A stretch of DNA of 64,000 nt from Hydrolagus colliei. Lineage: Eukaryota. Below the pieces are notes generated by a model. That model did not search any database, was not told the DNA's origin, and saw only the letters and a program-made list of their open reading frames with translations. The position numbers were made by a program, and so were the translations under genes. Positions within the stretch are counted from its first letter, which is position 1, and each line of letters begins with the position of its first letter. Location: positions 7,874,001 through 7,938,000 of the forward strand of contig CM068751.1 of the NCBI GenBank assembly GCA_035084275.1, written 5' to 3'. Below, piece after piece: positions 1 to 64,000 of this stretch.

Positions 1-120
1 AGGGAGACAACATTTGTCCCAGCAATTTGGTAGCAATTTTCCCTGATTGTTCGCAATGGTCATGGCACTCTGCAGTAAAATCCTTTTTGAGACGTTGCTC
101 CCGCTTTGTGAAATGCCCCC

Positions 121-690
121 TGGCATCCTGTAACTCTGTGGTTAGAGCAATTACCTTATAAGTGAGAGACCTGGGTTCAGTTCCAGGCAGGTCAGGGCGA
201 AACCTTGGGCGAGTTTCCTTACTCCACACGCCTGATAATAATCCTTCAAGAAAACCCCCCCCTCCACCCCTGTGGGCAATTGACTGCTGCGTTTCACTCA
301 CAAATATACAGTCAACAACAACAACTTGGATTTATACAACGCCCTCCACACCAGACGGCGTCTCAGAGCGCTTCACAACAACGGATCCCGGGGCCGAGTC
401 AGGGGAAAAAAGGTGACCAAAAGCGCGGTCGAAATGAAAGGTCTTTAGCCGTGACCTGAAAATAGGAAAAGAGGGGGCGAGGCGAAGAGAGTGAGGAAGG
501 GAGTTCCAGAGCCTCGGGAAGCAGGGGCTGAAGGCATAGCCGCCGATGGTGGAATGGAGGATTCGGGGGACAAGAAGGAGGCCAAAACCCAGTACAGCAA
601 AGTTAATGGTCAATTCATTTTACAGTGTATTCTGTGAAGCGCTTTTGAGATGTCTGGAAGACACATAAAGCACTAGATCAAATGCATTAT
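121..690 (+). mobile_element. tRNA-derived SINE (DeuSINE-like 3' part, L2-like tail), split by an L2
   Basis: A/B-box head at 121-200, body to 312, tail at 607-690. Confidence 0.8.
313..600 (-). mobile_element. L2 3' fragment nested in a SINE
   Basis: (CAA)n tail and AFSPCFPRLWNSLP..FRSRLKT. SINE sequence stops at 312 and resumes at about 607. Confidence 0.8.
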
Positions 691-832
691 TATACCAAAT
701 TTCAAGGAATGTGCCACCATCAAGGAATGTTTTATTTTATTTATTTTAATTTGAAATAGATTGATAGCCGTGTTGTCTTAATGATGGCACAGCGTCACGT
801 GAAGAGAAAACAAAGTTTCTTGAAACTCTCTT

Positions 833-1240
833 TCACGCTTCATCACATCCAGGCTTGACTATGCCAACACTCTGCTCATCAGCCTCTCCAATTCCCCTGT
901 GTCCTCTCCTGCTCCAAGCTCCGGGACCCAATCACCCAGTTTTCCCCAACTCCACTGGCTTCCCATCACACAGACGATTCAATTCAATAACCTCGTCCTC
1001 ACATTTAAAGCCCTCCATGGCCTTGCCCCACCCTACCTCTCCTAACCGCCTACCAACCTGTCCGCTCCATCCACTCAGCAGGCTCTGGCGTGCTCCATAA
1101 CCCCCGACCCACCCGGCCCACGATCGGCGGGCAAGTCTTTAGCCACTCTGCCCCAATTCCATCCCGCAGTCCCTCCGCCTCACCCCACCTCTCTGGCCTC
1201 CTCGAAGTCCTGCCTCAAAACCCTCGTCTTCGAACTTTGG
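833..1240 (+). mobile_element. Degraded L2 fragment
   Basis: Similar to the other L2 copies (tcacatccaggcttgactatgccaac, ctccatggccttgccccaccctacctct). Confidence 0.75.
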
Positions 1241-2476
1241 TCATGCACAAAGTACAATTTCATAACTGATGAAGCAAGATCACCTGCAGGAGCTTAAAGT
1301 GTATCAAGCAAACTGGATAAATAAAAGCAATAGCTGATGTGATATTATCATCAAATGACTGGCTGGCAAGTAGTCCGACGCATAAATATAGGCAAATTAG
1401 CAACTATACTTCTCGTGTAGCCATTGTTGCAGTTGTAGACAGATTTGTACTGCAATCCAGAAGCAAAATTTCAACAAATCACCTTCCAAATGATCCATTC
1501 ATGTAGGTTTTGGCAACTGAACAATCTGCCAAACATTGACTCAGGAATTATAATAATAATCCTCACCTTTCATTGCACACCAAAACCACTTTTTTTTATT
1601 AGAAGTACAAATGACACTTGAAATTTTCACTTGACCTTGATAAATAAAAATTAAACAAAGATTAGCTACACCTTATGAAAGGACTATTGTTAGGACATAA
1701 AACAAAGAAAATCAAGTCACTTTTCATTCCCAATTTAATCCCAGTATTTAGTTGCTTAAATAGTAAATTATAACACAGTCAAATTTTTAATAATTTAAGC
1801 CATTTTAATTCAGGGAATATTAGTTCATGACAACTGTAGTTTATTGAGTCTGAATGGTTTACTATGAAGCAGTTTTTCACCTCAAAAGGTTACAACATTT
1901 TCATATTTTATCCAACCAAAATTTAAATATCTACTGAATTTCCCGTAGAGCAGTTTGCTTCTGGAAGTGGAAGGAATTTGTTTTAAATTTGAAATTTATT
2001 ACTGGAAATAATGTTTCTATATGTAAAGTTGCAATACAATTTATAGTACTAAGACACTTTTATTTTCTATTATAATATGTAATTCCCATTGTTACTGCTA
2101 ATTTGGGTCAAATGCTATTTAGTTTCAGGACAGCTTTGAATAATTTCAAACCCTTCATAATATGGGCATGTACTTGGATTGTGAATACGATGAAATTCCA
2201 TCTTCTCTTTGATTTGGAATGGTTATTTTCAATGTCAAGCATTCCATTTCAAAACAAATTGAAGTAATGAATGGGCATTTCAGTGACACCCGGGGACTTT
2301 GCCAAATCCCCTCGAATGCCAGGCACAATTCTGAAATTTATATCAACATATTTGTACATCAATTGCTAGAAGGTGCTGCAGTTAATGAACATTTGTGCTC
2401 AAGCCAGAAAATTAAAGTAAATATCGTAAGCTGTGCTGGGTTTTGATCCAAGAATTTGCATGCATTGACAGTGCTC

Positions 2477-2482
2477 TTTATT
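2477..2482 (-). terminator. Candidate polyadenylation signal of serpin copy A
   Basis: AATAAA about 40 nt after the stop codon, conserved at the homologous site in copy B. Confidence 0.5.
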
Positions 2483-2522
2483 GACCAGCTATTTTGACAA
2501 TTGTAACTATTGTTTTCTGCCA

Positions 2523-5500
2523 TCAGTAAACAGCAGGTTTTGAAAATTGTCCAGCGAAAAGGACTGCACCTGTATGACCAAAGAAAGCAAAGCAGCAATT
2601 ATAAATAATGTACACATAAGTTACAACTTTAATATGAATCATAATTATAATTAAGGAGTTTCATACAATCTCAGAAACCCAACAGACCCAATTTTTTGTG
2701 AAACTCCCACCCATCTATCTTTCAAGACCTATTCTAGTGTTTAATAATTGACTATTGATGCATTTCAAATTCACAATCCAGGATAATGAATATTGACATT
2801 ATTGAGAAAATAGTGTTTGTTAAACTATTATACTAGACTACTCAATGCCTTGGGACATCCTCCTAGCATGAAAGTGCTCTAAAAATTTAATTTTTATTGT
2901 TGTTATATAATATCCATGGCAATCACACAAGATAATATATAGCAAACTTATTAAATTCTCATCTATTTGCTTGATTGCAAATCTAAATTAGTCATTCCTT
3001 TTGTGTTACTCTAATGAAAATGTATCTAAATCCCATCATATGATATCACAAATGCTGTATTTAAATACCAAAGCTAGATGCTGTATTGTGCTTTTCACTT
3101 CATAGAAAGACAAGGTCTTGAAAGTTAAAATATAATTTTTTTTAATCTATCAAGTTTGTGCAGCAAGCATTTCATGCCACTAGATGGCCCTGTGTTCTCT
3201 CTGGTGCAATACAAGTACTGTACATGTATAATGATATTTGGTGGATTGGCAGTGAATACAACATTTGGGGAAATAAAAATAAAGTTGGTTTGATGACTAA
3301 TGTCCGACTTGAATAAATGCATCAATTCAGAGTGTAAAATAGATTGCTGTCAGGCAGATGGTCTAAATGACAATCAAATTGTTTTGGGAGGTGTGAAGTA
3401 CAGCCAGATGAGTTCCCATAGGGTATTGAAACTATAATAATACTTGAATTTGATATAGCGCTTTTCAAATCTTCTAGATGTCTCAAAGCGCTTCACAGAA
3501 TGTATGGTAAAGAAAATTGACTGTATATTTGTGGGCGAAACGCAGCAGCCAATTGCACACAGTAGTGTCCCACAAACAGTCATAGATCGAAATGACCAAT
3601 TTTGTTATTGTGGGTTTTTTGGAGCGATTATTATTAGGAGTGGAGTAAGTGTGGAGTAAGGAAACTTCGCACTGACCTGCCTGGATTCAAACCCAGGTCT
3701 CACACTTGTAAGACGAGTGCTCTAACCACTGAGGTATGGGACTCCAAAATATCAATGAATACAACAACAAAATTACATTTGTATAGCGCATGTCATTACA
3801 CAATATAATCATGGTAAAATATTTGAAGATTAGGTGCGTACTTAACCAATTTAAGAACTCTGTAACACCAAAGAATATTAGGATATTTTCTCAATTTGAT
3901 ATTGACCAGAGACTCAATTTCTCAATCACTGTAGAGCAGATACAAATAAGGCCATCATGACTGGAATCTTTATTCCATATCAAGGTCTGAAGTTTCCTCA
4001 GGCTTATCCAATAATTAAAGTTTTTACAACAAAGACACCGAATAGAATAGGGAATATTTTACAAAATGTGATTTACCTGTAGGCTTGTGCTGAATAAAAT
4101 AGAGGAAAGGCCTGTTTAAGGTGAATGGGACATTTGATGAAGCAGACTTCAACATAAAGATGGCTCCTGTAATGAGAGGGATGTTATTACTTGGAAATGA
4201 AAGGAACTTTCGGAAATTAAGAGGAAAACGTTTCATACAGCATTGTCTTACAATCATGGTACTTCAAAAAAAAGTTCTACAAATGTGTTTTAAGAGGTCG
4301 GGGGTGGGAGCGGGGGGTGGGGGAAGAGAGATCACAAATATACAGTCAATACACTTTACAGTATATTCTGCGAAGTGCTTTGAGACGTCTAGAAGATGAG
4401 AAAAGTGCTATATCAAATGCAAGGATGATTATTATTACCACACTAGTGTAATAATAATAATTCTTGCATTTTGTATAGCGCTTTTCACTTCTTCTAGACA
4501 TCTCAAAGCGCTTCACAGAATATTCTGTAAAGTGAATTTACTATATATGTGGGCCAAACACGCCAGGCAATTGCGTACAGCAGTGTCCCACAAACAGTCA
4601 TGGATTGAAATGACCAAATTTATTATTGTTCTTTTTGAGGGTTTATTATTAGGCATGTGGAGTAAGGAAACTTGCCCAAGGTTTCACCCTGCCTGGAACT
4701 GAACCCAGGTCTCTCAATTGTAAGGCGAGTGCTCTAAACACTGAGCTACAGGACTCCCTTTCGCGCCATTCACATTGCAAAGATGTCCCAGGGTGCTGGA
4801 ACTGAGCTATGGTCAGTAAGGGTGGAGGGAAGGCGGATGAGGGTGGGAGGGTGGCTAAAGCCATGGTCAAAGGAGGATGGTTTTTAAACAGGATTTAAAG
4901 TAGGCAAGAGAGGGGGTGAGCTGGAAGGATTGTGGGATAGAGTTCCAGAGTGTAGGTACAGAGATGTTGAAAGGCCATTGACTTACTAGCGGCCAGGCTA
5001 GGAATTGACAAATATTACCAGAGCAGGTTTGCCTTTGATTAAACTCTGGAGCTTTTTCCTTTGAATCACTGAACAGCTGTCAAGACTTGCCTGTTGCTGC
5101 AGAGGCTTCAGTTCCTTGTTCATTCACTTCAATTTTAGCCCTTTGAAACATGTTTGAAACAAAGATTGCAGCAGTCCCTGTAAACAGAACAAAGGCAATG
5201 GAAATGCGTACCTCAAAGAGCTATCAAAAAAAGTTTTCCAAACAAATAGTTGAATAAACATACTGGAAATCCTTGGAAAACTTGCTCTCATTGGATCAAA
5301 CATAGCAGTAAGTCCAAGAGCAGAAAGAGGTTCTACCAAGTCGGTCTGCACATCAGCGGTGAATCTATTACAGAAGAAGGAATAGTCAAACAAACAAGCA
5401 AACACAGCTACCAGTAAATGAACGAGCCGACTCATTTACAAAAACGATGTAAAATAAAAATGCATTCAAAGCTTGGCTCAGTTGTGAATTTTGCGCCTTA

Positions 5501-8500
5501 GTTTAGGGTTCAGGAACATGATTTCACCCGACATGTACAATGTGGGGGATGCTTGACTGTTGCTGGGGCTATCCTTCAGATCAACGTTAACACAATCATC
5601 TCTCAGAGGTTTCAGAGAAACACCAAAAGAATCCACTTTTTGAAGAGCAAGAGTTTCAGGCTGGGGGACAATCAGTTCACAAGTAGCGAATCAGCTGTTG
5701 TCACTGCAGGGATTCAGAACTGGGCTGACAGTGAGAGTGTGGTAGCGACTGAGACTGTGACTATCCACACAGTGTGTAATATGTAATTGGAGCTCCTGTA
5801 GCTCAGTGGTTAGAGCACTCGCTTTACAAGTGCGAGACCTGTGTTCGAATCCAGGCAGATCAGGTCGAAACCTTGGGGGCAACTTTCCTTACTCCACATG
5901 TCTAATAATAATACAATCCAAAATAACCACAATATAAAAAAATTGATCATTTTCAATCCACGACTATTTGTGGGACACTGCTGTGTGCAATTGGCTGCCA
6001 CATTTCACCCACAAATATACAGGCAATTCACTTTACAGTAAATTCTGTGAAGCGTTTTGAGACATTGATAAAATGTGAAAAGCACTATATCAAATGCAAG
6101 GATTATTATTAGTTTTATTATTCTGTGTCTTAAATGCCAATCCCTACACATCCAAGTCCCCCAAAGGTGGACCAATTGATCATTGACCTGCTGACTGTTG
6201 GTGGAATGTTCATGGTAGAAATCAGCTCTCATATTTGGCGACACAATAAGTCTATTTTAAACTGAACTGCGCGAGGAACCCACGTTGTACAATCAGCTCT
6301 AAACCATAGCTACATCAATTCAAGAATCTATGAAAACCTTTACAGCAGAAAGCAAATGGTCCAGACATACTTTGGTATGACAACAGTAAGATGTTTTGGC
6401 TTTAGTATTGCTTGCCAGTTTTGGATGGTTGATACGTTGAAATTAGAAGCTATTTCCCAAAGTTGTCTGTGTCTTCCAGTGTCTACTGGAAGAGCAATAA
6501 ACATGCTGATAGTCCCTTGATATGGCAGTTCAAGGACATAGTATCTCAGATTATTAAGTGGTGATGCAGCAATACCTGTGGAATCAAAGCAAAATTTCAG
6601 ACTCTACATGTTTACTTATATACCCAGTTAAATTATTGACTGTGCTATATTTAGCTTCTAACTTCTGCTCGCCAACCATTCATGCGGTCACATTAAAAAC
6701 CTTCTAAACCAGATTCCAGACTGAAACCAAAACTTTAACACAATGGGAAGAGGGGTAACAGAATCTCCCATCACTCTATTGTGGAGTCCTGCAGCTCAGT
6801 GGTTAGAGCATTCGCCTTACAAGCATGAGACTTTTTGTTCGAATCCAGGCAGGTCAGGGCGAAACCTTGGGCAAGTTACTTACTCCACACTTCTAATAAT
6901 AATCCATCCCCCAAAAACCTATGATAAATTGGTAATTTCAATCCACGACTGTTTGTGGGACACTGCAGTGCGCAATTGGCAGCCGCGTTTCGCCCACAAA
7001 TATGCAGTCAATTCACTTTACAATATATTCTGTGAAGCACTTTGAGACGTCTAGAAGACGTGAAAAGCACGATATCACATGCAAGGATTATTATTATTGG
7101 ACAATCGCACCATCGTTCCCTCAGTCACGTGCGCACTCCAATTAGGGGGTGGCACCTTCTTGTAGATTGTAGAACTAAATAATTCAACTGGTCAAGACTC
7201 ACAGAGAAATGTTATTTGATTGATCTGTAGACCTACCAAATTTGAAATGCGATGCTTGAGCCATCATGGGCACTTGATAAATATTCCCGTCCGCTGCCCT
7301 GAACTCCTCCTTGTGGGTATTTTTCGGATTAAATTGGGAATTCCACAAACCTTGGAAATATACAGCATTGACCACAACAAGCATTGGTGAGTTAATCAGA
7401 TCATCAGAGGAAATCAGATGATCGATCATACCTGGGAAGCAGAAATCAAATCAGAATATTTGAGTAAACTTAAGCGGATGATCAATCATTACATCACATC
7501 TTTAAGTTGAGCATCTTGAATGACTGCTTGTAAATAGTGCAATAGTGGCTACCATTAAAAGCAAACTGAATTTGTGCATCAGATAGAAAACTGACATCTC
7601 ACTTCCCTCCCTCTTCCCCCATCCCTCAATTCTCCCACTCCACTGTCAAAAAATAACCAAACATACTCCCAAGAGTATGATTAATCTAATTCAAACAATT
7701 TCTTATTCCATTGGCTGCTTGAAGATGCACCTAGAGTATTGTGTGCAGTATTGTTTGGTTTCCTTGTTTAAGAAAGGACATACTCGCCTTAATGTAGATT
7801 CATTAGATTGGTTCCTGGGATGAGGATAGGTTGAGTGATCTACCTATATTCTCTAGAATATAGAAGAATTTGAGGTGATCTTAGAGAAACCTATAAGATT
7901 ATTAAGTGGCACGACAGAGTAGACAGTGGGAGACTGTTTCCCCTGGTTGGAGAAACTAGGGGTTATTGTTTTAAGATTAGAGGTCAGCCTTCTTGCACTA
8001 AGTTGAGGAAGAACTTCTTCACTCAGAGGATAGTGAATTTATGGAATTCTCCACCCCAAAATGCGGTAGATTCTCAGTCCTTGAACATATTCAAGATGGA
8101 GATTGATAGATTTCTTACGGACAAAGTGATTAAGCGATATGGGGATAAGGTTTGTAGCTGGAGTTGGATTAGAAGATCAGCCATGATCTTATTGAATGGC
8201 AGGGCAGGCTTGAAGGGCCTCCTGCTCCTAATTCTTATCTTCTTCTGTATGGAATATGTACCTTCAGTTTGTTTAGCAACCCAGTTGTTGATTGATGAAG
8301 CAGCTTGCTCTGTGGAGCCAAAATCTAAACTCTTCACTTCCGCTTGGAATATCTTTTTAATCTTGTTAACAAATGGTCGTTCCAAGTCAAAACTTGCATC
8401 TGGAAAGATACCACTGGAGATAATAACTGTGTCTTTGTTCTTCTCAGTTAGATGCCTGCGTACAGTTTCCAAGCTTTGGCGAGCATCTGTTGAAGAATCA

Positions 8501-9782
8501 TTTAGTATAGAGAAATTATCACATCCTTAAATCCCAGAAAATAACAACAACAAAATTAATTACAAATTACAATTACATTTATAGAGCACCTTTCATGTCG
8601 GGAGGACATCCCCAGGTACTGAACAGTTAGGTCGGGACCCGAGCAGGGGTGGGGAGGGTCGGATTAGGGGCAGGGGGACAGAGACTAGGAAAGGGTCGGA
8701 GAGTTAGGAGGGCAGCAGAAGGCACAGTTGAAGAGAAATGTCTTGAGACCGGCCTTGAAGGAAGAAAGGGAGGAAGCGAGGTGAAGGGATTGTGGGATGG
8801 AGTTCCAGAATGTGGGGGCAGAGAAGCTGAAAGCCCGGCAACCGATGATAGGGCAGTTTGGGCGGGGGACATGGAGCAGGCCGAAGCCTGCTGAATGGAG
8901 GGGACGGGCAGGCTGAGAGGGAGACAGCAGGTCGGAGAGATAGGCGGGGGCAAGGCCATGAATGGCCTTGAAAGTGAGGACAAGGATCTCAAATTCGATC
9001 CTCTGGGGGACGGGGAACCAGTGTAGACGGGCGAGGGTGGCAGTTATGTGGTCGCGGAGCCTCGTGCAGGACAGCACACGAGCTGCAGAGTTCTGAATAA
9101 TCTGCAGCTTGTGATGGGAGGAGCTGGGATGGCCGACGAGTTAAGAGTTCCCGTAGTCAAGCCTTGATGTGATAAACGTGTGACCAAATGTTTCGGCAGC
9201 GTGGGGGGGTGGGGGGGTGAGGCAATGGCGGAGTCTGGCAATGATACGGAGCAGCAGCTTGCTCACCATTCATTTCAACTTTTGGAACTTGTGATTCATA
9301 ATTATGGCGAGTCACAGAGGGTAGGTGGTGCTAATAATAATAGTACTCCTTGCATTTGATGTAACACCTTATCATGTCTTTGAGACGTCTCAAAGCACTT
9401 CACAGAATATACTCTGAAGTGAATTGACTGTGGATTTTGCAGCAGGACATCATCAGCCCCACTAAAACAGAAAAGTATCAATGCATTCCGCAACAACAAT
9501 TAAAACAAGTCAAAACGAACCAAATGTGTTGTACTTCAGAATGTTGGTCAACTGTTTCTTTGTTCTCCTACTTGCTCCTAATTGGAGCATCGCAAGTATG
9601 GCTCCAATCCCATATGGGGAGATGGCAATGTTGTCCAATTCGGTGGAGTTAACAAGATATCTGAATACACTCATTCCCGTTTCCGACCCCAGGTCCGATA
9701 CTCGGTCGGTCATGTAGCAGCGGTCAGACTGCAAAACCAGACCGATCACGATGAGGAAACCAAATCTTCCCATTTTCCACAT
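2523..9782 (-). CDS. SERPINE2: SERPINE2/protease nexin-1-like serpin, copy A (403 aa, inhibitory-type hinge, P1-P1' Lys-Ser)
   Basis: Eight coding exons join in frame: 9521-9782, 8262-8486, 7237-7431, 6371-6575, 5264-5364, 5091-5177, 4077-4166, 2523-2569 (1212 nt, ending TGA). Signal peptide MWKMGRFGFLIVIGLVLQSDRC. Serpin motifs: NIAISPYGI, NAVYFQGLW, QVPMM, ELPYQG, EVNEQGTEASAATGAIFMLKS, LNRPFLYFIQH, GAVLFAG. Exon layout matches clade E serpins, and FAM124B is nearby as for mammalian SERPINE2. It is a divergent paralog, not necessarily the 1:1 ortholog. Confidence 0.9.
3434..3745 (-). mobile_element. tRNA-derived SINE, full length
   Basis: Matches the family consensus seen more than 25 times in this window. 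Confidence 0.88.
4450..4757 (-). mobile_element. tRNA-derived SINE, full length
   Basis: Head GGAGTCCTGTAGCTCAGTG and (ATT)n tail; faces a plus-strand SINE tail at 4330-4437. Confidence 0.88.
5789..6122 (+). mobile_element. tRNA-derived SINE, full length
   Basis: A box TAGCTCAGTGG, B box GTTCGAATCC, body tgtgggacactgctgtgtgcaattggctgcc, (ATT)n tail. Confidence 0.9.
6782..7097 (+). mobile_element. tRNA-derived SINE, full length, specific to serpin copy A
   Basis: Consensus match; copy B has the empty site actctattggat at about 17635. Confidence 0.9.
7728..8247 (+). mobile_element. CR1-clade LINE 3' fragment, specific to serpin copy A
   Basis: RKNFFTQRIVNLWNS..FKMEIDRFL. Copy B has the empty site gaagatg|tatggaatatgtac at about 18283. 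Confidence 0.9.
8542..9251 (-). mobile_element. L2-clade LINE 3' fragment, specific to serpin copy A
   Basis: HITATLARLHWFP and RAFSFSAPTFWNS motifs; absent from the homologous intron of copy B near 18575. Confidence 0.92.
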
Positions 9783-10134
9783 CTTAGACAGGTTCAAACC
9801 CTAAAAGATAAGATCAAACATGAGGCCTGTGAGAACTAGGAAAGTCACAAATAATATCAAGCACAAACAAGCAGGAAACTAACTAAGCTTTTGTTGACTT
9901 GGAATGGTAATCACAATAGACAACAAGACAACAATCCTTGAATTTGAAATAGCGCTTTTCACGTCTTCTAGACGTCTCAAAGCGCTTCACGGAATATACT
10001 GTAAAGTGAATTGACTGCATTTATGTGGGCGAAATGCGGTAGCCAAATGCGCACAGCAGTGTCCCATAAATCGTAACCACGCCTCTGCCAATTCTTTTAC
10101 ACCACAGCCTGTACCATCATTCATTACTGGTTGT

Positions 10135-10295
10135 TAAGAACATAAGAACATAGAACATACATAAGAACATAGAAGATAAGGCCTCTCGAGCCTGCCCCAC
10201 TATTCAACAAGATCATGGCTGATTTATTCTAACTCCACCTACCCGCTTTATCCCCATATCCCTTTATCAAGGGATACAGGGATTTGGTTAAAATT
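10135..10295 (-). mobile_element. CR1-type 3' tail fragment
   Basis: (AAGAACAT)n tail and aagatcatggctgat motif shared with 21257-21400. Confidence 0.7.
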
Positions 10296-11366
10296 CACCA
10301 ATCAATGTACCAAATGACTTTGTCTAGAAAACAAGATCCTTTCCAGGCAGCAAGTGAATGCTTCTCTTCAGAAACTAAATAGAAACGTTCTACCTTAAAA
10401 CCAATCCAGTCCTTTGGATTGTAAACAAACGACCTCGAAACTGGGACCATTCTCTTCCGAGAGCGACTGTCGAAAATATCAATGACTAACCATAGCAACA
10501 GAATAAAACAAACTGGATTTACAAACATTTGCATTTTCAACACAAAAACATGCATTCGAGGCATTTAAACTTTACAGCAGCGAACAATACAGGGATAAAA
10601 TGTTAAAGCTTCCACATAAAGCAATTATAGTATTTATCTGACTCTCACTGAACTAATTCCTTAATCAATAGCTGAACAAAAGTTGTTTCAACTACTAAAA
10701 TATTGCCTCAAAGTTCTATCAGTCCTGCCCAGGATGCTGGAAATGAACAATTCAGTGTAAAGTTACTTAAAATGTACTATTTCAAGTAACTATTTGATGC
10801 GTCATTACTAAGCTATGAACCATAAATCCTGCAGATGTAAACCACATTTTGTTAATGAGAACTTCAGATTTTGGAAACAGCTCATAATCAGAATTCATAA
10901 AATTCAACCACTAACATGGCAAAGAGATTCAACTGGTATTTTGTATGAAAAAATGTACATCATTCGATTGCAACAGATTGAACAGAATAGGCACTTAATA
11001 TTGTTCAGCGAGGTAAATTTCTCCAACGAGAAATTGCTCGATTCTCAAGATGTTTTGCTTTAAAGAGAGAAAGCTTCTTTTCTAATTAATTGCAACCAAC
11101 GCCAATGAATACTGTATGGTTAAACGCCAATGTCGTTAACACCACCATAACTGAAGTTAACAACTTTCATAATTAACCGTATGTTTCGAATTAAGCATTG
11201 GAAGCAACCGCAGTCAGGAAGGAAGCCAACTTTCTAAACTTTTCATACCACTCAAACATTATCTGACAAGAGTTCTCTTCCCTCCCGTCATCCTCCCAAC
11301 AAAAAAAATCAGTTATAAAAATTGCAAAGAAGGCAACAATATCGCTTCCGCACTAAACTAACTCAC

Positions 11367-11645
11367 TTTAACTCGATCTGAACTGTCACAAAATGTCTGT
11401 CGAACTAACACAGGCATTGCCCTGAACTAATCAAAAGTCCACTGGGAGTAAACACTGCAAAGCCACCGTTGGAACAAGAAACTAAACCAACGAAAACTTT
11501 TTTGTCAGATCTCCTGTTTGTTGTTAAGTTATTCAACACTACAAATGTTTCACTTCCACCAAATCCTTTTGAGAGCTTGGTTTTTGTACAAACTCTACCA
11601 TACTCTGTATACTCACCTCTACCTTTACTTGTATATATATACACA
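11367..11645 (-). promoter_or_regulatory. Possible non-coding first exon and TATA-like promoter of serpin copy A
   Basis: Donor-like AAA|gtgagt at 11361-11369 and a TATATATA run at about 11632-11641. The first coding exon has an acceptor at 9801-9802, so an upstream UTR exon is required. This location is only a guess. Confidence 0.3.
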
Positions 11646-13221
11646 CACACTCCAGGCCCTTTGCAAATGTACCTTTCAAGTGTGGCTCCAGTCTCGCTTT
11701 TATACATGGTATTTTTGATTGAGGGAGTGGTGGTGATGGTGGTGGGGGTGGTGGATTGATCTCAATCTCAGAGCTGCCTGTCCCAGTTTGTTCAAACCCA
11801 GCTGCTTTGCACTACTCCAGTCCACATTTTGCTTCATGTATAAAACAGATCCTAACATGGTAGGAAGCAGCTATTTGGCAATCGGCTTGAATGTCAGCAA
11901 GTTGTTTAAAGGGACAATCCAACCACACAGAGTCAGTGCAATATTATTATTATTTATGCTAATAAATAATATTATCTTTGCATTTGTTATTTGGGGTGGG
12001 GGAGGGTGGGGGTGGTGGTGGGGGGAGGTTGCCAATTAGGACGGATCACTTGTCTTGGCAAAGTGATTGGCAGTTTTTTTGATTGGCAGAATCAACTGTT
12101 GTCCCAGCAATTTGGTGGTAACTCTTCTTTTCTAATTAATCCGATATTTTGTTCGCCTACAGGGTGGGCATGGTGACTTTACTCCGCAGTAAAATCCTTT
12201 TGAGACGTTGCTGTATTGACTTTGGTGAAACCCAAAGTCAATACAGAGCAAAATGAATAGACTAATAGAAACTTTATTAAGGGTATGTATTAAGGGAACA
12301 TTAGAAACCACAGGATAGGCAATAATCATCTCAATGGTCCCAAAGTTTGTGACATCCATCCATACATTACTCATGCTCTCAATTGATTTATTTGCCAAAT
12401 GGTGATCTAATTCCTCTAGAATTTCCTGACATAATCTGTCATCTGGATAAATCATTCCACATACAGAATTCTTCCATCTGTATTTAATGAGGTGGACATA
12501 AGTGTGGAGTTACCCAATCTTGTGCGTTACTGAATCACATTGGAAATCCAAGCCACTTACATGATTGATTAGAAAATGATTAAGCATTTGTATACTGATG
12601 TTTCACCATGTCTTCAAAAGAGATTGTTTTCTTTGCATGGAATCTTCCTTTGTTTGTACAATCCAATTGTGGATACTGCATTCTGCTTTATAATAATAAT
12701 AATCCTTGCATTTGATATACTGCTTTTCACATCTTCTAGACGTCTCAAAGCGCTTCACAGAATATACTTAAAGTGAATTGACTATATTGGTGAGCAAAAC
12801 GCGGCAGCCAATTGCGCACAGCAGTGTCCCACAAACAGTCGTGGATTGAAATAAAGTAGGTCCCATTTCCCAAACGATAAGACTTCAGAGGTTCTAACAT
12901 GAAGTAAAAATGTTGGAATATAACTTAAACCAGCAGTTTAAAAAAAACCTTCAGTCTTCAAATAATAATAAGTCAGAATTAAAACATTTGAAGCTTTACA
13001 CTAGGCTTTATGCAATTGGAAAATTATTGGCATGCGCAAAATTGTAATGAAATATACTACCACCCATCCATTTCAGTCAGATAAGAATTGCACAACCATC
13101 CAATACATCAACCTAGCCATATCGCAAAAACAATTACTGAGAAGGAAAAAGACCTATTCGATAAGATCAACACCTTTTGGCTAGTATTTTCAGTCAGCTA
13201 TCAATGCATATGTGCATTCAA

Positions 13222-13997
13222 GGCTCTCCACTTCTCAAAGCCAGTCAGGAATCTGGGCGTCTTGTTTGACCCCGAACTGTCCTTCCTGCTTTATATCCGC
13301 TCCATGACCGTCACAGCCTTCCACCACCTCCGAAATATTGCCAGACTCCGCCACTACCTCATCCCCGATGCCGCCAAAACTCTCATTCACGCCTTTATCA
13401 CCTCCAGGAACGGGAACTCTTTCCTTGTCGGCCTTCCCAGCTCCTCGCTTCACAGGCTGCAGATCATTCAGAACTCTGCAGCTCGTGTACTCTCCCGCAC
13501 CAGGCTCCGTGACCACATCACTCCCACCCTCGCCCGTTTCTACTAGTTCCCCATCCCCCAGACGATCGAATTCAAGATCCTCGTCCCAACTTTCAAGGCC
13601 ATTCACGGCCTTGCCCCCACGTGTCTCCGATGTGCTGTCTCCCTATCAACCTGCCTGTCCCCTCCGTTCAGCAGATTCTGGCCTGCTCCGTGTCCACCGC
13701 CCAAACTGCCCAACCATCGGTGGGCGGGCTTTCTGCCTCTCCGCTCCCATACTACGGAACTCCATCCCGCAATCCCTTTGCCTCACTTCCTTCCTTTCCT
13801 CCTTCAAAGCCTGTCTCAAGACTTTCCTCTTTGACAGCGCCTTCGGCTCCCCTTCTAACTCTTCCCTCTCCCCTACTCTACTTCCCCTTCCCCCAACCCT
13901 CCTCCCACTGCTCGGGCCCCGAACTAACTGTTCAGCGCCTTGGGACATCCTCCCGACATGAAAGGCGCTAGACAAGTGTAATTTTGTTGTTGTTGTA
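13222..13997 (+). mobile_element. L2-clade LINE 3' fragment
   Basis: [31 protein letters not shown] motifs; (TTG)n tail. Confidence 0.93.
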
Positions 13998-14292
13998 TTT
14001 GACTTTATTAGATGCACCATCCATTCTAAAAGTTTACCCTAATTTGAGCTGGTAATTTAGTGTGCTTGGTAATCAGTTTGATAGCAATACAATTTCATAG
14101 CTGATGAAGCAAGACCGCATTCCAAGAGCTTTGAACGCCAGGGGCACAATTCTAAAATTTATATCAACATATTTGTATATCAATTGCTAGTAGATGTTGC
14201 AGTTAATGAACATTTGTGTACTAGCCAGAAAAGTTAATATCGTAAGCTATGATGGCTTTCGATCCATGAGTTGGCATGCAATGACAGCGCTC

Positions 14293-14298
14293 TTTATT
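14293..14298 (-). terminator. Candidate polyadenylation signal of serpin copy B
   Basis: AATAAA about 33 nt after the stop codon, homologous to 2477-2482. Confidence 0.5.
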
Positions 14299-14330
14299 GG
14301 CCCGCTATTTTGACAATCTTGACTGGATTT

Positions 14331-17300
14331 TCAGACATCGGTTATGCAAGGGTTTGAAACCCGCCCAGCGAAAAGGACTGCACCTGTATGAGCAAAGAAA
14401 GCAAAGCAGCAATTATAAATTATGTACACCATAAGTTACAATTTGAATATGAATCTTAATTATAATTAAGGAGTTTCATGCAATCTCACAAACCCAATAG
14501 AATAGTTTCCCAATTTTTTGTGAAACGCCCAAGACCTCAAGACCTATTCTACTATTTAGTAATTGACTATTGATGCATCTCAAATTCACAATCCAGTATA
14601 ATGAATACTGACATTATTGAGAAAACAATATTTAGAAAACTATTATATAATATCCATGGCAATCACATAAGATAATATCCAATAAACCTATTCAAGTTTT
14701 TCTTATCTATTTGCTTGATTGTAAAACTAAATTAGTCATTCCTTTTGTGTTATTTAATCAAAATTAATCTAACTCCCATCATTTGATATAAGAAATCTGG
14801 TGGTTAAATACTAAAGCCAGATGAAAGCCAGAGGGCCAATTTTCTTCTGTTCCTCCCCATCCCCTCACCCTCTCATTGACAAGTTCTTGAAAGTTAAAAT
14901 GGCAATTTAAAAAATCTATTGTTTGTATAGCAAGCATTTCATGCCACTAGATATCCTTGTGTTTATATATGTACAAATACATGTATGATGACATTTGGTG
15001 GACTGGCAGGAGTACAACCTTTAGGGAAATAAAAATAAAGTTGGTTTGGTGACTAACTTCATTCAGTCTTGAATAAATCAACGAATTCAGAGTGTAAAAT
15101 AGATTGCTGTCAGGCATATGGTCTAAATAATAATCAAATTGTTTTGTGAGGTGTGCAGTATAGTCAGATGGGTTTCCATAGGAAACAAAATGAATACAAT
15201 AACACAATTACATTTGTCTAGCGCATGTCACTACACAGTACAATCACTGTAAAATATTTGAAGATTACGTGCTTGCTTAACCATTTTAAGAACTTTGCAG
15301 CAACAAAAAATACTGGGATATTTTCTCAATTTGATAATGAACAGAGACTTAATTTCTCAATCAATATAGAGCAGATACAAATAAGGCCATCATGACTGGA
15401 AGCCTTATTCCACATCAAGGTCTGACGTTTCTTCAGGCTTATCCAATGAAATGGTTTTACAATAAAGACATTGAATAGAATAGGGAATATTTTACAAAAT
15501 GTGATTTACCTGTAGGTTTGTGCTGAATAAAATAGAGGAAAGTTTGGTTTATGATGATTGGCTTTGTTGAGATCGGACCGCGCAATATCGGATCATAAAC
15601 TGTAATGAAAGAGAAGTTATTACAGTACTAGGAAATGAAAGCACCTTTCTGAAGTTAAGAGGAAAATGTTTCAGACAGCGTTATATTCCAGTCATGATAC
15701 TTCAAAAAAAAATTCTATTAAATGTTTTTAAGGGGTCGGGGGTGGGAGAGGGTGGTTAAAACAAGGAAAACAAGAAAAAAATCTGTATGAGGGAAAGCCA
15801 TTTCCAATTGTTCTGTAAGACTACTCAATAATCAAGTTATAGCTGTACAGAAATATTCATATTTGCATTATGCTGTTCTCAACAACAACATACACTTGTA
15901 TAGCACCCTTCACATTGGAAGATGTCCCAGCCTGTTGGACAATCAGGGGTTTTCGAACCAAACTGGGAGTTCCAGGGTTAACGGGCAGAGATGTCAAATG
16001 CCCATTGACTTACAAATGGCCAGGCTAGGAGTTGACAAGTATTAGAAGAGGATGTGTGCTTTTAATTAAGCTCTGGAGCCTTTTCCTATGGAGCACTGAA
16101 CAGCTGTCAAAACTTGCCTCCTCCTTCTTCATTCACTTCAATTTTTGCCCTTTGAAACAACCTTGAAACATCGATTGGACCAGTCTCTGCAAATAAAACA
16201 AAGTCAATGGAAACTTGGAAACCTCAAAGAGTTATCAAAAACGTTTTTCAGCCAAATATTTTAATAACCATACTGGAAATCCCCGGAAAATGTGCTCTCA
16301 CTGGATCAAACATATCAGTAATTCCAAGAGCAGTAAGAGGTTTTATCAAGTCGGTCTGCACATCAGAAATGAATCTATAACAGAAAAGGGAATGTTCAAT
16401 CAAATAAGCAAACACAGGCTATCGGTTAATAAATGAGCCGACTCATTTAGAAAAACTATGCAGAGTAAAAATACATTCATTGCAGTTTGGCTCAGTTGCC
16501 TTGCTTGGAAGATTGTGAATTTGTGCCTTAGATTAGGGCTCAAGATCATAATTCTACCCGACATGTACCATGGGGGAATGCTCCATTGTTGCTATACTTC
16601 AGATCAATATTAATACAATGCTCTTTCCTCACCCCACTTGTTTTTTGGGGGGGTTTCGGATGCACACAAAAATAATCCACTCCACTATTTTTGAAGAGCC
16701 AGGAGATTCTGTGGCCCAAGTCCCAATCCCTACACATCCAAGTACTGTACTCCAAAAATGGACCAATTGATTATTAACCGACCGACTGTTGTGGGACGAT
16801 CACGTTAGAAATTAGCTCTCATATTTGGCCACACAATAAGTCTATTTCAAACTGAATTGCACGAGGAATCCAATATTGTACAATTGTCTCTAAAGCATAG
16901 CTACATCAATTCAAGAATCTACAAAAATCTGTACGGCAGAAAGCAAAGGCTCTAGACATACTTTGGCATCATAAAAGTGATTTGTCTCTTCCGTAGTATT
17001 CCTTGCCAGCGTAGGATGGTTTGTACGTCGATTTGAGAAGCTGTATCCCAAAGTTGGAAGTGACGGTCTAGTGGATAAACAATAAACATGCTGTTGTGCC
17101 CTTGATATGACAGTTCAATGACATAATATCTCAGATGATTACGTGGTGTTGCAGCAATACCTGTGGAATCAAAGTAGAATTTCAGACTCTGTATATACTT
17201 ATACACCCAATTAAATTATTGACTGTACTTTATTCAGCTTTATTCAGCTTCTAGCTTCTGCTAACAGCAGCCATCAACCCAAACACCAGCTTATTATGGA

Positions 17301-19106
17301 AGTATTTTGCCATTCACTGTGAATAGACATTCAATAAAACTTGAAGGTATAACAATACATATTCTTGTACACATGAAGCTCTTGATTTGTATCAATTTAT
17401 CACTGATGATAAAATCTCACTTTAGTCCTTGTGCAGAATGAATGTTCACTCTCAATTTTATTCACTGTGTACATTGATTTTAAATTATCTTTGTTGTATT
17501 GAATAGCAAACTTCATAGGAGTCGCTCATCAACCATTCATGGAGTCACGTTAAAAACCTTCTACAACCAGATTCCAAACTGAAACCGAGACTTTAACATA
17601 ATGGATAGAGGGGTAACAGAATCTCCCATCACTCTATTGGATATCCCCACCATCGCTTGGAGGATATTTCCAAGTTCCCTCAGTCACTTGTGCACTTCAA
17701 TTAGAGGTAATCTGATTGTGGTGTTAAATAATTCAACTAGTCAAGACTCACAGAGACAAGTTACTTTATTGAGTTTTAGACTTACCAATCTTGAAACTTG
17801 ATGTTTTAAACATCATGGGCACTTGACAAATATTCCCGTCCGCTGTTGTGAACTTGTAAAGTTCGGTGAGTTGACGTTTAAATTGGGAATTCCACAAACC
17901 TTTGAAATATACAGCATTGGCCCCTACAAGTACGGTCGATTCATCTTGATCATCAGAGGAAATCAGATGATCGATCATACCTGGGAAGCAGAAATCAAAT
18001 CAGAATGTTTGAGTAAACTTGAGTGGATGGTCAATCATTACATCACATCTTTAAATTGAGCGTTTTGAATGACTACTTGTAAATAGTACAATAATGGCTA
18101 CCATTTAAAAAAAAACTGAATTTGTGCATCGGGTAGGAAACTGATATCTCACTACCCTCCCTTTTCCCCCACTCCTCAATTCTCCCACTCCACAGTCAAA
18201 AAATAACCAAACATACTCCCAAGAGTATGATTAATCTAATTCAAACATTTAGATTTTCCTATTCCGTTGGCTGCTTGAAGATGTATGGAATATGTACCTT
18301 CAGTTTGTTTAGCAACCCACTTGTTGATTGATGAAGCAGCTTGTTTTGTGGAGCCAAAATCTAAACTCTTCACGTCAGCATGGAATATAATTTTATTCCA
18401 CTCAACAAATCGGCGTTCCAAGCTAAACTTTGCATCTGTAAAGATACCACTGGAGATAATAACTGTATCTTTGTTCAACTCAGTTAGACGCCTGCGTACA
18501 TTTTCCAAGTTTCGGTGAACAGCTGTTGAAGAATCATTAAGTACAGAGAATTTATCACATCCTTAAATCCCCAAAAAACAGCAGTTTGCTTACAATTCAT
18601 TTTATCATTGGGAACTTGTGATTCATAATTGTAGCGAGTCACAGAGGGTAGGTGGTAATAATAATAATAGTACTCCTTGCATTTGATTTGGCACCTTATC
18701 ACGTCTTCGAGATGTCTCAAAGCACTTCACAGAATATACTCTGATGTGAATTGAATGTGTATTTTGCAGCATGACATCATCAGCCCCAGTAAAATAGAAA
18801 AGTATCAATGCATTTTCTAACAATAAAAACAAGTAAAAACGAACCCGATGACTTGAACTGCAGAGCGGAGGTCAACTGTTGCAGTGTTCTACCACTTGCT
18901 CCTATTTGGAGTATCCCAAGTAGGTCTCCAATCCCGTATGGGGAGATGGCAATGTTGTCTATTTCAGTGGAGTTAACAAGATATCTGAATACTCTCAATC
19001 CCATCTTTGACTGATTTATCGAAATTTGATCGAACGTTAAACAGCGGTGAGACTGCAAAACCAGACCGATCACGATGAGGAAACCAAATTTTCCCATTTC
19101 CCCCAT
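14331..19106 (-). CDS. SERPINE2-like serpin, copy B (397 aa, hinge-deleted, predicted non-inhibitory)
   Basis: Eight coding exons join in frame: 18845-19106, 18298-18522, 17786-17980, 16962-17160, 16274-16374, 16118-16186, 15510-15599, 14331-14383 (1194 nt, ending TGA). No stops or frameshifts, and all splice sites are intact. Reactive loop reads EVNEEGGVYDPILRGPISTKPIIINQTFLYFIQHKPT. Confidence 0.88.
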
Positions 19107-19406
19107 CTTGGACAGGTTCAATCTAAAAGATAAAATCAAATGTGAGGCCTGTGTGAGCTCGGAAATTCAAAATAATAACAAGCCCAAACAAGCAGGAAAA
19201 TTAACTAAGCTTTTGATGGCTTGGAATGGTACTATTCCACAAATCATAACACGCCTCTGCCGAATGCAATCTTAAAAGTTCTGTCACTCCTGGCCAAGAT
19301 GCGGGAAATGAATATTTAACTATAAAGTTACTTGAAATTTACCATTTACTCCATAAATTTACCATCAATTATGATTAGGAGCTGTTCCAAAATATATAGT
19401 TCTCAT

Positions 19407-20365
19407 TAGGGTCCGGCAATATGTCGATATATCGCTAAAACCCGATATAATTTTCATATCGATACCCTGATATAGGCATTTCAGAAATATCAATATATCG
19501 AAAAATCTATATATCGAGGTAAAAAATCGGAATGCGCGCACACTGAACTACAAGACCCAGAATGCTCATCTCTATACACAATGCACAGACCGAGGTGCAA
19601 AGCTGCCGTATTGTATTTATAGTCCTCGAATACAATATACAGGTATGCAAGGGGTGAGTGGGTGGGAGAGAAGGCTGGGGGAGGGGTGGGGGGGGGGGGA
19701 GAGATGGCTGGGGGGTGGGGGAGAGATGGCTGGGGGGTGGGGGGGAGAGAGACGGCTGGGAGTGGGGGGAGAGACGGCTGGGGGGGTGAGGGGGGGAGAG
19801 AGACGGCTGGGGGGGGAGAGAGACGGCTGGGGCGGGTGGGGGGGGAGAGAGACGGCTGGGGGGGTGGGGGGGGAGAGAGACGGCTGGGGCGGGTGGGGGG
19901 GAGAGAGACGGCTGGGGGGGTGGGGGGGGGAGAGAGACGGCTGGGGGGTGGTGGGGAGGGAGAGAGACGGCTAGGGGGGGCGTGGGGGGGAGAGCCAGAC
20001 GGCAGGGGGGGGGGGAGGGAGAGGGAGACGGCTGGGGGGGGTGGGGGGGGAGAGGGACGGCGGGGGGGGCGGCGGGAGAGACGGGGTGGTTGTGATAATA
20101 TACAGATAGATAGAGATTGGGGGGATGTGAGAGAGACACAGAGACACAGACAGAAAAACACAGAGATGGAGAGAGTGAGAGACACAGAGAGAGAAAAATA
20201 TTTACCTCTTGAGGAGACAGGCCCCGAATGCACGTGCACTCCGAATGCGCGGGCTGCGCACACATGCGCAGTGCAAAAACCCCGAAAATATCGATATTTC
20301 GGTATATCTCGATATGAGCCCATCGATATAGCTATATCGGAAAATTTCCATATAGACGGACCCTA
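19407..20365. mobile_element. Non-autonomous hAT-type DNA transposon (MITE)
   Basis: TIRs TAGGGTCCG...CGGACCCTA. Perfect 8-bp TSD GTTCTCAT (19399-19406, 20366-20373). Subterminal ATATCG/CGATAT repeats. No transposase. Confidence 0.9.
19665..20090 (+). repeat. G-rich minisatellite, unit about 25 bp (GGGGGGGAGAGAGACGGCTGGGGGGGT)
   Basis: More than a dozen tandem GAGACGGCTGGGG cores separated by G-runs, inside the hAT element. Confidence 0.9.
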
Positions 20366-20859
20366 GTTCTCATTAACAAAATGTGATTTATATTTGCATA
20401 TTGGTTGTGCAACTATATTCGTATTTTGTATAAAAAATGTATACCATTCGATTGTTAAATATGAACAGAATGGCCACTTAATACTGTTTAGCAAGGTAGA
20501 TTCGTTTTACAACTAGAAATTGCTCGATTTTCCAGGTGTTTTGCTTTAAAGAATGAAAGCTTGTTTTTTAAATTAATACAAATGAATACTGTATAGGTAA
20601 ATAATCATAATAATAATAATAATCCTTACCTTTATATTGCGCTTTCCACGTCTTATCAACGTCTCAAAGCGCTTCACAGAATATAACAATTGGGACCAGG
20701 GAGGGAGAAGACAAGAGGGAAGAAAGGGGGGAGAAGAGGTGGGGACCAGAGCAGGGGGGTAGGGGTTGTGGTTGGGGAAAGTAGGAAATTGACTGTATAT
20801 TTGTGGGAGAAACGCAGCAGCCAAATTGTGCATAACAGTGCCCCACAAACAGTTGTGGA

Positions 20860-21125
20860 AGTGGGGTTAGGGGAGAAAGGGGGAAAAGAGGATACGGGGG
20901 ATACAGAGGTGAAGGTGGGGTAAAATCAGGGAGGAAAAGAGGGGAGAAAGGGGGTTAAGGGGGAAGAGAGAGGGAAAGATGGTGGGGGGCGAGATCAGGG
21001 AGAAAGGGGGGGTAAGGTGGAAGAGGGAGGGAAGGGGGAAAGGGGGGAGAGAAAGGTGGGAAAGGGAATGAGGGAAGAAGAATAAGGGGGGGGGTGGGGA
21101 AAGGCCAGGAGATGGGGGGGGGAGA
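20860..21125 (+). repeat. Purine-rich (G/A) low-complexity tract
   Basis: About 260 bp almost entirely G and A. Confidence 0.8.
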
Positions 21126-21256
21126 TCAAACAACAACAATAAACAACAAAAGCAACAACAATAACAATCAACAATAGTCCAGTAACTGCTCCTTGTCCTC
21201 GCCACCTACCTGGACCATCGTCTTTAACACCACCAGAACTGAAGTAACAACTTTTA

Positions 21257-21880
21257 CATAAGAACATAAGAAGTAGGAGCAAGACTAGGCCATTCAGCCC
21301 TTCAAATCTTCTCCCGCCATTTAATAAGATCATGGCTGATCTTCTATTCTAATTCCATTTCCCCCATCCTATCCTCATATTGCTTAAACCCTTTAGCTTT
21401 TAAAAAACGGCCTATCTCACTCTTGAATGTGTTAAATGAGTGAGCATCACCACCGCCTTTTTGGGGTAGAGAATTCCATAAATTTACTACCCTCTGAGTG
21501 AAGAAATGGCTGATTTTTAATCCTATAATCCATAGTTTTAGATTCCCCAACCAGTGGAAACATTCTCACAACATCTACCCTGTCAAGGCTCTTAAGAATC
21601 TTATAGGTTTCCATAAGATCCCCTCTAATTGTTCTATATTCTAGAGAATATAGGCCAAGTTTACTCATCCTGTCCTCATAGGGCAATGCAATCATCACAG
21701 GAACCAACCTGGTAAATCTATGTTACATCCCTTCTAAGGAGAGTATATCGTTTCATAGATAAGGAGACCATAACTGCACGCAAAATTCAAGTGCCATCTC
21801 ACTTGAATGTGAGGCCCTATACAGTTGCAGCAAGACTTCCCTATTTTTATGCTTTAACCCCTTTGCAATAAACACTAATG
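21257..21880 (-). mobile_element. CR1-clade LINE 3' fragment
   Basis: LEFCVQLWSPYL, YEDRMSKLGLYSLE, RGDLMETYKIL, FFTQRVVNLWNSLP motifs; (CATAAGAA)n tail. Confidence 0.9.
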
Positions 21881-22545
21881 TGCTTAAGGAGCTAGCTGAT
21901 CCTATTCTCCACCAACAGACCATCTCCTCCGTGCGCCCACTCAAATTCCATCAATCATCACATCCAACGTCAAGTGCAAAGAAGTTTTGGACTTTCTTAT
22001 TTGCAAAATTGATAACATCCATCTGGCAGCCTCATCCTTCTGCCCCGTGTGGCCCACCACCACCATTCCATCTCTCTACCCACTCTGCCCTCAGCTACTA
22101 CCATGAACCTCCAATCTACATTCTTTACCCCTTATCTCTCCTTCCTCCCTCTCGCCCACCATCACCACAATGAAACACGCTACCTGCTGCCTTGATCCGC
22201 TCCCCTCTCAATTGCTGATCACCCAGCTCCCCATCCTATGCCCACTGCTGGCATAAACCATTAAGCAGTCCCTTTCCTCAGGATCAGTCCCACTCCCCCT
22301 CAAAACTGCCGTCATCACACTACCTCCTCAAAAAACCTGTCCTTGATCCCTCCAACATCAGCCACTGCCACCCTATCTCAAAACCTTCCTTCTTTGCAAA
22401 AGCTCTACAACGTGTTGTTGCCAACCAACTTTGCACATACCTCACCCTTCACACCTTATTCAAACCACTCCAGTCCGGCTTCCACCCAGCCCACAGTAGA
22501 GACTGCGCTTGTGAAAGTCACAAACAATGTTCTCTCTATCTATAA
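21880..22545 (+). mobile_element. Degraded internal L2 ORF2 fragment
   Basis: C-rich sequence with remnants such as QSGFHPAHS and ETALVKVTN, typical of L2/CR1-group RT. Confidence 0.7.
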
Positions 22546-25202
22546 CCAGGTACTCCACCATTAGTGGCTGTGCTTTCAGTGGTCTTAGTAGTCCAGTTTG
22601 GAGCCTGGCAGATCCACAATTCTTCAGGGCATTTGCTGATGACAGTCCAGACAGCCTGGCTCTTTGGTAGGTTTTGGACTGGCAGATCAATCAATCAGAT
22701 CAACTCACTCTTGCAAGCTAAACAGTAGGATAGTCCTTGTTGGATAAACAGTGGGAAGGTTTCTCTGAATGGCGAGCCAAGTGTTATTTTAGCTTGTTAA
22801 ACTTCAGCTCAGCAGTGTCCCACTGCAAACAACTATGGGGGCAGCTGTCAAGCTTTTCTTTGGCCAACCTGTGCCAAATAACAACAACAACAAAATTACA
22901 CTTGTGCAGCGCAAGTCTCCTCCTTTTAAACACGATTATGTATTTCCATATGGCAGACACTTGGCTGACCCCAAAAATCAGCAGCAAGGCTTCACCTGCA
23001 GAACAACATCCAGTTTTTAATTTTGCCGGTTGAAGTGGTAGAACATTTTGTTTCTTTTAAAAAGGAATAGTATCGGACACTCCGTACTTTTATGAAACTC
23101 ATTGGCCTGTCTGGAAATTGACATGTATAGTAACTATAACTATCATTTACCACTTTGGGCTGCTTATTAGTTTAGTATTGAACTGGTACAGTCAGTATTA
23201 TGCTGCAGAGCTGCATAACCAACCGACAGTGCTGCTGGCGGAGTGAATAGAGCAACAGTTTATGGATCAATGGCATCTTAGATCGGATCATGGCCCGTGC
23301 TGCTTGCTGGTCACAGTCTGGGCTGGAAGGGAAGGTTACACTGGGCTTGGCCTTCCCCGGGTTAGGGAGGGGATAGGTCTATGAAGCCTTCCATACCACT
23401 CAAATGTCTTCTTTGCTGTTCCCTCTGCAATCCATAACTTCTCCATATGCATTGGTACAATGCGTACGGCTCCTTAAGACCTCATCACCCATATTTAGTA
23501 GGCATCACTGGTTCAAGTTAATATTCCTCAAAGTGACCTCCATACCTCAACCATCTCGTCTCGCTCTCCCCTCCTCTGCTTATTCCTTTTGCTCCACAAA
23601 CAGACCTAATCCCACAAATCCCACAGTCAATTCACTTTACAGTATATACCGTGAAGCGCTTTGAGATGTCTAGCAGATGTGGAAAGCGTTATATCAATGC
23701 AAGGATTATTATTATTTTTACTGTATTGTTATCAATACATTCCCTCCCCTCACCCCCCCCCCCCCCCCCCCCCCCCAACCAATTCACTGTCAGCTGTGTT
23801 GCAATGTAATACAATAGATAACATTGGTCTCAGACTAAATTGCAAGAATACTTTCAGGAATGAGCCAACTGTGAAATTGAACGTGCTTGAATATTTCCAA
23901 TTTTCTTGTTGATTTTAATATCCTCCCCACCTTCCACCCCCTTGAGTCCTGCTGGGAATTAGTGTTGCCTGTCTCACATTCACTGGCATTTTAAGCATTG
24001 AAATGGTGTAACCAACCATGGAAGAAGAAGGAAAATAACCACAAAGAGTTTGCACAACCTTTGGGGGAAATTGTAAACAGCTCTGACTTTAAAAACTAAA
24101 GAGACAGCTTTACCAGCCTGAATCAGGAAAGCAATATATATCTACGTACAGTACAGTATGTACATATATATATATACATGTGTGTGTGTCTATGTGCAAT
24201 TTCAAAGGAACAAAGATATCAAAGAGAGTGAAAGGAAAGAGTGGAGGAGGCAGTGGCTGATCTGTAGCCAGTAGCTACAATGACAATGCTCTATTGGTAT
24301 TTACCAGTGGGCTGGTAAGATATTGAGCTAGGAGGATAGTGCCATCTGAAAATAAACCAGACTGGATTATAGAACTCACTTTTCGGTTGGTGACAGCACA
24401 CAGAGAAGAGGGACTTCCTGTCTCAGAACCAGCAAAGCTACGAAAGGAGTACTTAGGCTTCACCAGTGGCTGAATCCTGGCTAGTTTGAGACGTCTTCCT
24501 GATGTAAAAAGCGCTATACAAGTATAATTTTGTTGTTGCTGTTGTTGTAGTTTGATTCCAGGCTTCCAGGAATTTATGTGGAATTGGGCCTATTATTTTT
24601 CATGTTTTTGGTATTGTGCAATTCCAGTTTATTTTGTTTTTGAATGTTATACACCACTTCTAAGTGTTTTCTTTTTGTAACTTAGTTGTGGTATCTTTAT
24701 CTCTATTTATCGGTCCATCACGCTCTCTCTGGTTCTCCAGCGCCATGGGACATCCACCTGATGTGAAAGGCGCTATACATGTATAATTTTGTTGTTGTTC
24801 TCAATCCATATAATAATAATTGTTAAATTTGTTCTCAATGCAGTCTGATTTATTTTCAGCTTGGGAGGACTTCTCAAAGCTTGTACGCTTATATATCTTC
24901 TTAGTTTGCCAATTAGATTGAAAATAGACAATGCGTAACAACGTATAAAACCCATTTTACTGCTTCACCAATTAAACATTTTTCTTTTAACTTTGTGGAT
25001 GAGTTATCATCACTATGATTTTTTTCAGAACCACAATATACATATATTTATATATAGCTAGATATACTGTATATAATATGGAACTGAAGAGATATAATAA
25101 TATTCCTTGCATTTAATATCGTACTTTATCATGTCTTCTAGACGTCGCAAATCGCTTCACGGATTATAATGTAAAGTGAATTCACTGTATATTTTGTGGC
25201 CT

Positions 25203-25212
25203 CTATATATGT

Positions 25213-25248
<36 letters not shown>

Positions 25249-25278
25249 CTCCTATAGAATATATATAATATATATGTG
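25203..25278. repeat. Compound (CA)n/(TA)n microsatellite
   Basis: Seen directly; similar tracts at about 24135-24190 and 48750-48795. Confidence 0.8.
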
Positions 25279-27124
25279 TCCTAGGCAATAACCTCCAAGA
25301 TCAACTTGGTCATTCACTTCATAGTCACGCGTAGGACATTCTTTTGGTGAATCTGACATGATCAGATCAAATGGTTTTGATATATTGGAAAAGATGGGTC
25401 GGATATTCTGCCTGAATGATCAGGAATGTAAACAAACCTGCGTTGTAGAGACGGGAAATTCTAGGCCCAAACCAATTTGACAACGTACTTCCACAATGTG
25501 GAAATCACAAGATTATGACGCGTGCTTCACAAACCAGCATCATTCGATTCCTGGTTGTGGAAAATTCACCACGAGGCACACTGTGTAAATGCATGTTGGT
25601 GGCCAAGTTCTACTGACCACACACAAAACTCACAGCATCACTGTGCACATTCATACACAGCATTGTATATTCATTGAAGCCTCGCAGGAGGTAGAATATC
25701 CTATACATGTGGTCAGTGTTATATTGCTATAGTGAGTGTAATTAATAACATTATTTAATTGCCACTATATTCAGTGATATTATCCTTCAGAGAATAACGG
25801 TTTGGCTTCTCTTAGTCTTTGCACGACTCGGAATTGTCCTGTTGTGTCTAGACTGTAAATCAGATTATATCCTCATGGAAAACAAATCTAATTTCATAGC
25901 AGATGACACTAAACCAGGTTGTTTAGTGTATCCTGCATTCCACCTGTGGGAATCTGTTGCTTTGAAATCTTGTACCTGTATTAAGATTCCCTCCACAAAT
26001 TCCATGGCATGATCAAAACTTGAAAATCTCACAACATTCATCTAAATAAGGGTTAATGCTCCAATCATTAATTTTCATTAAAGACGCAAAACATCATTTG
26101 ATCCCAATGGGTCGAGTGCATGTTTTATCATCTTTAAAGATTGTTGCGTTACCTTGCCAGCTGCCTTCGCCTCACATTTCAAAATGACCGAAGGCAGTTT
26201 TGTAATTTTCACGCAACTGAGATCGGAGGGCAGAATGTAACCATGTTCTATCGTATCTTTGCATTCGGCTTGTTGGCTAAAAATGTAGTTTAGCAAGTCA
26301 CCGTGCAAGGCAAGCGTGACATTTCAGGATTCTGGTGGTGATGTGATTGTGCATTGGGCGGCAGAGAAAGTGTCTGAATACTGTATATACCCATTAAGGA
26401 TGTGGGTGGAGTCACATAGTGTGTTGGCGATTCAGTACTCAGTGCTGCACCGGTGGGAATTTATTTGACTTACTGAGAGTGATTATTAAAGTGGAAATGG
26501 CTGCTGTGATTTATAAAGGTATCAGTTGTTATCAGAGATGTTATTGAGGTTAAGCAGTACATGCTGCTACAAGTGGATGTTCAACATATGAGAAAATGAT
26601 GATGTGCTCAATTATCTTCTCAAAATCTTTCAGTGCTTCTGATGCAAAATACAAACCCATGAATCACCAGTTCATATTGCTGTTGATACCAGGTAAGCGT
26701 TGTAATTATGCTCTAAATTAATATTTTTAATATACAACTGGAATTTCAGAGATTCTGTAAATCTACCCATTGGGCAGAAAGGAAGGTGGGGATTGGTGGG
26801 GGGGTAAAGTCAATGTTCTGTCCTGACATGAAAACGGATGATTCCCAAACCTGGAATGTGCCTTTGGTGTGATTGGAACATGCCATTATTAACAAGAACA
26901 AACTAAAACAGACCCACCACCTGGTAAATTTGAAAATAATTAAAAGTGGCAGAAGACAGGAATGGCAGGAAATTGCTTCACACCCCACAAAAAATAGAAA
27001 TCAATAGTCATTCTATCCATTGCATCCCAATCACCTGTGGGGGATAGAGGGGAGAGAAATGAAGAGTTGTAGGTTTTTGTAGCGGTAACACCGTCATGGA
27101 CAAGTCGGGTTAAATAGAATGAAT

Positions 27125-27423
27125 ATTTAGTAGTTAGAAAACTCGCCTCACAAGCAAGAGACCTGGGTTCAATTCCAGGCAGGGTGAAACTATCGGCAAG
27201 TTTCCTTACTTCACATGCAAAATAATAATCCCTCAAAAGCAAACAATAATAAATTGGTCATTTCAATCCACGACTGTTTGTGGGACACTGCCGTGTGCAA
27301 TTGGCTGCTGCGTTCTTCCCACAAATATACAGTCAATTCACTTCAAAGTGTATTCTGTGAAGTGCTTTGAGATGTCTAGAAGATGTGAAAAGCGCTATAT
27401 CAAATACAAGAGTTATCATTATT
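27125..27423 (+). mobile_element. tRNA-derived SINE
   Basis: Consensus match. Confidence 0.85.
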
Positions 27424-27438
27424 ATATACATACATATA

Positions 27439-27444
27439 TTTATT
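27439..27444 (-). terminator. Candidate polyadenylation signal of the S28 peptidase gene
   Basis: AATAAA about 110 nt downstream of the TAG. Confidence 0.45.
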
Positions 27445-27554
27445 GCACAAGAATTTTGACCAGGAAAAAGAGGAAGAAGAAAAAGAACAACAAAAATCCC
27501 AAATTGGTTTGTTTTTAAAAAAAAATACAATCTTTGCTGGTTTAAACAAACCAT

Positions 27555-30500
27555 CTATTTAATCCAATCATTAAGAAGCTGTAAGATCTCTTGTCTTCCT
27601 CTTGTAAGCTGTGGTGGGTCCTCTGCTCGTGCTGGATACATGTTAGCACAGTGGGCTGTACCTGTTAAGGTGAGTAAGAAATACTTGTAAAATATATCGC
27701 TGAGCATGTCTTCTAAGAATTGCGTTTCCACAAAATTAACCTCAACTACATCAACTTATCAACAGGGTTGCAAAACATTCTGAATTCAACCTTCACAGAT
27801 TTTCTACAGATGCACAAGTACAATTAACCAAGTCACCACCACCCATTGTCATGTTCCCACATAGAACTGTATTATTATTTATTATATTAATATTACAGAC
27901 CATTAACCAATCCAATAAGCCCCAACTCCCTCTGACCCAACCAGCCAAAGAATGCTGTCAGGTTTGCCTATATGTATTAACACTCAATTGTCTCAAAGCA
28001 AGCATTGCACCTCCGTATACTGTGTAAGCAAGTTAACAGGTCCGAGACCCGAAAAGGTCTAGAATGTTTATAATGTTCATTTAACAATTAACATCTTTTA
28101 GAAAAAACCCAAACGGATCCTGCACACAATAACAATCACAACAAACTTACATTTCTAGAGCGCTCTTCACGTAAGGAGGACGTCCCAAGGCACTGAACAG
28201 TCAGTTCGGGACCCGAGCAAGGGGGAAGGGCAGGGTAGAGGGGAGGGATGGAGTTATGTGGGGTGGGAGAGAGTTGGGAGGGCAACAGAAAGCATGATCG
28301 AGGAGGAGGGTCTTGAGATGGGCCTTGAAGGAGGCAAGGGAAGAAGCAAGGTGAAGGGATTGTGGGATGGAGTTCCAGAGTATGTGGGCAGAGAGACTGA
28401 AAGCCTGTCCACGATGGTAGGTCGGGTCGGGTGGGGGGACATGGAGCAAACCAGAGCCCGCTGAACAGAGGGGGCGGGTAGGTTCATAAGGGGATAGCAG
28501 GTCAGAGTGATAGGAGGGGGCAAGGCCGTGAATGGCCTTGAAAGTGAAGGCCAGATCCAGGTGCATTGCTTGATTGACTTTGGTAACATTTTGTCAACCA
28601 ACTCTGTCAAAGAATACATGTAAGGCTCACTTATAGTAACCCCTTTTTGGTCTGGTATATTTACACATCAGTAAACTCTGTGTGTTGACACTTGCCATGG
28701 TGAGAGAAGTCACTAGGTATTAATACTCATTATAAGTAGAGCAAGATGATGTGGCAATTATCAACAGGAACTGTGCATCAATCTATCAACATTAATCCTC
28801 ATTTTTAAAAAAGCAAATACGGAAACAAATTTATAATCTGTATTAAAATAAATCCTCAATTTCTTGTTCTGATCATAATGGTTGAGAATACCGTGTTACA
28901 TTTTTATTCTGCCGGTGCTTTGATGTACAGGTAAAAGTTTGTATCTCCCTTCATGATTATTCATTTTTAGGGAGGTTGGATGGAGAAGGATAGGAGTGCT
29001 GGAGTCTGAATAAGTCACTACTGTATAATGATTATATAAGTAACAGAGCAGCTGAAAGAACAAATAAAAAAGCACATTCAATGTTTTCTTTTGAAACACA
29101 ATCATTTTACACTTGATGGAAATGAACACATAACTAACACATAAATGAAGCAAGCTGCACTCCTGGCTGTTGAACACATTCTGTTAGTGGTAAGCTCGAC
29201 CATAATAATTTCATACCAATCCATCATCAATGTGGTTCAACCATTTAAAACTTCCTAGTGCTCGATAAAAACAAACTGTTGAGTAATGTCGGTAAATGTC
29301 CATGAAACTTTAAAACCATCAGCTGGTTGTGAAATGTTGTTGCTGTTCAGTACTTGCTGCCTGTATTTTCCTTATTCAATAATTATGCAGACTAAGTCAT
29401 AAATGAAAGGATTAAGATTCCATTGAGGAAAGAATAAGAAAAATGCATGTAGCAAAGTCTAACATCAGCGGAAATGTGAAGAATCGGTGGCTCATAAATC
29501 ATGTTATGTAACATTCGCTACATTTTTAATGAAAGGCTAAATAAATAATACAGCAACAGGGGTTGGCAATTACAACTCTCAATACTAGCTTAATTTTATT
29601 AAAAGAAACATCTAATGTAACAGCATTGATGTGGATTTTTAATGTATGCACTATCATTACTCTCTTCAAAAAAAGGAACCACAAATACATGATGTAATGT
29701 TTGGGCTAAAGAAACTAGCTAGACAGTGGTCTTCCAGATACCTTCAAATTTACAAGAAACAATTGGTTCTTGTTAAATATTCTACTTCTAACAGCTTGGC
29801 CTTTTATTCAGACCTGGTCTTCCAGTTGATTGGAATAAGCGCAGGCCGTTGCCCATATGAGATGACTGAAATATCATTGGTGAGCACTTTACAGTGTATT
29901 CCTGTGAAGCGCTTTGAGACATCTTGAGGACATGATCAGGCCCTATATCAAATGCAAGGGTTATTAGTTATTATTATTATTATTATTATCTTCTGTACTG
30001 CACACAGTGTAATATTTATAATAATAATAATCTTTGAATTTGATATAGCACTTTTTCACGTCTTCTAGATGTCTCAAAGCGCTTCAATGTAAAGTGAATT
30101 GACTGTATATTTGTGGGCGAAATGCGGCAGCCAAATGCGTACAGCAGTGTTCCACAAACAGTCGTGGATTGAAATGACCAATTTTATTATTGTGGTTTTA
30201 TTGGAGGGATTATTATTAGGCGTGTGGAGTAAGGAAACTTGCCCAAGGTTTCGCCCTAACCACTGAGCTACAGGATTCCACATTTCAAAAAAAAATACCC
30301 AGATCGTGAAAATGATTGCAAAAACCACTGGTCAAAGTGTGTTGTGTACACAAACAACCAATTATTATGCACTGTTGAAGGAAGAAGACCAGCCGCTGTG
30401 ATCAGTGGGAAGGAAATGTTCTTTACATCCAGTATTATCCTAATTTACAGCTAGGATGTACTTGAGCAAAGACAGTAGATTCACTTTCCGTGATTCATTA

Positions 30501-33500
30501 TATTGGAATCTACCAAGAGTCATACCTTTGATTATAAAGCATCCACAGCACTGAAACAGGCCATTCGCCAAATTTATAGAATTAAGATTGATTTTGATGG
30601 TCTATAATAGGGATTGTCCAAATTCCGAGCATTTGGGTTGTCACCAGAGTGGCTAGTGTAGTCCTGATTTTATGTAATCTCCAACTCACTTTATTAGAGG
30701 CTACACTAACAATTTTATTACCTTGAATGTAAATCGCTGGAAGATGCGCACTAAGATTCTTTGTGATGGTTAATGTATGCCAGGGATCCATTGAGCCCGT
30801 GGGGAAGACAATCCGACTGCTTTTAATGTTAAGGCCTCCATAGCATTCATTAGTCTGCTGTACTGCGTTGGCAACTGCAGACTCATTAAACTTTGGACCA
30901 AATATATCCACACACTGTTGAAGTTTGTAACTGCAATGGAAGATATGGAAAAAAAATTAAGTTTAATGTCCACAAAAGCATTTGTCCTCATTATCTGCTG
31001 AACCATTTCTATTATTTATCGACAGTGTTGCTTTCCTGTACGCAATAACGACTATTATATACAGTATTTGTGAAAATACAAATAGCTGCCAGCTGCTGAT
31101 TTCCCTCCTACAACAAATCTACACTGTGGTTATCTTATGTTTGTTTCTTTTTTTGACAAAAACACTCAATACAATTTGCTCCGCTCTCAATTATTTCCCA
31201 TAGTTGCTCCTGGCTCTCGTTTCTGTTTTATTTCATTGCTGTCTCAGCGTTTCAGAAATGTAATGTACTCAACCCCCACCACTGTCCCCAGCTCGGGTCT
31301 GAAACAGTGACTGTCCAGCGCCTTGGGATGTCCTCCTGACTTGAAAGGCTATATACAAGTGTAATTTTGTTGTAGCTGTAACGGCAAGCAGCTTTTTTTT
31401 GTAAGCTGAGAGGAGCCCCGTTGATAATTGGTAAGAAACATGCAGGTTCTATACCAAATTTCACGCCCTGTAGTCCATGCCATGCTGCAGTAAATGACTT
31501 GCGAATGCCCAGGGAGTGGGTTACAGTTGCCCAAGAATATTGCGCGGCAATGTGGTCCTGCCATATCTCGGAATCATCCAGACCTCAACTCACCGGAGGG
31601 AAAAGCCAGAGAAAGGCTGATGCTTTGAATCCGTCGTCTGAAAGAAGCCAAATTCTGTGCACGACTGATATGCCCACTGTCTATCTGTGGGAAGGAATCA
31701 TTTTTTTTAAAAAAGGGGAAAATATCTATTTGCCAAGTGTTTTCAAAATATGCTGCTGCGTTTAGTACAATCGATCACTTTGGCTGGTTTTCACAAAATC
31801 TACTTCCACATATTTCATCTATTTGCACGAGAAATGTCAACATCTACTACTTTACAATGTGGTGATCTTCTGTTGATAATGTTCCTGACCACATGTGATT
31901 CTCCAATAGGCTGGAACATATGTTGCAACAACTGTGTATGGAAACCATGAAGTACAGTATGTGAACCCATTGCTGCAACCTTTCCTCCGATTATCATTTC
32001 TTGAAGAGGGCATTTGCTCAATAGAAACCTAAACCTCAGAGAGGCCATAGCCCTGTAACTGGCAGTTGGATGCCACAAAACAGGTCAAACAGATAGTCTT
32101 ATGGCTTCACAGACAAGTGTGGTAATGGGAGGAGTCTACTCCTGAGACACAGGGCAATTGTAACTTTAACCCTTCTTAACAATTGATCAGACATCACCAG
32201 TCGCCACTGAGATCTACACTATTTAACAGTTGCTTTTCAGAGCAATTTTCACAACGTCATTTGCTCCGAGACTTTCTACAGAAAGGAGCTTCAGACACAA
32301 AGGAAAACACAGGCTTTGTGAGAACATGTCTCAACTGCAGTCCATCCACGCCCACATAATGCAGCAATTCTAACACAACATCATGAGTCACATCACCTCA
32401 TGTCAATACTCCCACAGTTGGTATTTTTCAGCCTCCGACACTCTTACTGAACAAACTTTTGAGTTATTGTCTTTTGAGTACATCAAAAGACAATAACTTG
32501 GGGCGTAAAATAGTCGACTCAGGAATTGAAACTAGAACTCAGAACATTCGTTATCTGAGCATCTTGTTCGACCCCAAACTATCCTTCCTCCCCCACAGCC
32601 GCTCCATGACCGGCACAGCCTTCCATCAGCCCCGCAATATTGCCAGACTCTGCCACTACCTCACCCCCCATGCCGCCGAAACTCTCATCCACGCCTTTAT
32701 CACTTCCAGGCTCGACTATGGGAACTCTCTCCTCATCGGCCTTCCCAACTACTCCTTTCACAGGCTGCAGGTCATTCAGAACTCTGCAGCTCGTGTGCTC
32801 TCCTGTACTAGGCTTCGTGACCACATCACTCCCACCCTCGCCCGTCTCCACTGGCTCCCCATCACCCAGAGGATCAAATTCAAGATCCTCATCTTCACTT
32901 TCAAGGCCATTCACGGCCTTGCCCCATCCTACCTAGCCGATCTACTCTCCCCCTACACGCCCAGCCTATCTCTCTGACCTACTGTCTCCCTATCAGCCTG
33001 CCCTTCCCCTCCGTTCAGCAGACTCTGGCCTGCACCGTGTCCACTGCCCTAACCGCCCAACCATCGGTGGCCGGGCTTTCAGCCTCTCTGCTCCCACACT
33101 GTGGAACTCCATCCCGCAGCCCCTCTGCCTTGCCTCCTCCCTTTCCTCCTTCAAGGCCGGTCTCAAGACCTTCCTTTTCGACCGCGCCTTCAGCTGCCCC
33201 ACTAACTCTACCCCCTCCCCTGACCCCTAGCCCAACCCTCCCCACCCCCCGCTCGGGTCCCGAACTGACTGTTCAGTGCTTTGGGATGTCCTCCCGATGT
33301 GAAAATGCAATTTTGTTATTGTTGTTGTTATAAAAATCTGTTGAATAATGATGAACCTGCCCCTGGCTTCATTACTCAAATGGATTCTAGCCAATTGAAG
33401 GCATGCTAACCAACAACAACAACAACAATTTACATTTATATAGCGCCTTTCACGTCGGGAGGACGTCCCAAGGCGCTGAACAGGAGGCGTGTGACCCGAG

Positions 33501-36500
33501 CTGGGAGGGGAGTGTTTGGGAAGGGGTGAAACACGAAGGGGAGGTAAAAGAGTTCTGGGTGGAACAAAAGGCACGATCGAAGAGGAAAGTCTTCAAATCG
33601 GCCTTGAAAGAGGAAAGGGAAGAGACGAAACGGAGGGATTGAGGGATGGCATTCCATTAGGTGGGAACAGAGAAACTGAAGGCCCGGCCTCCGATGGTGG
33701 GGCGGTTCGGGCGGGGGGCTTGGAGCAGGCCAAGTCCTGTTGAACGGAGGGTCCGGGTGGGCGTGTAGGGGGAGAGTAGATCGGTTAGGTAGGATGGGGC
33801 AAGGCCGTGTAAGGCCTTGTAGGTGAGGACGAGGATCTTAAATTCGATCCTCTGGAGGATGGGGAGCCAGTGGAGACGGGCGAGGGTGGGGGTTATGTGG
33901 TCACGGAGGCGGGTGCGGGATAGTACACGGGCTGCAGAGTTTTGGATGGCCTGCAGCCTGTGAATGGAGGAACTGGGGAGGCCGATTAGGAGAGAATTTC
34001 CGTAATCCAGCCGTGAGGTGATGTGCGCGTGCACGAGTGTTTCGGCAGCACGGGGGGTAAGATAGTTGCGGAGCCTGGCAATGTTGCGCAGATGGAAATA
34101 AGCGGTGCCAGTCAAGGCGCGGATGTGGGGGAGGAAGGAAAGTTTTTGATCGAACAAGATGCCGAGGTTCCTGATTGGCTTTGTGAGGTGGAGAGTACAG
34201 CCTTGGATGTTGAGGCTGGCAGCGCCCGATGTGCGGAGGCGCTGGCTTGAGCCAATCAGGAGGGCCTCGGTCTTATTCACGTTCAATTGCAAAAAGTTGT
34301 CCCTCGTCCACGATTCGATGTCGGACAGACGTGCTGTCAGAACATCGATCGTCTGGGGGTTGAGGGATGAGGCAGAAAGGTACAACTGGGTGTCATCCGC
34401 ATACATGTGGAAATTTACCCCATGTCTGTGGATGACGTCGCCCAGGGGGAGCGTGTAAAGGGTGAAAAGAAGGGGACCGAGGACAGAGCCCTGAGGGACG
34501 CCGTGGGAAACTGTGCGGGGGTTTGAAGAAAAGCCATTGGAAGAAACAAAATGTAAACGGTGGGTCAAATAAGAGTGTCAAATAACCAGATTATTAAACA
34601 AGAGAAAAAACTAAATCAACAGATCTCGACTTGTATAAGACACCTACCTCCCCCCCGCCCCGCGGTTAGAGCACTCGCCTTACAAGCGAGAGATCTGGAT
34701 TCAATTCAAGACAGGGCGAAACCTTGGGCAAGTTTTCTTACTCCACATACCCAATAATCCTCAAAAAATAACAATAATAAATTGGTTATTTCAATCGCTG
34801 ACTGTTGTGGGACACTTCTGTGCACAATTGGCTGGCACGTATATACAGTCAGTTCACTTTACAGGGTATTCTGTGAAACTCTGAGACGTCTAGAAGACGT
34901 AAAAAGCATTATATCAAATGCAAGGATTATTATTATTGTTACGGACTGACCTCAGGCTCCCCACCCACCTCACTCTTTCCCAGGACCCCAAAAGGCTGTG
35001 GATCTCTGATCCGCAATAAGATACAGTCTGAACGAATATGTATGTTAAAACTAAAGTTTGTTTTCCTACTTCCATCTGCCGCTACTCCAGTCAAAGTGAT
35101 ATTAGACATATCCTGTAAAAACTTGCTGTAACTTGTATCCAGACATTTCTCATCATATATTTGCAGTATCAGTTGTACAATTGCAGCATATCTGTCGTAG
35201 GGTTTACCCAGTGATGAATTTTTCATGATATCACAGAGTATCCGAATAGTGATGTTGGTGCCTTTTGGATCCTATTCACAAAATATGAAAGTAAATTATG
35301 AAATATGCGTGCAAAAACCCAAGACAATTTTTTTGTTTCTTTTTCTTAATTAACATTTCCCTCTTGCTACCTACCAATGCTGTTCTTTTTCTGATATAAG
35401 TGTGATACGAAAGCTGAAATTGTATCTTTTGATACAACAACAACAACAACAACAACAATTTACATTTATAGAGCGCCTTTCACGTCCTCTAGTACAGTGC
35501 TTTGTCGAAACAATTTTAATTATTACAAACTTTGATTTTGCTATTTTGAGCTCAAACAAAACATGTTGATTGCATTTGGATTCAGGAAATAATTAGATTT
35601 GAAATGAATTGTCAAACTGTAGATACTTACATTTATTTTACATATAGCTAGACATTTACATTTTTTTCTTGAAAATTTAGCATTTTTAAATCATGTGTGA
35701 TTAAGAGAGAAGGGATGAAGTATTCTACAGATGGGAAACATTTTGTAAATTTTGAAGTTTTTTGTTAAAGGTGGGGAAAGATGTACTGTACTGAGGCCCA
35801 TGAAATTCCAGCAATTTCTACATACATTATAATCAGCCCACAATGAATATTTAGAAATTCGGAAAACAATAATTCAATACATTGTTGCTTAATCATGTCA
35901 TGTTGACTTCTACAATACGTATTAAATTATATTCTTTACATAAAAGAGGGATTGTTGAAGTGACATACTACAAAGTTTTTGACTCAAACGTCAAAGACAT
36001 AAATGTTTAAAAATCTAGAAACGCAAACGGCGTTTGTCTGTTTGTTTCAGTAAAGGCAATGGAGTTGATAATGTGGTAGAGGTAGATTGCTGTAAGACAA
36101 AGCTGATTCTTCAAACATGTCTACGTTACTGTACAGTTTCAAATACCTGCTGCACTTACCTCGAAAATTCGATTGTCCTCATTATACTGGACCACATCCA
36201 TGAAATTACCAGCCAAAGCCTCCAAGAAATAAGAAGCATCCATGTAGGATTTTGTTTTAAGGCTTTCGCACAACCTGCGAGTAGTATAAAAAAAGTACTT
36301 CATGGTTCTTACATGGAATGGGCACAGACAAACATTTATTATGAACCATTTAAGATCCTTGTGATATCTTGTCCATCTGCTAAGTAAAACAACGTAAATC
36401 GATTAACTAACTGTAATTTGCTTTTTTCTATTGTTAAAAGCATTAGACGTCCCCGCATGCAAAGACCACCCCACCCACTCCTTCATTTCCCTTTTATGGA

Positions 36501-39500
36501 TATTTTCAATACATGGTGAATTGTATATGCAAAGCTGGGTTAACAACAATTTCGATGCCAATTAAACGGAGGAATAGCAAGAAGAATTCAGGCCTTGAAG
36601 GCCACAATCCTACTCATTGTGCCAACACGATGACCGTGTCAAATATGGTAACCTTGCAATAAATGTGCAGTGTGTCAGGACTTGGAATCAATAACAACGC
36701 ATAACACAGATGAATAGAACACCATTGTACTGTGGTCTTGTGATGTTATCCTTCAAACCAACTTAGTGGTAATGGGTCCAGTTTCACAGGTGACACATAT
36801 GAAAGTGTACAGTCTGCCTGACAGGCTCTGGACAGATTCAACATCTATATACAGTACCCAGCCCAATTGCAGGGATAAAACATTGAACAACTTTGCTTTT
36901 GCGGATAATTGGTTAATATAAAAACAAGACGGGAAACCACAATGAAACAGCAGTTTGCACTGTGAATGTAGAGCCAGTTAAAGTCCAGCATGTGTCAGAC
37001 AAATAGTGGAAAACGTTAACTGGCATCATTGGTAGCTTGTTGCAAATGCATAATTGATGTTGCAAATGCATAATCGCACGTCATTACATTCCGGCTTTGG
37101 TTAGCCGCGCTCGGCATTTTATTTTCCTACTGACATTCTAAGATGGACGTTAATAATCTGAGGCTGCCATGGTGATGTAAAGAGCAGATCTGAAATAAAT
37201 TGAAACTAAGCTATTGCTGCCATTAGCCATCAGATCATTCAAATGTAAGGACTTGTGGGTCTAGTTACGTTTACCAAGCAACATGAGACTGTTTGAAGCC
37301 CATCTCAACCACATGGGCTTTCGCTGACTCATGTTTCTCGGTGAAAGTCCAAACACAACTGTTTACTTCTCCGTCCTGGAAGGCTGTATGTACTTTCTCA
37401 AGTTTTGCTTGGAAACAAGTGAAATGACTCACTCCTGTGACATGGGAGGCATTTACAGTGAAGGTGCCCTGTCTATGGATTATTTTCCTCTTTTACTTCT
37501 TTGACCACCAGTCCTTTTAATAGTGAATGAGGTCAGCAAGACATCCTCAAAGTTACGGGAAGTGAGAAATCATAGGCACAAATAATGATGCTCGGCCTGT
37601 GGGAATTGCTGCCACAGGACATGGAGAATGTGAAGCGCTGCGGAGCCTGGGGCGTAAGATACAAAAAAATGACACTTTGTAAAAAGCAACAAAAAGAGCT
37701 AATTGCCAGAACAGAGAGAAACGGTAAGGCCAAAAGAGAGGCAATCTTTTACTGCTTTAAAAGAGAAAAGACTCACAAATGGACAGTCGATATGTAAACA
37801 TGTAATTTATGCAGTAATGTACAGAGAAGGGTCAGGTGGTTCTTGAAAGGCAAACACTCATTTGTACAACGAATGTTAAGTGAAAAAAGTATCAGGCGGA
37901 AGGAAGGATATCCTGATGGCTTAGAAATGTGATCACAATTTTAAAAAATCATAAATTGTGCAATTCAATAAAAGATGTCCTAATAATTAGTTCAAAACAG
38001 GTTTGATTAATTGTTTGAGTTCTCACTTATCTTTAAGGATGGTCAGTTTTACCATCACATTTAACCAAATCCTGTTATGTTCTACTCTCAATATGCATAA
38101 AATTGAGTTCGGCAGCTGAGTGGTTGGAGCACTCGACTCCCCAAGTGAGAGACCTGGGTTCAATTCCAGGCATGGCAAAATCTTGGGCAAGTTTCCTTAC
38201 TCCACATGCCTGATAATAATCCCTCAAAAAAGACAATAATAAATTGGTCACTTCAATTATTATTATGATTGATATTATAGCTTTGTGACATTGTACTTAC
38301 TTGAAATCCTTCGATATCTTTTTAAGCGAGGAATGTTTTTTCAACATTTTCACCAGAGTGTCCGAGGCATTCTTCACTAGCAAAGGGCACTCAGGATTAT
38401 AGGCTGTCAATGCTTTCAAAACCACCTCAAGATACTCTGCAAAATATTGGAACAGAAACTCTGACATAGCTTTCCAGGATCTTCTGAATCTTGTAGTTAA
38501 CTACAAATCCGCCCCTGTTGTGGAATCCAAATATTAACTTCCACTGAATCTATCAGAAAGAAAACTTGTGGTGAACATAGATTTTATCGTGATAGATTAT
38601 TTGAAAATGGAAAACCACAGGTAGAGATGGATTGGTCACATAGCTCTTTTGGAATCAAATACACAAATGAACCATTTTGCCACAAGGTAACACACTTTCA
38701 TTGTCTACCTTTGTGAAGACGGTGTGTGTTTACATTCATTCAATCAGTAACAAACAAGTTTCAGAATTAATGTCACAACATAGAATCATAGAAATTTGCA
38801 GCATGGAGGCTATTTGGCCCATCGTATCTGTGCTGACTCTTTCAAAGAGCAGTCATTTCGGTTCCATTTCCCTAATTTGTCTCCATATCCTTGTAATTTA
38901 CTTCCTTTTAGATATCTATCTTGTTCCATTTTGTAAGTCAATATGGCCCACACCATCCCTCATAACCAAGAATAGATCCATCACAATAGCAATTTCAAAT
39001 GCCTGGACAATAAAGTATACTGTGCACCATAAACCATATATTCAGGTTGAAATCAGTCAGGGAATAATCAACACAGAGCAGTTTCAAATCAATTCCATTC
39101 CTTGCACTCGTATCCTCGATCTCAGTATAATTGGCAATTCAGTACCAAATCATGGGTGATTTTGCAAATGTGGATTCATGAAAACACAGGAAATGTCAAT
39201 GCTTCTCTCTCTCTCAGGGACTTTAAAAGCCAACAGAGGAGAATCTGATTTCCATCTTCGAGGCAAAGAAAAACCCACTAGTGATACGTGGATACATTTA
39301 ATAAGGAGCTTACATAATATGAGCTAAATTGTTCCCAATATTGTGTTCACCTGTAAAGTTGATCACTGCGAGTACAGGTGAACTGGTCGCAACTGCTGCA
39401 TAGATCAGGTGAGGGTACTTCAATCTGAACCAGGCTGCAAGGGACCCTGGATAAGAGCCTCCAAAAGCAATCCATTTATTTACTGTCAGGTTCATTCTGA

Positions 39501-41961
39501 CTCCCATCATATTCCTAAAGTGGGCGAGGTCAGCCAGAGCCTGGTGGCTGTGAAGGTAATGAAGGTTTGCTATGCTCAAGTCCCTGAAAACCAAAAGACC
39601 GTTGTGTTGGAGAACAGAAGTTCCATTTGAGATCAAGTGCAATCAAGATACACTTCAAATACAGACATCTAAAGAAAAATGCATTCAAAACTATTCGAAA
39701 ACGTATTCGATTCCTTGTGCTGAGCTATGGAATGTTGCGATAGTAGGAATATGAATATCTAGCACACATTTCTAAATTTAGTTTCTCAAAAGCCCTGATA
39801 TGTGACCTGAACTTATGCTGACACTGCAGTAAGTGAGAGTGCTCCCAAACGGAGGCAATTTGGGCTTTATTATTTATGCCTTCGGGTTATTCAACTGTGT
39901 TGTTTTGTCAACCACAAACATCAATCCCCCAAATTGTGCAGTTACGTAAACAATCATATTTACATCTCGCTAAGAAATAAATCTACAATTGAAAAAAGAA
40001 TGCAGGAAGAATCCCAAATGCTTCACCTTGAGCTGGCAGGATTTACTAACTCATTGTAACAGAAGTAGAAAGAAGAAAGAATGAAAAAGACACCCCGTTT
40101 TAACGGAAACCAGATTATTTTAACTTACTGTGTTGGCCAACTTTTCCCATAAAACCGATGTTCCAGAAGTATGCAAAGGGCATTGAACTGTTTAGCGTAT
40201 GTTAGCCAAGCACCATGCTCCATCCACATTGGGTTTAAACCACCCTCTCCTCCAATCATTAGAAAGACAGGACTCCCAGATTTATGATATGTGTTATTGA
40301 TATAAAATCTCTGGGGGGTAAAATACATATTTAATACACGAAAAACAAACAAATCACAGGTACGCAAAACATTAACATTTTCCTCCCAGTTTTATGCACC
40401 ATTCATTGCCGCTTTATATTTTTTTAAATAAATTCAAAACAAATAAAAAGAGCAGCAGATTATATTATCTCCAAAATTATACAAACACCAGATTTTGGCA
40501 TCTCAAACATCTAACTTGTGACATTGTTTCATTTAGAAAAAAAACTCATGAACACCATATAAAAATGGAGCAGTGTATCTCTCACTAGCTGGTGTGAATA
40601 ATAATAATAATTCTTGCATTTGATATAGCGCTTTTCACATCTTATCGACGTCTCAAAGCGCTTCATAGAATATACTGTAAAGTGAATTGACCGTATATTT
40701 GTGGGCGAAACGCGGCAACCAATTACGCACAGCAGTGTCCCACAAACAGTCGTGGATTGAAATGACCAATTTTTATTATTGTGGGTTTTTTGGAAGGATT
40801 ATTATTAGGTGTGTGGAGTAAGGAAACTTTCCCAAGGTTTCGCCCTGTCCTGTCTGGATTCAAACACATTCGAATAGACTGTTTCAAGTGCTATAGATGC
40901 TTTATAATCAAAGGTATGACGCCTGGTAGATTACCGTATAATGAATCATGGAAAGTGATGCTACTATCTTTGCTCCAGCATATCCTAGCTGTAAATTAGG
41001 ATAATATTGGATATAAAGAACATTCGCTTCCCAGGTAGACTGATGAAAGCTGCTGGTCCTCTTCCTTCAACAGTGCATAATGATTGGTCATTTGTGTACA
41101 AAACACATTTTGATCAGTGGTTTATAGCAATCATTTTCATGGTCTGGGTATTTTCTTTGAAATTTGGAGTCCTATAGCTCAGCGGTTTGAGCCTTAGAAG
41201 TGTGAGACCTGTGTTCGAATCCAGGCAGGTCAGTGCAAAACCTTCGGCAAGTTTCCTTATTCCACATGATTAATAATAATCCCTCCAAAATAACCACAAT
41301 GATTAAATTGGTCATTTCAATCCATGACTGTTTGTGGAACACTGCTGTGTGCAATTGGCTGCAGCATTTCACCAACAAATATACTTTACAGTCTATTCTG
41401 TGAAGCGCTTTGAGACGTCTGGAAGACCTGAAAAGCGCTGTATCAAATTCAAGGATTATTTTATTATGGTAAATAAATGATTACAATTTATGCCACTCGA
41501 TGTGAACAGAGTTGGTGCCTAATCTTTGTGCATTGGGCAAGTTTCCTTACTCCACACGCCTAATAATAAACCCCCCAAAAAACAATAATAATTTGGTCAC
41601 TCAATCCACGACTGTTTGTGGGACACTGCTGTGCACAATTGGCTGCCACAGTCAGTTCACTTTACAGTATACAGTATTGCATGAAGCGCTTTGAGAAGTC
41701 TGGAAGACGTGAAAAGCGCGTTATCAAATGCAAGAGTTATTATTATTATTAATATTATTATTATTTAAAACGCACCTGATTCCACACCCGACCATCAGCG
41801 ACATTGAAATGATTCACTTTCTGAACAAACCAGTGCTCACTTGGCTCAATGAAACTCTCCAGTCGGTAGCGTCTCACGTACCTGGAATGGTAAAACCCTG
41901 AAACGTACCATTCACACAATATCAACAGGACAATTGAAAATACCATGTGAGCCATTATCAT
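27555..41961 (-). CDS. Peptidase family S28 serine protease, thymus-specific serine protease (PRSS16)-like / K12H4.7-like, 486 aa
   Basis: Nine exons in frame: 41776-41961, 40129-40310, 39351-39583, 38301-38436, 36160-36274, 35070-35271, 31594-31684, 30722-30930, 27555-27661 (1461 nt, ending TAG). Signal peptide present. S28 motifs: [53 protein letters not shown]. Catalytic triad intact: GGSYPG (Ser), GSMDPWH (Asp), GTAHCANMY (His). Confidence 0.92.
28128..28558 (-). mobile_element. L2 3' fragment
   Basis: [20 protein letters not shown] motifs and an L2 tail. Confidence 0.88.
30018..30280 (-). mobile_element. tRNA-derived SINE with an internal deletion in the head
   Basis: Consensus match; part of the inverted duplication with 40868-41465. 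Confidence 0.85.
32555..33330 (+). mobile_element. L2-clade LINE 3' fragment
   Basis: [10 protein letters not shown] and [13 protein letters not shown] motifs with an L2 tail; lies tail-to-tail with the 33411-34562 copy. Confidence 0.93.
33411..34562 (-). mobile_element. L2-clade LINE, 5'-truncated, with a 303-aa open RT C-terminal fragment
   Basis: [55 protein letters not shown] motifs; (TTG)n tail. Confidence 0.95.
34662..34937 (+). mobile_element. tRNA-derived SINE
   Basis: Consensus match. Confidence 0.82.
40600..40868 (-). mobile_element. tRNA-derived SINE, 5'-truncated
   Basis: Consensus match ending at the B box. Confidence 0.85.
41166..41465 (+). mobile_element. tRNA-derived SINE, full length
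   Basis: Consensus match; another truncated copy follows at about 41533-41750. Confidence 0.85.
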
Positions 41962-42414
41962 TGTCAGCACAACCCCAGTCTATACTAAAGGATCCAGCCA
42001 TATTGTAAGGTGTATCGTGTGCTGAAACTTGACAGAAAATAATCAGCGTCTTGCAAGACCACGGCACTTGGCAACCGCATTGTGTAGGTTCATTTCCAGG
42101 CAGTTACTCACGGCTAATTCTATTCCTAAAGCTCCTGCCAGAGAGATAGCCGTGGGAATAACAATCGCGGTTGCAATGATCGGGCATCACAAAGACACGG
42201 TGACATCACAAAGCTTTCAGAAGAAAGTGCAGTGTTAAGTAATCAAGCTGTTAATTACTTTATTAAACCAGTTACGCACTGTGTCATTTAATCATTCCCT
42301 CCAAACAAGTCTGTGTTAAAATGGTTAATGCCTCCCAGAAAGAACATTTGTTTAATCAAACAGTGAAAATGACTATTGATATCCATGTACTTTGTCTTGC
42401 TTTGCTTTTAGATT

Positions 42415-42700
42415 CAACAACAAGAACAAAATTACACTTGTATAGTGCTTTTGACATCAGGAAGATGTCCCACAGCACTGGACAGCCATTGTTTCAGACA
42501 CGAGCTGGGGTCAGGGAGTGGGAGCGTGGAGGGAAAGCGGGGGGGGGATATGGGGTGACCGATGGGACCGTCGAAAAGGAGGGTCTTGATTTAAAGAAGG
42601 CCAGGGAGGGGGCAAGGTGGAGGTTTGCGGATGAATTTCCAAAGATTGGGGCTTAGTGGCTAAAGTCTCGGCCGCCAATGATGGGGCGGGTAGGTCGAGT
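42415..42700 (-). mobile_element. Degraded L2 3' fragment
   Basis: L2 tail (caacaacaagaacaaaattacacttgtatagtgc) plus 3' body. Confidence 0.75.
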
Positions 42701-44056
42701 GCTACTTTCTCTCTCATTCGCTCTTCTTAATGTTCACTTCTGTTCACTGATTGAATTTAAAAATATTTTCAATTCAGTTGAAAAACATGAAATGAATGTC
42801 ACAAATAGATACATTGTGCCCAGTAGTACCATAGTAAATAACCAGGTGCTTTATGGCAAACCATGTGGGATTATTCCAAAATATGGAGTATGGAAAATAT
42901 TAAAAAGGAAAATTATTCTGTTGATATGGTTATAACTGTTACAGGACACTATGTCTTGAAAAGTGTCTACATCATCTCAATCACATTACAGTGGTCAATG
43001 TAGTGAGTGTTCATGTGAGCTGTGTGGTTGCTGTAAAGTTGCTTGAGACCTGTATAATAAATCCAGAACCAATATTCAATTCAAAAAGGTACAGAGACTT
43101 CATTTGCTCCAAGTACAGTACTATCTTGAGATATCGGGGGGAAAAAGTATTGTTATAACTTTGACTTAAGTATGACACGAATGTACGTACACAGTACTGA
43201 TTTAAAAAAGAACAGTAATTATACCATTTGCTGTTTATTCTTTATGTATCTTATGTACTGTACTCCGCACAGTCCATTTAAATCACTACAGATTATTTCA
43301 GGTAGTGGTTACATTGCCACAATCTTGTTCGGAACAGGTAAGCCTGCATCAACATTGTGTACAGCACTTCATATCAGGTCATCACATATTATGCAGTGAT
43401 TATGAGCAAATTATGTGTTTGGCAAAGTACTGATTTCCTTAACTTGGGATCTGTGGTAAAATCTTGCGAAAGTCTTGTCAACTTGATGCAATAATTAACA
43501 GACTACATCCATTTTATCAATGATCCAAATCCAGGATAGTGCAGCGCCTTGGGACATCCTTCCGACATGAAAGGATGAAATACCACATAGAAACCACAAT
43601 AATAAAATTGGTCATTTCAATCCACGACTGTGTGTGGGACACTGCTGAGCACAATTGGCTGCTGCAATTCACCCACAAATATACAGTCAATTCACTTTAC
43701 AGTGTATTCTGAAGCGCTTTGGGACACTGATAAGATGTGAAAAGTGCTATTATTATTATTATTATGTATATATTATTAAATGTCATTTTGTATTGCATAC
43801 AAATCCACCTCATTTAAGCCAATCACCCACAAAGAAGTCATGACTATATATGTAGAGAATTCCACATCCTGCACTGTATTAGCTTCTGAGACGACACAGA
43901 TCACATTGATGGTAGGGGGGAAGAGATTTTTTTTTTAAAAAAAGGGTTTTGTAAGTTATATTATTTTCTGATATCCAATAGATTCAGTCAGTAACAGTTT
44001 ATCTTTCTTCCAGCTAATTTTTTCAGACAAAGTTGGAGAGTTCCGAGTGAATTGCA

Positions 44057-47000
44057 TTAATCTTCTAAACAGTTCTTGCTGCTTCTGCGGATGGTGACTT
44101 TAACTCCTTTCAGTGAAGCAGAGTCTTCTGTGTCCGGGTCACATTGCTCTGTGCCGCCCACAGTTACAATCTGTGAAACAAATACCAATATCAGCAATCC
44201 TGCTCCAAAATATCATGGCCTTTACTAGAAAGGCAATGTCCTTGGTGTCTAAACAGGAGAATGTGTGACATCACAATTATGGCAACGCAAACAGTTTCAA
44301 AACTTAAAATAACAATCATTGCATGGTGCGTGTGCAGAATTGGATAATAATAGTAATAATAATAATGATCCTTACATTTGATATAGCGCTTTTCATATCT
44401 TCTGGACGTCTTAAAGGGCTTCACAGAATATACTGTAAAATGAATTGACTGTATATTTGTGGGCTAAACGCGGCAGCCAATTGCGCACAGCAGGGTCCCA
44501 CAAACAGTAGTGATTTGAAATAACCAATTGAATTATTTTTTTAAAGGGATAATTATCTGGTGTATGGAGCAAGACAACTTGCCCAAGGATTTTCCCTGCC
44601 AGGAATCAAATCCATGTCTCTCGCGTGCAAGGCGAGTGATCTAACCACTAATCTACAGGATATGACTGTAGCAGAACTGAAAATGGACAGGTTTGGTGAG
44701 GAGGTCATTTACTAACTCTTTGTAAATGTAATGCACCTTATAAGGTGGACTCCACTCTCCTTTTCCAGCTGAATTCACTGCACGAACCCGAAACAAATAC
44801 TCTGAGTTGCAGTTCAGATTAGTGGCTGTGAAGTTATTGTGTCTGATTCCTGAGAAGACTCCAGCTTGATCTTGGGGTATGGCCATCTCTTTGTCAATTG
44901 AAACGATCTCTTGGAATTGTAGCTCAAAAAAGTCTATGCTTTGTTCTTCCACGGGAAATGTCCATCTTACCTATTTTAAACAAGGAGAAGCTTTAATGCT
45001 TAAAATTGAGATATAGAAAAAATGTCAATGATCAAGTGATGCAGTTAAGGGGGGTGGATGATAATAATAATAATTTTCTTATAATAATAATCCTTGCATT
45101 CAATATAGCTATATCAAATACAGTACCTGTACATGGTATCATACCAAATACACTGTATATCAAATCTACTTCATATACTGTACTCTAAACTGAATTGACT
45201 TTATTTTGTGGGCGAAACATGGTGGGTGGTGGAAACAAAAATGGTAACCGGGATTATAATTATTATAATGGTGACACTGGCGAGTGAGTATCTTTCACCC
45301 ACAAATACAGTCTGTAGACTCTACAAAACCTGTGCAATACTGTACTTTTGGAACATTTCAACAATGTCATAAGGTCGCAAGGGTGTGTATGGGTTGAAAC
45401 ACTGTAATATTGTTGAGAGGTCACTGGATGCAGCAGATCCTACCTTTGCAGAGGTTCCATCCACCGTGTGCTTGAATATGAAAGGAGCTTCTGGTAGTTC
45501 ATGCTCAAAAGTACTCGTGGATTCAGTAGATACCGCCTGAGAGGATGTCTGTGCTTGATCAACATCTCCATCAAAGTGCACGTGACTATCAAACAACTGA
45601 AGTTTTCCAATACTGCAGGTCAATTTAACGTTGCGTAATTCCGATAGAGAAGGAAAGCTTCTCGAACCTTGGCTCTTCTTTGATGTGCACACAGCTGGTT
45701 TGTGACCAGCACGGATTCGAATCCCACTGCGGGGCCTCAAACTAGATACTTTGTGGCCAGTCTTGAAAGGCCATTTACGGGGGAAAACAATATTGTCTAA
45801 GTGAGTGGAAGAATTGCTCTTTACACTGTCGGAAGAGGGAGTTTTGGACACACGATAATTTTTATTCTTGATGGAGTCCGTGCTTGATGTATCCGAGTTG
45901 ACTTTCGATTGATTGATGGGCTGCACTTGAGGTGGATTTGAATGGGAAAACTTTGGTATGAAAGCAGTCGGAGGTTTAGGGCTACATTCATCTTTACAAT
46001 TAGGGATCAGCCTGGGTTTTCGGAAGCAAGATCCCTCCATAGTTTTATGTTTGGTGTTTGGGTCACAAAATATATCAGATGCATTTCTCAATGCCCAGGG
46101 CTTGGTGTTTCCATCACTGTCGAAATACCCCATAGAGGCCCTTTGTGGATTAGTGGACTTGGGCAAGCAATCAGTTTCTTTCTTATTGGAATCTACGCAG
46201 GTTTCATCCGAGCTACATTTTTGGCCACACTGGCCACTGGCTGTAGTGTTTCCACAACATTCCCTTTCAGGGAGCAAACTCAGAGTCTCACAATGAGGGT
46301 TATTCGCAACTGGGCTGTGCGGCCTCGGGTTAGTGCTGCTTGCACTGTCGGATGTTGGATTCTTGTAGAAATTAGCAGTGTGAAAACAGCTGGAAGAAAT
46401 ATTTTTAGCGGTGTTGAGGCAAGCCGAATTGGAAAATTGGCATGGTCTATCTTTACCGGAGTCTATACAAAGTGCTCCTGAGATACTAGAAGGTTGATCA
46501 CCAACCTGGTGACAACACGGGTCATGTAGACAACAGGGAATATTGTTCTTACTGTTGCACGTAGTGGAACCTGGGCACTGAAGCAGGTGTGTTCTTGGAA
46601 TGTGTTCCAGGAATTTTCCTTCAGATGACAAGCTGGAACTCTTGCTGTCAAAGTCAACTCCGATGTCGTCGCCTTGCCTCATATCAGAAAGACCGCAAGC
46701 TCGGCTCTTCAAGAAGTCAAGATTGTCATTGCGTACGGAAGCACATCTTTCGGTTTTACAAGAAGGTTGATTACTTGAACACTGTGGTCCTTTCGCATTG
46801 AAATTCACATCTGATGCACCCGAGCTGGCGTTACCCTTGGAGTGACATTGATTGTGATACTGAGACATAGGTACAAGTTGAGCAATTTCAGGAACCTGCC
46901 TAGATTTAGTTGTTTGACTTGGGCTTGGACATGCGTATGATTCTTGTCCGTCGCCATTACATTCACACTCAGATGGCGTGCTCTGAGCTTTGCAGCAATG

Positions 47001-49731
47001 CACCATCTCAGACGCAGTCCGTAACTTTGCATTCCAATGGTGCGCGTTTTTCGGTTTATGGTCTTGGTAACATGAACATTCAGAGCAGTTCAAAGATATC
47101 TGTTTCTCAGATTTAGAAGAACACACTTGTGGTATATTACATTTTTCATATGGGCGGTGGTGCTTTGTCTGGTCACTTGAAATTGTTTGCACCTCAGAGT
47201 TACACCGTAGGTTGCACAGTTTAGAATTAAAAGCAGATGCACAAGCACTCACGTTGGATGTATTTGAAGCAGCAATCCTCTTCAATGTACATTGTGGTGT
47301 ACACCGGTTAGAGTTGATCACAGATACCAAAGCGTTCACATTGGCTGTATTTGAAACAGGTTCAACCTTAGATATACACGGTGGGTTGCACTGGCTGGAA
47401 CATGAAGCACACAAGCTTGAGTCCCAGTTTGATGTATTTGAAGGAGCATTCATTTTCGATTTTGGTGAGTTATCCTGGTCAAAATTGATCACGGATCCAA
47501 ACGTGTTCACATTGGTTGTATTTGAAGCAACGTCAGCCAGCACACACTGTGGGCTGTATTGGCTAGAGCGTGTGATATAAGTGCACGGGATAGCATGAGA
47601 TGGATCTGAGGCTACATCAACCTCAGTGACGCATGGTGTGTTACATTGGCTGGAACGTGTCATGCAAGAACAGCCATCAACATCAACATTCGCTGTAGAT
47701 ACACTACATTGCTGTTCATGCGTGATATATTCACTTGGCTCCCCATTGAATGAATCTCTGGTCACATTCTTAGATGCAGATTGACGGCTAGTCTGGCCAG
47801 AGTGTGTAATATATACACAAGAATCTATATTGAAAGTCTTGGAATTCAATTTATAAGGTGAGTTGCGCTGGCAAGAATTAGTCACATATGAACATATATT
47901 CGTATTGGGTAAGTTGATGGCGGCATTAGCTTTAGAAGTGGCAGAGAGTGGGCAACCTTGACCATAAGGTAGCCCTTCCTTATCACTGGAAGGTTTCGTT
48001 CGGGGAATCGTGTGCCCACCACCGTTCAACCTCTGAACTGTTTGGAAATCTCCACAGCATAACAGGTTGGACTCCCTCGAGCACATTTTCAGCGGAAGAG
48101 CGTTTATTGCATCCTTTAGCGAATCCACGTTCAGTTTGAAGTCTTCGAAAGGAATGGCAGGCCAAGCCTCGTGGGGTGCCACACAGAGCATGGCTTCCCT
48201 CAGGCGGTTGTTTAACTGTGCGGAGGTTTGGAGGAATACAGTCGGGTTGGTTTCTTTGAAAGCTTCGGTGGTGTACAAGATGAGACCCTCCAGCTTCAAC
48301 ATTAACTGCGACACAGATCCGACCCAATTGTCCATTTCGCTTTGTTTCTTCAGCTTCTCGCTTCTTATCAGATGTTTGATGGCCTCCTCTTGTGCCTGAA
48401 GTGCTTCTTGTAATAGAACAAACTCTTCTGTCACATCTGCGTTCAGTTGCTGCTCGTTTACCTCCGTCTCTGATTTCACCGCAGTCAGTCGCTGGATGCA
48501 TCTTTCGTAATTCTCTTTGACTTTTAAAAGAGGAAGGGCACATTTAAACTGGGGGAATGAAAAAGCTCATTCCAAATCACAATGTAATAATAGTCTTACA
48601 CTTGTGCATCTAATATTGTCTTCCATTTATACAAAGTTACAGTTTTTTTTGACAATACAATCCACATAATATAGAACTAAATCATGATATTGCTACAAAA
48701 CATGTTTACATTTCCCTGATCTTATTCAGGACTATATTTTGATACCATCTATATACTTATATATATATATATACACAGTATATATACATATATAATTTTG
48801 CAATACTATAATTATTGTTCAAAACTATTAAAAATCAGATCAGACCATTGTATTGATAGGTTCTGATTTATTTTAAAAGGGAGTAAAAGATCCTTACCTA
48901 GATGTCCTTATAAATGAATTGTTTCCAATACATATCTTGGCTGATTGATTTTCATCAATGCAAACACACATGACTAAATCAATACAACTAGTCCAGGGGA
49001 GAGAGAGATTAAGATAGATTAAGATGCACTGTAAATATACCTTGTTTGAACTCAGACACTTTCTTTCGTAGCTCTTCTGTTTCATACTGGAAAGCTTGTT
49101 CGAGTGAATATAAGGGATGGTTTCTGTGGGTACTCAGCACACACTCCTGGCAAATTGACACCTTATCTTGCATGCAGTAATGCGTCAGAGTCATAGAAGG
49201 ATGGAAGAAGCATTTAATTTGGTCCCTGCTGAAACCCGACGGTTCCATCAAAATGTGCGACTGAAATGCTTTGTTTTTGTGGATCTTCCGAAGGCATTTC
49301 TCGCAGAAATTCAGATTGCAGTTCACACACTTTTTGACAGCCACACGTTTGTTATCCCTTTGGTCACAGAGCTGGCAGAGGACTTGAGCTTGCTGGGGCT
49401 CTGCCTTTCCTTTCACCTTTTCCTTCTTTTTCTTCCGCGTTTCCGGTGTCACGTTTCGTGTTTCTTGCCTATGTCTCGACACAGTGTTGTTCAGTAAATA
49501 GTTCTCTGGGAACTTAATTTCATCTTCCTGGTTGAAGGTGAACTTCTGGTTGCACACAGGGCAGTTAATATTTATCACCCCATTCTTCTTGCTTTTTATT
49601 TCCTTACTCAGGCAGCCTTTGCACACGCTGTGTTCACAAGGCAGAAGGTACGCGCTGGTGTAAAGTTTCCCACAATCTGGGCAAGTGAGTTCTTGATACA
49701 AGGTACCTGCAAAGTCTTTTCTCGTTTTCAT
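44057..49731 (-). CDS. TRIM-family E3 ligase: RING, B-box1, B-box2, coiled coil/COS-like, long Cys/Ser-rich insert, FN3, no SPRY (TRIM42-like architecture), 1371 aa
   Basis: Four exons in frame: 49041-49731, 45444-48520, 44737-44970, 44057-44170 (4116 nt, ending TAA). RING CPDC..CEHSVCKGC..CPVC; B-box1 CQLC..CVNC..FCEKCL..H..H; B-box2 CFFH..YCMQD..ICQEC..HRNH; TNPTVFLQTS in the coiled coil/COS region; FN3 PEAPFI..VRW..YLFRVRAVNSAGKGEWS. Confidence 0.85.
44345..44660 (-). mobile_element. tRNA-derived SINE
   Basis: Consensus match, in the last TRIM intron. Confidence 0.85.
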
Positions 49732-51612
49732 TTTTGAGTCTTGATTTATTTGCTTCTCAGTGACTGGGTTTATTCTGGAAGGATGAAAGCTAGATTAGAA
49801 CAGTCCAAATTGCCCACCAAAGCACATGAGAAACATGAAACTGCTAACGACACAGCATTTTGGGTAGAAATTGTTTTACAACTGACGTGAAATATTTTAC
49901 ATCATAAATATGTAACCACTGGCTGACTGAACATTGTCATGAGAGGATAATCATACCTCAGCCTTTTCCCTCTCCACTTGTACTTACCCTGAGTGCCCTC
50001 TCAATTTCTAATGTCTCCTGTTTCCATATAGTACATTTATGTCCATTACAACCCATCTGCCACTCCTTTATCATACTGCTAAACTGATCTACATTCTCTT
50101 GAGTGCTACTTCTCTTCCTTATAATTGGTCGCCTGCTTCAAATGGCTTGGGCGTCACTGGCAAATTTTTTTTAATAACATTATTCTGTATTAAGTTTAAA
50201 ACCAAAAGTTTAAACAGTACTGAATATTACTAGAAAACGTGAAGTGTGCTTCCGAAGATTTGTATGGACATTCAGTGAGACTGAGTCCATTCAGAGTTGA
50301 AAGAGTGTTGAATATTTAGGGTTAGAGGTACGGAAGAGACGAGAGAGTTTCATATTATTTATCCCTGTGACATTATTGATGCGGGATAGTCAGAAAATGC
50401 ACATCCATTGACAAACAGGTAATGACTTTCTTTGCAGAGAAATTTGTGGAAATTAGGCTTTTTTTAGGCTTTCTAGACACTGAACAATCACTTAGCAAAA
50501 GTCTAGTTATCCACAAGTAAATGAATGCAGTTGGTACCTCCAATACTGTACATTTTCATTGATCTGATCATCTTCATTGTAAATACCCACCCATGTGCTT
50601 AATATATTAGTAAGTAACATCAGCTTAATAAACGCTGAGCTGTTGAAAGAATACACAATCCATTGCACAATTACCTGTAATATAATTTGTCAAAAAGCTG
50701 TAGAGATTTTGATTTCATGACCTTCATTTGACAGATGCTGATCGCAGAGAGGGTTTTTCTCACTGATTTCATAAAAGACTGCTCTACAGCTCTGGCCTTC
50801 TGACCTATGTGTACAATTTAATTCAGATTATCTGAAAGCAGAGAAACGCAAACCATTTTTCACATGTCCATCGATACAGCAACTGTACACTCTCGCTCTA
50901 GTTATACAAAATAATGAACGTATTTTGTCTTCGTGGACATTGGAGGTGTTTGTTGACACAGTTTGCATGGACTATTATAGATTATACACTTCATAGATGA
51001 TATAGTTCTCTCTAAGGTATTAGAGCTATCCATTAATTACAGCGAGGTGAAAGAAGTGTGTCAACCCCTGTGAGCAATTGCCGCATGATAATGGTCAGTA
51101 AGAAGAATAAATATATACTTTGTGCGTTTAATGAATGTTGTGGCTTGTCCAGTTCACGTTGCCTTCTTATCTACTATGACAGTACTAGTTTGGTGATGCT
51201 TTGTATTCTGACATTTAGTAACTTTGGTGACATGCTGCCCTGGAGCGCTCTCCAGTGGTTTCGAACAGCAACATCTTGTGGAGCAAATTCTTTCCTTTTA
51301 CAATTGTAATATGATTTGTAGATGCTATTTTGCTCTTTGGTAAGGAGTCATATTTTACAGGTCACTGTTACAAATGTAGACAATACAATAGTCCAGTGGA
51401 ATTCTAATTCAATAAACATTTACCACAGGAAATAATTTACAAAAATATATATAAAATTCTGGCCCATTACATAAATTTACCTAAAAATACACAGTTCAAC
51501 TATAGTTCAGAATTACATTGGCCTTCTACGTTTTACAGATAAGGTTTAAATTGGAGTAAAGTATATATATGTTTGGAAACATAGGCAGTGATATATATAT
51601 AAAATCAGTGCT

Positions 51613-51980
51613 AATAATAATCCTTGCATTTGATGTAACATTTTTCACATCTTCTAGAGATCTCAAAGCGCGTCGCAGAATATATTGTAAAGTGAATTGA
51701 CTGTATATATGTGGGTCAAATGTGGCAGCCAATTGTGTCCTCCCGACATGAAAGACGCTCTATAAATGTAATTTTGTTGTTGTTGCCCAGCAGTGTCCCA
51801 CAACAGCTGTAGATTGAAGAGACCAATTCCTTATTGTTTTTTTTGTGAGGGATTATTTATTATAAGGCGTGTGGAGTAAGGAAGGAAACTTGCCCAAGGT
51901 TTTGCCCTGACCTGCCTGGAATCAAACCCAGGGCTTTTGCATGTTAGGTGAATGCTCTAACCATTGAGTTACAGGACTCC
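51613..51980 (-). mobile_element. tRNA-derived SINE with a nested 50-bp L2 tail
   Basis: Consensus match, interrupted at about 51737-51785 by tcctcccgacatgaaag...ttgttgttg. Confidence 0.82.
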
Positions 51981-52914
51981 ACCATTCTGATATCCAGAAT
52001 GATGCGGGCATTGGACTAATACTTTCTACAAGTATTATGTAGAAATACTTGCTGCAGTATTTCTTTTCCTTACAATGCTGGAGTCAGTTCGCATTTTGCC
52101 TCTATATTTTGATGGGAGCATCAGCAATGGTACATGTATCTCTCAAGGTGCTTGAGCAAGCCTTTAATGTTCCTTCACGTCATTGCCCCCCACTGACACA
52201 GCTCATCTTCCAGACGTCTCGAACCCTTCATTCTGACAGCTCTTTCTGTCCTGAGCTTAACGTTTAAATGTTTTATGGCAGCAAGAATCAAAATCATCTT
52301 TTTACCTTCACCAAACTCCCCTCCAACTTGTACCCGAGACATCTCTGTAGTGTACTATTGTATCATCAGTGGGTTAAAATGGTACATTTCACTGAAAAGC
52401 AAAGGGGGTGGGGGGGGATGTTAGGGGTGGGGGGTGGGGGAGAAATAGCATTCACAGTAAACAATTTTTAAATAAACTGTAAACTTCTAGGGCTCTTGAA
52501 ACTCAAAGAGAATACATGGCTGCTTCTCAATTAAGCAAGCGAGCGTGACTAGTGTTTTGTGTGATTGATAAGTAGGTGTTTGCAAACTAACATTTCCAGG
52601 GATACCCCCCCTTTTTTTGAACAAAAGTAGTTGTGTGGTCCTGTCTGACCGCATGACATGATCATTGCTTACCCCACAGGCTCAGGTGTGAGGTAATCAC
52701 TCAGCACATGCAGCTCTCTGCTGAAGGTGATACAGATAAATGACCGGTAGAAAATGTGTGCATTATTCAAAACGTTTTAAAAGTCAGACCATTGTAACGG
52801 GTTAATCATCCGCAGATTGACCCCCTTGAACACCATTGTGATGTCGGCACACGAGGACAGCACCATATTACATAGCCCAGGGTGTTTCTGCAGCTCAATA
52901 CCTTCATCCATTGT

Positions 52915-53222
52915 CATAATAATAATCCTTGCATTTGATATAGCGCTTTTCACGTCTCCTGGACCATCTCAAAACACTTCACAGAGTACACTGTAAAGTG
53001 AATTGACTGTATATGTGTGGGCAAAACGAGGCAGCCAATTACGCACAGTAGACTCCCACAAACAGCCGTGGATTGAAATGACCAATTTATTATTATTACG
53101 TTTTCTTCTTGAGGGATTATTATCAGGCGTGTGGAGTAAGGTTTCGCCCTGACCTGCCTGGAACCGAACCCATGTCTCTCACTTGTAAGGCGAACGCTCT
53201 AACCACTGAGCTACAGGACTGC
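52915..53222 (-). mobile_element. tRNA-derived SINE, full length
   Basis: Consensus match; further partial copies at about 53535-53745, 54190-54298 and 55610-55765. Confidence 0.87.
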
Positions 53223-56200
53223 ACATATTAAATTATCTCTTGTATGTTTTATAAGTTGTTTGTGTTCAAAAACACAACTGGAATTGTTGGAATCCTTCAG
53301 ACAAGATGTAAAAATCAAAATTCCATCCGGCTCTTTCAGGTGATCGTTAAAGATTCTGTGATGTCAGAAAGAAGAGAATTGCTTTCTTTTTGATGTCCTT
53401 TAAAATAGTTGAATGTCACACGGTTTCCCTGAGCAAAACTCCCAAACTTTGGGACAATATTTGTTTTAGTATTGGCTTTGTGAAAGGGCAGTGGGAATAG
53501 TCCTGGGAGAAATACTTGGACTGGCTCTCGACTTTAATAATAATAATAATCCCTGCATTTGATATAGCACTTTTCACGTCTTCTTAGACGCTTCAAAGCA
53601 CTTCACAGAATGTACTGTAAAAGTGAATTGACTGAATATTTGTGGGCGAAACGCGACAGTTAATTGCACACAGCAATGTCCCACGAACAGTTGTTGTTTG
53701 AAATGACGAATTTATTATAATTTTTATTTTTGAGGGATTATTCTTAGTTATTATTAACAGTAAACATTGAATGCATTTGCCCCACACTTATAAGTTCAGC
53801 AAGAAGCAATGTCTTATAAACCTTCTCAAAGCAACTTAAATTTCAACCAACTTAAATTTCTCTTTCTGTGACAAACTGTCTGTTCTCCGAGGTGTAAGAT
53901 TGATAACTGACGATTGTACATGTGAACTATCTGTCTCCTCTGTGTGGCAAAGCATGAAAAAACTCTCAGCAACTCTCTTAAAGGAAGAGAGATATCAATA
54001 GACTGATTGTTAAAGGCTAAAAAATTCCCCATTTCTAAAAGTACTTTTCTCCCCTTTCGATACGAGCTACTTTCAAGCCTTCACTTGTAATAATCAATAA
54101 TTTAATTTTTATTTACTGATTAAAAACATGTTGTAACATATTGCTGTAACCAATATGTTACAGGAAATTCATTAATAAATAAATTTAGATTGTGGGACAC
54201 TGCTGTCCACAAATGTACTTTACGTTTTTTTCTGTGAAGCGCTTTGAAACATCTAGAAGATGTGAAGATGCTACATCAAATGCAAGGATTATTATTATAA
54301 TCAATATATCAAGAATCACAATAGACCTGCCTACGTCACCTCTCTCCTTTCAACAATAACTTGCATTTGATATGATATCCTTCACGCAAGACAGCGCTTT
54401 CCTTCAGGCCGTGATCAGTACTATACTACCTGACCAATCGCCCACAAAATGTACAGTCACTCCACTTCACAGTATATTCTGTGATGCGCTTTGAGATGTC
54501 TCAAATATAAGGATTTTCATTGGACCACTGATTTATTTTTTCTTTCAGACGCAACATCTTTCAGTTTTGATTCCTAATTCTAAAAAAAAAACTGGCATTT
54601 TAGGAATGGAACCATTGCTGGCTTTGCTTTTATTTATTTGAACGTCAGGTTAAAGTATCTGAATGATTGCAGTCATCATATGTGGAGTCCCAGTACTGAA
54701 GGGCTGGCACAGTAGTGACGAGATATATATATCTTAGTTATTATACAGTACATCACCCCATGGACACTTATTTTTAATTGGTTACATTTCCCATATTGGT
54801 CCAATAGGCTTATTAAAGAACTTCAAGTCTGTCTCAGCTGGTGTTAAAGTGTCTTCTTGACTGGGAAATGGAACAATTAAATTTTTACTCTTCACTTTGG
54901 GAATTTGAATCTAGATCCATAAAATGGTTATAAAGAGAAGTTACAGCAATTTCCTCTGGGATCATTTGTGTGTGAAAAATGGGGCATTGATTTGAATTTT
55001 TTTTTAGTTGTATTTGATTCAGCATTTGACCCATAAAAAGGGAGTGACGGCAGGAAAATAGGGAATGGATCACTCCCCCTCCCTCTTCCCTTCATGCTTA
55101 TACTCAGATGAAGTAAAAAAAATGGCTTCCATTTTCAGTTAATCAGATTTTGTTTTTATTTGTGATGCACAGATCAAATGAGGTTCAAGATTTCATTCAT
55201 CATACAACAGTTTTCACTTTGTCACAGTGGAAATGCCTGTATATAGATGACACTGGCATCAATCAGCCTGTTGGATTCAAAATTTGTGATGCCCTTGAAA
55301 GTCATTAGCAAAGTAGATTGAACCGTTCAGATCCTCTCCACTTCTACAATATCATTCAATATTTTCATACCCATTGTTCTTATATGTGGTGTGATGGAAT
55401 GCAATACATATTTAAAACTTACCTGATCACTAAAATCATGAGAAGGGCTCATGAAGGAGGCCTTTTGGGCCCATTTGATCTGTTGAAAGAAACATGGTTG
55501 GTTAGCGTAATCATTTGCAGTGCAGTTATACCCGAATTGTTTAATGCGCTTGCTAGTGGTGGTACCTGTGAAATAATCACAGGCATTTATTTGAAGAGGA
55601 TCTGCATTTAATAATAATCCTAGCATTTGATATAGCGCCTTATCATGCTTTCCAGACTTCTCAAAGCGCTTCATAAAATATACTGTAAAGCGAATTGATT
55701 GTAAATTTAGTGGCAAAAACGCAGCAGTGAATTGCACACAACAGTGTACCACAACAGTCGTGGATTTGAGTTATTAAATTATTACAATGCATATGTCATA
55801 TGGGAAATTTTATTTAGGTCCTAATTTTGGGGACATTTATGCTCGGAGGCAACTGATGCCTCGGGATTGCTATGGTTTGTAGACAGTGTTTCATTGTAGG
55901 TAACAGTCCACACACAGAAGGTCTATTTATACCATTGTGCATCACATGTTGTTCTGGATTATAGATCAATCCATTAAATCGAATACATCACATAATTGAA
56001 GAACTTGCTTCCACCATATGTATTCTCAACAGTAAAAAGGTGCACGACTTGTGAACTAATTTGTTAGTATAGCGATGGAATTAGAAATGTAAAAAAAAAG
56101 AATTTAGGAAATGAGCATTTCCAGGATAAGATGCATTGACATAAATCAACCCAGTTACAGTACTTCAAGAATCCTGCACATCAACAAGCCACCAGACAAC

Positions 56201-56387
56201 CTGCTTGTCCTTTCAATCAGTGCAAGTGAAAAGCTAACACAGAAGCAATAGATATCACACAAATTGGATCGACTTCCTTCACAAAAGCTGCATTTTGTTA
56301 AAAGTATTCCAAAATAGTCAAATATTGACACCGTTTAATACTGTCGCAAAATAAAAATAACTCGGTTGTTCCCTGATCTGGGTGTGT

Positions 56388-59300
56388 CTAGATGAAAAAC
56401 TCTTCCTCCTCCTCTTCCACTATACTGACACTTGCGTGGACGTGTTGAATGTTACGTGACTTCTGACAAGAATCTAAATCCTTTCCTCCTACTATTGCTG
56501 TCAGAGGCACTCTGCCCGAAATCGTACGATTCTCACAAGACTTTGCGCATTTCAGTCCAGTACTTATTATTGGTTTCACTGGCCGGTTGTTAGCCCTTAA
56601 ATTAGGAAGGCTGCTCTTCAAGTCTGGTGAAAATGTACCCAAACAGCAACCACTCTGACAAGTCACCGAATCCGCCTTGGAAATGACGAAACCCGTGTCG
56701 ACATCCGTCTCTGCAATTTGTATTCCAGAGGTGGCGTCTTCACCTGGTTCTCGGAGTTTCGCCGACGTGTTGTAACCGTGCGCGGGCGGATCACAGCGAG
56801 TCAAGGTTGCCGGACTGCTGCGCTGCGAGGAGTAACAGGAGCTGCTTCTGGGGGTACTGCACAAACTGTCCGAGGTACTGCTTTCATTTTTATCTGGCGT
56901 TCCCGTCGAATCAGTCCTCTTCTTCCCCTTCGGATGCCTCCTCTCGCATCTGTCTCCGGCCAAGGCGGAGAAGGTTTTACTCTTGTCGTGTGGTGATGAT
57001 TGGCTACTGGCCCACTTATCGGGCGTTGAGCGCTGATGGCAGGGCAGCGAGCCACACGATCGATCGCTCGAGGCGAGTGTGCTGGGCACTTGAGAAGCCG
57101 AGCAATTCCCGTGCAAGTGTTTCAAGTTCTCTCTGACCTGGTGACGGAAGATCAAAGTCAATCAAGTCAAATACAAGGATTATTATCAATTCATGTTCCA
57201 CGACAATAGACTATTGTGCAGGTCACTCCATCAATTCTCAGGCTCCTTCAACCATCAGCAAAGCATTGGTGGTCATTCATTAACCTGGAAGGATGCAGAG
57301 AGCACCCCTCAAAAGAGGAGAGGTGGATGGGGGCCGGTGGGGTGGGTGGGGAAGAATATTTTCCATCTCGTATCTAAAATATCTGAATACATTTTGAAAC
57401 ACTAAGATCTAATCTCTCGTGCCCTTTTTATCTTTACAACAGGGAAAATCAGTGTGAATTAGAGGGTATTTTCAATCAAACATTTTGACCCTTTCATCTC
57501 ACACATTAAACGGTTTAAGAAATCACGATGCACAGCCTGTAGAGATTCATTGTAAGATATAGCAGTTTAATGCACAGTACTGATTAAATCCTAAACTGCG
57601 CAATGGCAGTCTAACATTGCTTAGAATGAAACGAATAACAAATGAAGAACAGTAAAAGCCCGTTCATCCAGCACCTGCGGGTCCTGGCCAATGCCGGTTA
57701 AATCGTCTGCCAGATATTCGGGCGGCCCACGGCCAAAAACCCACAACAAAAAAATTAAAGTTCTTTTAACACACACCATACACACCAGACTAAATAATAA
57801 CAGATAATAACAGAATATTATATTGGTACTTATTGTTAAAACTACTCTCTTGCGCTTCTCACCTTTACTGATTGAGGTTTACAGTCCAGCGATTCTTTTT
57901 TAAATGGAGGATGCCAAGCGGGTGAAAAAAACGGCAGCGCGATTTTAAAGTCGCGCAATTTTACTCGGGGCAAGTCGATAGCGCTGGACTTTACTACCGA
58001 AATACTGCACCTGCACGACAATGTGGGTTATCGGCTAGCATTATCGGCTTTCCGCGAGTAAGGCTTTAAAGTCACGCTCTGTTTTTTTCACCCGCTTGGC
58101 GTCCTCCATTTTAAAAAGAATCGCTGAACTATAAACCTCAACCGCAGCATCATGGCTTCAAGCTCAGCATCTACCAGCAAAGGTGAGAAGCGCAAGAGAG
58201 TAGTTTTAACAATAAGTACCAATACAATATTCTGTTATTATGTTATTATTTATGCATTTACAAATGCATTTACAAATGCTCTACTACTATTGTTCCAGAT
58301 AAGTTCCGGTTTATCGAATGGGGACTTTATTTGGCGTGCCGGTTATACAGAAGTGCAGGTTCATCGAGTCACAGATAAACGGGCTTCTACTGTATTTGCT
58401 TCTACAAACTAAATACAAACCAACCCATTCAACCTAACAAATGGGATCAATTGTGGAACAGTTTCTAACAGAATTTCTTAAAGAAACCCACTCTCCCAGA
58501 CTCTGTTGGAATCTGCTGTGATGTCCTGGGAGTTTTCTAATTAAATGACATTCCACAGACCGAGAATGCACATTTGACAACATTTTCATTAGTTAAAGCA
58601 AATTGGAAATTATTTTTAGATCGCCTTAAGTGTGATCTCTTTCTATCCCACTTGTATTTGGGGGGGATTAAAACAGTTCTATTAGAGAATGTAGGCCACA
58701 GCTGCTATAGCAGGTTTATACCAACATTTCACTCTAAATTCAAACTGCTAATATAAGCAGAACTTTAAAGGATTATTTACTGAATGGTATCATAATTGGG
58801 ATGGTTCAGCTTTTCACTACATTACTTAATTCCTGCAACTAACATAGATTCTAAACATAGATTTGGGCCTGGAATTAGAACGTCAATACAATGAAGAATA
58901 CAACCAACACTCCTATCTATCATGGCTATTTTATTGGTAACATTGCGTTGCGGATTTTAACTCCTTCTGACTTTGTAAATGCCTTGCTGAGTATACGAGC
59001 AAAGGAACACACGTTAATTTGTAGAAGTGTCATCTTTGGTGTACAGATGTACATCAACCCAAGGCAATGTTCATTCCCATCGCTTTCTTAAAAAGCATTA
59101 TACAGCAGCTGCCAACATTTACTTCACTGTCTCTAAATAACACTGTAAGGAGACCTTTGTAGCTAGTGTCCCTACAACAACAACAACTTGGATTTGTATA
59201 GTGCCCTCCCTCCACGTCGGATGGCGTCTCAGAGCGCTTCACATAATGGATCCTGGGACCGAGCCAGGGGGAGGGGGAAAAAAGTGACCAAAAGCATGGA

Positions 59301-60524
59301 CGAAAAAAATGGTCTTTAGCTGAGATCTGAAAGTAGGAAGAGAGGAGGCGAGGCGAAGGGATTGAGGAAGGGAGTTCCAGAGTCTCAGAGCATAGTGGCT
59401 GAAGGCATGGCTGCCGACGGTGGAGCGGAGGATTCAGGGGGCAAGGAGGAGGCCAGACCCGGTGGAGCAAAGGCAATGGGTGCTGTTGTGAGCAGAGAGG
59501 AGGTCGGAATGGTAAAGCGAGTGGAGGGATTTGAAAACAAGAGTGAGGATCTTGAAATCCATCCACTCCGATAGAGGGAGCCAGTGGAGTCTGGCAAGGA
59601 CTGGGGTAATCGGGGAGCGAAATTTGGTACGAGTGAGAATGCGGGCGACAGAATTTTGGATAACCTGGATTTTGTGATTGATGGCGGAGGGTGAGACCGG
59701 CGAAGAGGGTCTGCATGGCTTACTTTTGTGCAAAATCGATCACACCACAAAATGACCGCGCCCTCTCTGAACAGGCATACCTACTTGGAACAGGATCTTG
59801 TTTCCATCATAGTCTTCAGTTTGCCACCTTGTATTGCTGATAGGGACGCACGGATTGGGTAGAAGTGGCACCAGTTCCCCAATTGCCTGCACCCTGAATT
59901 GCAGCACGGCAGATTCTTTCAGGTTCACAGAGACTCCGAGCGGCAACTGCTTCAAAGACAGCTGGATGCAGAAACTCTGGTTCGAATATAGAGTGAAGCA
60001 GCAAAAGTCACTTTTTTGCACGGTCGCTTTGCTTTGCAAAATCAACTCGTAGAGCTTGACCGCGTCTTCGAAGTTTTCGTAGCTGCAGCACAGTGTGACG
60101 CGTAGGATTTCACTGCCGTAGTGCACTTGCCTCACAGCCCAGATAGGCATGTTGGCGTCTAAGGAATAGAAGTCCTGGCAACAAATCATGTACGGAAGAA
60201 TTTTCCCGCCAACACTTTCGCTGTGATGGTAACTCCACGGTGGACCTTGGAAGAAGTCGTGGACTTGTAATATTCGTTCTTCGCCGAAGTCCTCGTGAAA
60301 GAACAGAATGACAGAGAGCGATGGGTAGCCAGACTTCTTTGATGGGGACCTGGTGCATTTGACGGGAGCCGCTCGCTCGGAAACGTGGAACAGTTGGATT
60401 TCCGGGCTTAACCACTGCAGCAAGCAGTCCAAGATATGCTGCAATGTTTGCGATTCTCCAGGATTGGCGAGGAGATGCACAGTCATCTGAAAGGGATCCT
60501 GACCATCTTCCTGCAAAAAATCAC
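56388..60524 (-). CDS. FAM124B: FAM124B, last two coding exons (5' end may be incomplete)
   Basis: Exons 59785-60524 (alternative acceptor at 60510; in-frame ATG of MTVHLLAN at 60486) and 56388-57137. Motifs MTVHLLAN, GSEILRVTL, QLSLKQLP, LVPLLPNPC, RWQTEDYDGNKIL, AETDVDTGF and C-terminal EEEFFI match FAM124B rather than FAM124A. Position next to SERPINE2-like genes agrees. Confidence 0.92.
57650..58392. mobile_element. Non-autonomous Tigger/pogo-like MITE with internal palindrome
   Basis: TIRs CAGTAAAAGCCCGTTCATC / GATAAACGGGCTTCTACTG, followed by TA on the right. Remnant MASSSASTSKGEKRKRVVLTI at 58152 resembles the KRKRVVLTI N-terminus of Tigger/JRKL/TIGD2-type transposases. Confidence 0.8.
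59174..59710 (-). mobile_element. L2 3' fragment in the FAM124B intron
   Basis: [23 protein letters not shown] motifs; same subfamily tail as 313-600. Confidence 0.88.
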
Positions 60525-63500
60525 CTGTTTTTTGTTTTGCAAAGAAGAAAAACAAAAAAGAAATGACATTAATACCGTCAACTTGGATCGCAAGCATTTT
60601 CAGTCGCAAAAAAGGTTTGACGAGTGAAGTGAGCGACTGAATGTGCAGTGTTGTTCATATAGAAACAGCTATTTGAGAACCTCAACATGTGTATGTATTT
60701 ACAAGAGCTATGATCTAAAATGGCCACAAGTAAACGATCCGCAGTCTATAAGAGCTCACTGAAAATACATTTCATTTCAAAGAGCTCTTGCATATATCAC
60801 AGCGTAGCCAAAGTTGCTTCGAAAACACAGCACATTTTGGCTAATATGATCACGTCAAATCTCTTGTTACTCTTGCAGTTGACGCCATCAGCTGAAAACG
60901 TTAACCCTTGCAGTCAACCCTCTCTATAACCAAACCTACTCTCTCTTACACACACACACACAAACACAATTTTACATATAAACACATCCAACACATGTCC
61001 ATTTGCTCATGGCAGCATTTGGTTAATACCTAAGGAAACACTTCATCTAGCCACCCACCTCTAAATATTTTACATATATGTATAGTATTGCCAATCGATT
61101 GGCAGTCACCATGCCAGCTATCCTATTGTGTTCATACATATGAATTTAAGACTTGCATTTAATTACTTTTTATTGATACAGCCTCATTAATAAACCACTG
61201 GCATAAATAACCAAAGTAGAAGGGAGAGGAAAGGGAGAAACTGAGAGACTTTTAAGGTTTATTTAATTTAACCTTCAACAGGAAGCCATCATGTCTCACT
61301 GTGCCCAGAAGGTCATTATCTTCATTTTAGACATTTCTGCCTGATATGAGCGGAGCAGTGAAATAATTTGGTACATGATTAATGTGGACCCAATTATATT
61401 TTAGAACTAAACAGGGACATTGTTCATGAAGTGAGCCAAATTTAGGGCAGCCAACAGTAATTAGATATTAAACTCAATCTTTGTGACAGATGATTATTGT
61501 GCATGCACAATGGATTTCAGGATCCTAGTTTCGTTGAATGCAATACAGATGAATGACTGACCAAACCACATCTACCTTAATGAAATGGGATTTAGACCAC
61601 GACTTTTGGCACATGGTCGTATGCGGGCAAGGCGAAACTGGGAGAAAAAAATAGCTCTTACAAAGTTGCTTTTCGCCACCATCTCCATCTACACAAAAAG
61701 ATTCCACTTTTCCTTTTGAACTTAGCACATTTTTCCTGAAATCCCACTGTTTCATTTCATTGACTTCAGCCTGGTGACAAATAGGAGAGGTTATGTCGGG
61801 GTGCCAAGGCAAAAGTTAGAACCGCAGTCATAAATGACCCATACAACAGCATTTTAATTCATTGCATAGGTTAGACTACAATAGCTGCTCACAGTGGGTG
61901 ACTGATTGAGAGTTAGGTCTTGTCTATTTTATTTCCAAACCGGAAGATTTTATTTTAGAAACATGTAGGCTACAAATCATTTTCCTAAACAAGGTACGTG
62001 GCACAATGCAAAAATGTATTGTGGTTTGTAAGCTCTGCAAATCATAGGCAAAACTCAATTTCTCTAGTGAATAAATGAGGGGATAAGTCCTTTGAGACGT
62101 CTTGGAGGCTTGAGAAGGCACTATATCAAATTTTTTAAGATTACATATGGGCATGGTTTTTTTTAGATGAATGAGGAAAGACAACAACTTGATGTTAAAT
62201 GCAGGACTTTCCGTTGACAGAAGTTATATGGAAATTTACCCACGCCCTGAAATGAAATGTCCACAAAATGTGAACATTTTTCCAGCAAAATCTGCAATTT
62301 CCTTAACAATTTTCTCCAAGGGCATGGCATTATGTGAAGTTAATCATTTGTGAAGTTGGACCAATGCCTCCTCTACTGCGGCAAGCTGATAAGAACTTTA
62401 GAAACAGCAACAATATTACAGAAGAACCAACCAGGAAATCCTGGAGGTTTGTGAGCTGCTGAAATAATTTCAAATAAAGAGTCTGTTTTTGAGGGGAAAA
62501 AGAAACGCTACTTTATTCAAAATCAAAAGAAGGCACAACAAGAGCAATCTGCTCCTTTTTTTGTATTAACTTGTCAATTTAAATTGCAGAATTGCACTTA
62601 AGCCCATTAATTGGATATTTCGTAAATATTATCAACGTGTAAACTGATATTCCAACTATTAATTTGACTAATTTGCAAGAATACAAACCTTTTAAAAATT
62701 TAGAACATAAATCCAGCAAATAGACTACATTTAAAACAAAAGTGCTTTTGTCCTGAACAAAACCCACCCACCACAATTTAAAAAAAAACATATGCAGAAA
62801 TGTTTCCATGGTATCGCTGTCGTTTTAGGCTTGCTGAGTTGTAACACATTAATTTGCTCATAATGGTTGGAGAAACCTTGACCATTCTAATCAAACCTGA
62901 TATAAAAAAAGCTTTCTCTGTTCCTCTACTAAACACTAAATCTCCTCTGTCTGATGAAGAGGTAAATTGGAGATCAGATAAGTTTGCTTATTTGGGAGGA
63001 CATAAAGTCACTTTTTTCTCCAAAAAACATTCCGAGCTACTGAATCAGAAAATCTCTGCATTTATTAAAGGGCTGAAAAGTTTTGCTGTTCCAGCCATCT
63101 AGTTTGCAACACGGAGAGAACAGTTTTTTCTTTGATTACAAAACAAAAAGTTCTTGTTCCATAATTACGTTACTGAACCAGATGGAGCGGCAAGGATTAT
63201 AACTTGATGCATGATGGAAAGGAGATTATGCATCAACCATCTGTGAAGGTCTCTGATAGCAGCACATAAATTGCATGCTACTGGTTCAAAGTGTTTACAC
63301 AAATACAGTACGTGGTTTGAAAGATTACTATATCTGGGGTTCTGCCTGTGCATTTTTTTTTAGTCTGATGCTCCCAATATTCAAGCTATTCCTACAACTC
63401 TGAGCCAATGCAAAAGGCTAAGGTTTTCTCAGTGCAGATAATAATTCTGCTTGATTATGAAAACAACATTGAAGGAGTATCGCAGCGCATTTCTGTAAGG

Positions 63501-64000
63501 CAACATAGAGCTAAAGCTAGCTTTGGTCATGCAATTTACTGCTAGCTATGCCTTTGTCTCTGGCTGGTGATGGAAGATTTTGTTTTCCTAAAAAAAATGT
63601 CAAAGTTGTTTCAGATTGTGAAAAGGGAGTTAAAGTCAGGCACGAGAAGTGAAATGAGGTAAAAATATCTTGGCAAACAGGTTATGCTGCCAACACCACC
63701 TCTGATTGAGCGGTTCAAACATCTTAGCCTTTCATAACTTGAAAGATAAATACAAGGACAATAACAACTATGTCCAGAGGGCTCAGATATTCTTGTCTCA
63801 TGAGTGTGTGGTAGACAAAGCAACAGCTGTTCAAATCGATGGCTGCTTCAATTCATTTTCCAGCAAAAAGACTTCTGGTCATTACTATTACAGGAGGCCA
63901 AGGATTGGTTTCACTGCAGAACATTTTCTTGCGGTGTTCAGGGGGAAAAAAAGAAACCGCTTGGGAACAAGGTTTTAACTGAAATGGACTGTACGACAAC

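Follow-up and report, generated by a model that had tools for sequence, protein, structure and literature searches.

Two serpin genes lie in tandem on the minus strand of the 64,000-nucleotide stretch of Hydrolagus colliei DNA analyzed here (the window, to which all positions refer): copy A, encoding 403 amino acids, and, upstream of it, copy B, encoding 397. Our preferred explanation, which we consider probable, is that copy B arose by tandem duplication of SERPINE2, is intact, has evolved under selection, and is likely a stable secreted serpin that does not trap proteases and has taken up a new extracellular binding or secretion role.

Results

Structure of the two genes

Copy A (2523..9782) is a SERPINE2 copy with eight coding exons (9782-9521, 8486-8262, 7431-7237, 6575-6371, 5364-5264, 5177-5091, 4166-4077, and 2569-2523). 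The eight coding exons of copy B (19106-14331) join into an open frame of 397 codons, with six of the seven introns GT-AG and one GC-AG, as in copy A; the proteins are 63% identical (250 of 395 columns). Exon 1 of B (18845..19106) holds the start codon, a hydrophobic stretch resembling a signal peptide and identical to that of A, and a new sequon, Asn31-Gln-Ser. Exon 2 (18298..18522; 225 nt) begins at an acceptor inferred by comparison with the nexin of Callorhinchus milii (P0018). Exon 3 (17786..17980) carries the changes Val182Gly and Val183Ala in strand 3A and a cysteine, Cys214 (17828-17826), and exon 4 (16962..17160) carries Pro245Ser and the motif ELSY. Exon 5 (16274..16374) is followed by the hinge exon (16118..16186), the loop exon (15510..15599), and the last coding exon (14331..14383), which contains Cys393 (14348-14346) and is followed by AATAAA 32 nt past the stop. 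The start context, the 14 splice ends, and the AATAAA signal are all intact, as the first-pass annotation of this DNA had stated for the frame and the splice sites.

The 18-nt in-frame loss that had been claimed for the hinge exon of B is real: the exon measures 87 nt in A and 69 nt in B, with a clean gap of 18 nt. The hinge and loop peptides quoted for both copies, and the equal length of the next exon (90 nt in each), also proved to be as described. The donor of the intron that splits the reactive loop is GC in both copies (5090, CAG/GCAAGT in A; 16117, GAG/GCAAGT in B; the slash marks the exon end). One contig of run X1 (2140 bp) covers 15487-17636, including both the hinge and the loop exon, without an 18-nt insertion; it differs from the window by five other letters and a 10-nt intronic gap. 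The only coding differences of B at single-contig depth in X1 are a silent one at Ile332 and His249Gln, and none is disabling. X1 may be the source sample of the assembly, and thus serves as a check on assembly slips rather than as a second individual.

We ruled out that B is an allelic duplicate or an assembly artifact, given the 14% non-coding difference between the copies and the separate X1 contigs on each of them. Hemizygosity of B was also considered, given an X1 depth of 23-32 on B versus 46-48 on A, but this difference is uninformative: the depth slides smoothly from 48 (4.9 kb) to 20 (22.9 kb) without a step at the border of the duplicated unit, and we therefore rejected this reading. 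With regard to possible gene conversion, the longest identical coding run between the copies is 55 nt.

Locus, ancestry, and age of the duplication

WDFY1 exons are found directly left of the window (in L001-L002) and a FAM124 domain at 59740-60654. With the human gene order as the reference, A and B thus sit in the SERPINE2 neighborhood, between WDFY1 and FAM124B. The gap between the WDFY1 side and the serpins (window 1-2300 and the left flank) is only about 3.4 kb; in human, the interval from WDFY1 to SERPINE2 contains MRPL44. A turtle nexin was used to search the whole genome. The 50 matches of 67 scored candidates included just two that were SERPINE2-like in location and in exon-3 identity, namely A and B, which makes two copies a lower bound; neither a third nor a more conserved SERPINE2 was found in the 60 kb left of the window. 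Of the proteins found, the glia-derived nexin of C. milii, P0018 (XP_007886577.1, V9KHW2), comes closest, with 62% identity to A and 54% to B. Two trees place B as sister to A and both as sister to P0018 (support 100/99), with branch lengths of 0.44-0.45 for B and 0.16-0.17 for A. The eight coding exons have intron phases 1,1,1,2,1,1,1, which we take to be the pattern of group V3, the SERPINE2 lineage. Position, trees, and phase pattern thus agree with the earlier assignment of B as a SERPINE2-like paralog.

The 68 residues that A and B share and that differ from P0018 indicate that the duplication postdates the split from Callorhinchus. The B-side duplicated unit spans approximately 12030..21261 and matches the A side from about window position 1 (and L001:9935) to 11172: upstream, the homology stops at 11172 in A and 21261 in B, and 12030-12212, which matches the downstream flank of A, marks the other end. 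Across 3304 aligned non-coding sites the copies have diverged by 0.16 per site, and several repeats are inserted in only one of them. Substitution rates in this group of fishes are slow. Taken together, these points make it doubtful that B is young, and we do not retain that part of the initial description.

We found no ortholog of B in the protein libraries. Word-based searches returned 0, 17, and 1 matches, all of them tetrapod nexins or C. milii (the query with 0 matches held 13 residues later judged intronic), and a profile search returned 67 matches (best 69 bits), none an ortholog of B; the libraries may be without chimaera proteins, which makes this negative result weak. In Amblyraja radiata, a second nexin-like model of 218 amino acids (XP_032888119.1, P0087) ends just past the hinge exon, and skates may also have duplicated SERPINE2. 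Several other genes were observed around the locus. A peptidase S28 gene, presumably PRSS16-like, lies directly upstream of B (about 29000-39700, minus strand), between the serpins and FAM124B. A TRIM gene (RING/B-box/FN3) lies at 44653-49794 (minus strand) and includes one open frame of 1081 amino acids (45321-48566), rich in Cys and Ser and without a Pfam match. Two further serpins in opposite orientation are found 2 Mb away (L007:5117-8079, at about 9.935 Mb of C18, and about 9.99 Mb of C18); from their arrangement, they are probably SERPINI2 and SERPINI1.

Hinge and reactive loop of copy B

The inhibitory hinge consensus is Glu at P17, Glu, Lys, or Arg at P16, Gly at P15, Thr or Ser at P14, and Ala, Gly, or Ser at P12-P9 (PMC13359619), with loop residues counted from the P17 Glu (PMC3534287). 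The hinge of B reads Glu347-Glu348-Gly349, followed by Gly, Val, Tyr, Asp, Pro, Ile, Leu, and Arg357. It thus matches the consensus at P17 (Glu347, at 16130), P16 (Glu348), and P15 (Gly349, at 16124), and fails it at P14 (Gly350, where inhibitory serpins have Thr or Ser) and at P12-P9 (Tyr352, Asp353, Pro354, and Ile355, where residues should be small). It also breaks the length rule of 16-17 residues from P17 to P1: from Glu347 to Arg357, which stands in the ancestral P1 register (Arg357-Gly358, at 15582-15577), there are 11 residues and not 17. That B violates both hinge consensus and loop length had been proposed before, and our analysis confirms it. Measured from the P15 Gly to the PF motif, the loop has 21 residues in B, whereas A and C. 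milii both have 27 and another six SERPINE2 proteins have 25; by our own count on Table 1 of PMC6379291, the 36 human serpins there all have at least 23. In copy A and P0018 the hinge is canonical and P1 is Lys, and the shark SERPINE2 sequences in supplement 8 of PMC6337849 read LK-S at the reactive bond.

If B used a different splice form or a shifted P1, it might still trap proteases in the classical way; this idea can draw on Glu347, Gly349, and strand 5A, which are kept, and on the GC donor, which is predicted from the DNA. Splicing that restores a canonical hinge had been named in the first-pass annotation as one result that would overturn its reading. Of the donor/acceptor pairs scanned near the loop intron, five are open, and none gives a hinge with Thr/Ser and small residues. 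Donors further downstream of the hinge exon meet an in-frame stop 10 nt into the intron, and counting 17 residues from Glu347 leads to Lys363-Pro364, a register that puts Tyr at P12 and Pro at P10. With the consensus broken, the loop at 11 residues, and no splice pair restoring the hinge, we regard classical covalent trapping by B as very unlikely.

Other changes near the loop carry less information. The replacement of RPF by QTF, creating the sequon Asn368-Gln-Thr (15549-15541), is present as described but is not diagnostic: human SERPINA9, listed as inhibitory in Table 1 of PMC6379291, reads NRTF, and SERPINE2 of Scyliorhinus and of echidna has RSF in place of RPF. Predicted sequons number three in B (31, 45, and 368), two in A, and one in P0018. 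The change of ELPY to ELSY is likewise real but says little, being a single change among 45 conserved non-loop positions. The B stretch STKPIIINQ (15570-15541) resembles TSKPII..NQ of human CBG (PMC6379291, Table 1), a short match and probably due to chance.

Selection and constraint on copy B

For the neutral expectation, B was given half of the non-coding divergence. Neutral drift would then have produced 3.0 stops, 6.1 frameshifts, and 2.3 splice hits in B, and none is seen; the probability of an intact frame with intact splice sites under neutrality is about 1.2e-5, or 0.005 without indels. At P 0.05, as much as the final 26% of the B branch could have been neutral with the frame still intact. 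In comparison with PF00079, six of the seven B exons tested match in order, with E up to 0.15, and the loop exon does not match; the bit scores are lower in B for all five non-loop exons (summed, 169 versus 193 for A). At the non-loop sites that are conserved across the superfamily and common to A and C. milii, B changed 1 of 45 where 7.1-8.4 changes are expected (P <=0.002). We further scored substitutions on a cost profile made of 12 other serpin domains, leaving out A, B, P0018, and two redundant tetrapod rows. The 49 non-loop changes of B (212 sites) cost 1.09 bits each versus 2.04 +/- 0.26 under neutrality, and 0 of 909 simulations were as mild; the 27 changes of A on the same profile cost 0.69 bits each. 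The mild profile cost and the near absence of change at conserved sites show that the fold of B was protected.

The constraint specific to SERPINE2 was instead relaxed: among 143 sites invariant in P0018 and three tetrapod nexins, B changed 28, the neutral rate (23-28), while A changed 8 of 123 sites of this class, with 20-24 expected. Hydrophobic, Gly, and Pro sites changed non-conservatively in B at 9 of 88 positions, with 9-10 expected under neutrality. Val182Gly and Val183Ala are among the costliest changes of B, and may reflect either a relaxed need for sheet opening or a loss of stability.

Protein change in B was also fast. In a codon model of A versus B, omega is 1.48 (dN 0.26, dS 0.18; p 0.039), and 1.54 without the loop (p 0.032); the copies differ at 19.5% of second codon positions, 14.3% of non-coding sites, and 10 of 117 fourfold sites. 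When P0018 is taken as the outgroup, the B branch receives 64 changes and the A branch 33 (p 0.002), and a further 47 differences are unassigned. The branch-wise tests assume an equal neutral split between the copies, use A as a stand-in for the ancestor, and have the outgroup as protein only; on these terms B changed 64 of 246 sites, with 39-49 expected (p <=0.014), and 54 of 230 outside the loop, with 36-46 expected (p 0.002-0.09). At variable sites A is also fast (25 of 92 changed, 15-19 expected). Copy A is itself a fast-evolving protein, at 62% identity to the C. milii nexin. For the new role that had been proposed for B, the selection tests favor a working protein with a new role.

Cysteines and C-terminal tail

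The Cys-containing tail of B had been described as an addition, but C. milii too has five residues past the conserved Asn-Pro, as B does; A has three. The tails of A and B are separated by a 1-nt indel, and it is the frameshift that shortens the tail of A. The tail of B thus has the ancestral length, and only its Cys is notable. Copy A and P0018 have one cysteine each, Cys22, in the signal-like stretch; B has in addition Cys214 and Cys393, the only cysteines of its mature chain. The alignment of B exon 3 to antithrombin has no gaps (1ant; query 4-63 to chain 200-259) and places Cys214 on residue 247, and the GRVSNPC of its last exon aligns with antithrombin GRVANPC, placing Cys393 on Cys430 (E 0.4, in a 14-residue alignment anchored by the conserved motif). 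In antithrombin, Cys247-Cys430 is one of three disulfides (PMC9014201), and none of 16 other aligned serpins has Cys in either column. The codon of Cys214 is a single base away from the Tyr codon of the ancestor; Cys393 could be older than the duplication, since the 1-nt indel beside codon 393 changed the tail of A. A Cys214-Cys393 disulfide can therefore be predicted for B. If real, it would support a folded, secreted protein whose C-terminal piece stays attached after a cut in the loop.

Upstream regions

A motif scan found a candidate TATA box (11704) and a candidate donor of a non-coding first exon (11618) upstream of A on the minus strand (11618..11704). No match to either was found upstream of B, in a search up to 45000; LINE fragments lie in that region, and no promoter was identified for B. 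Several CCAAT-like boxes lie between the copies (12020-12120), and these too lack a counterpart upstream of B. If the duplication was a simple tandem one, B, as the upstream copy, would adjoin the ancestral upstream region, and it may thus use the ancestral promoter.

Discussion

In the explanation that we prefer, a loop six residues shorter and the loss of the small hinge residues would leave B unable to trap proteases. Serpins that lose more than two loop residues become substrates (Zhou et al. 2001, as cited in PMC6379291 and PMC4493575), and the hinge consensus is violated by Tyr at P12 and by Pro at P10, so that by analogy B likely cannot trap. The protein would be secreted. The predicted Cys214-Cys393 disulfide would link the gate with the C-terminal strand, and keep the C-terminal piece of 40 residues attached after a cut at Arg357-Gly358. 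Its basic charge (pI 9.3; A and the C. milii protein are basic too) suggests that it may bind polyanions. That it acts in a gland or a reproductive secretion is a guess prompted by the rapid change.

We rank a non-trapping duplicate at the top, followed by a gene that is now silent, a bait-type inhibitor, and a classical inhibitor, in this order. It is unlikely, in our estimate, that B worked during most of its history and is now silent, recently dead, or only weakly expressed for want of the promoter of A. The lack of a match to the candidate promoter and first exon of A upstream of B, where LINE fragments lie, the neutral rate of change at SERPINE2-specific invariant sites, and the stretch of the branch (up to 26%) that could be neutral with the frame still open would all fit such a history. 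Against it, B would adjoin the ancestral upstream region if the duplication was a simple tandem one, its start context, splice ends, and AATAAA are intact, and the X1 contigs contain no disabling change. Neutrality throughout the life of B is rejected by the survival of the frame, the profile cost, and the single change among 45 conserved sites.

Ranked below this, and also improbable, is a non-classical bait, whose short rigid loop would be attacked by a protease of papain or trypsin type and inactivate it via a transient acyl complex in which the loop is not fully inserted, or which would act as a competing substrate. The 11 residues from Glu347 to Arg357 and the basic residue preceded by Leu in the ancestral P1 register (Lys to Arg) speak for it; Leu-Arg would suit cathepsin L. 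The precedent is Bombyx mori serpin18, in which 11 residues lead to the scissile bond, six below the usual number, and which needs no stable complex to inactivate papain, cathepsin L, and fibroinase (PMC4493575). Yet serpin18 is one insect case, whose loop sequence is unrelated and has Val362 at its reactive site, and Leu at P2 and the basic P1 of B, both ancestral, may be left-overs. From serpin18, with the same 11-residue length, it follows nevertheless that loss of all inhibition in B cannot be concluded: the earlier claim that B cannot trap proteases holds in the sense that classical trapping is very unlikely, whereas the label "non-inhibitory" is too strong. A classical inhibitor, for the reasons given with the hinge, we consider highly improbable.

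A bolder version of our preferred explanation, which we hold tentatively and think more apt to be wrong than right, would make B the first vertebrate serpin of clade E to give up trapping. Under positive selection, it would have lost six loop residues, reached a loop shorter than that of any human serpin, and re-invented the Cys247-Cys430 disulfide of antithrombin, to act in a chimaera-specific gland as a locked heparin-binding secretion protein or as a serpin18-like bait for cysteine proteases.

Loss of inhibition in duplicated serpins is a known theme, and B appears to be a new case of it in clade E. Most non-inhibitory serpins of vertebrates are old, with an inhibitory sister that diverged long ago. 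Here, the trapping and the altered copy are adjacent and 63% identical, and the outgroup is known, so that the deletion, the rewriting of the hinge, the loosening of strand 3A, and the putative new disulfide can be tested step by step. No report of B was found in searches of the open-access literature on chimaera, Callorhinchus, and Hydrolagus serpins, shark nexin, and holocephalan proteomes.

Among known systems, SERPINE2/protease nexin-1 of C. milii is like B in the style of its N-terminus and in tail length, and groups with A and B in the trees, but its hinge is canonical, its loop has 27 residues, its reactive bond is Lys-Ser, and its mature chain is free of cysteine. The human serpins maspin (SERPINB5), PEDF, HSP47, angiotensinogen, and CBG have lost the hinge consensus as B has (PMC6379291, Table 1), and maspin even shares Gly-Gly at P15-P14; they belong to other clades, and the loops of the human non-inhibitory serpins have 23-25 residues by our own count of that table, where no clade-E member is given as non-inhibitory. 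Antithrombin (SERPINC1) shares with B the cysteines at the 247 and 430 columns but is a classical inhibitor of another clade; since synteny, exon pattern, and trees group B with SERPINE2, this match would be convergent. The closest parallel in the loop is B. mori serpin18 (PDB 4R9I), a paralog in a secretory organ with a bulky hinge and a loop likewise six residues short, with 11 residues to the likely cut site (PMC4493575). It is an insect serpin of another clade, and its activity on cysteine proteases has been demonstrated, whereas for B such activity is hypothetical. Copy B would also let the loop-length rule be examined in a natural vertebrate case, and would help to show whether the serpin18 mechanism has arisen more than once.
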